The notes beneath the pieces are model-generated. The model made no database searches. It worked only from the letters and a program-made list of their open reading frames with translations, and was not told the origin of the DNA. From contig CM120646.1 in the NCBI GenBank assembly GCA_051362555.1, positions 21,328,001-21,392,000 of the forward strand: a DNA stretch of 64,000 nt, read 5' to 3'. A program made the translations under genes and the position numbers. Within the stretch, counting starts at the first letter, position 1. Each line of letters starts with the position of its first letter. Positions 1 to 64,000 of the stretch are shown one piece after another. The stretch is from Lingula anatina (lineage: Eukaryota; Animalia; Brachiopoda).

Positions 1-560
1 ATGGTAAAAATACTTCACCCAGCCACATAGGTCCGTCTCACTCAAACTTAAAACTGTTCTTCCTAGTAACATAACTTTTCGGAATATGCAGGGCTTAAGA
101 CGCTTCAGATTAGACCACTCACACCAGTAAACGCATACCCCGGTGCAATGCTCTGTCTTGTTGAAGTGTTAGAGACATGGCCACTTACATACATTCATGC
201 TCTCCTGGACAAGAAGAATATGTTCCAGCATGAATATCGCGACTTGAATATGGGTGGACAATTTGCTCACATAAAAGTTTGACAACGAAAGGCATTTAAT
301 TTCTATCAGGGAAATTTTGAGACATCGGCACTTTTCCTTAACGGAATATGAATGTGTATAAACTTTAAAAGGTCGCCTTAAGAGTCTGTTTTGTCGTGTT
401 TAGTACGATTGTAAAACAATTCTAATTGATTCCAATTGTTTCTATAAAATGGCATATAATGAATAACATTACACATTCGGTGTCATTATTGCTTGTGTCA
501 TTCTGACAGGATTATGTAGAATACCTTGCTTGACATGGTAACAACAGAGACGGTCGAGAG

Positions 561-591
561 TGAGAGAGAGAAATTATACGAAATAGACGAC

Positions 592-635
<44 letters not shown>

Positions 636-696
636 AATACGAAATAGACGACTATGAGAGAGAGAGAGAGAGAGAGAATTAATACGAAATAGACGA

Positions 697-737
<41 letters not shown>
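561..737. repeat. Compound (GA)n microsatellite interrupted three times by a ~24-bp unit AATTAATACGAAATAGACGACTAT
   Basis: Unit seen near 571, 631 and 677, each followed by a GA run of different length. Confidence 0.9.
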
Positions 738-739
<2 letters not shown>

Positions 740-1220
740 AGAGTCATTGGGTTACCATATCACACGAACTAAGAACTAATATAAAAATGTATACAATGCA
801 AATGAGATTGAATGCAAATAGGGAACACGGAGTTATCCTGGTGTGTTTCCTTGATTAACTCCTAGGACCCAGTCGGGTGGATGAGAAATACGAAGTCAAT
901 TGCCTGACCAACCGTGCTCGGCCAAAGTGAATAGAAAACAATACATTTGTCCGCTCATGCATGTCGCTTGATTGTCACTAAAAATACTACATTTACATAT
1001 GGAAAACAAGTTGTTTTGTGAACATTCACTGTGCTGAAACTCCCACTTGGGGGAGTCCCTATTAAAGACAAACGTGGGCCAAATCGTCTACATCTTTTTC
1101 AATCGAATAAAACCATCAATTCAAAAAGCCTTTTTTTAGTGAACCAAAAAAAGACAAATATTTTTCAAACAAACAAAGAAGAGGCCTGATATAAAACGTA
1201 TAAATGACACATGCACCTAG

Positions 1221-1408
1221 TAACTACATACATTTGCTTTCTTCGTCCAAAACGTGCCCATGAAATATTTTGCAGGTGCTGAGCTATTTTGCAGGTGCAT
1301 GTAAGTCCCCGATTTTAGTGTGCATCGAAATGTTCATCAATTCCGGCCATAAGTAATCTCAGCTTTTATTGCCACATTTGGGACGAAGAAAGGCAAAATA
1401 TAGTTGCA
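1221..1408. mobile_element. Degenerate MITE-like inverted-repeat element
   Basis: TTTGCTTTCTTCGTCCAAAACGTG (~1233) is the near reverse complement of CACATTTGGGACGAAGAAAGGCAAA (~1373); no clear TSD. Confidence 0.45.
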
Positions 1409-2284
1409 TATATTAAGTTATTACTTTGTGTAAAAGGAGACAAAATGCCAGGATTAATATTCTCCTGAATAAGCCTCGTTCTTGGAAATTCAACCCCCTT
1501 GAGTTATACATATACCTACTGTTTGCCCGTCATTGCCAGCTAATTACCACTCCCATCTTTAACTCAACGAAAGACCTGTTTTGTCAATTATGAGTTCCGA
1601 CAATCATACAAAGTGCGCTCTAAACCCAATGACATTCTGTATGCTATTTTCCCTTCTTGATGATAATTTAAGCTTCATTCATTTATTCATTGTACGATTC
1701 AGTCAATTCTTTGTATATTCAATTGTCTGTTGTAGCATGTATCTACAGTTTATCTATTACAAATCAGTCGATTTATCCCACAATTGGTTGGATGTAATGA
1801 CAGCGAGAGTGAATCCAACGGCCTATCGAGGTATTGGAAGTGGAAGCACGGTATCTCGTGCTTCAGTCACACTGCATTCTCTTGACTCTGCACTGATGGA
1901 ACTGTGACCGGAAAACCAGACGATTGTTATCGTTGGCTTTCATCCTGTGATTCAAGTAAACAGATTTTCTATTGATATGGCGTCTTTCATTGCAATGACA
2001 TCGCGTGATAACGCCAAGTACTTTTACGTGGAAGTCAAACATTTCGTCTCACTTTACTATCATTTTTTCTGAATCGGTTAAACTAAAATGACATGATATC
2101 ACAATGAAGCCTCTTTCTTTTTTTCCCTAGTTTAATAATATTTAAAAAAAAGACTTTTGTAAACTCTTACCCCTTACCACAGATCTAAAGAGAATAGCGC
2201 CATTGTACACTTACTAACTAGTAACCTGCTTGTAACAGAATTGCAAAACGACTTTATATTCTTATTTATTTATTTATCTATCCA

Positions 2285-2412
<128 letters not shown>

Positions 2413-3473
2413 TGTTTTGCATAATTAAGGTTGTTTATGTTTGCCAACCATTAACAGATCATGTTAACCATTTTTCAGGAATTTGCAAGAGAGAATCCGT
2501 TTCCATCCATTGAATCGTTGAAAAAAAAAAAACGCCCTGTGCACTTTAAATGAATCCCGCCTCCGCAGTCCCCCTTCCCCTCTGTACCTTAATCAGTAAT
2601 CCAACCCTAATCCAACCCTAATCTAAGCCCTAATCTATAAATGTGATAGTTTCATCAATGCGTGGGCCATGAAAGACTGGTCGTCAATGATGCCATGTTA
2701 GGTCAAAGTCGTTAACATCTAAAAAGAAATAATAATGTGTATACCATCGATAGTTAGAGACGCTCTAATAAACTGTAGGGTTAATTAATCCTACTACTTT
2801 AGTCTTTATACATTGGTCTTTAACCTGTAAGTACAACTCAATTAAAAATCAGTTCTTACACTAGCGTTGCAACAAGAAAAAAAGCAGCTTACAGAATCCG
2901 AACGTTAAATTAAACTCAGAGACGGCGTTCTCTGCTTTAAGCCTTCAAAACTTTGATCACTCATGTGTAACGTGTTAGGACATTTCCACCAGAGGGAGGG
3001 GAAATGTACGCCGTTTTTTAAATCTATGGTCAATTTAACTCAGCACCGGGACCCACTTACCATTAGCGAGCGGCAGAATTCGAGCAGCCGCGAATGGCGC
3101 GAGATAGATTGATGTTTTCAGGTAACATTTTCAAAGTGGGCATCTGCTAACAAAGCATGTAATTAGGTCTATATTTCTCTTCGACACGGTCAACGGTTTG
3201 TCGCCGCGTAATGAAAATATAGCTTGAGTGGCGCTTCTGCGGGATGCCTATCGAACCCATCAGCTTCCCGAGCCCTGAGAGACCGATTTTTGAACGAAAT
3301 ACAAAGCTTTATTGAAGTCAGTGTGCCTGCTAGTGGTGAACTGTTAAGAACACCATTAAACCCGGGGGAGGGGGCGTATAGCAGGGTTGATATTGGTTAT
3401 TGGCATTCAATCGGCAATGTATGGAGAGGAGGCCCATATAATGACACCTGGATATGCTTTACCATGAAATGAA

Positions 3474-3474
<1 letters not shown>

Positions 3475-3523
<49 letters not shown>
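3475..3523. repeat. (CT)n microsatellite
   Basis: Directly visible. Confidence 0.95.
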
Positions 3524-3527
<4 letters not shown>

Positions 3528-5719
3528 TTTATAATCATATCATTACATTTGTAGTGTTAATTGATTGTACATTAAACATTTAGTTTAAAAGTAATAAATT
3601 ATTTCCAACCCATCAAATTGTTTTGGTGTTGTCAAATGTGTTTAAATTCAATATATCATTTCATCATATTATATAATGATATACCCGTGAAAGTTGTGAG
3701 TAAAATAAAATTTTAGTTTCAAGATTGATTGCGAAAATTACGCAACATAGATTTTACTGTTTTAAACATAAAGAAATTCAGTTATATTTGTTTACGTGTT
3801 AAATGCCTTAAAGCTGTACTTAGAAACGTAGCTGGCTGCAAACATTCTAGGTTTGTGATGGTGTTAACAATGCATTATACAAAAACTGAGATTCAGCCTA
3901 GGTGGTTTTATAAACTGTCTAAAATGGGATTTCACCAGTGGCATACTGTATACAATATATAGTCATGCATGTGCAGGTCACAAAGATTTTGAAAATGAAA
4001 AAAAAAAAAATGATTTACGTCAGTTTGCATCATTCGAAGTTTCAATAAATAAAATCGAAATGGTATGCAGTCCGTCATGTTCCTTTGACTGTGGCCTTAA
4101 ATGCGTTAGATGTGACACGACGACGGCACAATTGCTTGCAACTGTCCACGCCGTCGTCTTCTCCAAGTTCTCGCATTCTGTGAACAGCAGAAGACAATGG
4201 CAGAACGTTATTTTCTGAAATACCGACTACTAGTTACCCGGTTAACACAAAAAAACGAAAAGGAAAATGGTGATAAAAAATCCAAAGGAATGCACTTTGA
4301 GAGACATTGATGACTTGATAAAGCACATTATTTGGTGCAATAATGATAACAAGATATCTTCTTCAACAGGGATATTAAAAACAACAATCTAATTACTTTA
4401 CGAAAATGTCCTACTCGGAGATAAGACAGAAGCACATCGAGGGCCTCAGAGTATCCAGCGAACAAAAGAGATAACAGTCCACTGTTATTATCACAAGAAA
4501 GCTAACATTACAATCAAAATACGTGCAATCTGGCACTCTCTCCGTGTCGGCATTCCCTGCTATTGACAGGGGCATGGCATCTCCATCGCTACCTACATAT
4601 TAGATATAATTAAACACTGGTTGACAAAAAGGCTGTGTGCGATTTTGTCATGTATACTAGATTTAGCCGTTTTAGCACCTCATCAATTATATAAATTGTT
4701 TGATATTAGGGTGATTTCGCTGCAGTAATAACCGATATGTACTCACCATATTGCCCACTTTTATTAGATTTTGGAACGCTCAGTTTTTGTGCGCTAGCTC
4801 ATTAAGTTCATCTCATTTTATTTAAATTGGTCAATTCGTGTTCCCGTCCTTATACCAAGAAGAATGCTCCACATGACACGAAGTTAATGTATTTGACTCA
4901 AAATCAGAATTAATTAAGGGAACACAAGAAGGACGCGATTGACAGAGATTGCTAACACTCACAGCCAGGACATGAAAACTTGAGCTTTGGATGATGTTTT
5001 CAGTTGTTTTGTGAGTTGCAATAATTTTAACAATCTTATGTACATGTATAATCGATTTTACTGGTTTAATTTTTTGTAATTTTTCACTAAATTTAGAAAA
5101 TTGTTTGATAAATAAAAAAAATACAACTGCATCTCCCAGTGAGGATATTACATGTACATACACGCTGCATATTTGAAGATCGAAATAAAGAAAACAGTCA
5201 ACTATGACAAACAGGAGAAAATAACCCTGCTATTAAAACTGATCAAAAATCATCAATACGCTTTCAGCACCATACTATAAAACTTCACCACGACTAATTT
5301 CCATTGTTTTAACTCACGAGGTCGCCTTTAATAGAGATACCGAAACAATGTAATTGTCTACGAATTAAATTCATTACTTCATTGACAACATTAAACATGA
5401 GCACCATGGATCGGCTCCTTAAAATCCTTAATTGAACAATCCCCCTCTTATAGCGGGTTCAATGAATTAAACAATTGCCCCTAGCCAAGGTTTATCGTCG
5501 TAAGTCCCTCTTCCACCTGCCACTAATTTAATGATTTTATTATCTCCGTATCTTCAGAAAGGAGACTGGATTACGATAAGGTAACACAAGTCCATTATAA
5601 TACTGGAATTATGAAGTAATCCTTTTATAATTATTCGCTATCTCTTCTCCCCCTGACGCGGCGCTGAATGCGGACTTAATCGTGTGTTGTGGGGTGCTCT
5701 TCAGGAGGGACTTGGAGTG

Positions 5720-5929
5720 CATTCCCAGAGATTTAGATCGATCCATCCGGATAGACCTAACTCCCTGGGGGTGCACGCTAAATTGCAGTCAGCCGAGCGC
5801 GCACGACAATTAATTACCCCCTTACGGCTTCTAGTTGGCGGGTCAGACGCTTAAACCGGCTATGCTGACAATAATCTAGTGAGACTCCCCATAGGGATAG
5901 ATCGATCTAAAATCTGTGGGAATGGGGTC
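5720..5929. mobile_element. ~210-bp MITE, copy 1 (second copy inverted at 45802-46015)
   Basis: TIRs CATTCCCAGAGATTTAGATCGATC ... GATCGATCTAAAATCTGTGGGAATG; the internal sequence recurs in reverse orientation at ~45.8-46.0 kb. Confidence 0.8.
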
Positions 5930-7943
5930 GTTGTACTAGATAGTTTCAATAATACATTTCTCCTAAAATTGGTAATTTTTTTCTGGGGCATTCGATAGCC
6001 TTTTTTGAGAATTTCCTTTCGTTGTTTCGGAAATATAAAACGTTGTTCATATTTAATTCAGTTTCGTGTATTCATTTTATTATTCATGTGTTCATATGTA
6101 TGGCATTTAGAGGATAGCTTTTTTGTCGTTTTTTTTTACTTGTTTTGATTTTTTGAAACACTTCAATTTCCATAAACTTGTACTTAAATAACATGTTTTT
6201 TCTCCGAAAATGATTTCTGAATTTTACTAGGTGACTTATAAACTTCACAAATTAAAAGGTGAAATTCAACCAAAAATTAAACATTACGCGTTCAAAATAT
6301 TTTTTAAACAATGAATAAAAGCCATAACTACAAGAAAGGTAGCCCTTTAAACGATTTTTTCTCTTAAATCTGAATTATCACTTCATTTATAACAGTAAAC
6401 ATTGCAGATAGCACTGTGACGATGAATGATAATGACAATTATATACATATGTATACGAATATAAAAAGATAAGATTTATTGGACAATGCACTTTAGATTT
6501 AAACAACAGGCTCAATACTATGCTGCTACGTTCAAGTAATCAAATAATACAGGTACTATGTACCATATTTGGTTAGTGTTAGGTATTGTTAACACGACTC
6601 GTTACATAACCTATATCGTCTATTGTGAGCTTGTCGTTTGGTTATCTCCTTATCAGAAAATTAAGCTTGATACGAGATGTGCACATATTATTAATTATTT
6701 GTAGAAGTATTTACCCTTTGTTTCATGTGACCGAAACGTGTGGATTCGTCATACTCAGAAGGAGACTATATTATTTATATTTTCTTCATACATATCTACG
6801 CCAGAAGAAATAACTCCTACGCCAAAATGGGATTATATCATCTATGTATCAAGTCCTAACTGAATGACTTTGGAAATGCCCCCATTTGCTCTTGGTGTAT
6901 TTGTATCATAATCTTACCTTGTCCCTGCATAGAAATTCTGAAGTAAAATTCGTCATCTTTGCGTAATTTTTGATATATATATTACAGGGTATAATTTACA
7001 ATTACAATTACAGCGACGATACTCTAAAACATGCATGCTTAAACATGATTTCTTTTTATTCAAACAATAGTACATCGACAGCGTTAACTGAGAACAATAT
7101 TTTTGAGTTTATCTTGTTTGCCTGTTAGTCTGTTGTTTGAATCTTAATCTTATTTCAGTGTATACTTTGGTTAATATCTAAATGTCGCATCAAACTTAGA
7201 ATATACGCTTTAAAGCGAACAGTAACTGATGTCTGTTTTGAATTTTGACAAAGGGATATTGAAAGACATGGTTGAATTATGGTGATTGAAGAAAACGAAT
7301 ATGACAAATTGTAAACCATGGCCAGACTACTGTAGTAGGCAAACAACAAACATGACACTACATTTACTTTAACAGTTGAAATGTAACTTCCTCTGAAGAA
7401 AAAATAGTATGCTAAGAAATACAAAAACTTGACAAATATGTTATTGCATTGAGAGTTTAAGCACGTTAAGTATTTTCATCGCTTAAATCAAATAGAGCAA
7501 TTTGGCCGTGTAGGAATGGCAGGCGAAGGAAACAGGCTTTTGGTACTTCAAAACACTTTTGCAAGGTTGGAGATATAAAATTGAGAAAGAAGACCATTCA
7601 CTGCTCGACCAATTTTTCAAATCCTCAATTGAAAGTTTAAAAAAGTGAAAAACGTATTTTTAAAAGCCGACTAAGAAATCTCTGTGTTATTTTGCCGCCG
7701 AGAGAAATCTTTGAGGTGCGAGTCCTGGCTATAGGTTGTAACATGTAACTATCGCTAAGACAAGCGGACCAACAGTTTATACAAACAGATTAATAAAAGC
7801 CTGCTTTGTAAATTCATCCCGAATTAATACGCGATAAAACCCACCCCAGAAGCTAACCGAGTAGTTTCATGATATGGCACGCAGAAAAGGTATTCAACAC
7901 ATTCCACAAATCAACGCCTTCGTTCTATCTTTGGATATAGATA

Positions 7944-8013
7944 CCAATTAGCGTTAAGCCAATCAAATCGTTTGATTCATTCAGAAATTTCTCGCGCTAT
8001 GATGGCCGCCAAT
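7944..8013 (+). promoter_or_regulatory. Cluster of three CCAAT boxes, probable Mnx proximal promoter
   Basis: CCAAT at 7944, 7959 and 8009, about 450-520 bp upstream of the Mnx ATG; TSS not determinable. Confidence 0.4.
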
Positions 8014-8463
8014 AAATAGGGCAAGTGAGATAAAGGCATTATTTGGTCAACACTTTGAGGGACAGTTGAAATGTGACATGGTGTTCCTATACAAAGTTAT
8101 ACTGAAGTTATTTTGAGGGCAAACTTGTGCAAATTTTTTGCGCACTGCGCAGCGTGCGGTAGCAGGTAAAATTATTGCATTTCTGTGCGGGCACTGTGAT
8201 TTGTGTGACGGGGATGAGATAGCCTTCGTCGTTTGAAAGGAGAATGCCTCGGATAATTTCAGTATAATCCATTTAAAATTAATTTTCTCGTATTATGGGA
8301 CAATTTCTATGCTTTCTCCACCTGCTCATGAAGACAGCAAGGCGAATAACCAAACTTCAGTGCGAGGAAAACGACAAAAGTTCTACTCGTTCATAAACAT
8401 TATAAAAACTTCAAAAACAAGTGCGATATAAAGCAGAAAGTGTTACCTACCGACACCTACAAT

Positions 8464-9073
8464 ATGATGGAAAAACCCAAATCGTTTAGTATAGACGCTT
8501 TGCTAGCGAAGTCCGACAAGGGGCACTCAGGACTGGCCGGACGCAGTCCTAAGGAAGTGGAAGTGGACGTTACAACCTACGACATGGACAGTCCAGACCA
8601 CTTGACTGGTCACGGGAGGACAAGCCCAAGATCCAACGCCTCCAGCTCCCGGGGGTCGTCACCGCAGAACCCGAGGGAGACAATGTCACGAGGGGGTGGA
8701 GTGGGCATGGACTCAGACTCGGACAAGGAGAGCTGCTCACCTCAGTCCGGGTTCATTCCTCGTCCAGGACTTCTCCCTCTAAACCCCAACTTAGGAATCC
8801 CCCAGCAGGGCTCCCCGGGCTTTCTACCGGCCGGGTTCTACCTGGGCCACCATATGTTCCCCTTTAACGGCCAATCTCCCCCGGGACCCCAGGGTATGCC
8901 CAGCGGCCACCCCCCTTCGTCATCGGGAGGCGTTTCACTCAACGGCAGTGCGTTCCATACCCCGGTGGAACAGCTGTACAAGATGGCGCAGGCGTCTCAG
9001 AATCTCCAGTTGGAATGGTGGGCGAGGGCGGCCCAGAACGGGCTCTTCATGCCTCGGGTCACAGATTATAACG
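8464..9073 (+). CDS. Mnx: Mnx/HB9 motor neuron and pancreas homeobox, coding exon 1
   Basis: ATG at 8464 gives MMEKPKSFSIDALLAK (eh1 motif as in Mnx N-termini); later LEWWAR..GLFMPRVTDY pre-homeodomain motif; donor G|GTGAGT at 9073/9074, phase 1. Confidence 0.93.
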
Positions 9074-12000
9074 GTGAGTTGGGGGATGGTACGGAGCAGT
9101 TTCGTTTTATTAAGTCTTGTGATCGTTTCCAATTTTGGCTTGCTTTGAGAGCTATTTTCTGGTGATTTTTTTTACGTTTGGTATTTATTTTCCTGGCGTT
9201 TTGGTTCAAGAGAAAGGTGTGTTGTGATTTTACGGGGTGTCGTCGAAGTAAAAAGATATTCCGTGATTTCTTATATTTTTCTTATCGCCCATATTTCACT
9301 GTAAATGATATGAAAACATTTTTTTCTTGGTTTAAAGTTTCGAATATATTCAGGTTCACTTATTTTTTTCATTTAGGATTTGTAAAAATCCAAGTCTCTA
9401 GAATTCCTTTTCCCGTTGATAATCTTTTGGTACAAAATAAACTCGTGCGTCTCCAAACACATTTTTGTGAACGTATTCTGCTTTTAACTTTTTTAAATAT
9501 TTTCTATTACCAATTCCAAATGTAATGGTCTTTGATTGCTTTTTTATGGAAAGAACAATAATTATTTGTAATATCAAGAAGCATCTCTTACTTTAAATTG
9601 ATTATCAAGGATTACAGTACGCAAGTATGATGTGCTTACTGCCATTTTCCGTCCCTTGATTTTGAAGTTAAGTTTCGCTTCGAAAAAATTCAATAGGCCT
9701 TGCAAATATTTTACTTCTTTGTGAAAGGACGATTTAATCATTGTTTAAATGTAGATTAAAAGTTTTGACTGAAATTTTGATCAGTATGAGTTCTGATTTA
9801 GTCTCTTTGGTTGGAAATGAACGTTCACTATTCTGTCCTTACAACCAGGAGATTTACCAGGGTGTTTAGGTTTACATTACCACCTCCCCAGGTTCGGGGA
9901 AGGATGCCACCCGACAAAGGTGTAATAATTAGCTGCCATGAAAATTTTAGAAATTATTACATAAAATTTCCAGTCTTACATACATACCAAAGGTAATGGA
10001 AATATTCAGTATGAGATGAAGAATTTTTTCTTCAAACGGTGGCAACATCAATGTATTCATATTTGACTTATATCCTAATTAATTTTTCGAAGATTTTCTT
10101 CGATGGCTAATGGTCTCGATTTTTCATTTTCTTATAATCCAGTCAGATAAAACATGAAACAATCGGGACATTAGTAATACATGCACTAGTGCCAAAAGGT
10201 CCTAAGGCAAATATGACTAATATGACTCATATTACTAACAAATGGTGTTAAATTTGAAATCAAGCAGTAAACAGAAATTTATTTTGTCAGTTTTGTAGTA
10301 CTGCAGACTTTATCGTTAAAATTAATTTCTTTTCTCGCCGTTAAACGCGTCCTCTGCGGTCACGTTTAAGGGCCATGCACGTGTATTGAGACCCTAAGCC
10401 AACATAGATAAGTATTTTACGACTTTTCCAAGTGCTGTTATTTGCTGGACTGTAACTTAAGTATCTAACTAAAACTATTTACAACCAAGTGTTTGTATTG
10501 TGCAATGTTCATGTGTATAAAGTCATCACTGCCTCGTTAATTCTCTAATGGATCATAATTCTGCCAAATTTGGCCTCATAAGATGAACACATTGGCTTCT
10601 ATGGGCAATCACGCTTGTTGTGTTTTTATCTTTATTGTTGATGCTGGGTTATATTGAATTCTATAGATGGAAAAACAAATATGAATAAAAGAAATATTTT
10701 TAATGTAAAGAATAAGATACGTACACTTAAGTACTTGCCTTTTGGTAAAAACGTTGACCATTAAATTTCCTGAACAGGTTGAGTCACGTTTTGCTAGATT
10801 TTCCTGTTAGAATTTTTCTCATTTGCTGATTGGCTTAACGAGATCCTATGTTTTGTTGATTCTTTAAATTTTATATACTGTTTTTGAAATACAGTGTATT
10901 TAATTGTTTTTTTATATGTAAAACAAATATCTTTTATCAGGGATGTTCCTGTCCCATGGCAAAACCAACTGCCACAATATCACTTTGCCAAATTCTAGAT
11001 TATCGTTAATACGCTCCCTGAAATATTTATTGCTGGTGGATTGATAAGATGAAGCACCCCATAAAGTATGTACTGAAATGTCCCCCGCCCTAGCATAAGA
11101 CCATGTCACTTTATCCAGTTTATTTTATAATCAAGAATGTTAAAATATCTAGAGCTCGTTTTTCAAAAATGGCTTTTGATCGTTTTGATAGTTTTATGCT
11201 TGAACAGTGAATTTTTTTTCTTAAGACAGTCCTTCTTATGGACACAGTGTTCTATTTGTTTACGTTTATTAAACAAATTTCTCTATCATTTGCAAATCAT
11301 TTCCCGTTTTCTGGAACATTGCTCAAAGATAGGTATACAATGTCATACGTTGTTTTCAGAACTCAAAATCAACGGTGTCATAATTTTTGATTGACGTAAA
11401 ATAATTTAAAGGATGCTCGCTGATAAACTGGAATTTTAACTAAACATGATACGCGCGGTAGTTTTGAACTCAAATGTTAACCAGAGGAAGATACGACATT
11501 TAATTATAGATAGAAGATGCGTTGACTATCTAAAGTATACAAAATTAGATATCAACATTGACTCTAGGTAAATATAATCAAATATATTCATATCAGTCGT
11601 CGGTCATAAGAAGACATTCCATATTACTTCGTGGTAGGTATGGATTTTCTCCCAAAATTGTGACTTTGTTAATTTTGTTTTAGTTGCTAAATTAGTATTT
11701 TTCTTCGCATAAATTGTTTACTAGTTATATGCAGTTGTGGACACGATGACAGCATTGCCTATCGTTATTGATATAATTTTAAACGATTATTAAATCAAAT
11801 GTGAATTAGTTTTGATATCTGGCTTCAAAAATTGCAAATGATTAGCGCTTCAAGTAAGAAGTAATGTCCAGTTAAGTGCCGAAGAGAGATGCACTTCACG
11901 GAGATCATTAACTCCAAAAATAATACACTTTTATGAAATACTTAAATTTGTTTTTGGATAATAAATCAGTGTTCAAAACTTCGTCGGTGCATTTTGTGGA

Positions 12001-14848
12001 TCAAATTCATACTCATCGGTTATTTGAATGTTTATTTCAGATCGAAGGATCAGTTATAACTTACAATATTTTTAATAACAAACACATAACAATCATCGTC
12101 CTTCCAATTTACAACGATTTTGACCTCAGTTCAATAAGGAAAAATTAAGGACTCAATTTCCACCACATTAATAAAACCTTTACCGTTTCTGCGCACGGAA
12201 TCAGTGCCAATAAACCTCTTAGGCTAAAAAGTCGACAACCCAGAACAAACATCGTCCTCTCTACACAACTAGTGTTCTTCTCACGCCTTGAAGGGGACCT
12301 CAGCGTTTTAGTTGACACAAACGCTTCCACCCTCTTAATTTCCCGGATACTACGTTGTTAATTACCACTTAATCTAAGATAATTTTTATGCGCTCCTCTT
12401 AAGAGTGGTAAAATATGAGTATAAAATAGAGCGTAGCTATATAGGCTCATTAAAAACTTCCGCGGTTTGCGGAGGAACAAAACGTAAGCAAATATTCATT
12501 GCATAGACCATGCGTAGGACAGAAGGCCAGGTTTCATTCACTACACTTGCCATACTTCTTAATGTGGTAATTAAAAGAAGAAGTGGTTTTATTGGATTAA
12601 GTGTGGTTCACTTTGATATCTATGTCAGTAATTGGTTCCGTTATTCACTGGAATAATTTGCTCTTTGTGCCATTGAGTCATAGATATACATAGAAGTCTA
12701 TTGGGCAAAATTATGAATTTGCTTTAAATTCCACGCGCCAGAAAAATAAATTTTAAGAAAATGGCGGTAATAACATGGAATCTGATTTTATGGGAGCATA
12801 TTTAAATGTCTCTTTATGTAGCACGTCTTCGCACATATTGTGTACCGACAGTTAGGCTTTCCAGTACACATACTACATTTTGGATAACTTTTTAGCCGCC
12901 TCAAATGGGCCAACTATTTTCCTTTTTCCCCATCTTGTTGCCTTTCATTTTTTTATTGCATTCATTTTCATTTTCATTAAAAAAATTATTCCATTTCATT
13001 CGATTATTTTTTCGCTAGCACTGTTGCATGTTTTCATGTTAACAAGATTACATTGTATGAACACGATTGTCCTTTTTGTGTTAGTTTATAGTGTTGTCAT
13101 GCTTAGAGGAGGAAATTATTAATTTTTTTGGTGTATCTGTTACACAAATATATACAACTATAAATATTTTTAGATAAAAATCAAACAACGAATATTTACT
13201 TTTATTTACCGTTACAGTATATACGCCGTTAGAAACAAATTGCGTGGTGTGCGGAGCATTACTTACACCGCCAAAATAGAAAATAGGCTTGGCAATTTTG
13301 AAACTGGAGGCATTATTTAAACATAAATGAAAGATAACGTTGGTCCAGAAATTATCAAGATGGGAGAAAGAGAGAGAGAGGGGGGGGGGGGGGAGTGAGG
13401 TCGTGGGCGGTGAAAAGGAACACCTTGCCAGTTTCTCTTCAAGTATTAAAACCTCTACTGCTACTTAATCCGAAACAAACAGTGCCCAATTAGGAAAACG
13501 GAGTACTCTACGGGGCATGCCTGCGCGTTCTCTGCCATTCATCTTTATTAATTCACAATATGTAGTTTGATCAAATCTCTCTGCGTTTTTGAAATTCGCA
13601 TTTATCCTTCTTAACTACGGGATAACGAAGCCAATCAGCTTAATTGCTGTTTTCTAAAAAAAAAAAATCTAAGACAGGCCATAGCAGAGAACGCTGTGGA
13701 ATTACCAACAATTAATTAAGCAACTTGGCAGCAATGAAAATGCGCAAGTAAATCTAAGGAGAGCGTGCGCGCCATTCTCCGAGTAGGCCATGATTAACTC
13801 CTCTATTACTTCCATTAGAAGTGTGTATTGATTTGTTACAGAGCTTAAAATAGGCAATTGTCAACTAATCATCCTCACGCGCCGCCACATTGTGAAACAT
13901 TAGGCTCTGGGACATGGATAACCATAATGAGTGACTTACGAGTCAGATTCAGGGCTGACGAGCGCTTGACCAGGGCCACCCTGTATGTATAGTAGAAAGG
14001 CAGAATAAAACTTATTCTAATTAATAAGAGTCCGGTCTCTCTTGACTTTTCCTGGTCCCTCGAGCTCGACTTAACTGATTAACGGAACCGAGCCCTTGTT
14101 TTGATCCGATCTTATTAGAAATTTAAGTGATGATTAAATAGAAAAAGATGTTCCCCCTTCCCACAGTTCTATGCTAATTTAATTTGTTCGCACGAATAAT
14201 GCAGTGGGAATTACAAGTCGTTAAGTGTCAGATTGAGCGTCAAGAGGCCTCTCCATATCCTAGGGTTGCAGACATGAAAAATCAGGAATTAGATTATGAT
14301 GTTCTAGTATGGAAGACATCTGTGTTACCGCCTTATTATCGGGCTGCTCTATGACTTCGGGTCTTCGTCAATATGCGAGTTATCGTTGTAAAGCAAAGGG
14401 AATGGTGAAATGGATCGAACGTGATGCACTGAAAGAGAAACATGACCTTATCTCGCTTCCCATTTTCACAGCAAATGTAATAGTTTTTCCGTTTATTTTC
14501 CTTAATTGTTTGATATTTGTATTTCCATTTTCAGAAACACAGAACGTTATTCAAAGCCGTAATTCTATTTTACTTAACCACTCATCATGTTCACTATTCA
14601 CTGTTTATTTCAAATTATTCAAAATTTAATATATTTAATTTCACAACCAGAGATTCGGGTCCACCGCATGCTAACTTCTTCGTTTTCAATCTTCCATTAT
14701 TATTTGCGACAAGCGGGCAACTGAAAATTTGAGACTGAAGAAGTTTACTGAGTCGGGTTTCAAAACTCAGGTAAAAGTTGCAATATACAACGAAAAATGT
14801 ACCGCTTCAGCATAACAAAGCGTCATGCGTTCAACTGGTGTATTTTAA

Positions 14849-15127
<279 letters not shown>

Positions 15128-15905
15128 TAGAAATGGAATGACGGGATTTCAGAATTATTAACACGCTGCGACATGCAGTTTTTATACTCTGTATATAAAC
15201 AGTAGTGTAGATCACCGACTATGTAACCACCCGTGCTGTGATTAGTTCACTACTCTACCTGCAGGTGCACAGTAAACATTTTCCCGTAAGACATGTGGCA
15301 GTTGCACAAAAAAAAAAAAAAAAAAAAAAAAATGTGAAAAAGATAGGTATATGATCTCAGTACAATAGCATATAGGCTCAGTGTGAAATGAGAAACATGA
15401 AAAAAATGAAACAAATAAGCACCCATGAAAAAGTTTATTCTCCCATATAAAAAAGCGTGAAGGAATCCCCGTTGGCAAACAAGCGATGTACTGTGAGAAA
15501 CAGTCAACAAAGGTTCGACAAGGGATTCCAAGCTATGCCGCCCTCATCAAAGTTTATCCCGGATCTGTGCAATGATTGTCGCCTCATTTCAAGGTAAACT
15601 AGCGTATCACACCGGCAGATCCCCTGAGCTCTGTCAACACTGTTCTCCCCCTAGCTTCACAGATAACACAGGTGCGCGCAATTACCGCTGATCCCGGCTT
15701 TGTATGAGTGACACAGTGGGACGTGATTCCATGATCTTCTCTCAGTTACCCTGTTGTTATTATTGGAGGGTATATTTAGTAGGGGTAGATAAACGATTGG
15801 CACAACTTTTTTAAAACAACAAAAGTTAGACATACTGAGCGCGAGTAATGGCTGCTCCTCAAGTCTCGAAGTTATGCGTCCCATTCGAGAACTTGGTAAA
15901 CATCT

Positions 15906-15936
<31 letters not shown>

Positions 15937-16414
15937 TTTCCATAGATGTACATTTTATATTGACCATAACCCAGCAAGTATAGCATGCGTGTTTAACAAG
16001 AGCATTCAGTGATAAGAGAGTATTCTAAAGTTATTTAAGCCCAGAGCCTGGATTTGAATTACCCTCTACCAGGTTGTTCTAGCAGTTTTTTACCTTTGGT
16101 CTAAAACATGCTCATCAAAGATGTCAAATAGTCCTTTCACAGACAAGAGGAAAGAAAAAAAACAGAAATACAAACTTTTCCATAAGTTTTCTGTGTGCAG
16201 AATGCTTTCCGTTTATCTTTCACCTATTTGCGAGATTTATTTTGTTGCGCATCACTATGTCTTTTCCGGCTTTTTTTTTCAAGAAAAATTCGCATGTACT
16301 TTTATAGAATATTTTAGAACGAAATAAGATCAAGTTTTACAACCAACACAACTTTTCAACAGAAGCGTGTCTCTTTCAGCAAGCAATGACTAAAATATAT
16401 AATTTTTTTTTCAG

Positions 16415-16678
16415 GTTAAAATTTGGTTCCAAAATCGGCGAATGAAATGGAAACGCTCCAAGAAAGCAGTCGTGGAAACAAAAACCAAGCAGCAAGAATT
16501 GAACAAAACCGACAAAGGAGACAGAGAAGTCACAAAACTAGCGGACCACGTTGGCTCCAAATCAAATAGCTCGAATAACAAGACGATTAGAATTCCACAC
16601 GAGGAAGTTAGCGGGGGGAGTGGTAAGAAAACCGGAACACCTTCAGACTCCAGGAATGGAGACAAACACTGCAGGTGA
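16415..16678 (+). CDS. Mnx: Mnx coding exon 3 (helix 3 and C-terminus)
   Basis: Acceptor TTTTTTCAG|; VKIWFQNRRMKWKRSKK... to TGA at 16676-16678. Joined CDS is 610+161+264=1035 nt, 344 aa, with compatible phases. Confidence 0.97.
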   Translation, partial: VKIWFQNRRMKWKRSKKAVVETKTKQQELNKTDKGDREVTKLADHVGSKSNSSNNKTIRIPHEEVSGGSGKKTGTPSDSRNGDKHCR

Positions 16679-16734
16679 AAAAGGAAAGGGATCTCATTGA
16701 CGATATTCAAACATGTAAATATACATTGGCTTGT

Positions 16735-16935
16735 TATTTATTGGATAAAGTAAAATATGCGAGGTCATAGTTACATATTTATTGGAGAAAGTGGATTTTA
16801 TGACGCCATAGTTACATATTTATTCGATAACGTGAAGTATGTGACGTGTTAGTTTTATATTTATTCGATAAAATATTGTGACGTCATAATAACATTTTCA
16901 TTTGATAAATTATAATATGTGACGTCATACGTGCA
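16735..16935 (+). repeat. ~41-bp degenerate tandem repeat (about 5 units) at the start of the Mnx 3' UTR
   Basis: Recurring TATTTATT(G/C)GATAA...ATGTGACGTCATAGTTACA at ~41-nt spacing. Confidence 0.75.
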
Positions 16936-19900
16936 TGTACCATTTACACGTACATATGTAATATCATACTAAGTCCACATCTGTTTTTACGTAACTTGAA
17001 AGGCATAATGTAATGAATTCTGCGGTTCAGTTTCAAGGTATGAATTCAACTATTATAAACATCTTCAAGACTGAATAATTTGAACGGGTATTGGTTAGTA
17101 AAAATTTGCAGTCGTGATTTGTGTTCCGACATGAGAAAGACACGACAAGTTGTCTCCCTTTTTGAGGCAACACACAGGTATAACTGTTGGTGCATGTTGC
17201 ATCTGTTCCATGACATTCTAATCGTAAAGTATCTGACAAAAGTGAGGTTGTAAATTTGTAATATAGTTACACTAGTTCACGAGTGAGTCACGTTAGTCTG
17301 TGTTCAATGTAAACGTTTCATATTTTGCGTCATGTTTCTTACACGAGATCAGAATTCTTTAATTTCTTTACTCACAACGGGTTATGACTTCCTTGGATAA
17401 TCGCCATGGCAACAATTTTTAACGTCATATGTGTCAAGGAGAGGTAACTTTCAGGGAACTTGTGCGATCTAAATACACAGTGCATTACATAGATGCCTGC
17501 GGCACATGGCTGCTTCAAGTTAATTTTGTGATTAGAAAATGTTGGTTTGAAAATATTTTTGCAGGGTAAAATATAGGTGTACTACCAAAAGCTCTCAAAT
17601 CGGTCCATGACGTTGTGAATGTATTCAGAGATGCGCTCAAGGATATACCAAATTCCATATCACGTAATGCCAGTCTATATTTTGTTCATATTACCAATTA
17701 TTTGTCAAAAAGAAAGCATTACGTGCGTCAGAGTATCTCAACGGATAATGTATTTTTCTTCCCTCTACTTGTTCGGGTCACTGTTGTCATTTTAGACTTG
17801 TGGAATTTTTTCTTTTTAAAATTTTGTGACACAACAGTGACAGTTCTTCCTAGAAACCTATTGGTCTTGACTAATTTGAATCCGTGATGTAGTTAACTGC
17901 TGTGTTTTTCTAATCTGCTGATTGTGAAAGTTGGTGTTGCTGAAATAATAATTTGTATGAAAAATACAAATCTCAGTGTGTTTCCTCTGGTTTTACATGT
18001 AGCTTCCGAAGTTAAATGTTTGTAATACGGAGGTGAAAAACAAGGAAATGAATTAATAAAAATTCCTACAAATTACAGGTCATGATATACAAGGGACAAG
18101 AAGCAGAGCTGAAATGTCTTTAAGAAATCATGTTGGATTTTCAATAATTTTATCTCAACAATTTTAGCCCATGCCTCTCTCACATATGGCATTCAATTTG
18201 CAGCTACATTGCTACAAGAACTTCATCAAATCTTTGACATAATAATAAATTCGTTATTATGTCCAAGATCAAATAATAGTTTTAACTGTGGATGGAAATA
18301 ATCATCAACACTAACAAGGCCTAGGTAGGACTGTTCTTCTAATTACTTTGTAAATATTTAGCAGTTGGTTGTTCACAAGCAAAAGTTTAACAAAACGATC
18401 ATAACATTTTATCCGTGGTATTAATAACTCGACACCAGAGTATAAGCATTTGACCTCTGACTCCAATCACCACGTGACGTCACATAATTCACATCTTATC
18501 TCGGCGAGGTGCGTATGGCTGAAGAGGGATGTCATATCGTCTCCGCCACAGCGCCAGGTGGGAGCGAATTAATCACCGATCACCGCCTCGTTTACGATAA
18601 CTCGGTGAACAACAACCTGATTTCAAAGTGGGCGCTCTCCGTTGCTCCGGTAGCTGCACGTTGAACATACTTTAATAAGAGCATAACTTTTCACCCCCTA
18701 GCGGAGGCAGCACTCGACCATCAGATAGCTGCTGTTTTTTTCTGGTGGTTGCAGTTTGGATGCATGTGCATTTGCACTAAGTTTAAAACTGGCCATCTCT
18801 TACTAAAATAAAGCACTTGTCTATTATCCGATTAGCGGAAAAATACATGAAACTCTGAACACAGCGCTTGCTTCAGGAGTTTGTACTAAGAAGGCTGAAT
18901 TCTTCTATTTTTCTTTTTCGTTTTTTTTCCATTTTGTGAAAGGGGTGTAAATACAAGACTTTCCTTTTGTAAAAATCACTTTTTACAAATAAACCGTGTT
19001 TACGAATAACATCGTCATCGATTTGGTATTTGTAGAATCTGAGATTGTTAATCGACTAATATGTTGACGTGTGATAACCGAATTGAAGAACGTTTCGTCT
19101 TGATAATGTGGAAATCAAAAAAGACAAAAATAACTTTTCTTCAAATATCACGTTTTCAAAACAGTTACGGACAAAAAATATTTAAAGACCATGGAATTTA
19201 TCGACACAGCAGCCTCTATAAAATGACGTGCAGCCAGAAATATACAAGTATTTAGGGGTTCAGATGCCACTTATGTCCTTGTCAGTTCTGCGAGTTTAAA
19301 GCTTCTGTCTTTTCAACCGTGTGAAACCGAAATCGAGGTACCCGATGTTACCGTGTTACCGTGAAACGTACTGAAGCTCCCAAGCGAAGCCAGTGCTCCC
19401 GGAGAAGCGGTCGCAGATGTATCGCGTCCATTTCATCTCGGAGTGTCAACATAATTTTTCATTAGGGAAGAATTATACGGAAATTTGCGGATGATATGCG
19501 GCGCAATTCATTAATTCAATTTTCTATTTCTTCCCTATTAGGGATCGGTGAATCAATGCAGCTTATACTAACCGTCTTTTATCATGCATCGCCTTCAGCC
19601 GCGTTCAATGTCTCATAACCCTGACTCCGAGTAAAAAATTCGCCTCGGTGGGGATTCAGAAAAGGGCCCAAAGGTTCTTAATTCAGGGCCCTGGCAGTGG
19701 ATAATATCTGAGACAAGGGAAAGTGTAATGTGTGGAATTAATGGGCCTAGCAATCAGGGGAAGAAGTCGAAGTGGTCCCTTGGCACGAGATGCCATTCGC
19801 GGCAGTTTAGGCAGCTCAGTGGAATCAATAGCGACGGGTCGCTCTCGTCTACTCCCTGAAGAAAAGCCAGTTGGAAGATTAGCTTCATTTTCGACTTAAT

Positions 19901-22076
19901 TTGGGCAATTGCAAAATCGTAATTACCCGCCAGAACGTACGATAAGGTCTCCTGTCAGTTACACTGGCTGTTGATGAATTCTCGGAATTCGGTCTCTGAA
20001 ACGTCACGTTTTACTCCGTCATTTCAAACCCGCTGTAAACAAAGAGAGAATGTCTTGAAGATGGGACGCTTCTGACACTGATCGCTACGTCCTAAATATA
20101 AACTTTTACTAATCAATTAAGCCCAAATGTAAAATAACAGTAAAAGATAACTCTTTAAGATGTTAATGTTATCGATATTAATTTTGACCAATTATATCCC
20201 AATAATTTTCTGTTAAAATGCTGCGCAAATTAATTCAGTGATAACTTTTTACAATGCCCCTGGTGAAAATGCACTGGAGGTAAAAGCATCAGACGCACAT
20301 CATTAATCGTGGCGTTGCTGACCAGCATTAATTGAAACAAACAAGTCTTAAAGTAACACCTTATATACAAAGGCATTACGACGGACGTGCCCGTGTGAAA
20401 AACTTGCAGCAGCAATTTGCCACATTTAATCCATAGAGACCGTCATTAATCCCCTCCCTGCAATTCATGTAAGCAGGAACGTGTGATCTTTGCTCATTTG
20501 ACGAGCTGTCCACTTCATTATTTCTCCTCATGTTTCATGTAAACGTATACCAAAACGTAATGCCCTTTTCAGGGCCACTTCATCTTATCACTACGCCCTG
20601 ATCACGGATAGTGGTTGATGCGTTCGTATTATGCCTAGTTGGACCTGTCGGTGTTTGTATCGGGGCCCCGGCCCCTGATAAAGCGTATCGCGTCTCTCAC
20701 CTGTGTTAACATCGTCAAGTGGCAAGTTGATCACACACCTTGATTAGATTTATTATACAGCGATTATCGGCGCATTATGCCTATAAATCCATTCAAACAA
20801 TTGTTGGATTACTGCTATCGTTTACACTCGGCATGATTTGCTGTTGAACTCCGTATACTGAGATTAAAATGACATTATATTTCTTAAACTGAAGTCTTCA
20901 GCCTTAGAACTGTTATAAATGACATTCCGAAGGCCTGCAGGTGCGGGGGATTACAGAGAGAGTAATATTTAGCGCGGACGGTGATACAAGTTAGGGGAGA
21001 TTCTCTGAGGTGGGATTACGCTGTGTTTGATCTTGTTTGTTTCCCGATTGAGCAGAGCCTCGCAGAATGATGATACTCGCATTCCAGTGACATATGAGCT
21101 TTGGATCTGTCAAATCAAGGTGGAAATCCGAACTTTCTTTCCATTTGAAATAAAAATAATCGGAATATTACACGGAGAGTAAATATTAATATGAATTAAA
21201 GAAATTGAAATACCAGAATGAACCAAAAAATCCAAGCTCTTTTTTAAAGGTTTGCGTCAGAACCGAAACATGCACGTGCGCTGAATTACCATACTTCACA
21301 TTCCTCGTCCTTTTTCGAGCGGGCCTCCAACTTCAAACCTCGATAATATCTCAATTAAAAGCGGCTCTCCTCTTTTTCCACGGGCCTGATAACGCAATCA
21401 TTTTAATTCGTTTAGGAACAAGTTAATCATTAGAATGACTCCGTCTCTAGAATAAGAAAGAGCTTAATCCTCTGGCTTTTGTTTACGTGCTGAAAGGGCC
21501 GATCAAATGCAACGTTTAGATTAAAATCGGCTCCTGCGATGACCCAAATTGTGCTTACATTTCTGATTAAGAAACAATTAAGATTAAACGGGGTTTCGTC
21601 GTAATCACCGAGTTAAGTATTTATTAATAATAATGGGACGCTGTAGTCGTGCTCCGGGTTGCTCCTCAACTACCTGGCTGACGTCTCCCGGGTAGGAAGG
21701 GTCACTGATTTTATTTAAATCACTGCCAATCAGTCTTAATGTTTACGTGAATTGTTTAATGTTAAGTAAGCACCAGTCATTACCCCCATACCCCGTACAT
21801 AGATCACCAGTACGACGTTTTTTATCGTTACCGGTATGAGCTCAGGCTAACTAAAATGCTATCTCCAAGACACGGGGTTTGACTGAGCAACAGTGTCCAT
21901 TACCTGTGGGACGTCTCCGTATAAAAACGTTTTACGTCAGTGAACATTACAGGACATTCCCGGTCCCATATGGACAGTTTATACCTTTTGTTTAAAGGAT
22001 ATCTTGTCCAATTCTACTGGTTTAATGAATGGAAAAGAAACACATATATATAGAGAGAGGGGGGAGAGAGACAGGG

Positions 22077-22078
<2 letters not shown>

Positions 22079-22113
<35 letters not shown>
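22079..22113. repeat. (CA)n microsatellite
   Basis: Directly visible. Confidence 0.95.
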
Positions 22114-22116
<3 letters not shown>

Positions 22117-25100
22117 TACTCAAACTCTCACTAGGCTCGCCGGACATGTTTTGATTAAAAAACTTATTATATTATGTAATCTCATATTTAACTGTTCTTT
22201 TTTATTTATTTATTTTTTTTTTTAGTAAAACGCATCTCTGGTCCCCTCTCGATTCAGGAAGTAAAATGAAAGGAGAATTATAAATTATAAATAGTGTGAC
22301 TAATGTATTCCCAAAGACCTTCTGGTGCACACTAAAATGTCAATGGGCGATTTTCATCAATCTGTTTATCTATTTATTAATTCATTTATTCATCGTGCAT
22401 CTTAACCAGTCCCATCGCGGTCTAAAAGTACATAAACCAAAGAACCTTCAAGAAAAGTCCTCCTGCTATAATTCATATGTATCGAACACACAGAGTGACA
22501 GCTGGGCCTATTCAGGATACTTTGATTTGTTTAAGGAGATAAAAATGGATTCCGGAGTCCCTATTATATTTTTATCAAGTGAAATTTAATGGCAATATTG
22601 TCCCTCAGTGGGGGACGCAGCGCTGAAGAGTTTGAAGGTAAATCGATATATGTTGTTTGGGTCTCATTTATCTGCTCCATAACCTACGTGGTATGATTAA
22701 AATCAACCAGACCCGTTGGTGATGTTGACAATTTTCTTTGACTTGTTTATAGTTTTCTGAGTCAGGAGCAAAGCATTTTTAGTGATTGGTTGACAGTTTC
22801 TGGAGTCAATATCTCGCGTATAGTTAAGCCAATTTACGTGCCGTTTACGTGTCTTGCCAGAAAATGTTGCTTAAGATGGACAGTAATGTATCAGAAATTT
22901 GAGCTTCCATGAAAGACGCTTACAGTGCTATAAGTGTAATTGAATTTTCAGATACCAAGCATTTAAACACTTTTCATATATTGTCTCTTAGACTGACGCG
23001 AATCATTTGACTAATCATGATGCGATCAATAAATATGTCAGACTTTAAAATGTTTGCGAGAACTTTCCGCAAATACTGGTATAATACAGTGACACCCGCG
23101 TTAAGCTGAATTTTTATGTTTCTTTTACAATATTATTTAACAATAAATATGTTAACATAATAGGATTAAACATGGTATATAAATGTGATTGTTCTCCTTG
23201 CTACAGTTGATTAAATACATGTACCCGTTAAAGTGATATTTCATCTTGCCCTGGGATGTGTAGAATTCAATATACAATGTATATGTAGGCCCTGTCAAAG
23301 AGACAGCAATATTTCTTTTGTGAAAAAAAAAAAGAAAATACCCCAACAAGCAACAAGCCCTAAAAATCCGATTTTAACATTCGAGAACTGAATATTTTGT
23401 TTCATGAGAACGTTCAAAAGTGTGGCAGACTGAAGTAGCGACTACCTTAGGTCATCAAAAACGAATCCTAACAGATTGTAGAATCCTATAAGCTTGTTTA
23501 GAGACAATAAATGTATGGAAGGTAAGAACAGTGACACATTTTTGGACAGCTGATTGCAAGGCGCCCCGCGTCTCGCATCACAAATAACACACCAGTCTCC
23601 CCGCTGCAATACAGACAATTAATCATCAACATTTCCACCCGCGAAATTAACAATACTATTATCAATTAATTACGGACAGCTTAAAGCGATTAAGAGATTA
23701 CGATATTAATACCGATCCCCGCGACGTAACGATGAAGGTATGTTGGCCCTCTGTGGGTGACTTTAAGTCCTCTAAAAACATGCGGTAGTCAGTGTTTTAT
23801 GGAGTGGCACATGGAATCATTTCATAACGCACGTGCTGGCGTTTCAATTTCATGTCGGCAAATATCGACCTTATTAATAAGATTTCTCGTTACATTATAG
23901 ATGTGGTCCTCGTATCTTAACGTGTTTACACACTGTGTCATCAAAATGTGATGAATGTTTCTGGAGAGATACTTAATTAACGTGAAAATCAGACGTACAG
24001 GCGGTCCCTTTGGCTCCTATATGCCCCCCAAAAGACATCTGTTAAGTTTTGAGAAATCGCAAGATGAACTAAAATCAATGTATTCGAAATTTGAAAAAGA
24101 GGGATAACGAACATCCACGTACTATTGGTCTGCAACAAAATTCAACAGCAAGATACATACACATGTAGTATATGTATTTTAATTTTTTCTCTGGGGATCC
24201 CAGAAATTGTCCCTAAGTTTGAGAAAAATATCACTTAACAACCTTTTCTTTAAAAAACATCGAGCTTACTAATTTTCTGGACGTTTCAGGGATTGTGAAT
24301 TCAGTTGATAAGAACAAAGTGAATCCAGATGTATGTTGATCTACTACAGGTCACTTCATGGCTCCACAGAGGTAGGTAAAGTAATACGCTTCATGCGTAC
24401 TGTATAGGCCATGTAAAAATTGCATGTAATTGGATAACTATATGTATTGATAATATGCCGCTTTATGTCCTTCTGAATTTTAAGTCGAGTTAATGTTAAC
24501 GCTTTTGAAATATTTACACAAGAAAATCGGTTAGTAATCTTTTTTTTTTTTTTTGGACAATTCATGAAAGCGTATGATATACTTAAAGCCAAGTATATTT
24601 GCGTCAGTTTAACGGGGTCGAAGATTATTTTGTTGTAGATTTACAGTGCTAGTAATATTAATCTTACACGAAAAACGTCCCATCTGGCACACCTGTCAGC
24701 AAATATGGCGGCATGAACACGTACAATCTCTGAATAAAACATTGGCAGTCGACAGCTCTGGTTTTTCCAATATTAGTCTTATCTGTTGTGTGCCAATAAA
24801 ATATTCATATACATATGTAACACGTCGGCCTGGTTCGAAGTGATATTTTTACTGAAGGAAAAATTTGGGAGGGAAGTCTTGAATTGGAATTCGCATTAGA
24901 AATCAAGTTGTTGGAAGGACAATAAACAAGACTAAAGCATACATATACATTGCCACCAGACGTATTTCTTTTGTCGTGTGTTAGTGTACATGTGTTTATG
25001 TGTGTGTGTGTTTATGTGTGTGTGTGAAGCCATGTAACTGTACTAGAAGGGGTCAACCTGGATAAAATGGCTTAGGTGTCATCAATGTCAAACAGTGAAA

Positions 25101-25231
25101 AGTGGGGTTCCAATTAATTCGTACAAATGAGCCCCGTCCTAGGTTTTCAAACCAACCTACGCCACACTTACCCTAACCTGTTCACATCTATGGTTGCCGA
25201 ATACCTTATCCTGTAGGCTAATTTCCCCCTC

Positions 25232-25301
25232 TTGAAATTAGAATTGCCTAGCTGAATTGTAGTTCTAAACCGTACCAAATGGCACTTTTTGCCCTCCAAA
25301 A
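25232..25301. mobile_element. Internal fragment of the same repeat family as 36527-36770
   Basis: TTGAAATTAGAATT..GCCTA...AACCGTACCAAATGGCAC..GCCCTC matches 36609-36680. Confidence 0.6.
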
Positions 25302-25709
25302 CACTTTTTTTTTTGCATAGACAGCATATATCGTGTATAAACAGCCGTTTCCTGTTGTAAAAATAATACTACAAATATGTATGCACGGATGGCACCAGTA
25401 GGTTTACACCAGTACATATACAACAAAGTTCTGTTTGGTACAAGCATGTCCATGAAATTAAATCCGTTATTTTTTGAATCGTCAAAAATCTCTGGATGCG
25501 TTCTGTGACTGAAACTTTGAATGGGGGTGTGACTGTCATTCTTGGGACAGTAATGTGATACGGATTAATTCAGATATTCTCATTTCTCGACCTTGGTCCG
25601 CCTACTACCCCTATTTGGGCATTTACTGTGTCTTTTTACGTGCTTAACACAATGCCTTTGGAACTCAAATTCTGTTTGCGGTCCACTTGTTTTCGTTGTC
25701 TCTATTGAC

Positions 25710-25747
<38 letters not shown>
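25710..25747. repeat. (AAT)n microsatellite
   Basis: Directly visible. Confidence 0.95.
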
Positions 25748-25749
<2 letters not shown>

Positions 25750-26117
25750 TTAATAATACAGTTTTATTATTTTTCCTTCATATTCCATTTAATGTAAAAC
25801 ATTATATGTAAGTGTTAATTTGAAACAACATAGTTTCAACTAACCGATTATCTACACATGCATACTGTCGCTAAATTATTTTCTAACCCCTTTATGAGAA
25901 AACCTCTATAGTCTACGACATATTGTATGCCTTGAATCCATGAAAAATTATCGTGTTCACTTGAAGAACTTTTTACAAAAAAGCTCTGGACAATGATTTG
26001 GTATTAGTTTTATGAGAAAATTGTTTCGCATTACAATTTTAGCTTTAAAGATAATATTTTTTGTTATCGCTTTCTAATTTGACAATTATTATTTAAAAAT
26101 GTCGCGTTGTTACAAAA

Positions 26118-27249
26118 CTATACGAGTCCAATATCATCCGCACATTTTTGTAAACTACGCCTTAAAAGTTGAGCTACACCTAATTTAGAACGCAAGACCG
26201 CGCTTAAGTCCATTCTACGGAATCCCTCTAAGTAGTCTTTGTTTTGCAGTACGATCAGATGGGTCTCGTTCATTTCCTTAGCGAGATCTCGTTGGTCGCT
26301 CATGAGATCTGCGGTACTAAACTGAAACCACGCCTCGGAGCCTTCAATGTTATGGAACCGTAACCCAAGGCCCAGTTGTTCCTCAAAAACAGGCTGGGCA
26401 GTTTCGGTACCCAGTTCCGTGCCTTTAAAGGGATCGGCCCCAGACGCCAGAGCTTTGTGTGCCGTGTTAAATCGAGTTTGGTGAATTTTCATAATCCAGT
26501 TTTTGGTAAACTCCGTCTGCATGCGAAATGGGCCCATATTCCCGACATGGAATTCTCCTGATGGGCGTCTAGAACCCACGATGTCATTACTGCCCAGCAA
26601 GTCTAGGTATTCCCTCATGCTCTTAAAACTGATGGTATCCACATCAAAATACATCCCGCCATAGTTAGAAAGAATCGCCGCCCGGAAGTAATCTGATTTG
26701 TGGGCGGGGTTAAGGGAATGGTACATGGGTTGCAGGTAGTCCACGCTCTGTGCAAACTGGGTCGAGTTGAAGACTTTGATGTGGAAATCTTTCTCATTGT
26801 GGCAAATTATGCTAAGAATACACAAGTCGATATAGGCAGGACGCAGAGGACCCTCCCAAAATAACCAAATGAACGGCTTGCCGACAAGTTCGTACACCAT
26901 TGTAATGGGATTCTGAACAAAACGTACTTTCATAACCGGGTCACTGTTCACTTTATAGATGTCTAAGAGCTGCCGCACTTTTCTCTCAAATCCGTCATAG
27001 TCAAATGTGTCAACTGGTGCTTCCGTCACAGTGACGTCAGCTTGCGCGGTACCGGAAGTGATGATGAGAAGTCCGCACACCATGACGACGGCCACGAGAC
27101 CTAGGAGGGCTATAATGCGCCGCTGTCCACGTGACATGAAGGTGATGGAACGAACTAACATTTTGCCCTTTAATCGGAGCTTTTCTTTGTAATCCATCAT
27201 GCGCTGGTGTCTGCTTATTGTAGTTTGCATTGACCCTCCAGAAGTGGTG
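26118..27249 (-). CDS. DXD glycosyltransferase (GT32 / Caps_synth-like), type II membrane protein, main exon
   Basis: TM segment IIALLGLVAVVMVCGLLII; IWLFWEG; HKSDYFRAAILSNYGGMYFDVDTI (SDxxR...YGG.Y.DxD signature); minus-strand acceptor TTGTGTTTTAG|C at 27250/27249. Confidence 0.88.
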
Positions 27250-28561
27250 CTAAAACACAAGTAGAAATAATATATATATGTATATAGGAAAAATTGGTGT
27301 TATTCAAAATTCATTCAATTTTAAATTTGAGGCTTGTCGATTTCATAGTGCTTATTGCGTGTTGCTCCATGACACATGTACTGAGCGTAAAGGGTGCGTA
27401 GAGTTAACAGCTTTGTAGAGTTTTTCTATATATAAAAATGAACTTTAAAATCAAAGTGAAATTAAAAAATAATTGTAGCCTCGCGGTCTTTTAAAAGTTG
27501 GTAAACTCATTTAATGTACAACATTAATAACAGAGAAAACGGTAGAAATATATTCTTGAGGAAAAAATTCTTAGGGGAGATTTTGTAATCAGTTTATTAT
27601 GATAAATTTTTATAAGTAATAAAGTGATATATAAATATAAATCTTATATGCTAAACTGGCAAACAAGGTTAATTGATCACGTGATACATAATAGGTCGCT
27701 TTTACGCAACGATAATTTCAAACTTTTAAAACTGGTCGTCTGTGATTGTGGCATTACGTCAACATGTAAAAATCTGCTTATTACTTTCCACAGTTGAATA
27801 AAAGCCGAGAACATACAGAAGACATTTTCAACAAGTTTAAGCCACGAAGAATTCCATGAGCGGGAATGGGCGCAAGCACTTGTGTTCTACATTTCGTGTG
27901 GGCTGGTAGATCTCCAGAATATTTGCATTATTTTGCAATGTATCAAATGTAATAATTTTTCAAATTAAAGACAGAAATGCATTTTATGAGGCAGATTGAG
28001 AGAGGCCCGTAATCCGTTGTTGAAAGACTCCCAATAACGGCCCTCGTGTCGTCTGCGAAACTTTCGCTAACAGATGCTGTAATTAAACTGATCAAACACC
28101 CGTAATGACTAAGCCAACTGCGAGTTTTGTTCTTTGTCACGCGTATTATGATAAATCAACTGCGCTCTCTATAAACCTCTCCAAATGTGATGTGCAGAAT
28201 TCCAAAATCACCGAGGTTTATTCCGATAATGTCATTAAAATACCATTTTTTCGACGGACAGACTTTAAGGAAGATAAATATGTTCATTCTATCTGAATAT
28301 AACCTTTTATCTAAATTTAGCAGAAATTAAGGAAATGCTCCAGGATTGGATAATTACAACAATGGAATAATACTGAATACCTGATTAGAGACAAAAAATT
28401 AACATTCTTCAAGAAAATCATACAAGGGAATATTGAAAAGAAAAACTTTCGCAACTACGCTAAAATGCGACATAAAATCGAAACTTCAACATTCAGTATT
28501 TAAGCCTAAACGCATGTACACCTCTACAGATTTTAAGAATATTTTTAATATGTATACTGAC

Positions 28562-28620
28562 CTCTTCTCAAAGATGCGGTTGTCCAGGCGTCTTTTCTCT
28601 GGTCTGTATTGCCAGCTCAT
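28562..28620 (-). CDS. Probable first coding exon of the DXD glycosyltransferase
   Basis: ATG at 28620 gives MSWQYRPEKRRLDNRIFEK-AG|GTCAGT; phase 2 joins in frame to C-ACC-ACT of the main exon (total 1191 nt, 396 aa). CCAAT boxes lie upstream on the minus strand (~28700, ~28835). Confidence 0.65.
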
Positions 28621-30099
28621 CACAGCTCAGCAATGAATGAACAGCAATTTCAATTATTCAAGTCCAGATGACGTTAAAAACCGCCACGTTTGCCGCATTG
28701 GCACATATCAGTTTTTCAGTTGGTGTTGGTTGAGATTACATATTAATGAAGATGGTGATTATCTTGCACGTTGGATTTATATGAAATAACTGAAAAATAT
28801 ATAAAGGGATTTTGCGCATTAGTGACGATGAGGATTGGTCGGCTTAAAGTGAGGTAGATGTATATGGATTCTTGGTTTAAATACCGTACCGGTTATCCTA
28901 ACAAATAATTTTTGTTCTGGTGGGTGGAATAATCAGATATATCAGAGTAAAAAAACAACTTTTTATTTCGTGAGACAATGGCACTTAACATTCGTGTCTC
29001 CTACATATTTAGGTGTGTGTGGATGCGGTTTATGTTCGACTTGTTCACTTAAAAATGAAATACCGGGAGATTTTGTCATGTAAGTGAAGAAGACCTTTAA
29101 TAGATAATAAAAAATAAGGCATTTCTGTTTGCAAAGTGCAATTGTACAATGATTGACCTTGATAATGGTTTTTAAATCCAAGGACTAGCTTGATTTATTT
29201 TGTGAAGTGTGATATGTCTACTCTCTATTTGTCTACTTTTAAAGAAATTGTGGCTTGACATATACATTAGTTGAGTTTACAATTCTTGTTATTTAGGATC
29301 TATCCGCTGTACATGTATAAAAGTTAGCCACCAGGCACCTTTCAACAAGTTGAATCACACATTTTCGTTTTGGAAGCGTGGGGATAATCTTCGGTTAACG
29401 TGACCATGGAAGTATATTGGACCCATATACTTCAGTGGCGTGGTTGAGTGTGCGCGGTTAATAGAGCGTGTGCGCGCGTGCATGCATGCGTGGTCGCGAG
29501 TTCAATACATGACGTCAAAAATCAACAGACTTAAGCCACAGGTGTGCACTCATAGTAAATGATTGTTCGACTTCTATCATTTCGCTTTCAATCTCTATAT
29601 GAAATCAGCTACTCATTGATGCATCATTTTCACTGCAATATGCTAATAACGTACACAGTATTAAAAAGGGAACGGGTGTGACATGTGACCCTATGAGTTG
29701 TATGTTTCAAGAGATTTTTTTTTACAAATCCATACTGATATCCTGGACCCTGCTTTCACTGGATCCTTATTTGGAACACCAGTATCATCAGTATGCGTAA
29801 ACACTGAACAAAGTCGATCAGGGTTGACGACATTATCACATAGTAAGCATCATCACACGGAGTTTTAATATAGCCACTTGTTTAACAATTGCATGCATCT
29901 TTTTGCAATGATTCACCACCCCCCAACCCCCCCCTACGTCTTCCGTCATCCCGGTCCACCACTTACCCCCTCCCCCTTTAATGCACTCCCTCTCGCCCCC
30001 AGAATATTGTCAGCTCCATGTACAAGGTAGTATCTGCATGCCACTCTCTACAAGAATTAAACCTCTTCAACATTCTCCACCACCATGCATCACCGTCAT

Positions 30100-30334
30100 T
30101 GCCTCTGTCTCTGTCTCCCTGCTCCCTCTCCCTCCCACCTTCCCCGCCTCCTCTCCCCACCCCCTAGCTCTCCCTCCTCCCTCCCCTTTCTCCCCCCTCC
30201 CCCCTCCTCCCCACCCCCTCTCCCTCATTCTGTCCGCGCTATATGTATATTACTAACTTTACCATAGATATGTATACATCTGTTCACTATAATTCAGCAA
30301 CCCCCCTCCTCCTCTCTCTCTCTCTCTCTTTCCC

Positions 30335-30368
<34 letters not shown>
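30100..30368. repeat. Polypyrimidine/polypurine low-complexity tract with (CT)n
   Basis: Long C/T-only stretches; G-rich on the minus strand. Confidence 0.85.
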
Positions 30369-30371
<3 letters not shown>

Positions 30372-33300
30372 GTGCATTCTCTCAGGTCCCCGCCATATCA
30401 CAAGAGACACCATGTCGTCGCACCCTTATGATTTCAATAAGACCGCTGTTTACAAGGTAGCACAAACATGCCCAATAACATAATCACTCGATAACACTTT
30501 ATCACATCTGAACGTAATTAATTGATAATTACAAGATTAATCAATAGTGAATTCCGATGGAACTTTGTAATAAATAATTGTATCTCTATTTTATCGGGAC
30601 AGATTCAATATTTTGTGAGCACACATTGCGTACTGTCGATCACACCTGGGCAGAGCCGCCCCTGGCTGCCAGTGGTTCAAGTTTACCTTGCCAAGGGTAG
30701 GAAAAACCTTCACCTAATCTATCGCAATGTATGAAGCACTAACACATGGTTGATGACATTGTCGCCCTTAAATGCGATGTATGTCATAGAAAAACATCCA
30801 AATGGAAGGGATCGGATAGCCAAGAAATGCGAGGGACTACGAGTAATATGAGTTGTGCGAATTTTTGATCCTGAAAAGTTAGAAATGGTGCTATCAGCGG
30901 TTCTTCTATACAAACAAACAAACACTGATATTCACAAACAAAAAATGGGAAGGAAGATAATACATAACCTTATCCAGGATACAGCATTTCCCAGTCCATC
31001 AAAAGCCCTGGATCCAAGGCTTGTTTATTAATCGCAGATCACCTATATTGCTTTTATCTAAATCTTGGATGTGAACCACGGCTGATACGGAGAACCAGAT
31101 ATTACCTACCGCAGAGAGGTGCCAAGTTTGGGGGGGAGGTGGGGGGGGGGGGGGGGTCTCTGAGAATGGACAGACTCATAGGCAACGAAGAGGGGCGTTC
31201 GGTGGACTCGATAGAATCGTCCTTTTTGGTCAGAAAGAACTCCGCTCTGAAGCAAAAGATGATCAAAGGTGTACACGTATGTTATTTCTCAAGTTGGGTC
31301 ATCTATAGGAGTAATAAAAGGTCCATTTTTATTCTTCAGGAAACGCTCTTGACATTGCTGGGCACATGCTTAGTTGACCCAAGGGGAAATTGGTCCATTG
31401 CACACAGTATATTTAAGTGACCTAATAGGTTTAAACTACATGTAGCGTCCCCAGACCCCCCCCCCTACACACACAACACAGTCAAACCGCCCCTCCTATG
31501 TTTTTTTAAATAAAATATTTATCACTTGTAACTGTAGCCCACAGTGGCCCACTCGGGGATGGGGGGGGGGGCATGATGCTCACAAACATGTGTTTCAAGA
31601 GCTTGTCAATCCAGATGTGCAACTCACATTTCCAAAAAATAATAAATTGCACTAAGTTTATCTATATTTACTGTTTTAGATATTCTGCCGATCAGGTATT
31701 ATTGCACAATAATGCTCTAATTAAAACTGAGAAAGAATAGAAAGAAATGAAAAACTGAAGGATTGGTTTGTAGAAAGCTCACCAAGTTTCATAAGAGCTA
31801 AACTTTAATAGTAAATCTTTTCGTGGATAAAATGGATTACTGACCACAATTTTGACTTCTGAACTATTTTCAGGAGGGAAAGTCTTTTCGAATAAGTAAA
31901 CGCGACGATAAGCCAAGTCCTTCGAGATACCTATGCCGATTCCGAGGTGCTCTTCATGTGTGATTCGTCTTCTTTAGACACTTAAAACATTTGTCAAATC
32001 CATCACTATGCAGATCAGCTATAACACTACATCTTTACCAAAGAAAAAACGCTTGATCCCGACATTAATTGAACACCGGAAGAAGATAAAACATATTCTA
32101 ATCATTCTATTCACTGTGCTAGCCAATTATCCCCGGCTCCTGAAGCGAAAGAAGAAATTAAATTAGCATAGAATAGTGCTACGAAGCACATCTTTTGCTA
32201 TTTTATCATCACTTAAGAGCTTTAATCACATTTCATCAATACATAAGAGCAATATCTGCAATTGCTGGCAATTCTGCCTCACCCGAGACATCCCCGGGAG
32301 AATTGGTCAGAGGCCCGAAAGGGAGACGGGATATTCATTTTCAAAGATTGATCTGGATTGTTTTGAAACCCATCACAATCCCACCCGAAAGAAAGTGTCA
32401 AATTTGTCAGTGGTTCTTAAAGGGTGTGCTTGTACTTTTTTATTTTCAACCAAGTCAACGTATGAGGGATCCATAACATTTGCGACAATGTTGTAGCAAT
32501 GACACAATGTTAACGCATTTAATATTAGAGAAAAACAGAAGCCAACAGTGCATTTCCGTGTGCTCTTCTGTGATTAAAATATCTAAATAAAAAAATTTGT
32601 GAAATTTGGGAAATGCGGCAAATGGACAAATGATAGGCACTCTGATTATCATTAAAAATTAGATTAAAAAAAAAAATGCTCCGTCAATTTCGTTACTAAA
32701 AAGTTGATAGAATTATTGAAGAAACGCAGCTAGGGTGCTTAATTCAGACCCCAGAAGAGCCCCATGTAGCAATCCATTGCGAAGTACATCTCTTGCCGAC
32801 CAAAAGTCAATTCCTCACAATTAAATTAATTTGTGTTTTTCGAAGTATCAAACACACGCGCCGCGGAGATTCGATGAACGCCAATTTCAGGGAATTAAGA
32901 ACATGATTAACAACGTCATTCTTTCAGATGAATTGTTTCAACTCTCATAGCTTCATCTCTTAATCGTACTGAGTGGTTATTAGCTAGTAATTCATTTCGG
33001 GGGTGTGATATAGAGACGGGGTTATTAATCAATCTTTTAGGGCGAAAAAGAATATCGGCACTTCGCGCATGCGCACTTTCCAAAAGCCGTCCTCCCAAAG
33101 TAACGTTCGATCATCGCTTTAACAATTCTTCTACATTGGTTATAGACGTGAAAACAGGGAAGAATCACAAGTTTTCAGGATAAAGACTGATGTCATATTC
33201 GACTGGTCTTTTAAGCAAAACACCACATAATACATTTTCTTCGGTACAGAGCGCCGGGGTACCGGAGTATGTCCCCGAAAATTTGCTTTTTTTTTTTATA

Positions 33301-34268
33301 CGAGTAATCAGTCTAGCTATCACTCCATATTTTTCTAAAAAACTATCACAGAATCTATTCATGTCGACGTTATCAAGACTCATATATATCAACATACTGA
33401 GTTGAACAGAAACCGTTTCTATAATGCAGATAAAAATAATTGCATTGTTCACGTAATTCTTTGGTAGATGCGGGTACAAAATACAGCGTATATACCAGTA
33501 GAGTAAAGGCTACAAACAATTAACGGGTGTTAATATTATGGAAAGTAAATATCGTAATATATTTAGCTGTTCCATCTAAAAAAAATTCTGGAAGCTTCAA
33601 AGCAGATCTTAGTTTCGTGACTTAATATGCAACGCTCAGCAACAACAAATACAGGCCTAACCATCTCAAGCGTGGATTTCCTAACAAGATTATAAGCATT
33701 TGAGCGCAATAGCTATTTAAACATTTTTAGCCCCCCCCCCCGCCAACCCTTCCAGCCAACACGCCCCACCTCCTCCCCATCCAACTAGAAAGTTATAAAA
33801 TGTATTTTTGAAAAGGTCATTCATGACTAAAAGCTCAAAAATATACAATCGAATGTGTTAGATGAGACACATTTACAATAGTAGCGTGGGATGTGCTAGT
33901 TGTAGTTATATGTTCCAAGTCCCACTGGTCTCTACTTGCCAGAGACGTCGTGGAGACCAAAAAGCGTAACATGGGTAGAACGTCGACGTTGTGTCGTCTT
34001 TGATGCGTACCCAAAACCTACAGCGGTTGTCGGAATAAATCACAGCTTGAGATCCTGTAGTGATAATCTATCTATACCTAAAAGACATTACATTATATGC
34101 CAATGCCACTTACAGTTGTTGTGTGGTGGATTTCAACGTGAAACAAAATAACAAATAATGATAATAATAATAATAAAAACATTGAAAATTATAAGTGTTT
34201 TAACTTTAATAGTAAGTACAGCCCTAGATCTGTCTGTATATCAGTGAGGAATTCCAAGAGCTAAGGTA

Positions 34269-34517
34269 AGGGAGACCAGGGCTAGTTGGACCCGGGGTAA
34301 GTTGCCCCCCCCCCCCCCCCCCCATCAATTTATGACAAAGTAACTATGGGGTAAAAGAATTGATCACATCATTTTGTAAAGTGGCCGTATCCAATAGTGC
34401 TAAGAAAGCGTCGGCAGTGAGTCCAAATTAAATAATTTTGCATCTTAAAGTAATTTTATTAAAGAGACTTGATGGGGGGGCAACTTACCCCGGGGTCCAA
34501 CTAGCCCCGGTCTCCCC
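34269..34517. mobile_element. MITE with ~45-bp TIRs and TA flanks (Tc1/mariner-pogo type)
   Basis: TA-AGGGAGACCAGGGCTAGTTGGACCCGGGGTAAGTTGCCCCC ... GGGGGCAACTTACCCCGGGGTCCAACTAGCCCCGGTCTCCCC-TA. Confidence 0.85.
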
Positions 34518-34789
34518 TATGATTGGTGAAGTTTTGACCTGCCAGGGTCACTCAAGGTAAACGCATATGGAAACAGTTGAGAGCCTATTTGTGGTTAAAT
34601 TTGTGATATATGCTGAAATTATTTGGTTCTTGAGTTATGTATGCGTTTCATATTTATGAAAGCAGAGACAAATGAATTGAGGAAAAAAATTCAATCAATT
34701 GCAGTAGTTGAGAACGCGCATCCAACGTGACACCATTGCGGTTGATGTGGCACAACCGTGTCATATGTGTTTAAATGTAATTCGTATTC

Positions 34790-35092
34790 AAGGGTCCTAT
34801 TAATGGGGGGGGGGGGGGGGGCGTCACAGTTCACGGGAATTGAAACCATCAATTCACAAATCGCAGTGAATAAAACTTTATTCACATCTTACTGATAATG
34901 CCAGTCGAATATCCTGAAAATCACAAATCACTGGGTATAATGACTTCGTTTCACGAAGGGCGAAATAATAAGCAGCAATCACGAGTCACGGGTATGGGAT
35001 GCTTCACTGATCACGCTAAATTATATGAACGTTTCACGCATCTCGGGGAAAAATGGCTTTCGCGGTTCACAAAAATACCCAAAGAGACCCTC
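34790..35092. mobile_element. Degenerate non-autonomous DNA element with repeated TCAC(G) motifs
   Basis: Ends AGGGTC ... GACCCT, an internal G-run and many TCAC/TCACG motifs; TSD not recoverable. Confidence 0.4.
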
Positions 35093-36526
35093 GTACAGAA
35101 ACTTATTGTTTTCATTGCAGTACTTTTCCAATTTGTCAAAAGTAATCTAACTACTCAACGCAATTTGGACGGCGAAATCTCTCCCCCCCCCCCCCCACCC
35201 AACCCCCCATAAGGAATAAACAAAATCAGCGTGTGCACGCGCCGTTTCATATTTTTGGGAGTCTGGTGGAAAACGCACTCGTATGCTTCTGCGTCATCTA
35301 CGGGAGCGAAGTGCAAATGGACGTATCGCACACCTTGCTGACGAATAGTGAAGACTGATCACATCACGACTGATTTGAATGTTAACAGTTTCAATCATGG
35401 GAGATCACCGTGTAGGCTACATATGCCATGAATATCACTTTTCATATTGTGCCTTTTTTCTGTTCAAATTAAACTTAGTCAGTTGTAATACCTAACAAGG
35501 TATGGACTTTAATGTGTGGAGATGGACATACTTGAACATTCAAGTACTATGATGGAGATACCGATATTTATCTCTCCAATTCAATTATGGCTGCTTGACT
35601 TACTTATATTGTGAGAAGAAAAAAACAAACTTCTCTTCTAATGCTTCTGCCCACAGGATAAATCAGGATAAATTACATATCCATCTATTGGCCTTCCTGC
35701 TAATTTTAGATTTAATAAATCGAGTTTTCGGGGAGAGGTGATAAAATAATTGACCAGATTTTACCTATAATTTCCTTCTTTTTTATTTTTAATTCATGAC
35801 TTTTGCCTTTGGCCTTGATGCACCAAAAAGTAAGTGTGTCAGCTCTCGTATGTTAGTATTTTTTTCCAGTCAGATCAGAACAGTAGATCTAAAGTTATAA
35901 AACGCATTTATTAAAAAGGTCATTCCTAACCGAAAGCTCGAAAATGTCAAATAGTCAGAAAGAGAAAAATGTCAAAAAGAATGTGTTAGATGAGTCACTA
36001 TTACAATAACAGATTGGAATGCGCTATGATAATCACAGACAAAGAAAGAAAGAAAGAAAAAAAGAAAAGAAAGAAAGAAAGAAAGAAAAAAAACGGACTT
36101 TGCCAACAAGTTGCAGGTCGAAAGTAACATTGAACTTGTTAGGTCTGTTGTTCTGATAATACTTAGTGTTTTGGTGTTAAGTGTAAGGGCGTGTGTGTGT
36201 GTGCTTGCGTATGTATGTGCATGTTTGTGCGTGTGTGTGTGCGCGCGTGTGTGTTATTGACTGAATTTTATTCACTGGTATTTGGTGGGAGAGAGAGAGA
36301 GAGAGCGAGAGATAGAGAGAGATAAAGAGTAGAATATATCAATAGTGAACATATAGATCATTTGAAAAAGCCTCCTGGTGAACAACCATAGAAATATTTA
36401 GGTGCGTACTTCAAACATGACAACACGGTCCACTTCCCGCCTTTTCTATTTGTTCCCATCTTCCTTTCCGCCTCTCTCTCTCGTAACATAGTAAGGGGGA
36501 GCACTCGTTGGCAACTTACATTAATG

Positions 36527-36770
36527 CAGTGGCGGGTTTAGGGGGGGGGGGCAGGTGGGTGCTGACCCCCCCTTCGATTTTTGAAAAAATCTGACCAATG
36601 GTGTCCTATTGAAATTAGAATTTTGCCTAACTAAATCATAGTTCTTAACCGTACCAAATGGCACCGTTCGCCCTCTAAAATAATTTTCGGAACCGAACCC
36701 CACGTCAATGGGGGCAGGGGTGGGGGAGGGTCGGACACCCCCCCCTTCAAATAATCCTGGATCGTCCCTG
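36527..36770. mobile_element. Non-autonomous hAT-like element with 6-bp TSD
   Basis: TTAATG|CAGTGGCGGGTTTAGG ... CCTGGATCGTCCCTG|TTAATG; TSD at 36521-36526 and 36771-36776. Confidence 0.75.
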
Positions 36771-37472
36771 TTAATGTTATGTCGCTTTGCTGGATACGCT
36801 TGGTTTAAGATATTTGTAGTTCCTTGCTTTACCATTATGAATTTAGGCATACCCTTAAATTCGTGATGTTAGAAAGAATTTCCCATGAGGTAAGAAAACC
36901 CAAGAGAATAGCGACAAAAGAATTCTAACACCTGTATATTACGGAACAGACACGAAAAAAAATATTTAGGCATATACGAGCATCATCCGTTCATCGCTGT
37001 TTAAAATCGATAATTATTGAAATAATGAGATCAAAATAATTGACAGGGGTGTCCCTCAGTGAAAATCTTTTAACAAAAGTTATGGCTAGGTCTTCAGTAT
37101 TTGAATACATATTGCTTAATGCAGTAATTACAAATTGCAATGCTGGCTGACAATTTCACACTCTGTTGACCTCTTAGTCCCTGTAAAAGGCGTAACAAGG
37201 GCTGTGGCTGAAGGTTGGAAAAAGACAATTAGGCAGTTCACCCCCTTTGTTTCACTGGGGGAGGGGGGTAATAGGAACCCCTTCCTTGGCTAAAGCTATG
37301 AGCACGATGGATCTATGAAAATTTCGGGCAAGGCAGTACCTAAACTAAACTACGGTCGTACACATGGGCTCCTACCTGTCCTCAGGTGGGTATTACGTCC
37401 CTTTGTTTGTACGGCGGCGTGACTGTCAATCATCTGTTCCAGTCATATCGCACTGTGAGTGTATACACAGGT

Positions 37473-37760
37473 GGGGGCGGGGCCTACGCATGTCAATACA
37501 CAACTATTTGTGTCAAGTTTTGCGAGACGAGAGGAGGTCGCTGCTGTTTTATCCGCATTTAACGCGTACGCAGTCAAAATTACTGTGACTGTTTCACTGT
37601 GGTGTTTTAAGATTGCTTAGTTTATCTCTGCGTTGATTTGAAGTTGTGAAATAAAAGCCAGATTAAATGAAAAAGAGCAAAATAGTTTGTTGTGTATTGT
37701 ATTCACGATTTGATGACGTCACCATTTCCAGCCACATGCGCCCAGACCTAAACCAGTCCT
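37473..37760 (+). promoter_or_regulatory. Probable promoter/5' region of the BAZ2-like gene
   Basis: GC box GGGGCGGGGC (~37474), TGACGTCA (~37714), CpG-retaining segment just before a strong donor and the start of CpG depletion. Confidence 0.45.
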
Positions 37761-37861
37761 CATTTTATGTTATACTTGAGCGTGAGAAATTAACAAAGAA
37801 AATCTACAAATTGGAGGCCAAAATCGGTTTGATTGTTGCACGTTGATAGGGATCGACTTAG
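37755..37861 (+). other. BAZ2B: Probable non-coding first exon of the BAZ2-like gene (5' limit uncertain)
   Basis: Consensus donor TTAG|GTAAGT at 37861/37862; the next acceptor exon (44439) carries the ATG. Confidence 0.5.
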
Positions 37862-39457
37862 GTAAGTGTCGAAGCTCTCATCTGCTGGGTGTTTTTGGGG
37901 TGGAATCACGTGTTTAGATGACAAATTTATTCATCCATCGGATTCATTTCATCTCGCTACTTTGTTCCTTCATCTTATAGATTTTCTAGGTTACCAAGCA
38001 GGTGCGTTTTACACCTCTTCTCGAGCCTAAATCGACCTAGACCCCTCAAAATCCTTCCCTCAGAGGCTGTAGGAAGGTTAGAAGAGCCTCTGTGTTGAAT
38101 TTTGATGCACTGCATGCCCATTTTACCGGCAAATTTCGAGAATTACTTTACGTGTTTTCCATCTTGTAGCAATCGTGTACTTAAAATTATTGACTATTTA
38201 TCCCTCCCGGCCGCCATTTTTATCTACCGCTTCTCGTAGCTTTTCCTTTGTTCGTTTTTACTGGACTTTCTCACTATTTCCACCTCTTAAAACTTACTAC
38301 CAAGGTTTATACAGGGTCGGGGCCCCCACAGCTCAAAGTTAGTGTAGAATCACGGCGGCAAATTCAAGATTTTTAAAAATCCGGAGGTTTTATTTCTCAT
38401 CCCTAATTTATTCATCTCGTCGAAGAAAGGTTGCCTTTTATAATGCATGACCTAGAAGGGAGAAGCTACATATGGATCGGCGGCGGCTGGAAGATTAACA
38501 GTTGCAGGGTGAATTTGAAGACATTTTGGTTCAAAATATCTGTATTTTTTACTCGTGGAGGGTTTGTTTTGAAGAGTGTACCGGTGTGCTGGCAGGGCAA
38601 TCTGTGGATTAAACTTGGGATGTCAGTCATGGTTTTACATCAAAATGAAACATTTATCAAACTGTGTTTACATTAATTTGTGAGAGCAGTGTATTTCTTG
38701 TGGAGATATTATTGACAGAAGAGTCATAGACTGTACTCGGCTGGCCTTGTAACTTTCAGGCAGCGGAGTTATGTTACCATGCCTAGCTCAGTTGTTGGGT
38801 CAAGATTTTAAAAATTTTGCTCTGTGTTAAAGTCAGCATCTGTTACAGATTGCCCTGACTTGTAGACCTGAATGTGACAACTTTGTTGCTTGCCTTAGAT
38901 GTTTTTCCTTTTTCCCCCATTTGATTTTAAATTTTATTAAAAACCCTTATTCCCAAGAATTTTTTGTCACAGCTGCAAGTGCCGACAATTATGAATTAGT
39001 TATACATACACCTTGCAGTCAGCTGTGTTGTTAAGCTAACCTAAAGCTTGTGTCTGGTGAAATAATGTTAATTTCCTTTCATATTTTCATAATATTGGAT
39101 AAAGAATATGTACTATAGCTGATACATATAGCATTTATTGTTTCTAGGCCCATATACCAGCATTCGGTGCTTAAAAAATCTAAAACCCGATAACTTATGT
39201 GGATGAACTGGTGAACATTAAAATCATTTTTCTGTCCAGTGCCTTGCACAAAATTTTATAAATAAGAGACTGTTGTCTTATTGTAACTGAAAAAGATTAC
39301 TTCTGGTTGACCTGTCTGAGCTAAGGGGCTTTGGTTGGTGGACTGTTAGAGTTTTCAACCAAATTTGCCGTTTTAACTCACTGGAAAATGTTCAACTAAT
39401 GGAAGAGTACATCTAATTCAAACAATAATAGAGGACACAAGAAAACTCTCATATCAT

Positions 39458-39633
39458 CAGGCCAGTATATAGCCAGCAATTTCTAAGGGGAGGGGGGGTT
39501 TTCTATTTCTGAAAAAGTGGACCTTTTACCATGAAACCTTTGTGTACCTAGATCAAATTTTACCCGGGCAGAATTTTTCCTGACAAAGTGGGCAGTGTGT
39601 GTGAACCCCCAAACCTCCATAGCTACAGGCCTG
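39458..39633. mobile_element. Short degenerate CAGG-terminated DNA element
   Basis: CAGGCCAGTA ... TACAGGCCTG ends with internal G and C runs; flanks ATCAT/GTCAT. Confidence 0.45.
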
Positions 39634-40410
39634 GTCATATTTACATGAAGTCCCAAAATATTTTTTCAGCAAAATGAAATATGAAGTTCATTATTTTTAG
39701 TCTATTTTTTTCAAATTGATTTAAATCTCAGCTATAAGCAAATATTTTGTACACTTTGTTTATAGTGTTTTCTGGACAGGTTGGAGTAACATAAAAACTG
39801 TATGTTTTTCAGTAAAAGTTTTCGTCTGAATAAAAATATTATTATGGATATTAAATAGCCTGTTTAAACTTAAACTAAATATAATAGTTATAGATATAAT
39901 ACAATGACATGTTATCAATGTATTATAGCAATGTATTATAGATATAATATAGTACATTGATAACATGTCATTTATTACTGCTAAGATCTATACTAATACC
40001 TTTTAGAAAAAATAAATCCTTGAAGTTAAGTGAGATAAATCTCTTTCTTTTTACCTTATGCAACGTTTTTAATTTCATGTCTGTGCGTTTTATCAGTTAT
40101 ATCTAGCCTCTGCAAGGCATCTTATTAAGTTCTTAACTGTATATCGTTTTTTTTTTTTTTATGGCTGACACTCTAATAAACTTCTTGAATTTTACATTAT
40201 ATGACAGTTGTTGAAATGTGAGCCCTGAGTACTAGTAAGCGCATGGAAATGTTTTGTCACTCGTCAAGGTAGACATCAGAAAGTAGCCCAATACTCACTC
40301 AGCGGCTTAAAAATTACTTGCCAGTGTGGGAAGTGCTCGATGGGCCGGTTTCACTGAAGCTTTTGACTGAAAAACCATAAATTTTATCCTGCTTTTTGAC
40401 CTATCCTCTG

Positions 40411-40658
40411 GCATGGCCACACAGAGAATATTTTCACCAATTATTCACAATCATGTATATATTTGCTGGCTATTCCCTATGCCAGCTATGCATACTCTGA
40501 CAAGAGTTTTTGCACAGGACGACACCATAACTAGCCTGGCCACACAGTTAATATTTTCACCAGGTATTCACAATCTATATATTTTTCTGGCTATTCCTAA
40601 TGCTAGCTATAAGCATACTCCGACAAGAGTTTTTGCACATAACTATACCACAACTAGG
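40411..40658. repeat. Two-copy tandem duplication, ~123-bp unit
   Basis: TGGCCACACAG..AATATTTTCACCA...GACAAGAGTTTTTGCACA..AACTAG at ~40414 and ~40537. Confidence 0.85.
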
Positions 40659-41622
40659 CTTCTTTTGTAGAGGGGATCTTTTGCTACTTTAATTTGGTGT
40701 ACACACCACTAAGCATTTGTCCTAAATTATAGTATTAGTAACTCAAAAATTTCAATCCAAGACCATTGCATTGTCAGCTCTGAAATCTCAGCATCAGTTA
40801 GTGAATGATTGTTTATTTAATCTGCAACCTGTGAGCCAGTTTATTAATTTGTAATGCAGGTCTAGATGCAAATGAACTATAGCAGAGCATAAATGAAATA
40901 AAGTTGGAGATGAATATTTATGAAACTGACAGATATTACTGAAACTTAAAAACTGGTGCATTTTCCAGATTGATTATGATATACAAAGGGGAGGGGGAGG
41001 AAGGAAAGACTGAACATTTACCGTCACCAGCAAAATTCATGTACTTTCTTTGCTAGACCCTTATAACCAATTGAAGGAGAAGAAAAAGAAAACATTCATA
41101 ATTTATCTTGCACCTTTACAGGTGGAGTTGTACCAGCATAAAAACAACTACTAGTAACTCATTAGAAGTAGGCTAGTGTTAATTTCTTTCTCAGTCTGTG
41201 AAAAAGCAAGTTGAATGGTATTAACATGATCTCTAGCATTTTCACTTCATTAAAAGTGAAGTGATTTTATCACTCTAAAAACCACAATATGTTATTGAGA
41301 CATAAAAAACGGGCCTTTAACCCCTCCCCAGTAGCCCCTGGTTGTTATTATGAGTGAAAATTTATTACCCAGCAATTTTGCTGTCATAAAATGTCCAGTG
41401 ATCTAAATATCCAATATTTTCACAACAGAACATCTTAATATCAGACAAAGGAGCCACACAGTTTGATTCATCAGTTTCTTATCACGGCATCATCTAGAAT
41501 GTTTCACAATCAATGCAGAAATGTGCCTAGTCCCTGTTGGGTTTTCATTCATAAGTGGCCCCAGTGGATGCTCTGGCTTCCTTTACTTCTGCCTGAGTTT
41601 GACTGGAGCTGAACTGATCTAA

Positions 41623-41763
41623 GGCTTCGTTCACATGCAATGTCTATTTTCTATTTTCTATTTTCGGTATGTCTTATGATCACGGTCTGTGCACTGAATA
41701 TCCCGCGGCGTAATTACTGGCAGCGCGAGCCAGTTACTATAAGTTACTATAAGTAACGAAGCC
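41623..41763. mobile_element. PIF/Harbinger-type MITE with TAA TSD
   Basis: TAA|GGCTTCGTT ... AACGAAGCC|TAA; retains CpGs in CpG-poor surroundings; internal sequence related to 59544-59660. Confidence 0.75.
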
Positions 41764-42167
41764 TAAGTGACAACGGCAGTGAGGATGAATTGTAATCAAG
41801 CTTTCGTGGGGGCAAAATACAGTCCATTTTGTCACAAAGACTGAACAGCCATGCTAGTATATATATCTTTTTGTTTTTTTATTCAATTAAAAAGAAAGAC
41901 TGCTGAGAAAATGCTAAAAATACTTCTTTTGTTTTCTTTTTCAGACAAATTATGTTCTATTCATAGTTTGAGTTAAGTTAATTGTCACCTTACTGTGAAT
42001 CAGTCCACTATTAAAACAAAGCCATTTCTCTAGTTCAGTTATGACAGCATTTCTTATATTATCTCTGTTGAATATATTGATTGTTCTTCTACACATAAGT
42101 CAGCAGCTTCGTGTCTTTGTGGTCAGTGTTTTAAGACACTATTGGACATGTGTCTTGTCATGTGTCG

Positions 42168-42227
42168 GATCCAGTGATTGCAATCAAGATCCAGTGATTG
42201 TAATCAAGATCCAGTGATTGCAATCAG
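42168..42227. repeat. 3 x 20-bp tandem repeat GATCCAGTGATTGCAATCAA
   Basis: Directly visible. Confidence 0.9.
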
Positions 42228-42843
42228 TTGTCACAAATGACATCACATGAAGTGCTGAGGTTGGCTGGCATGGCACCAAGTTAAGTCGGCATAAGTGAAA
42301 TGTAAGTGCGCCTCAGTCTTGTGTATGGCAATAATGTCAACATGTTTTAGGAGATACTTCAGCGTATGTCTACAGCATTTAATGCTTTCATGCGTGCTGT
42401 GGAAAGTCTGATACTTTGTTCACATGTGAGTCAGGGAATTCAATGAGAATAACAATTGTGTCATTGACGCTTACCTCACTGTTGTTTTGCTGAGATGAGA
42501 ACTAATGGGGATTTTTTTCAGGTGGATAATTTTGTAAACACGAGAGTAAGATTAGAGAGGCATAAAGTATAATAGAAAAAGTTCATTGTAAAGTTCCTTT
42601 TGTGTTATAAGAACTGGAAAATAACTAGAAAGCCTGAAAATAAGATACCTCTTGAAGCAATGTGTCAGTGAGGAGTTTTTAAAGATGAAGATACTTAGAA
42701 CACTCATATCTGGATTAGAATTCTTAGTTTTTTGGTGAATACATGAAGACATGAAAACATCCAGAATGAAGATAGATTACATGTTGTATGTGGGAATGGA
42801 GTAGAAACTTAAGAGTCCCTTTTTTAATGGAGTTAGAATTCTC

Positions 42844-42888
42844 AAAAAAAAAAAAAAAATAAATAAAATAAAATAAAATAAAATAAAA

Positions 42889-42923
<35 letters not shown>

Positions 42924-42947
42924 AAATAATAATAAAATAAATAAATG
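42844..42947. repeat. Poly(A)/(AAAAT)n/(AAAT)n microsatellite
   Basis: Directly visible. Confidence 0.9.
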
Positions 42948-44460
42948 AATAAAAAAGTAAGTTTTTGCAGTAAATGTTGAGTGAATGTAGATTTGCTGGT
43001 AGATAAAATATGTACGTACTCGGTTTCTGAATTGAGAGACCAACACATAACTGGCTGAACTCTCTGCTCCATTAGTTATATTAAGAATAAATACAGTAAT
43101 AACAAAAAATGATATAGGATTGTACACAGTAGCAGCCCTTACTAATCAATGTGTATTATTAGAAGTAACAAAATTACTTATCTTGGCATAAGTTTATAGA
43201 AAGTGAATGGCTGTAGACGGGAAATAAAAAATTGGTGCCTGTGTTGTAGTCAGTAAAACCACTCCAGAGATGAAGGCTTGTATTTATAAATAGGGTCTCT
43301 TTTTTTGTATCTCCCTTGTTGGTATTTAGGTCTGTCATACTTTTATAATGTACTTTTTCAAAGGCCTCCATGATCTGCAATATCTTATCCTTGGTAAAAT
43401 ATGCAAAGGTCCCCATAAATGCCCATCAAAACATGTTGTTACAGTAAAGATAGATATAAAAATAGCTTTGACTAGAATGTTGAGAATGTTTGAAAATATA
43501 TGATATAATATAAGCTATTTTTTCCTGTGTACACTATTGGTCAATAATTTAGTGATAGAAAAGATGTAAGGGTTAAAGCAAAACAGAAATATGAGTCTGA
43601 TGGTCTGCAGATGTAATTTTCATTTGAGATAGGAGAAGAGAGCTTAATTTAAAATCTTTTTATTCAGCAGTGTAAGGCAGTGGCTCCCATGTGTTCAATG
43701 GGAAAAGTTGTGAATTTTACAGATACTGTATTTTTTAAAGTCATAAAGTCTTAAAATTAGAATATTTTTTATTGAGTGGTAACAACAAAACTGAAAAGCA
43801 GGCTACCTTATTGTTCAGTTTTACGCAGAAATAAGGTTCTTAAGTAACATAACTGAAAAAATGATAATTTTTTCCCTTTGAAAATATCGTAGTCAATAGC
43901 TTAGTGTTTAACTGTTAATTCAGCAAAAAATACCAGTGTTGTTAGCTCTCCAGCTGCGCCTTGAGTCTCTCTTTCTTCTTGGCCAAAACTGACCGCTGGC
44001 TACAAAAGTAGGTCACTCACTATCAAGTAAATTACACCGAATGACCATACATATGCCAGTCTGGACATTACTGTCTGGACAGTTGCCTATTACTTTTCAT
44101 GTTAAATAAGAGAGGCAAGTGATGGCTTGAGTTATTTATATAAATATATTTCATTGGGACTTTGCAACAGCATGTTTTTACTGTGTGGGAAAAGTAAGGA
44201 CATTTGTTTTTGAGTAATTGATGGTTAGATTTTTGGTCTTGCTGTTAGTTTGACATTTTGAAATAAAAATTGATTAGATGAAATTAAAAAGAATTGATAA
44301 GAAAAGAAAAAGCAGGTAACTGAGGTTTTTGCTTACAAAAATGTAACTTGAAGGATCATCTTTGCACAGAGTCAGAGTATTATTTTAGCATTATAATATA
44401 TCAGGTGTTCAAGTGCTTTTTTCTCCTTTTCCCCCCAGGTCGTTCCTTCCATGTAGTGGT

Positions 44461-44530
44461 ATGGATCCCGGGAAGTCATCAAACTCCCAAAGTCCTGGGC
44501 GAGGCATGTTTGACGCTGCCAATCTTATCA
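44461..44530 (+). CDS. BAZ2B: BAZ2B/toutatis-like gene, first coding exon (exon starts at 44439)
   Basis: Strong acceptor TTTTCTCCTTTTCCCCCCAG|; ATG at 44461 gives MDPGKSSNSQSPGRGMFDAANLI; donor A|GTAAGT, phase 1, in frame with the next exon. Confidence 0.7.
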
Positions 44531-45801
44531 GTAAGTACATCTGGTATTTACAAACTTCATTTGTTTTTTTTTTTATTTTAGGAATTTTATATTTTACATT
44601 TTTGTCTTTCTTGATTTAGATAAGTCTTGTGTTAAGAATCACTTTTATACTAATCAAGTGTAAACAGTATCCTTACATTCCATTATTATGGCTGTGATGA
44701 TTGATTCTGGAAACTTGAAAAAATTATAGACACTCGATAATAAATGACAAGGGGTGATATTCATTGTTCCGAGTGTCAGGTAACCAGTTAAAATTGACAG
44801 AAGTGCTAATTGACAATTATAACAATGTAATTAACCCAGGTAAAGTGGCTACATAGGAAACATCTCCAGGGTTGTGGGCTGAGGAAAATGTCTTTTGGGG
44901 GGGGGGGGGGGGGGGCATTTGTAGGGCTAAAATAATTTTTAAGGAAGTTTGTTTTAGTACTCCTCTAGGTATTGACTGGAGAAAAAGTAAGAGGCTTTGA
45001 TGGACTAGGAGTTAAGAATTGGGTAGCATTTTGTAAAGAACTCCTTTCCTCCCACTATATTTTTCCCCAAAAATCTCTGTGGGTGAGGGAGGGTGGGTTG
45101 GGGTGTCTGTTTTTCCGAACCTTCATGTCTCTCCTTTTCCAGCATTGAACTAATGGAAATTTGCTAGAGTGCTGTTTTCTCTCTTATAAAATTAGGGAAA
45201 GAGATAAAAATGGATATTCTCCAAGATGCAGCTAATGTATCATATATCTGACTCATTGCCATAATTTTCTGCCTCACTGTTTACAACATCTGCTCTCTTT
45301 TTAGTGGCTCTCTTAATATTTTAGTAATTAAAAAGCACATCATTTTGATTAAAATTCAGTTAAGTTTTACCTCATAACATTTGCTGGTACATATAAACAG
45401 TGTCTATACAGGCATCATCTTTGCTCTTGATTTGATGCAAAGGTCAGATTAACATGATTTTTTATAGAACAGTAAATTATACTTATTCAAATGAGAATGC
45501 TGAGGGAGATCTATATTGCATAGAAAGAAAGCAATAAATATCCATTCAAATATATTTCAGGAAATATGAAACAATGCACTTTGGTATTTCTCTCTAGATT
45601 GTACTATTTGAAACTTTGGTGGTATTTTGTCGGGTTTTGTGGCAAAACAAATGGACTTTAGATATATCTTTAAGTATTGTAGTAAATGAATTTGTTTTTG
45701 GAGTCTGAGGGTAATGTTAAGAGTGGCAAGGCAACTTAGAAGAGGGGTTCAAGTCATGTCAGTGTGTTAAGGTCCTTTTCAGGACTATCTTAAGTGTTTA
45801 A

Positions 45802-46015
45802 GGGCGTATTCCCAGACATTTAGATTGATCTATCCCCGTGGGGAGTCTCACTAGATTACTGTCAGATAGTCCGGCTTAAATGTCCGTCCTGCCTACTACA
45901 AGCTGTAAGGGGGTAATTAACTTTCGTGCCCGCTCGGCTGACAGCTATTTAGCGTGAACCCCCAGGGAGTTAGGTCGATCTAGTTTGGATCGATCTAATC
46001 TCTGGGAATGGGGTC
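45802..46015. mobile_element. MITE copy 2 (inverted relative to 5720-5929), TAA-like flanks, possibly PIF/Harbinger-type
   Basis: TAA-GGGCGTATTCCCAGACATTTAGATTGATC ... GATCGATCTAATCTCTGGGAATGGGGTC-TAA; internal homology to copy 1. Confidence 0.8.
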
Positions 46016-48675
46016 TAAAACAGTTTTAAGTCTGTCCCCAGAAAGTTACTAGTAAGTAGATCCAGCCTGACTGTGACCCTTGGAAATAAAATTATAGTTA
46101 AGGGGAGGAGGTTATGAAATTCGAGGGTGCTGATATAAGGTGATACACAGGGAGACGACACACTCAGAGATTTTGTTCCAAAATTCATGGCCACCAGATC
46201 TGCAAATACTTCATACTTACTATCTTGGGCAAAAACTTCTATATAATTGATGTATTTAAAATAATTCACCCCCCCCCCCACCCCCACCCCTACGAGCAAC
46301 TATTGGTGTAGATTGATATCAAAATCTTTTGGATATGACATGATGAATCATGCACACTATGGTAAAAAGTCAGTACCACCATACACAATAATGGCAGATC
46401 AGTTGTCTGGTCATTAGATTGGTCAAAGTGAAACAGGTGTTTGTGACCATATGGTTTGTGTAGATTCTGGGTTAATTAATTTATAAAAAATATAAGTGCA
46501 GTCTGAGACATCTGCGTAACCATGTGGTCAAATATTTGTATAGAAATCAGGACTGTGAAAATTGTGATTTTTCTGCTTGGAAACATTAATTGAAGATACA
46601 GATACAGATATATTTAAAATATCACATCAGGCAAATATAAGTTCTAATAAGGATATTAGTTAGTGTTTTCTGTTGCAAGTTAGATTTATTAAACACTATG
46701 AAAAGTGTGACAAAATGTCGAAAATTTTGCTGTGGAACTTTCAAAGACATCAAACAGTGGACAGGGAGTTACATTCCACCTTCTACTTACTAGAAAACCC
46801 TAGACTTCTTTATTGATTTCTGTGCCTTAAAGCTGAAGCAGAACAAGCAGAAATTTGCCAAATGACAGCCTGAAAATGATGTCCAAGATCTAAATTACTC
46901 AGATGAAGCGAGAACACGCTATCTTTCTTCTTCTGATACAGTAAGTGGAGTGGTCGTATGTTTTATGAAGTATGAAAGTGTTTCCTGAAGCATAGCTGCA
47001 GAATATTTAACTCCACAAGAAGTTATTTAATACAGTAAAGTACTTTCACAATAACAGAATAAGCACATATTGTGGATATTTATTTGCAATATTTAGAAAA
47101 TACTTAATTGTCACTAGGGTATAAATAAAACGTAGCAAATACAGAAAGGGGTTGATAAAATTGGCTCACTATGGTAGCACTGCTGCCATCTGGTGATGCC
47201 TTTTTCTGCAGGTATCGCTCCGAAATGGACCAGAATTTTGTAGCAAAAATTTTAATGAGAGTTAAGAATTTTGGTAGTTTTTTGTTTTGTTTTTTCTCTG
47301 AGAATTGACTTAGTTTTAGACATACCTAGTGGGGACAGTGGTGAAAGTTAAATTACAAATTTCAAATTATTATATAGATAATTTACTTGGCCCAAAAAAA
47401 TCTCACAATAATCATTTCGAGTGAGCTTTAGAGCTATAAATGATGCTTCTGTTGGAAATAATCCTTTGAGCTTTACTTGTAAACTGAGTTATTTGTCTTA
47501 AGTTTGTGAATAAGAGGAAATAAGCTATCAGCTTTGTGAATTTTTGTGGCCATCAGGCTACAAGATTTGAATTATATCTTTTTTTTCAGACCCACCACCA
47601 AACACTGCTTGTTATGTAAGGCAAATCATACTACCATGTTGGTAAAAAAATCAAAAGTAAAAAGAAAGAAAGAAGAAAAAAAGAAGTACCTGTAACACTA
47701 GCATAGTTGCTATTAAGATTATTTGAGAAAGCTTCTGAAAGGAATCATTTTAAGCAAAGTTTTATTTTTAAATTAATTAAATAATAATAACAATAACAAT
47801 AATATGAAGTTAAAATTGTAAATAGACAAAATTCAATGAATCATGGTATTGAAACAGAGTACACATTCATGAAAACTTCTGAAATTGTTTTTTTTAGGGG
47901 TCATTATCAAATGTATAAAAATCTGTGCAAAAGATGTGACCACTACTCCTCCATTGTGATGGCTTCAACTATTGATTCCTCATGTGCTAAACATCACATA
48001 TTACATCAACGAGGCAGTAATTTTAGGAGTTATTTTAGATAATAGTGACTTAAGCAGATCTGTTTCGAACATCAGATATCATCCTATGGCATCGGTGGAG
48101 TTAGAATTCTTAATTATTGTATATTGTTAGTATTTACTGGTAAAGGTGTGTTCTTAGACTTGCCGATGAAATAAAATAATTTTGTATTATATCTGGGCGT
48201 ATGTTATTATTTTATCATTGGCATCTCTGGATTACTAGTATTTTGAATTGGTACTGATAGACACAGATGTTGCTCAGTGTTAGAGAGTTCAATCACTAGT
48301 ACTGGTATTGTGTTGCTAAGTAGAACATGGGAATTGAAGCCTCTATTCATATTTCAAGGAAATAGAAAATAAAAGTCTAAAATGCTGTCTGATGGGATGT
48401 ATTAAGGCACTGACCAGAAAAAAAAACGTGTTTTCATTGACTAGAAGTCCCAATATTTCACTGGAGTGGACTGCTGTTATTTATTATGGGTTACTGAGTA
48501 TAAGAGTGCTGAACATTTGCTGTAGCATAACAAAGGACCATTATTATTATTATCTTTTCTTGTAAAACCAGTCCCAGGTTTTCCAGTGAAGCATTCATAC
48601 TTCTTATATTTAAACTGTGCTTATAATGATGCCAGCTGATGGCACTACAATGTTGTGATTGTGATTGTGTTTCAG

Positions 48676-48834
48676 GCCCATTCAGCACAGCTACCACATC
48701 ATCTTCCTTTGTCCCTCTCTCCAGCATCCCCAGTGCTTTCTCCATGTTTGGTCGCCACCCTGTGTTCCCACCGCCCTTTGGAGGACTAGGTGTATTGAGC
48801 CCAGGGATTGGTCCAGGAATTGGACCAATGACAG
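48676..48834 (+). CDS. BAZ2B: BAZ2B/toutatis-like gene, second coding exon
   Basis: TTTCAG| ... G|GTAAGT, phase 1-1; encodes LSSIPSAFSMFGRHPVFPPPFGGLGVL, resembling the recalled human BAZ2B N-terminus LSTVSSAFPMVSHPVF...FGGLGTL. Confidence 0.8.
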
Positions 48835-50220
48835 GTAAGTTTAGAAACTTCTGTGTTATATACCCTCTCCTCCCCCTCCCCACCACCACCAGATTAAAAA
48901 TTATTTAAAGATTCTGCATTAATAATAACCTGTCTAACTGTTTTGAAGTGCTGACTGGTTTTTATGCTTAAAGCTTATATGTATTGAAAAAGAAAAGAAG
49001 AAAAAAAAAATTCAAGCACATGCGCGAGGATGCATATCTTGTAGATGACAATTTATTTAAATATTCCATTTTTGGCAAGAGCACTAGATGAATAACAGTA
49101 AGCCTTCTGGTTGTTCTAGCAGTAGCAGAATATGACAAAGTCCTTCAACCAGTTTTGTAACAGCTAGAAAGCCTCTGATAGAAATTAAATCAATATATAA
49201 CATGTTAAGGATCATAGTAGTGTTACAATCTATCATACTTGATTAATTAACCCTTTTGATGTTATGTCAAATGCCGATATTTCATTTATTTTAAAACAAA
49301 TGAACTTTCTGTGTTACTAACTTGACAGCAGGCATACTTTATCACAAATCAGACAATAGAGCTACTAAATGTTTTCAGTAATTACTGAAAACATTTATTT
49401 AAGTATCATTAAGTTTAGTGAAACTAAAACCTATATGCCAGTATAACAGTTTGTTGGTAAGATTTCTGAACTGGTTGTCACAGGATTCATAATCTTGATG
49501 ACAGAAATTCATATTTTTGGTCATTTTGTGTATAAATACATTTTATGTCCTTTTTGATCTAACAATTTGATCTTATGCCTAATTTCATGTCACAGACTCA
49601 TTGTGCTGTTTTTTTTCTTTTTTTCATTCTTTCTTTCTTTTTTGCCTGCTTCTGCTGATTGCACATATTCAATTATTGTATCAATCGCTACCTGCATTAA
49701 AATTCCTAAACTGGGTGTTTTTTAAAGTTGTTTTTAAAAAATCCCAGTACGTGTCTGTTTTGTTAAATGAAAATAAAGTTTGGAATTTCATATGAAGTGG
49801 TCTTTAAAAGGTCAAATAGCATCACCTGGAAAACAATAACCTAAGATTAAAAGAAGAAACACGTGTATATAAAGTTTAATCCTCATTGTATGACTTTTAA
49901 GATCTACAGGAAAAATATTCACAGGAAGTGGCTGCTGTATGTCTTGTAAATTATTCTGATAAAAAATTAAGCTTTTTTTTTTTTTTTTTTTTAAAGTTAT
50001 CATCAGTTTTATCAGTGGACATTAACATAAATTTTATTTTTTCAATATACTTAGTGCAGCTGCAGTGGATATAACTGTTTAGGGCTTGTGCAATATGCAT
50101 GGCTGACATTTCAGATGCTAAACTTATATTTTATGCTTACATGCAATATTTATGATATGCCACATACGCAAATACGTAGGCATTTTATTTACATTTATGA
50201 TATGCCACATAGGAAAACAC

Positions 50221-50444
50221 ATGGATTGCATTCAGATCACACATTGTAGTAGCTGGGTCTGTTCAACTCTGCAGGGGATTGTCAATAAAGTGAAATCAGT
50301 GGCATTAGCTGACATACATCCTAGGGGGAAATTAACTTTTGTGTGCTGATTAAGATTCAACTGATTGCACTTCAGGGACAATCCCCCTCCCCCCAGAGTT
50401 AGACTGATTTAGCTAGTACGATGTGTGAATCTGAATGTGTCCAT
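50221..50444. mobile_element. MITE-like long inverted repeat, with a further partial copy at ~50490-50570
   Basis: CATTCAGATCACACATTGTAGTAGCT..AACTCTG..GGGGATTGTC pairs with GACAATCCCC..CAGAGTT..AGCTAGTACGATGTGTGAATCTGAATG. Confidence 0.6.
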
Positions 50445-50811
50445 AAACACTTTCACCGTTAATTGAGGAAGCATAGAATTAGGGAGAATTCAGATTCAGA
50501 CATTGTACCAGCTAGATCAATCCGCCTCTGCAGGGATTCTCACCAACGCGCAGTCAGTGTAATCAGCTTTAATACTGGGTTCCCATACCTAGATCAATCT
50601 AACAAGTTTATTTCCTATTGGGACTTCAAAAGTTAATTTCCCCCTTTTCTTAAGAATACTGTGCAATTAACCACCATGCACATAGGCAATGCACAAGACT
50701 TTGGCGATAACATGATAATTCTGATCCATCCCTAATGACTGATGACTGCCCCTTTCCAGTGAATATTATATTTAACCAAATAGTATTTTACTAGGGGTAA
50801 ATGGACAACAG

Positions 50812-52341
50812 TTATGTCATACAGATTTTTCTGTAAAGCAAGTGGGCAATAAGTTTTCCTGTGCCACCGACAAATGAAACATCCCCATCGTTTGTCTTTT
50901 TTGCACACATGAAGTGATAACCTTCACAGGTTGTATCATTCATGGGATGTACAATGTGGAACGCATCAAAAACTTCCACCCCTAGTTTCTTCATTTTCGG
51001 TCCCAAAATTTCATTGGTTGCTGATTTCATAAAATAATTGCTATCTTTTCTCCATTCTCCGGCTGTCTGTATGTTAAAGTAGATCAGATGAACCTTTGCC
51101 TGTTTGGGATTTCGCTTAATACGGCTTATGACATTGAAGATAATTTTGCTATGATTTAGAATGAGGTGCCTTGCATTTCTACGAGCCAGGTCCCATTGAC
51201 CAAAACCTAAAACTATAACATCAGATGCAGACCATGTAGATCGTGACATCAGGTGCTTTTGGAGATTTGCAGCTGCAACATGTGGATAATTCCCCCACAT
51301 TGCTGCAATGTTTTCATTGTAGAAAAAAAGTCCATCTTGAATACCAGTCAAAGCGTATGGATATTTCATACTGAGTAAATGCATTAAGTAAAGACTAAGG
51401 TATCTCATGTGAGAGTCCCCTATGAAAGAGATGCTGGATTTATTTTTTTGACAACTAAGCAGTTCAGTTTGGGTCAAAAAAGGCAGCAAAAGGCCTGTTT
51501 GGGACCCCCATTGCCACGTACCATTTACTTTCCACCAGCGTCCATGCAGGTACTCTGTTATATTCCCACTATATGGGTAAGCTTCAATGTTCAGTCTCTC
51601 CTTGGAATTTGGGCATACATTGTTATATATACTTATTTTTTGCTTTAATCTTCCTGGCCATAAGATGCTAAAATTTTCATGATGCCTGTACCCCTCAAAG
51701 TTAACAAACTCCAAGAAGACAGTGATGTTGACACATGTATGTATTCTTGGACAGTGAGCAGTGTAGGTGCCATTAAAGTAGTCTTGGACAGGACACCACA
51801 TCCTCTCTCCACCCATTATTGTGATTCTGAATCCACTTCCCCCAGTGGACAGTGTACTTTGGCCATTGTGAACAAATTCAGTGATGTTCAAGATGACATA
51901 ATCTGGATTGGGTAGTTTTCGGATTAACTGTACTTGATGATGGTACTGCTTGGCATCAGACTTGTACTTGGAATAATCCAAAGGAGAAGTTGTTATATCT
52001 GGTTCTTTTGTGAAGTTTGTTATGGTCCAGTAATGGTAAAGTTGCAACATTTCTGTTGGACCAAAACGTGTGGGCTCTTTAATGAATCTGTCCTCTGGCT
52101 TTTTAAAATCAATAGGTAGTAAAGTGTTCTTTTGTTCTGCCAGGAACATCATACAAAATAGAACAGCAACAATCAGAAGAACTTTGCAGTAAAAAACATA
52201 TTGAAGTAACCTATGAGTACCTTGTTCTGCAATACACATCTTTACATTCATCTTCATTTTACCATCAAGTCTTGATAAAAGAAAACAACATTTGAAGCCA
52301 CCCAGAAAATTCATTTGACCACAGTCTTCATGAATATTCAT
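50812..52341 (-). CDS. NXPE/PC-esterase-like (SGNH-type) type II membrane protein, copy A, intronless ORF (alternative start 52257)
   Basis: 509-aa ORF; TM VLLIVAVLFCMMFL; GGSGFR...VQDYFNGTYTA NXPE Ig-like motif; FIGDSH; GQWD; FDAF...CEGYH. Confidence 0.85.
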   Translation of the reverse strand: MNIHEDCGQMNFLGGFKCCFLLSRLDGKMKMNVKMCIAEQGTHRLLQYVFYCKVLLIVAVLFCMMFLAEQKNTLLPIDFKKPEDRFIKEPTRFGPTEMLQLYHYWTITNFTKEPDITTSPLDYSKYKSDAKQYHHQVQLIRKLPNPDYVILNITEFVHNGQSTLSTGGSGFRITIMGGERMWCPVQDYFNGTYTAHCPRIHTCVNITVFLEFVNFEGYRHHENFSILWPGRLKQKISIYNNVCPNSKERLNIEAYPYSGNITEYLHGRWWKVNGTWQWGSQTGLLLPFLTQTELLSCQKNKSSISFIGDSHMRYLSLYLMHLLSMKYPYALTGIQDGLFFYNENIAAMWGNYPHVAAANLQKHLMSRSTWSASDVIVLGFGQWDLARRNARHLILNHSKIIFNVISRIKRNPKQAKVHLIYFNIQTAGEWRKDSNYFMKSATNEILGPKMKKLGVEVFDAFHIVHPMNDTTCEGYHFMCAKKTNDGDVSFVGGTGKLIAHLLYRKICMT

Positions 52342-53021
52342 ATTTCCCTCTGTGTTACCAGCATCATATTATTTATTCATTATTTATGGACATATGGATA
52401 AGACTTGATCATTCCAATGTGGGGAACATTATGAATTTTACAGATACTGAATTTTTATTGTAATAAATTCTTAAAACATTCGAATTGAGTGTTAATAACA
52501 AAACTGGAAAGCTGGCTACCATTAAGTTTTATTCTTGAGAATAAAATCACCATATATAGAGATATAATTTTTATGACTCCAAAATAATGTTGCTGAGGGA
52601 TTGGTACCTTTTCCCAACTGAAAATATTGAGTTATTACGTTATTAATATAGGAGAACAGGACCTGGCTTACCCCATTTTCTCATCTACCTGTATTTGGTC
52701 CTTTGTAATTTGAAAAACCAATGAATGATTTCATTATTAGAGTTCACTCGAGTTGGTGAAAGGTGCGGAAATGGTAATTTAAGTTCAGTCAGCCATGTTC
52801 CTTTGCTGATGAGACTACTTAATACTTTTATTTTAATTTTGCCCTGAAAATGTGTGAATTAACTGTAATAATTAATATGCAATAAGTCATTTCAGGCACT
52901 GATTGACATAAACTCTCTTCTGGCACTTGTCTGTTTAACTTGCCCGTGAACAATTTTTGGGATGTAGTAATGGGATATTGCTATTGTATATAATAAACAG
53001 CTGGTTTATGATAAACTTGAC

Positions 53022-53272
53022 TTAAGTCATGCAGATTTTTCTGTAAAGTAACTGGGCAATGACTTTACCTGTATCACCAACAAATGTTACAGTGCCATGC
53101 CTTTTCTTTTTTTTCGGACACAAGTAGTGAACAAGATCACAAATTGTATCAGTCATAGGATATACAATGTGGAATGCATCAAAAACTTCCACACCAAGTT
53201 TCTTCATTTCTGTTCCCAGTATTTCATTGGTTGCTGATTTCATGAAATAATTACTTTTCTCCTCGCTCCACC
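53022..53272 (-). pseudogene. NXPE-like 3'-end cassette B (C-terminal ~80 codons only)
   Basis: MKSATNEILG...DLVHYLCPKKKKRHG...RKICMT*; upstream it is fused directly to 3'-flank sequence and has a small deletion. Confidence 0.8.
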
Positions 53273-53418
53273 AGTCATTTCAGGCACTGATCAACAAAAA
53301 TTCTTTTCAGGCACTTGTCTGTTTAACTTTTCTTCAAACAATATTTGGGATGTATTAATGAGATACAGCCAGTTCGGATAATAAACAGCTGATATAAATT
53401 GTTTTTTTTTTGTAGGAC

Positions 53419-53670
53419 TTAAGTCATACAAATTTTTCTGTAAAGTAACTGGGCAACGGCTTTACCGGTATTACCGACAAATGTTACAGGAGCAGACATT
53501 TGCTTTTTTGGACACAAGTAGTGAACAAGATCACAAATTGTATCAGTCATAGGATATACTATGTGGAATGCATCAAAAACTTCCACACCAAGTTTCTTCA
53601 TTTCTGTTCCCAGTATTTCATTGGTTGCTGATTCCATGAAATAATTGCTATCTTTTCTCCATGCTCCACC
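53419..53670 (-). pseudogene. NXPE-like 3'-end cassette C (C-terminal ~83 codons only)
   Basis: GGAWRKDSNYF...DLVHYLCPKKQMSAP...RKICMT*; same junction (CCACC|AGTCATTTCAGG on +) as cassette B, ~398-bp period. Confidence 0.8.
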
Positions 53671-53817
53671 AGTCATTTCAGGCACTGATCAACAGAAATT
53701 CTTTTCAGACACTTGTCTGTTTAACTTGCCTTCAAACAATACTTGGGATGTATTAATGGGATACTGCCAGTTCGGATAATAAAAAGCTGATATAAATTGT
53801 TTTTTTTTTTGTAGGAC

Positions 53818-55337
53818 TTAAGTCATACAAATTTTTCTGTAAAGTAACTGGGCAACGGCTTTACCGGTATCACCGACAAATGTTACAGGACCAGACATTT
53901 CCTTTTTTGGACACAAGTAGTGAACAAGATCACATATTGTATCAGTCATAGGATATACTATGTGGAATGCATCAAAAACTTCCACACCCAGTTTCTTCAT
54001 TTCTGTTCCCAGTATTTCATTGGCTGCTGATTTCATGAAATAATTGCTATCTTTTCTCCATTCTCCACCTGCCTGTATGTTAAAGTAGATCAAGCGAAGT
54101 TTTGCCTGCTTGGGATTTCCCTTTATACCTCTGATGGCGTCAAAGATAATTTTGCTGTGTTTTAGAATGAGGTGTCTTGCATTTCTACGAGTCACATCCA
54201 TTGACCGAAACCTAGAACTATGACATCGGATGGAGACCATGTAGATCGTGACTTCAAATGCTTCTGGAGATTTGCAGCAGCAACATGTGGATAATTTCCC
54301 CACATTGATGCAATACTTTTATTGTAGAAAAATAGTGTATCTGTAGTGCCATCGGGGAGGTGTGGATTTTTCATGTTGAGTAAATATATTAAATAAAAAC
54401 TTATCACTCTTATGTGGGAGTCCCCAATGAAAGACATGCTAGATTTATTTTTTTGACAATGTAGCAGTTCAGTTGTAGTCAAAAAAGGCAGCAAAAGACC
54501 TGTTTTGGACCCCCATCGCCATGTACCATTAACTTTCCACCAGCGTCCCTGGAGGTACTCTGTTATATTCCCACTAAATGTGTCAGCTTTAATGTTCAGT
54601 CTTTCCTTGGATCTTGGACATACATTGTTATATATATTTAGTGTTTTTTCTAGTCTTCCTGGCCATGCAATTTTATATTTATGGTGCCTGTAGCCCTCAA
54701 AGTTGACAAACTCCAAGAAGACAGTGATGTTGACACATGTATGTATCCTTGGACAGTGAGCAGTGTAGGTGCCGTTGAAGTAGTCTTGGACAGGACACCA
54801 TATCCTCTCTCCACCCATTATTGTGATTCTGAATCCACTTCCCCCAGTGGACAGTGTACTTTGGCCTTTCTGAACAAATTCATTGATCTTCAAGATGACA
54901 GAATCTGGATTGGGTAGTTTTCGGATTAACTGCACTTGATGATGGTACTGTTTGGCATCAGACTTGTACTTGGAATAATCCAAAGGAGAAGTTGTTATAT
55001 CTGGTTCTTTTGTGAAGTTTGCTATGGTCCAGTAATGGTAAAGATGCAACATTTCTGTTGGACCAAAACGTGTGGGCTCTTCTATGAATCTGTCCTGTGG
55101 CTTATTTACATCAGTAGGTAGAGAGGCGTTCTTTTGTTCTGCCAGGAACATCATCAAAAATACAACAGCAACAATCAGGAGAACTTTGCAGTGAAAAACA
55201 TATTGAAGTAACCTATGAGTACCCTGTTCTGCAATCCGCATCTGTACATTCATCTTCATTTTACCATCAAGTCTTGATAAAAGAAAACAGCATTTGAAGC
55301 CACCCATTAAATTAATTTGATCACAGTCTTTTTTCAT
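53818..55337 (-). pseudogene. NXPE-like copy D, full length with a 1-nt frameshift at ~54198
   Basis: Two overlapping ORFs (54192-55337 and 53818-54303) rebuild one gene; + strand ATCCATTG versus GTCCCATTG in the paralogs. GDSH and DLVH are intact. Could be an assembly error. Confidence 0.75.
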
Positions 55338-56053
55338 GAATATTCATATTTCCTCCTGTGTTGCCAGCATCATATTATTTATTATTAATGGATATATATA
55401 TATGGATAATACTTGATCTTTCCAATGGGAAAAATTATGGATTTTACATATACTGAATTTTTATTGTAATAAATTCTTAAAACATTCTGATTGAGTGTTA
55501 ATAACAAAACTGAAAATGAGGCTACCCTTTAGTTTTATTCTCGAGAAGAAAATCACCATATATAGAGATATAATTTTTATGACTCCAAATAAAGTTGCTG
55601 AGGGATTGCTACTTTTTCTCAACTGAAAATATTGAGTCATTGCAGTATAAGTATAGGAATAGGAAACCTGACTTACCCAGTTTTCTAATCTTACTACCTG
55701 TCTTTGGTTCTTAATAATTTGAAAAACCAATGGATGATTTCATAACCAGAATTCACTCGGATTGGTAAAAGTTGCGGAAAATGAACACTTAAGTTCAGTC
55801 AGCTACTTTCTTTGTTTTAAAGACGTTTAGCGAATACTTATTGTTCTCATTGTGTCCTGAAAATATGTCAATAAAGTGAAAGTATTATGCTAAATAAGTC
55901 TTTTCAGGCACTGATTGACACATTCTTTTCAGGCACTTGCATGTAAAATTTGCCTGCAAACAATATTTGGGATGTAATAATAGGATATTGCCATTGTAAA
56001 TAATAAACAGCTGGTATATGATATGTGTGTATAAATTGTTTTTTTGGTAGGAC

Positions 56054-57610
56054 TTAAGTCATACAGATTTTTCTGTAAAGTAGCTGGGCAATGACTTTAC
56101 CTGTATCACCGACAAATGTTACAGGGCCATGCCTTTTCTTTCTTTTTGGACACAAGTAGTGAACATTATCGCATATTGTATCAGTCATAGGATATACAAT
56201 GTGGAATGCATCAAAAACCTCCACACCAAGTTTCTTCATTTCTGTTCCCAGTATTTCATTGGTTGCCGATTTCATGAAATAATTACTATCTTTTCTCCAT
56301 GCTCCACCTGCCTGTATGTTAAGGTAGATCAAGCGAAGTTTTGCATGCTTGGGATTTCCCCTTATACCTCTGATGGCATCAAAGATAATTTTGCTGTGTT
56401 TTAGAATGAGGTGTCTTGCATTTCTACGAGTCACGTCCCATTGACCGAAACCTAGAACTATGACATCGGATGAAGACCATGTAGATCGTGACTTCAGGTG
56501 CTTCTGGAGATTTGCAGCAGCAACATGTGGAAAATTCCCCCACATTGCTGCAATGTTTTCATTGTAGAAAAATAGTGTATCTGTAGTGCCATCGAAGAGA
56601 TGTGGATTTTTCATCTTGAGTAAATACATTAAATAATAACTTATTGCTCTTATGTGGGAGTCCCCAATGAAAGAGATGCTAGTTTTCTTTTTTTGACAGC
56701 TTACCAGTTCAGTTGGAGTCAAAAAAGGCAACAAAAGACCTGTTTTGGACCCCCATCGCCAGGTACCATTAACTTTCCACCAGCGTCCATGCAGGTACTC
56801 TGTTATATTCCCACTAAATGTGTCAGCCTTAATGTTCAGTCTCTTCTTGGATCTTGGACAGACATTGCTATATATATTTAGGATTTTTTCTAGTCTACCT
56901 GGCCATGCAATTTTATAGTTGTTATGGTGCCTGTAGCCCTCAAACTTGACAAACTCCAAGAAGACAGTGATGTTGACACATGTATGTATCCTTGGACAGT
57001 GAGCAGTGTAGGTGCCATTAAAGTAGTCTTGGACAGGACACCACATCCTCTCTCCACCCATTATTGTGATTCTGAATCCACTTCCCCCAGTGGACAGTGT
57101 ACTTTGGCCTTTCTGAACAAATTCAGTGATGTTCAAGATGACAGAATCTGGATTGGGTAGTTTTCGGATTAACTGTACTTCATGATGGTACTGCTTGGCA
57201 TCCGAGTTGTACATTGAATAATTCAAAGGAGAAGTTGTTATATCTGGTTCTTTTGTGAAGTTTGCTATGGTCCAGTAATGGTAAAGTTGCAACATTTCTG
57301 TTGGACCAAAACGTGTGGGCTCTTCAATGAATCTGTCTTCCATTTTTTTAAAATTAATAGGCAGCCGAATGGGCTTTTCAGTGAATCTGTCCTCTAGTTT
57401 TTTTGAATTAATAGGCAGTCGTATGGGCTCTTCAGTGAAACTGTCCTCTGGTTTCTTAAAATTAATAGGTAGAAAGACATTCTTTTGTTCTGCCTGGAAC
57501 ATCATCCGAAATACAACAGAAACAATCAGGAGAACTTTGAAGTAAAAAATATATTGAAGTAACCTATGACTACAATGCTCTGCAACACGCATCTGTATAT
57601 TCCTCTTCAT
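56054..57610 (-). CDS. NXPE/PC-esterase-like copy E (518 aa from the first ATG)
   Basis: ATG at 57610 (MKRN); TM; three 18-aa stem repeats; FIGDSH and CDNVH intact. Confidence 0.87.
   Translation of the reverse strand: MKRNIQMRVAEHCSHRLLQYIFYFKVLLIVSVVFRMMFQAEQKNVFLPINFKKPEDSFTEEPIRLPINSKKLEDRFTEKPIRLPINFKKMEDRFIEEPTRFGPTEMLQLYHYWTIANFTKEPDITTSPLNYSMYNSDAKQYHHEVQLIRKLPNPDSVILNITEFVQKGQSTLSTGGSGFRITIMGGERMWCPVQDYFNGTYTAHCPRIHTCVNITVFLEFVKFEGYRHHNNYKIAWPGRLEKILNIYSNVCPRSKKRLNIKADTFSGNITEYLHGRWWKVNGTWRWGSKTGLLLPFLTPTELVSCQKKKTSISFIGDSHIRAISYYLMYLLKMKNPHLFDGTTDTLFFYNENIAAMWGNFPHVAAANLQKHLKSRSTWSSSDVIVLGFGQWDVTRRNARHLILKHSKIIFDAIRGIRGNPKHAKLRLIYLNIQAGGAWRKDSNYFMKSATNEILGTEMKKLGVEVFDAFHIVYPMTDTICDNVHYLCPKRKKRHGPVTFVGDTGKVIAQLLYRKICMT
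57311..57472 (-). repeat. Coding tandem repeat, 3 x 54 nt, in copy E
   Basis: LPINFKKPEDSFTEEPIR / LPINSKKLEDRFTEKPIR / LPINFKKMEDRFIEEPTR. Confidence 0.9.
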
Positions 57611-58149
57611 CTTACCATCAAGCCTTGCACTAATAAAGCCACTCAAAAATTCAAGATGGTTTTTTGCACAATACTCTTCTCATACTGTGTCACCAGTATC
57701 ATATTATTTATTCAAGCTTCTGCTTCAAGGTTAGGATATTAGTCTTTTAGATCTTGATATTGATATTTAATGCACTTAAATATATATATAGGTTTGTTAA
57801 TTAAGCAATGATACTTTGATCTTGATGACTTCTTTGTTCTACAAAACTTGAGAAAATCAAAGCTTTGGACATACAATGTCAACAAACATTTTTGGGATAA
57901 AATGAGGTTTAGATAGCATTTAGAAGTCAGTCTTTTACTGTACAAAAAACGAGAGTGTCCAATTGTATAAGGCAGTCCTTTTAGAAGGGAAAAAAGAAAT
58001 GTTTGACTAAGTCGATATTTCTTTATACATACAACCGATATATTGATCGAGTAACTTGTAGAATTGCCAAATTTTGGAAAATGTTTGAATGTGTGCAATG
58101 GCTTCTTGCCTCTTTTGCACTGCTCCGCAGTGCTCAGTCTTGCATATCT

Positions 58150-59372
58150 CAGGGATTGTCCTTGGTCAAAATCAGGTTGGGCCATTTTGGCCCACTTGGT
58201 AAAATAAAAGTGGGATATTTTTTAAAAAATGTGTGCCGTGAATTATTTAGAGAAAATTCATTATATTTCAGTATTTTTATATGATTAAAAACAATGAAAA
58301 AGGCTTGATGCTGCTTCTCTAAAGTCCTAAATAGTTGTAGTGTGGAAAAATCTTCCAAAATTAACTGTCTGAAAAATTGTACTGAATGAAAAAAATCTTT
58401 CAGAATTAATAATTGTACTAAGTGCAATAAATGCACTGCATGGAAAAGGTTCACAATTCCTATTTTTATTGTAAAAAAAGCCATTGCTCTTCAAAGAATT
58501 TTTACTCAAAATATTTGCATTGTTTTTTTAACCTGAAAATAATTAAGCAGTGATCTAAGCTGAGAGAAACTGGTCTTGAATATATCTATATTTACATAAA
58601 ATCTAGCAAGCAACTATATAACTTTACAAAAATAAGTTAGCACACCTATTAATGAATTTACACATGAGGGATTTGTGATTATTACACTGATGCAGGGCTT
58701 ATTTTTCAGGGCACCTGTCTGGTCAGGCCTACTGCTAACAAGTTTTACCTGTCCCCAGATGATTTCCATTTGCACAGCCTTCCCCCCCCCCCCCCCCCCC
58801 CCCCCCCAAAAAAAAAGTGCATTTTTTTTCAATATCCAAGCTAGTTCGTTTAGATGAATATAATGGACAGTTTTGCATCCTGACTGTGCCATTGCGGATT
58901 TTCTGCATTGAAAACGATGCTTCCCTCATTTTGACATGCAGCGCCACTAAAGGTGCAATATTACAAAAAATATCCGTTAAAATTTAGTCAAGAGCGCCCA
59001 ATAGAAAAGCAAATGAATATTTATCCTTTTCACTTATTGATTAGTCATCATGTAGTTTGACAGAAGCCATATTTGTTTACCCAGCACATGTTGTTAGGTG
59101 TTCTCAGAGGTCTGTGCACTGCCGGCATAACCAATTCGAGCGGTCTGTTTTTCATTGACCCGTAGTTGTTTCAGTTTCGATATATTTTTGTGAAACAGGT
59201 CACATGTCAGCCCTCACAGCACTTCGAGTGACATCAGATGTACGTAATCTTTATTATGAAATAAGTGTCTTCTATTTGTATGCACCAGTATGGCGCAGGT
59301 TAAAATTTTACTTGCGCCTTTGAGAAAGGGTCCGCGCATTTGGCGCAATTGCGCGGCCCAGGATTATCCCTG
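58150..59372. mobile_element. 1.2-kb non-autonomous hAT-like element with 6-bp TSD ATATCT
   Basis: ATATCT|CAGGGATTGTCCTTGG ... CCCAGGATTATCCCTG|ATATCT; the paralogous empty site TGC-ATATCT-GTCCTTTG is at 63045-63061. Confidence 0.88.
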
Positions 59373-59543
59373 ATATCTGTCCTTTGTTTACAGTATGAAA
59401 CTCCAAACTTAATATTTTTGAAAAGTAATGCGTGTTGGTGTTTCACTAGATAACCAACATCCAGTGTATGTGAGTTATTAGTTCTAGAGTCACACTTGAT
59501 ACCAAGCTATTTATTGATATTTTATTAGTCTCACTGCAGCTTA

Positions 59544-59905
59544 GCCATTGTTCACATGAAAAATCCAAAATCCAAAAATCCATTGGCAGTATCTAGTGAT
59601 GACAGTCCGTGCCCTGAATATCCAGTGGCGTAATTTACTCGCAGCATGAGCGAGTCATTTCCAAAGCTGTTATTAATTCTCAGCTGCGCTTAGAGAAGAT
59701 TCTGACACCTGGACGCATGTGCAGTAATAAATTAGAGAGAAAGGAAATGGCGGCTGCGGTTGCTTTGAAAAATGTGTTTGTCGAATTTGTGCAACAGCAA
59801 GAGGAAGAAGATGAGGTCCATATACACACGACAGATATGAGTGCAACCATCATGATTCTGACACCTGGACGCATGCACAGTAATAAATTAGAGAGAAAGA
59901 AAATG
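59544..59905 (+). mobile_element. Truncated Harbinger-like element end with an internal ~55-bp duplication
   Basis: TTA|GCCATTGTTCACATG...CTGAATATCC..GGCGTAATT resembles 41623-41730; GATTCTGACACCTGGACGCATG..CAGTAATAAATTAGAGAGAAAG occurs twice (~59698, ~59854). Confidence 0.5.
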
Positions 59906-60100
59906 GTGGCACTGCTTGGCATCAGACTTGTACTTGGAAAGAAGTTGTTATATCTGGTTCTTTTGTGGAGTTGGTTATGGTCCAGTAATGGTAGAGTTGC
60001 AACATTTCTGTTGGACCAAAACTTATGGGCTCTTCAATGAATCTGTCCTCTGGTTTTTTAAAATTAATATGTTGTAAGGCTTTCTCAGGTTCTGTCGGGA
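59905..60100 (-). pseudogene. NXPE-like remnant G (stem/N-terminal fragment with deletions)
   Basis: ACTGCTTGGCATCAGACTTGTACTTGGAA...CATTTCTGTTGGACCAAAAC...GGGCTCTTCAATGAATCTGTCCTCTGG matches the paralogs; start, TM and catalytic part are missing. Confidence 0.8.
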
Positions 60101-60710
60101 ATGTGGAAAAAATTGTGAATTTTATAGATACTGAATTTTTATTGTAATAAATTCTTAAAACATTCTGATTGAGTGTTTATAACAAAACTGAAAAGCAGGC
60201 TACTGTATAGTTTTATTCTCAATTAAATGTTTTATAGAGATATAATTTTTATGACCCCAAATAATGTTGCTGACAGACTGGTACTTTCTCCCAACTGAAC
60301 ATATGGAATCGTTGCACTATCAGAATAGAAGAGAACCTGACTTACCCAGGTTTCTCATCTACCTTTATTTGGATTCTTAATAATTTGTAAATCCATTGGA
60401 TGATTTCATTATCAAAGTTCACTCGAGTTGGTGAAAGGTGGGGAAAAATTGACATATATTAAGTTCAGTCAGCCATTTTTCTTTGCTGATAAGACTATAA
60501 GTAAATACTTTTTATTCTTTCTGTGCCCTGAAGATGTGTGAAATAACTGAAAGTGTTATGCTAAATAAGTCATTTCGGGCACTGATCAACAGAAATTCTT
60601 TTCAGGCACTTGTCTGTTTAACTTGCCTTCAAACAATATTTGGGATGTATTAATGGAATACTGCCAGTTCGGATAATAAACAGCTGATATAAATTATTTT
60701 TTGGTAGGAG

Positions 60711-62480
60711 TTAAGTCATACAAATTTTTCTGTAAAGTAACTGGGCAACGGCTTTACCGGTATCACCGACAAATGTTACAGGACCAGACATTTTCTTTTT
60801 TGGACACAAGTAGTTAACAGGATCACATGTTGTATCAGTCATAGGATATACAATGTGGAATGCATCAAAAACTTCCACACCAAGTTTCTTCATTTCTGTT
60901 CCCAGTATTTCATTGGTTGCTGATTTCATGAAATAATTGCTATCTTTTCTCCAACTTCCACCTGCCTGTATGTTAAGATAGATCAAGCGAAGTTTAGCCT
61001 GCTTGGGATTACTTCTTATGGCTCTAATGACATCAAAGATAATTCTGCTTTGATTTAAAATTAGCTGTCTTGCATTTCTTTCAGTCAGGTCCCATTGACC
61101 GAAACCTAGAACTATGACATCAGATGTGGACCATGTAGATCTTGACTTCAAGTGCTTTTGGAGATTTGCAGCAGCAACAAGTGGATTATTCCCCCACATT
61201 GCTGCAATGTTTTCATTGTAGAAAAATAGTGTATCTGTAGTGCCATAGAAGAGATGGGGATTTTTCATCTTGAGTAAATACATTAAATAATAACTTATCG
61301 CTCTTATGTGGGTGTCCCCAATGAAAGAAATGCTGGATTTATTTTTTTGACAACGTAGCAGTTGAGTTGGAGTCAAAAAAGGCAGTAAAAGGCCTGTTTG
61401 GGACCCCCATTGCCAGGTACCATTAACTTTCCACCAGCGTCCCTGGAGGTACTCTGTTATATCCCCACTATATGTGTCAGCTTTAATGTTCAGTCTCTCC
61501 TTGGATCTTGGGCATACATTGTTATACATACTTATTTTTTTCTTTAATCTTCCTGGCCATGGTATATTATATTTGTCATGGTGCCTATACCCCTCAAAGT
61601 TGACAAACTCCAAGAAGACAGTGATGTTGACACATGTATGTATTCTTGGGCAATGAGCAGCGTAGGTGCCATTGAAGTAGTCTTGGACAGGACACCACAT
61701 CCTCTCTCCACCCATTATTGTGATTCTGAATCCACTTCCCCCAGTGGACAGTGTTTCTTGGCCATTGTGAACAAATTCAGTGATGTTCAAGATGACAGAA
61801 TCTGGATTGGGTAGTTTTTGGATTAACTGCACTTGATGATGGTACTGCTTGGCATCAGACTTGTACTTGGAATAATCCAAAGGAGAAGTTGTTATATCTG
61901 GTTCTTTTGTGGAGTTTGTTATGGTCCAGTAATGGTAAAGTTGCAACATTTCTGTTGGACCAAAATGTATGTGCTCTTCAATTAATCTGTCCTCTGGTTC
62001 TTTAGAACTCATAGGCAGTTGTGTGGGCTCTTCAATTAATCTGTCCTCTGGTTCTTTAGAATTCATAGGCAGTTGTGTGGGCTGTTCAGTGAATCTGTCC
62101 TCTGGTTCTTTAGAATTCATAGGCAGTTGTGTGGGCTCTTCAGTGACTTTGTCCTCTGGTTCTTTAGAATTCATAGGCAGTTGTGTGGGGTCTTCAGTGA
62201 AACTGTCCTCTGGTTCTTTAAAATTAATAGGCAGTTGTGTGGGCTCTTCAGTGAAACTGTCCTCTGGCTTTTTAAAATCAATAGGTGGTTGTGTGGGCTC
62301 TTCAGTGAAACTGTCCTCTGGCTTTTTAAAATCAATAGGTGGTAAGGCTTTCTTTTGTTCTGTCAGGAACATCATCCATAATACAACTGCAACAATCATT
62401 AAAAGTTTGCAGTAAAAAATATATTGAAGTAACCTATGAGTACGCTGCTTTGCAATACGCATCTGGATATTTGTCTTCAT
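60711..62480 (-). CDS. NXPE/PC-esterase-like copy F (589 aa), catalytic motifs altered (GDT, DPVN)
   Basis: Intact ORF; TM LLMIVAVVLWMMFL; seven 18-aa stem repeats; FIGDTH and CDPVN. Confidence 0.87.
   Translation of the reverse strand: MKTNIQMRIAKQRTHRLLQYIFYCKLLMIVAVVLWMMFLTEQKKALPPIDFKKPEDSFTEEPTQPPIDFKKPEDSFTEEPTQLPINFKEPEDSFTEDPTQLPMNSKEPEDKVTEEPTQLPMNSKEPEDRFTEQPTQLPMNSKEPEDRLIEEPTQLPMSSKEPEDRLIEEHIHFGPTEMLQLYHYWTITNSTKEPDITTSPLDYSKYKSDAKQYHHQVQLIQKLPNPDSVILNITEFVHNGQETLSTGGSGFRITIMGGERMWCPVQDYFNGTYAAHCPRIHTCVNITVFLEFVNFEGYRHHDKYNIPWPGRLKKKISMYNNVCPRSKERLNIKADTYSGDITEYLQGRWWKVNGTWQWGSQTGLLLPFLTPTQLLRCQKNKSSISFIGDTHIRAISYYLMYLLKMKNPHLFYGTTDTLFFYNENIAAMWGNNPLVAAANLQKHLKSRSTWSTSDVIVLGFGQWDLTERNARQLILNQSRIIFDVIRAIRSNPKQAKLRLIYLNIQAGGSWRKDSNYFMKSATNEILGTEMKKLGVEVFDAFHIVYPMTDTTCDPVNYLCPKKKMSGPVTFVGDTGKAVAQLLYRKICMT
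61965..62342 (-). repeat. Coding tandem repeat, 7 x 54 nt, in copy F
   Basis: (L/P)P(I/M)(D/N/S)(F/S)K(K/E)PEDxxxE(E/D/Q)PTQ units; the last unit ends EHIH. Confidence 0.92.
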
Positions 62481-63424
62481 TTTGCCATCAGATCCTTCAC
62501 TATTGAAACCACTCTAAAATGTATTTGACTATGAATATTGTTTATTGCACAATATTCTTCTCATACTGTGTTACCAGTATCATATTATTTATTCAAGCTT
62601 CTGCTTCAAGGTTAGGATATCTGTCTTTTAGATCTTTATTGATATTTAATGCACTTACATATAGGTTTGTTAATTAGGCTATGATACTTAGATCTTGATG
62701 ACTTCCTTGATTTGACAAAAAATGACAAAAGTAAAGTTTTGGACATACAATGTCAACAATCTTTTTTAGGAAAAGAATGAGGTTGAGATAGGATTTAAAA
62801 GGCAGTTTTTTACTGTACAAAAAAGGAGAGACTTTGAGTTTTAAGCAGCGTCCAATTGTATCTGATTGATAGGCAGTCCTTTTAAAAGGGAAAAAGGAAA
62901 TGTTTGACCAAGTTGATATTTCTTTCTTATATACAACTGATGTATTTTGATCGAATAACTTGTAGAATTGCCAAATTTTGGAAAATGTTTGAATGTGTGC
63001 AATGGCTCCTTGCCTCTTTTGCGCTGCTCCGCAGTGCTCACTCTTGCATATCTGTCCTTTGCTTACAGGATGAAACTCCAAACTTATGTTTTCAAAGTAA
63101 TGCGTGTTGATGTTTCACTCGATAACCAACATCCAGTGTGTGTGAGTTAGTTCTAGAGTCACTCTTAATAACTAGCTATTTACTGATAGTTTACTAGCCT
63201 CACTGCAGTATATTTTTCATTTGTGGTCCATGTGCTCAAAATGATCTTTGGCATGTTTTGGCAAAAACAAGGCAGACTTGGTGCAAAAACTCGATCTAGA
63301 AATCCTTTTGATTTTAAGTCTGTAATCCCAAATTGGATTTTTAAATAATGTGGTGTAAGCTTGATATGCTACAGTGAGACTAGGTTTGACGTGTTGCTTG
63401 CTAACTTTCACTTCTAACCACTAG

Positions 63425-63568
63425 GTGGCGCTGATTGGTGGCGTGCGGCATCTGAGCATGCTCGGAGGCTAGCCACGACCGCAGAACTGGAATATTACAG
63501 CGGGGCTCTCAGCAGCCCTCTGTCGCCCCACTTTGGAACTCTTTCAACCAGCAGTACAGCCGAGTCAA
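63425..63568 (+). CDS. BAZ2B: BAZ2B/toutatis-like gene, third coding exon (gene continues beyond the window)
   Basis: CTAAC branch-like sites and CACTAG| acceptor; phase 1 gives GGADWWRAASEHARRLA...STAES, matching the recalled BAZ2B GAEWWRTTDAHTR block; donor A|GTATGT. Confidence 0.8.
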
Positions 63569-64000
63569 GTATGTGTCAAGTCATCTGATTGGTCAGTTAG
63601 TTATCAGATGGGTATAACAAATATCCTTATAGGTTGATGCAAATTTTTATTTCTGTCCTTTGTCAGGATATCATCAACAAAGTCAGTGGGTCATTTAAGT
63701 GGCACAGTAAGGGATTTTTAAGTATAAAGTTTCTTTTCGAAGTTATTTAAAAGCACAAAGAATGGCCAGTAGCTGATCCTTTTGCTAATCTGAAACATTT
63801 TGTATCTTGACTTCTTCCCAACACTGATGAAAAATTTTAATAAATAAATGAATTAATAAGTAAATTGATAACTGAAAATGGAAATAAAATACAAAAAGAA
63901 TTAAGCAATCTTGAAAAGTCAGCAAACATTAATAGTTAGCCTACCTTTGAAATTGTCAAAAAAGAAGATAAAGGACCAGTTAAACATTTGTTCCAGGAAG

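Follow-up and report, generated by a model that had tools for sequence, protein, structure and literature searches.

How did a set of NXPE-like genes come to lie antisense within a single intron of an expressed Lingula anatina gene, and what would their products do? In the window, by which we mean the whole 64-kb stretch of DNA analysed, the host gene is represented by two plus-strand coding exons, one at 48676..48834 (159 nt, phase 1-1, rich in Pro, Gly and Phe, and supported by RNA depth as well as by the joint) and one at 63425..63568 (144 nt, phase 1-1, starting with GADWW). Both have an open frame, are in phase with each other and have canonical ends. The earlier note assigned them to one gene, and RNA bears this out: nine reads from two of four runs span the 48834-63425 joint, three in run X9 (two starts) and six in run X8 (four starts), with an overlap on the shorter side reaching 69 nt, whereas runs X3 and X5 gave no read across it. 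The host gene is expressed, and its plus-strand GT..AG intron of 14,590 nt (48835..63424), delimited by reads from X9 and X8, contains the entire array, whose seven homologous segments are all on the minus strand, confirming the nested, antisense arrangement described earlier. The CpG observed/expected ratio falls from 0.90 to 0.30 at ~38.4-39 kb and is low from there on, defining a CpG-depleted domain on the host strand (38400..64000) that would correspond to the methylated gene body of the host. Because of this drop the start of the host gene is placed near 37.5-39 kb, and the same putative gene-body methylation agrees with the claim that the host is of housekeeping type. Upstream of 48676 in the window, the search for further host coding exons found none.

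The name BAZ2B given to the host is not established. The exon at 48676-48834 may encode a BAZ2-like N-terminus, and the GADWW that starts the exon at 63425-63568 resembles a GAEWW motif of vertebrate BAZ2B. Pfam, the Atlas, the PDB and a motif search of the literature yielded no match between these exons and the N-terminus of BAZ2B, and the host is known here from only ~100 low-complexity codons inside the 64-kb window. The domains that mark BAZ2A/BAZ2B/toutatis proteins (MBD/TAM, DDT, WHIM, PHD and bromodomain) would be encoded past position 64000. The highest-scoring candidate, AUTS2/fibrosin (0.76), is a lead only. A word-indexed protein search with a host exon, capped at 2000 aa, returned no matches and a metagenome scan no relative, and the structure predicted for the 48-aa exon, a single helix plus a tail, is uninformative for identity.

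What does the intron contain? Seven paralogous units had been counted, and all seven segments are present, but they are not seven genes: three are intact ORFs (A, C and E), one is frameshifted (B) and three are remnants of 200-250 bp. The letters are labels of this analysis and may differ from those of the earlier note. In the four long copies the coding region has no intron, as claimed, and a single hydrophobic segment at residues 20-39 (four of four) is consistent with the proposed type II membrane topology. Their stems hold one (A), one (B), three (C) and seven (E) repeat units of 18 aa. Unit A (52257-50812, minus strand) encodes 481 aa, or 509 aa if translation starts at an in-frame ATG further upstream (52341), with a transmembrane segment at 21-39, the stem unit, a filamin-like Ig lobe and an SGNH-like domain bearing GDSH and EGYH. 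Unit C (57610-56054, minus strand; 518 aa), with GDSH and DNVH, is the only intact copy with the complete Ser-Asp-His set, and its anchor contains an Arg. An insertion of 1.22 kb in its upstream flank (58150..59372, no strand assigned), probably a non-autonomous DNA transposon, carries terminal inverted repeats that are imperfect and is accompanied by a 6-bp target duplication. Unit E (62480-60711, minus strand; 589 aa) has GDTH and DPVN through changes of Ser to Thr at 61311-61313 and of His to Asn at 60813-60815, and is predicted to be a pseudoenzyme from which both presumptive catalytic residues are gone. Unit B (55259-53818, minus strand) is full length, with GDSH and DLVH, but one base is missing near 54198 and a stop stands at 54192-54194, the mark of either a pseudogene or an assembly error. 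The remnants f1 (53022-53272, minus strand; frame broken, DxxH kept) and f2 (53419-53670, minus strand; DLVH, 95% like E) form a 399-bp tandem repeat of the final ~84 codons, 84 in f2. The third remnant, ~200 bp at 59903-60101 (minus strand), comprises stem and the start of the N-lobe without start codon or transmembrane segment, and adjoins repeat DNA. The GDS...DxxH signature ascribed to the units is thus complete in one of the three intact ORFs, C; A has ExxH, and E has neither the Ser nor the His.

A, B, C and E group in a single clade (100/100), with a Lingula protein as nearest relative, and the intron is self-duplicated over 77% of its length. The earlier proposal of local birth and death of copies is supported. 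Similarity among the copies is mosaic: A and E diverge by 2-3% over the first 300 nt and by 11-24% beyond nt 600, and the step in the divergence of A was reached by none of 500 shuffles in each of its three pairs. The locus had also been called diversifying. If this means positive selection, the pairwise dN/dS ratios among the intact copies, 0.37 (0.25-0.50) for A-C, 0.36 for A-E and 0.36 for C-E, all with intervals below 1, do not support it and indicate purifying selection; ratios for private changes are 0.42 in A (p 6e-5), 0.27 in C (p 0.001) and 0.49 in E (p 0.04). The case for a retroposed founder is weak: apart from a run of 20 A at 49973-49992, no retroposition scar was seen. This run lies 820 nt downstream of A, from which repeat DNA separates it, with AATAAA ~40 nt before it, and is one of four such runs in the window. 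One NXPE-type gene without coding introns would have multiplied in place, likely by unequal crossing-over, in an intron that probably just accommodated it, without any functional tie to the host.

By profile and predicted structure, the array proteins are distant members of the NXPE/PC-esterase family. A family profile placed human NXPE1 (PDB 9pja) first in the PDB (E 3.6e-9, positions 8-403), followed by filamin repeats and PatB, and the Atlas gave an NXPE3-like cluster (0.94), with 10 of 10 named matches in one family or clan. The structure model (pLDDT 90) and fold searches indicate an SGNH-type alpha/beta fold. In structure, the catalytic domain comes closest to Arabidopsis XOAT1/ESK1 of the TBL family (PDB 6cci), ranked first by VIA (Z 16.5, rmsd 3.4, 220 aligned; next row 15.2) and second by Foldseek (E 7e-5); NXPE1 is absent among the Foldseek and VIA matches listed. 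Hydrophobic segment, filamin and NXPE1 matches and the Atlas together give the architecture of N-terminal anchor, neurexophilin/filamin-type Ig lobe and esterase domain. In an alignment of 111 rows the Ser is kept in 105 and the His in 96, the Asp is not conserved, and the Asn of GxND is replaced by the W or H of PC-esterases in 103 (82 W, 21 H; GQWD in A, C and E). The NXPE/PC-esterase assignment made earlier is supported. Pfam gave no significant match for the window proteins (none of four), none reaching the curated Neurexophilin or NXPE4_C cut-off. Since that cut-off is missed, we read the array as distant NXPE-like and not as an NXPE1-4 orthologue. Among relatives, NXPE4_C matched 10 of 60 at E <=0.01 and 2 of 60 passed its curated cut-off; the clade of the array is poorly covered by current Pfam models. 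Word-indexed protein searches were nearly blank, with one match in one of them and one for the alignment, and a metagenome scan found no relative of unit C. The nearest named relatives, LOC106176723 and LOC112041545 of L. anatina and CAH1795730.1 and CAH1785324.1 of Owenia fusiformis (<=33% identity, E 1e-51), are all uncharacterised proteins.

Human NXPE1 (FAM55A) is a sialic acid O-acetyltransferase, and the array proteins share with it a type II anchor, a filamin/neurexophilin-type Ig lobe with a GG...D-x-x-N-G-T-Y pattern, the GDS motif and a C-terminal His. They differ in a shorter N-lobe, GDSH in place of GDST, C-x-x-x-H-[YF]-x-C around the His and the variable stem repeats, and the relationship is very distant, a PDB search with a single sequence finding nothing. 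Most protostomes have little sialic acid. XOAT1 is a plant xylan enzyme with 14% identity, and its match leaves the Ig lobe uncovered. The array resembles Fam55 and other PC-esterases in the GDS motif, the His before the last helix, W/H for Asn and the fusion to a filamin-like Ig domain (PMC2824669). Fam55 has expanded massively in Branchiostoma floridae and Lottia gigantea, with a non-DxxH variant in Lottia, and known PC-esterase members also vary at the Asp (PMC2824669, Fig. 1 legend). Nesting in an intron and copies lacking both Ser and His are not described for Fam55 in the available portion of PMC2824669.

We favour, as rather probable, the reading in which the array descends from a single founder in the host intron, A and C would acetylate surface glycans as membrane-bound enzymes of type II topology, and E no longer carries either of the residues predicted to be catalytic. 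An N-terminal anchor would lead into an acidic stem, rich in Pro, that determines the spacing from the membrane, and then would come the Ig lobe and the SGNH-like domain. By analogy with NXPE1 and XOAT1, the His would activate the Ser, which would accept acetyl from acetyl-CoA and donate it to a hydroxyl of a sugar, either in the Golgi or on the cell surface, with the Asp optional. The NXPE1 D526A replacement lowers activity without abolishing it according to the results of PMC12216134, although its discussion has 'abrogated', and an NXPE1 cryo-EM preprint reports no Asp next to His529. It is doubtful, though conceivable, that E is a maintained and expressed pseudoenzyme that, on its seven-unit stem, binds glycans or partners and inhibits its active sister copies, with haplotypes reshuffled by gene conversion between individuals.

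Could the active copies instead be O-acetylesterases that remove acyl groups from the animal's own or microbial glycans, the array being unchanged? The family is called esterases, its animal expansions were proposed to deacylate pathogen glycans (PMC2824669), and many leading fold matches are esterases; because bacterial sialate O-acetylesterases reach Z 14.4-14.7 against the array model, the fold is unable to separate transferase from esterase. However, NXPE1 and XOAT1, which match best over the whole protein and in fold respectively, are both proven transferases, and in the array W/H stands in place of the canonical GxND block, as in those two enzymes. We consider esterase activity unlikely.

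Expression bears on whether the copies are alive at all. Seven RNA runs were mapped, each read to 6-30%. In runs X1, X3, X4 and X5, which look stranded and are shallow, host read orientation was found in seven of seven covered bins over coding sequence (~1-2 read pairs each) and no minus-strand mRNA of the copies was seen; over A and B the seven runs gave hardly any reads. Study P3, unstranded-looking, gave E-like and C-like reads, and P1 and P2 host-strand reads only, all at shallow depth. The nested genes are probably silent or rare in the sampled tissues. If the entire array were decaying, functional until recently and now silenced in a methylated host gene body, this silence would be expected, as would the four of seven units that are broken or partial, the loss of Ser and His from E, the Arg in the anchor of C with a transposon 540 nt upstream, and CpG observed/expected ratios of 0.16-0.32 within the ORFs. 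Three long ORFs are nevertheless intact, their private-change ratios argue for constraint, and X8 covers E over four consecutive bins (summed depth 1.9-4.8) against 0 in neighbouring unique intron bins, so that wholesale decay appears improbable. It is very improbable that the nesting itself is functional, with host transcription or methylation governing the cluster through antisense interference or by making expression mutually exclusive. Host-strand RNA does cross copies whose own strand is unseen, and the array lies entirely within the CpG-depleted domain, but any silent nested gene would look alike, the host/nested correlation for TipE is poor and such relations are usually unclear (PMC3240667).

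Nested genes typically make up 5-10% of genes (PMC10282587), so the architecture is unsurprising, and both the expansion of the subfamily in amphioxus and snail (PMC2824669) and intron-nested paralogue clusters (PMC3240667) are already in print. The insect TipE/Teh genes in CG18675 and the GMC oxidoreductases in flotillin-2 likewise form groups of several paralogues within a single intron, in hosts that are conserved and single-copy (PMC3240667), and human NXPE1, 2 and 4 form a tandem cluster (10.64898/2026.05.20.726592). The insect clusters are old and conserved, whereas this array, all of it antisense, is young (dS 0.1-0.5) and turning over. No report of this locus appeared among the papers listed on invertebrate NXPE expansion, BAZ2B or nested antisense families, and it is of a type, nested and without a Pfam match, that automatic annotation tends to miss. 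If E were a maintained pseudoenzyme, dead NXPE-like copies would be recurrent in the control of surface glycans in invertebrates; in the alignment, 4 of 108 relatives likewise lack both residues. For a family whose chemistry has only recently been shown in humans, the array offers a natural series, with Ser-Asp-His in C, Ser-Glu-His in A and neither Ser nor His in E, whose members are 80-87% identical and unlike in stem length, and assays of A, C and E would reveal what invertebrate NXPE-like enzymes acetylate.

Is the whole array contained in one intron? The flanking plus-strand host exons claimed in the earlier note, 48676-48834 and 63425-63568, are both open, in phase and divisible by three in length, with phase-1 joints. 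The 48834-63425 junction, on which the nesting chiefly hinged, is found in raw RNA reads of runs X9 (3 reads, 2 starts) and X8 (6 reads, 4 starts) as a spliced 14,590-nt GT..AG intron, the shorter side of the reads spanning 65-69 nt; runs X3 and X5 gave no joint reads. The CpG observed/expected ratio falls from 0.90 (1-38400) to 0.30 (38401-64000), from which we infer a methylated, housekeeping-type gene body starting near 38-39 kb, with the array inside it. The boundary is sharp (~38400-39000, 0.90 to 0.30), and the host promoter and first exon likely lie there; a putative GC box and a YY1-like motif sit close to it, at about 37470 and 38210 respectively. The host has a stretch rich in Phe, Pro and Gly and then GADWW, an arrangement like the vertebrate BAZ2B N-terminus, and from this likeness we consider the host quite probably BAZ2B; no sequence or domain look-up made confirmed that identity. 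Apart from the word "chromatin", the finding is independent of the label. The window also holds a plus-strand, three-exon homeobox gene (8350-16675; Pfam Homeodomain; CpG not depleted, 0.92), whose sequence looks like Mnx/HB9; no paper on a BAZ2B-Mnx neighborhood was among those listed by the literature search. Inverted copies of a 200-bp repeat, 85% alike and plentiful in the RNA runs, lie at 5720-5923 and 45808-46010.

The seven antisense units described earlier are present as minus-strand homologous segments (tblastn and self-comparison), but intact ORFs are confined to A (50812-52257, 481 aa), C (56054-57610, 518 aa) and E (60711-62480, 589 aa). Unit B (53818-55259) is full length with one base missing near 54198, possibly an assembly error because no read row covers the site. 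The three remnants are two B-like 3' ends (53022-53272 and 53419-53670) forming a 399-bp tandem repeat, and a 200-bp piece of stem (59903-60101). Self-duplicated sequence makes up 77% of the intron. A 54-bp (18-aa) stem repeat numbers about 1, 1, 3 and 7 units in A, B, C and E, and copy length therefore differs. The upstream flank of C carries a 1.22-kb element (58150-59372) that has 16-bp terminal inverted repeats, imperfect and beginning CAGGGAT, together with a target duplication of 6 bp; RNA reads from other copies of the element fall on it. A repeat element at 50229-50650, with several nested inverted repeats, is represented in every run examined by transcripts of its other copies. A 20-nt T run (49973-49992), reading as A on the minus strand, lies 820 nt downstream of unit A, and AATAAA precedes it by about 40 nt; it is possibly a retroposition scar or the tail of the adjacent repeat.

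Pfam gave no significant match for any of the four long-copy proteins, nor did phmmer against the PDB. Relatives numbered 211 at E<=0.001 in a full HMMER search (best, 33% identity) and presumably come from marine spiralians; four of the 20 looked up were named, two from Lingula and two from Owenia. The proposed NXPE/SGNH assignment was supported by a profile of 111 rows (the three intact ectodomains and 108 of the 150 matches listed, picked by length): its top PDB match is human NXPE1 (E 3.6e-9, positions 8-403), with filamin repeats and SGNH acetyltransferases ranking lower. With a confident structure model (pLDDT 90, pTM 0.91), Foldseek returned SGNH folds and filamin domains, XOAT1 being second, and VIA placed XOAT1 first (Z 16.5; next row 15.2); NXPE1 was not among the structural matches listed. 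Atlas pointed to an NXPE3-like cluster (0.94). Every long copy has a single hydrophobic segment (residues 20-39), a feature shared by 55 of 89 full-length relatives.

Across the alignment Gly is invariant and Ser (105/111), His (96/111) and the PC-esterase W/H (103/111) are kept, whereas Asp is not conserved, a pattern that fits a Ser-His dyad. This agrees with the dyad proposed for NXPE1 in 10.64898/2026.05.20.726592 and with the partial effect of NXPE1 D526A in PMC12216134. S355 labeling of NXPE1 and its use of acetyl-CoA are described in 10.1101/2024.12.24.630288. Among the intact copies, the GDS...DxxH signature ascribed to the array holds in full for C; A has Glu in place of Asp, and in E Thr replaces Ser and Asn replaces His. 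Ser and His are both missing in four of 108 relatives too (P0049, P0080, P0112 and P0144), possibly independent pseudoenzymes or alignment error.

A, B, C and E group as one clade (support 100/100, 41-row tree) with a Lingula protein next, and expansion was therefore from one founder. Copy A is mosaic: just past the stem, its first 300 nt are near E, and its later part is distant from E (step reached in 0/500 shuffles), which we read as gene conversion. Domains evolving at different rates could contribute, though the B-C pair lacks such a step (118/500). The most likely account, held with somewhat better than even confidence, is that an NXPE-like gene with a single coding exon entered a tolerant intron and multiplied there through unequal crossing-over, and that the active copies would be acetyltransferases for surface or secreted glycans, working by a ping-pong reaction via acetyl-serine. 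Retroposition is one possible origin; a neighboring gene for a type II DXD glycosyltransferase (26121-27299, minus strand) is also one long ORF. It matches Gly_transf_sug at E 1e-10 and Caps_synth weakly, and is a second gene for glycan modification, lying where CpG is not depleted (o/e 0.92). That active copies are esterases is unlikely. Wholesale decay of the array is more doubtful still. Pairwise dN/dS among intact copies lies at 0.36-0.37 (intervals under 1), and the private changes of E (13 synonymous, 22 nonsynonymous; ratio 0.49, p 0.04) indicate mild constraint, which may predate its residue loss.

Functional coupling of the array to its host is the least probable reading. The RNA data are shallow throughout. 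In studies P1 and P2 (X1, X3, X4, X5), the first mate is minus-strand on the host exons and on 7/7 covered coding-sequence bins, at about 1-2 pairs per bin; these libraries look stranded, and the array-covering reads are best explained as host pre-mRNA. Study P3 looks unstranded; in its run X8, reads extend over E at 60180-62219 (summed depth 1.9-4.8) and reach C, with reads at or near 0 on A, B and unique intron bins. Over about 240 nt, the E-region reads show 10 listed mismatches to E, eight of the mismatching bases being present in another window copy and two in none; their source is another allele or a paralogue elsewhere. The position of E's His>Asn change is absent from the variant rows listed (40 of 113), although positions 2 and 5 nt from it are included, which hints that these reads share the Asn.

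No published account of this locus was found in the literature searched. Massive Fam55/NXPE expansion in amphioxus and Lottia is already reported in PMC2824669, as are paralogue clusters nested inside one intron in PMC3240667, and nested genes typically make up 5-10% of genes according to PMC10282587. The array is real and well supported, its nesting and family expansion are of already known kinds, and only copy E, with its long stem and no catalytic residues, is out of the ordinary.

What the first reader, a model, noticed from the sequence alone, without database searches (positions are those of the whole stretch)
60711..62480. Copy F looks like a pseudoenzyme: catalytic Ser and His both replaced while the ORF stays open
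Seen: paralogs read GDSH and (D/E)xxH, but F reads GDTH (TCC to ACC, base 61313) and DPVN (CAC to AAC, base 60815), and it also has the longest stem. Known: Ser and His of these motifs are the nucleophile and general base in SGNH-type enzymes. Inferred: two single-base hits on exactly the catalytic pair in an intact 589-codon ORF suggest conversion to a lectin, decoy or regulatory partner of the active copies rather than random decay.
Basis: partly seen in the sequence, partly recalled or inferred. Interest (0 to 1): 0.8.

Follow-up and report, generated by a model that had tools for sequence, protein, structure and literature searches.

The report
Catalytically dead copy of NXPE-like enzyme
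A marine animal (likely the lamp shell Lingula) has a tandem copy of a predicted sugar-acetylating enzyme gene with both predicted catalytic residues replaced but the rest intact, so the copy is likely inactive, and it is about equally likely to be a kept non-catalytic partner or a copy starting to decay.

Summary
F (60711-62480, minus strand, 589 codons) reads GDTH and DPVN where its tandem paralogs have Ser and His, and it has the longest stem (7 repeat units, against 3 and 1). The changes are not errors: contigs from three studies carry the Asn codon, and one run carries the Thr codon. The array encodes NXPE/FAM55-type PC-esterases (profile hit to human NXPE1, E 7.7e-10; best fold match XOAT1), so the active copies are more likely glycan O-acetyltransferases than esterases. 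Of 54 family-conserved columns, F changed only these two (chance 0.002-0.003). Full-length relatives lacking both residues recur (4 of 105), two of them in old sister pairs that lack the His. Against a kept role: 4 of 7 copies in the array are broken, F's dN/dS (0.54-0.74) is not significantly below 1, RNA runs give only trace reads on any copy, and the case was picked after the fact. Verdict: F is almost surely inactive. A retained pseudoenzyme (about 0.48) and early decay (about 0.42) are close. No lectin, decoy or dimer role was shown.

The parts
60711..62480 (-). Copy F: 589-codon uninterrupted ORF, NXPE/PC-esterase-like predicted type II membrane protein lacking the catalytic Ser and His
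61311..61313 (-). Thr390 codon ACC (TCC, Ser, in A, D, E); predicted nucleophile position
   Evidence: same base in a contig of run X1
60813..60815 (-). Asn556 codon AAC (CAC, His, in A, B, C, D, E); predicted general-base position
   Evidence: same base in contigs of runs X1, X2, X9
62364..62420 (-). Predicted single transmembrane anchor, residues 21-39
   Evidence: highest 19-residue hydropathy 2.44
61966..62339 (-). Stem: 54-bp (18-aa) in-frame tandem repeat, 6.9 copies, acidic and Pro/Thr-rich
60714..61961 (-). Head: filamin/neurexophilin-like beta region followed by an SGNH-like acyl-transfer domain
   Evidence: model pLDDT 90.3; fold matches; profile alignment to NXPE1
56054..57610 (-). 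Copy E: intact paralog, GDSH/DNVH, 3 stem units
50812..52257 (-). Copy A: intact, most divergent paralog, GDSH/EGYH, 1 stem unit
53818..55259 (-). Copy D: full length, GDSH/DLVH, with a 1-bp deletion near 54198 (not checked in reads)
53419..53670 (-). Copy C: 3' fragment only (DLVH)
53022..53279 (-). Copy B: 3' fragment only (DLVH) with a 4-bp gap
59891..60152 (-). Broken 5' fragment (one stem unit plus start of the head) between E and F

Best explanation
F is a tandem duplicate of a predicted NXPE-type glycan O-acetyltransferase that has replaced both predicted catalytic residues, is therefore likely inactive, and is possibly kept as a folded non-catalytic protein that would bind the same sugar or pair with its active siblings and so would dampen or steer their acetylation. 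Shown: the two substitutions, the open frame, their presence in other individuals, family assignment by profile and fold, and no change at the other conserved columns. Inferred: that A and E transfer acetyl groups through an acetyl-serine intermediate as NXPE1 does; that Thr plus Asn cannot do so; that selection still acts on F. Untested: expression as protein, location, ligand and any dimer with E or A. A dimer is suggested only by human NXPE1 being a homodimer.
For: F differs from its paralogs at only S390 and H556 among 15 columns conserved in at least 90% of relatives and 54 conserved in at least 50%. P(both hit) = 0.0016-0.0027 and P(no other conserved column hit) = 0.06-0.13. The frameshifted copy D has hit two non-catalytic conserved columns, A one, E none. 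With 35 random point changes a stop would arise in 78% of simulations. My rough model gives at most 0.0043 for a second catalytic hit with an otherwise clean gene after a first disabling hit, against about 0.06 if only the active site was released. F keeps 28 of 29 family columns, as E does, and its model is as confident as E's (pLDDT 90.3 and 90.1). Relatives lacking both residues occur in 4 of 105 where 0.33 are expected from independent loss. Two sister pairs lack the His across long branches while keeping 22-25 of 29 columns. The 8 listed variants that I assigned to F-type contigs are 5 synonymous and 3 non-synonymous (P = 0.027 against neutrality).
Against: F's dN/dS is 0.54-0.74 (23 non-synonymous, 12 synonymous), not significantly below 1 (P 0.07-0.25). 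It is close to D's 0.57-0.77 and above E's 0.33-0.45, though F against E is not significant (P = 0.43). Most of F's clean record could date from before the loss. 4 of 7 copies in the array are broken. RNA: about six reads' worth of depth on F in each of 2 of 4 runs and none in the other two, no higher than nearby non-coding bins. F's other changes are not enriched at the active-site face (4 of 20, P = 0.20). The allele count rests on my own assignment of contigs to F, only 3 of the 8 variants lie on a contig that also bridges a catalytic site (2 synonymous, 1 not), and 13 rows were hidden. The case was selected after the fact from a large scan. Nxpe1 is itself a pseudogene in mouse (bioRxiv 10.64898/2026.05.20.726592).
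Confidence: 0.48

Rival explanations
1. Early decay: F was an active, constrained enzyme for most of its history, became redundant, lost the His and then the Ser by chance, and has not yet picked up a stop or frameshift. The long stem is slippage of a 54-bp repeat.
For: 4 of 7 copies are already broken; dN/dS is not distinguishable from neutral or from D; only trace RNA. F and D are identical over the last 51 coding bases and alike in the 3' flank, a sign of recent conversion next to the His codon, so the His loss may be recent. Duplicates usually decay (established knowledge), and a scan of many windows will turn up 1-in-500 coincidences.
Against: Needs a second hit on the one other catalytic codon with no stop and no other conserved column touched: at most 0.0043 given the first hit, and under 0.0001 if the gene was first silenced. 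No indel was listed in the F frame in four DNA runs. The active copies A and E are just as poorly covered by RNA.
Confidence: 0.42
2. F keeps a weak or altered activity, with Thr390 as nucleophile and another residue or the substrate acting as base.
For: Thr keeps a hydroxyl, and the neighbouring G388, D389, H391, R393 and G461, W463, D464 are unchanged. The family already tolerates loss of the Asp.
Against: No relative among 105 has Thr at this column. The His is the proposed general base in NXPE1 and XOAT1, and Asn cannot take that role (established chemistry).
Confidence: 0.07
3. Assembly or sequencing artefact: F is a chimera of collapsed paralogs, or the two bases are errors.
For: The array is repetitive and mosaic (22, 11 and 4 conflicting informative sites). 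No listed contig spans both catalytic sites, and run X10 shows no cover over several F-specific stretches.
Against: The Asn codon is in contigs of three studies and the Thr codon in one, each with 0-4 other differences. F-specific stretches and the upstream flank are covered at single-copy depth in X2 and X9.
Confidence: 0.03

Closest known systems
Human NXPE1 (FAM55 subfamily of PC-esterases; PDB 9PJA), sialic acid 9-O-acetyltransferase
   Same: A profile of E, A and 96 relatives matches it over nearly the whole length (E 7.7e-10): N-terminal anchor, neurexophilin/filamin-like region, GDS motif, late His. NXPE1 uses Ser355 and His529 and is a homodimer; S355A is inactive and D526A only reduced.
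   Different: E alone gives no PDB sequence hit, and neither E nor F has a Pfam hit. The substrate in this animal is unknown. F lacks both residues and has a 7-unit repeat stem.
Arabidopsis XOAT1 (PDB 6CCI), xylan O-acetyltransferase
   Same: Best structural match to the E model among 1000 chains: Z 16.5, rmsd 3.3, 219 aligned; also matched by the F model (E 4.9e-4).
   Different: 14% identity; plant enzyme with a full Ser-His-Asp triad; next rows are GDSL hydrolases at Z 15, so the fold does not fix the direction of the reaction.
Lingula anatina XP_013414681.1 and XP_023930662.1 (uncharacterised)
   Same: Nearest sequences found, 35% and 32% identical to E; both keep Ser and His.
   Different: Distant paralogs, not members of this array.
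Oskar OSK domain
   Same: SGNH-like fold without catalytic residues, reused for binding (PMC5785220 passage); appears in the fold list for E at Z 13.2.
   Different: Old, cytoplasmic, RNA-binding and of proven function; F is young (91-92% nucleotide identity to E and D) and of unproven function.
Fam20A pseudokinase partner of Fam20C
   Same: Model for an inactive paralog of a secretory-pathway enzyme acting through a heterodimer (PMC5865150 passages).
   Different: Unrelated fold; an analogy only, no dimer was tested here.

Membership tests
NXPE/FAM55-type PC-esterase | N-terminal transmembrane anchor | tested here: met
   hydrophobic 19-mer at residues 21-39; prediction by hydropathy only
NXPE/FAM55-type PC-esterase | Neurexophilin/filamin-like beta region before the esterase domain | tested here: met
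   family profile aligns to this region of NXPE1 and to gelation-factor filamin repeats; all-beta in the models
NXPE/FAM55-type PC-esterase | SGNH-like alpha/beta core | tested here: met
NXPE/FAM55-type PC-esterase | Trp or His in place of the block III Asn (PMC2824669) | tested here: met
   GQWD in F, E and A; W463 conserved in at least 70% of relatives
NXPE/FAM55-type PC-esterase | Catalytic Ser in GDS and His before the last helix | tested here: not met
   Not met for F (Thr390, Asn556). Met for A, D and E. F belongs by descent, not as an active member.
NXPE/FAM55-type PC-esterase | Pfam NXPE4_C or Neurexophilin match | tested here: inconclusive
   none for F or E; NXPE4_C in 19 of 98 aligned members; Atlas neighbour cluster with both families at 0.92
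NXPE/FAM55-type PC-esterase | O-acetyl transfer from acetyl-CoA to a sugar | not testable with these tools
   needs an assay
NXPE/FAM55-type PC-esterase | Dimer as in NXPE1 | not tested
   the complex-prediction queue was full
Canonical GDSL/SGNH hydrolase | Block III GxND motif | tested here: not met
   GQWD in the full-length intact copies
Functional pseudoenzyme | Catalytic residues lost, fold retained | tested here: met
   the fold is a prediction made with an alignment of active relatives
Functional pseudoenzyme | Purifying selection after the loss | tested here: inconclusive
   dN/dS 0.54-0.74, P 0.07-0.25; 5 synonymous to 3 non-synonymous allele variants
Functional pseudoenzyme | Expressed | tested here: inconclusive
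   trace reads in 2 of 4 RNA runs, of which 6-25% was read
Functional pseudoenzyme | Non-catalytic function (binding, regulation) | not testable with these tools
   needs binding or genetic tests

The most novel reading that the evidence does not exclude
F is a pseudoenzyme caught at birth: an NXPE-type O-acetyltransferase turned into a long-stalked glycan-binding protein or dimer partner that sets how far its tandem siblings acetylate surface glycans. It would be the youngest case of a conversion that has happened repeatedly in invertebrate NXPE-like proteins.
Probability: 0.3. Interest if true: 0.65.

Novelty: new variant of a known kind. Interest (0 to 1): 0.38.

Why it matters
If F is kept, it offers an enzyme and a pseudoenzyme that differ by only about 9% of their bases, so the first steps of the change can be tested directly, in a family whose chemistry has only recently been worked out in humans. 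The recurring dead relatives (4 of 105) suggest that NXPE-like proteins have a non-catalytic use that I did not find described. If F is decaying, it is an ordinary birth-and-death event in a tandem array and of little interest.

Tried and rejected
No whole genome is held for this window, so copies beyond its end could not be counted. The word-indexed protein search found no relative of F residues 176-589. F, E and A are not in the protein collection as exact sequences. phmmer of E against PDB found nothing. No RNA holder was listed in the run index. The hypothesis that F's changes cluster on the active-site face was rejected (4 of 20, P = 0.20; A shows 12 of 51). The E-F complex prediction never ran because the queue was full, so there is no verdict on a dimer. 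No splice joints were seen in RNA, so a shared upstream exon is untested. The parts of F without cover in run X10 are not taken as absence, because X10 has contigs with F-like markers at 60924-60995 and 61199-61277. The strand of the trace RNA reads could not be interpreted. Literature searches with no hit: Lingula + neurexophilin; pseudoenzyme + SGNH + catalytically inactive; serine-to-threonine nucleophile in esterases. None of the 12 papers listed contains the term NXPE; searches listed nothing on this family by title or abstract start. Earlier scan notes: nothing by sequence, place or words.

Full report
Observation. The window has a minus-strand tandem array at about 50.8-62.5 kb with seven related units: intact frames A, E and F; D, full length with a 1-bp deletion near 54198; 3' fragments B and C, which with the end of D form a 399-bp triple repeat; and a broken 5' fragment at 59891-60152. 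F is 589 codons and reads GDTH (ACC at 61313) and DPVN (AAC at 60815). A, D and E read GDSH, and all five copies that cover the second site have His. F's stem is 132 aa with seven 18-aa units, against 60 aa in E and 24 in A and D. The description is accurate.

Are the bases real? I laid contigs of 4 of the 11 indexed DNA-type runs, one per study, on 60200-63200. Listed contigs bridge 60815 with F's base in X1 (60766-60951, no other difference), X2 (60487-60859, two) and X9 (60232-60859, four plus a 2-bp gap, at single-copy depth). A listed contig bridges 61313 with F's base in X1 (61082-61462, two synonymous differences). In X2 the only listed contig over that site is E-like; X9 and X10 are unresolved. 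The output hid 191 pieces and 13 variant rows, and one of these runs could be the source of the assembly. No indel was listed inside the F frame. Error is therefore unlikely for the Asn codon and improbable for the Thr codon.

What the family is. Pfam and single-sequence PDB searches found nothing. A search of 50% representatives with E found 183 relatives and listed 150. The nearest two are uncharacterised Lingula anatina proteins at 35% and 32%, and earlier scan notes call this genome Lingula (not checked by me beyond those hits). A profile of E, A and 96 of the 150 relatives (picked by hand as mostly long ones covering both motifs) matches human NXPE1, PDB 9PJA, over positions 7-406 of 445 at E 7.7e-10; 19 of the 98 members match Pfam NXPE4_C. 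Models of F and E are equally confident (pLDDT 90.3 and 90.1). E's best structural match is the xylan O-acetyltransferase XOAT1 (Z 16.5, rmsd 3.3, 219 aligned), followed closely by GDSL hydrolases at Z 15. The GQWD motif fits the PC-esterase definition of Anantharaman and Aravind, who also note lineage-specific expansions of the FAM55 subfamily (PMC2824669, parts 1-2 of 4 and passages). NXPE1 acetylates sialic acid through Ser355, S355A is dead and D526A only reduced (PMC12216134, passages). It is found in the Golgi and forms an acetyl-serine intermediate (bioRxiv 10.1101/2024.12.24.630288, passages). It is a homodimer with a proposed Ser355/His529 pair (bioRxiv 10.64898/2026.05.20.726592, parts 1-2 of 4). 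I infer that A and E are glycan O-acetyltransferases; their substrate and the direction of the reaction are untested. No supplements were read.

Are these the catalytic residues? Among the 105 of 150 relatives covered at both sites, 97 have Ser and His, 4 have lost both, 3 only the His and 1 has Cys for Ser. The position three before the His is Asp in only 28 of the 97 and Cys in 51, so the invariant unit is a Ser-His pair; Ser-His dyads are known among SGNH enzymes (PMC9487903, passages). F has lost exactly that pair and is very likely inactive.

Kept or decaying? Informative sites favour (A,(F,(E,D))) by 22 to 11 to 4, with a conversion tract shared by F and D at the 3' end. In the 417-codon head F has 35 private base changes, 23 non-synonymous and 12 synonymous, giving 17 amino-acid changes, or 22 under a looser count. 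Of 54 columns conserved in half or more of 96 relatives, F changed only S390 and H556; D changed Q180 and N424, A one, E none. The chance that both catalytic codons are among the changes is 0.0016-0.0027, and that none of the other 52 columns is hit 0.06-0.13. Fully neutral evolution over the whole branch is unlikely: no stop and no other conserved hit occurred in 0.7% of simulations that place the 35 changes independently, which overstates the case because some changes are clustered in single codons. This does not separate a kept pseudoenzyme from an enzyme that was constrained until recently. For that second history the chance of a second catalytic hit in an otherwise clean gene peaks near 0.004, against about 0.06 if only the active site was released, roughly 14 to 1 in favour of a kept role. 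Decay is the far commoner fate of duplicates and 4 of 7 units here are broken; my weighing of that prior is a judgement and brings the two close to even. F's dN/dS is 0.54-0.74, not significantly below 1, like D's and above E's. The eight listed variants on contigs that I assigned to F are 5 synonymous and 3 non-synonymous; I left out the 21 other listed rows in the frame as paralog-like, and only three of the eight lie on a contig that also bridges a catalytic site. The idea that F's changes cluster around the pocket failed.

The family precedent is the most useful new point. Four double losses among 105 exceed the 0.33 expected from independent loss (P = 3.6e-5; related sequences are not independent, so this is indicative). 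On a tree, P0063 with P0120 and P0136 with P0131 are sister pairs (support 1.0 and 0.975, branches about 0.9 each). In each pair both lack the His and one also lacks the Ser, and they keep 22-25 of 29 other columns, where intact relatives average 25. P0136 has a His one residue further on, so its loss is less certain. These look like old folded non-enzymes, which makes a non-catalytic role for this fold plausible; their function and source organisms are unknown.

Expression. Four of nine listed RNA runs were laid on 50500-63000, reading 6-25% of each. F had about six reads' worth of depth in X12 and in X18 (my arithmetic from bin depths) and none in X15 or X16. E and D each had traces in two runs and A in none. 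No variant row or joint appeared at F's catalytic sites. The tissue or stage that uses the array was probably not sampled, so this neither supports nor refutes a role.

Mechanism and verdict. The reading I rank first is a folded, membrane-anchored, inactive copy on a long stalk that binds the siblings' sugar substrate or joins them in a dimer, as Fam20A does with Fam20C (PMC5865150, passages). Oskar's OSK domain shows that this fold can be reused without catalysis (PMC5785220, passage). Every functional step here is inferred, and the dimer prediction could not be run. I put this at 0.48, early decay at 0.42, residual activity at 0.07 and artefact at 0.03. I found no description of catalytically dead NXPE-like proteins in the searches, which cover only the open-access library. 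Novelty: a new variant of a known kind. Interest 0.38.

Noticed in passing
proteins P0034, P0092, P0120, P0131 (also P0063, P0136, P0071): Full-length NXPE-like relatives lacking both catalytic residues, or the His only, including two old sister pairs; candidate long-lived pseudoenzymes.
   Followed up: partly
window 26118-27299 (-): Uninterrupted ORF with a DXD glycosyltransferase domain (PF04488, E 1e-10) and an N-terminal hydrophobic stretch; another likely glycan-modifying gene about 23 kb from the array.
   Followed up: no
window 8467-9165 (+): ORF beginning with a KSFSIDALL motif; resembles the first exon of an Mnx-type homeobox gene (recalled, no call supports the name; Pfam gave nothing).
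   Followed up: no
window 60880 and 60882: Runs X2 and X9 have contigs at about two-copy depth that would read Gly534 as Asp at a conserved column; no copy in the window has this, so further alleles or copies exist.
   Followed up: partly
window 56604-56626: Four RNA reads of run X16 on copy E differ at four sites in a combination seen in no window copy, pointing to another paralog or allele.
   Followed up: no
window 60200-63200, run X10: No cover over several F-specific stretches and the upstream flank, yet contigs with F-like markers: a divergent allele or copy-number difference between animals.
   Followed up: partly
just upstream of the ATG of A, D, E and F (e.g. 62481-62510): T-rich stretches ending in AG that look like weak splice acceptors; the units could be spliced to an upstream non-coding exon. 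No joint was seen in RNA.
   Followed up: partly
window 54198: The 1-bp deletion in D follows a short G run and was not checked in reads; if it is an assembly error, D is a third intact active copy.
   Followed up: no
window 50567-50606, 59660-59690, 60105-60142: Short stretches matched by many RNA reads that continue into unrelated sequence: repeats transcribed from elsewhere, not expression of this array.
   Followed up: no
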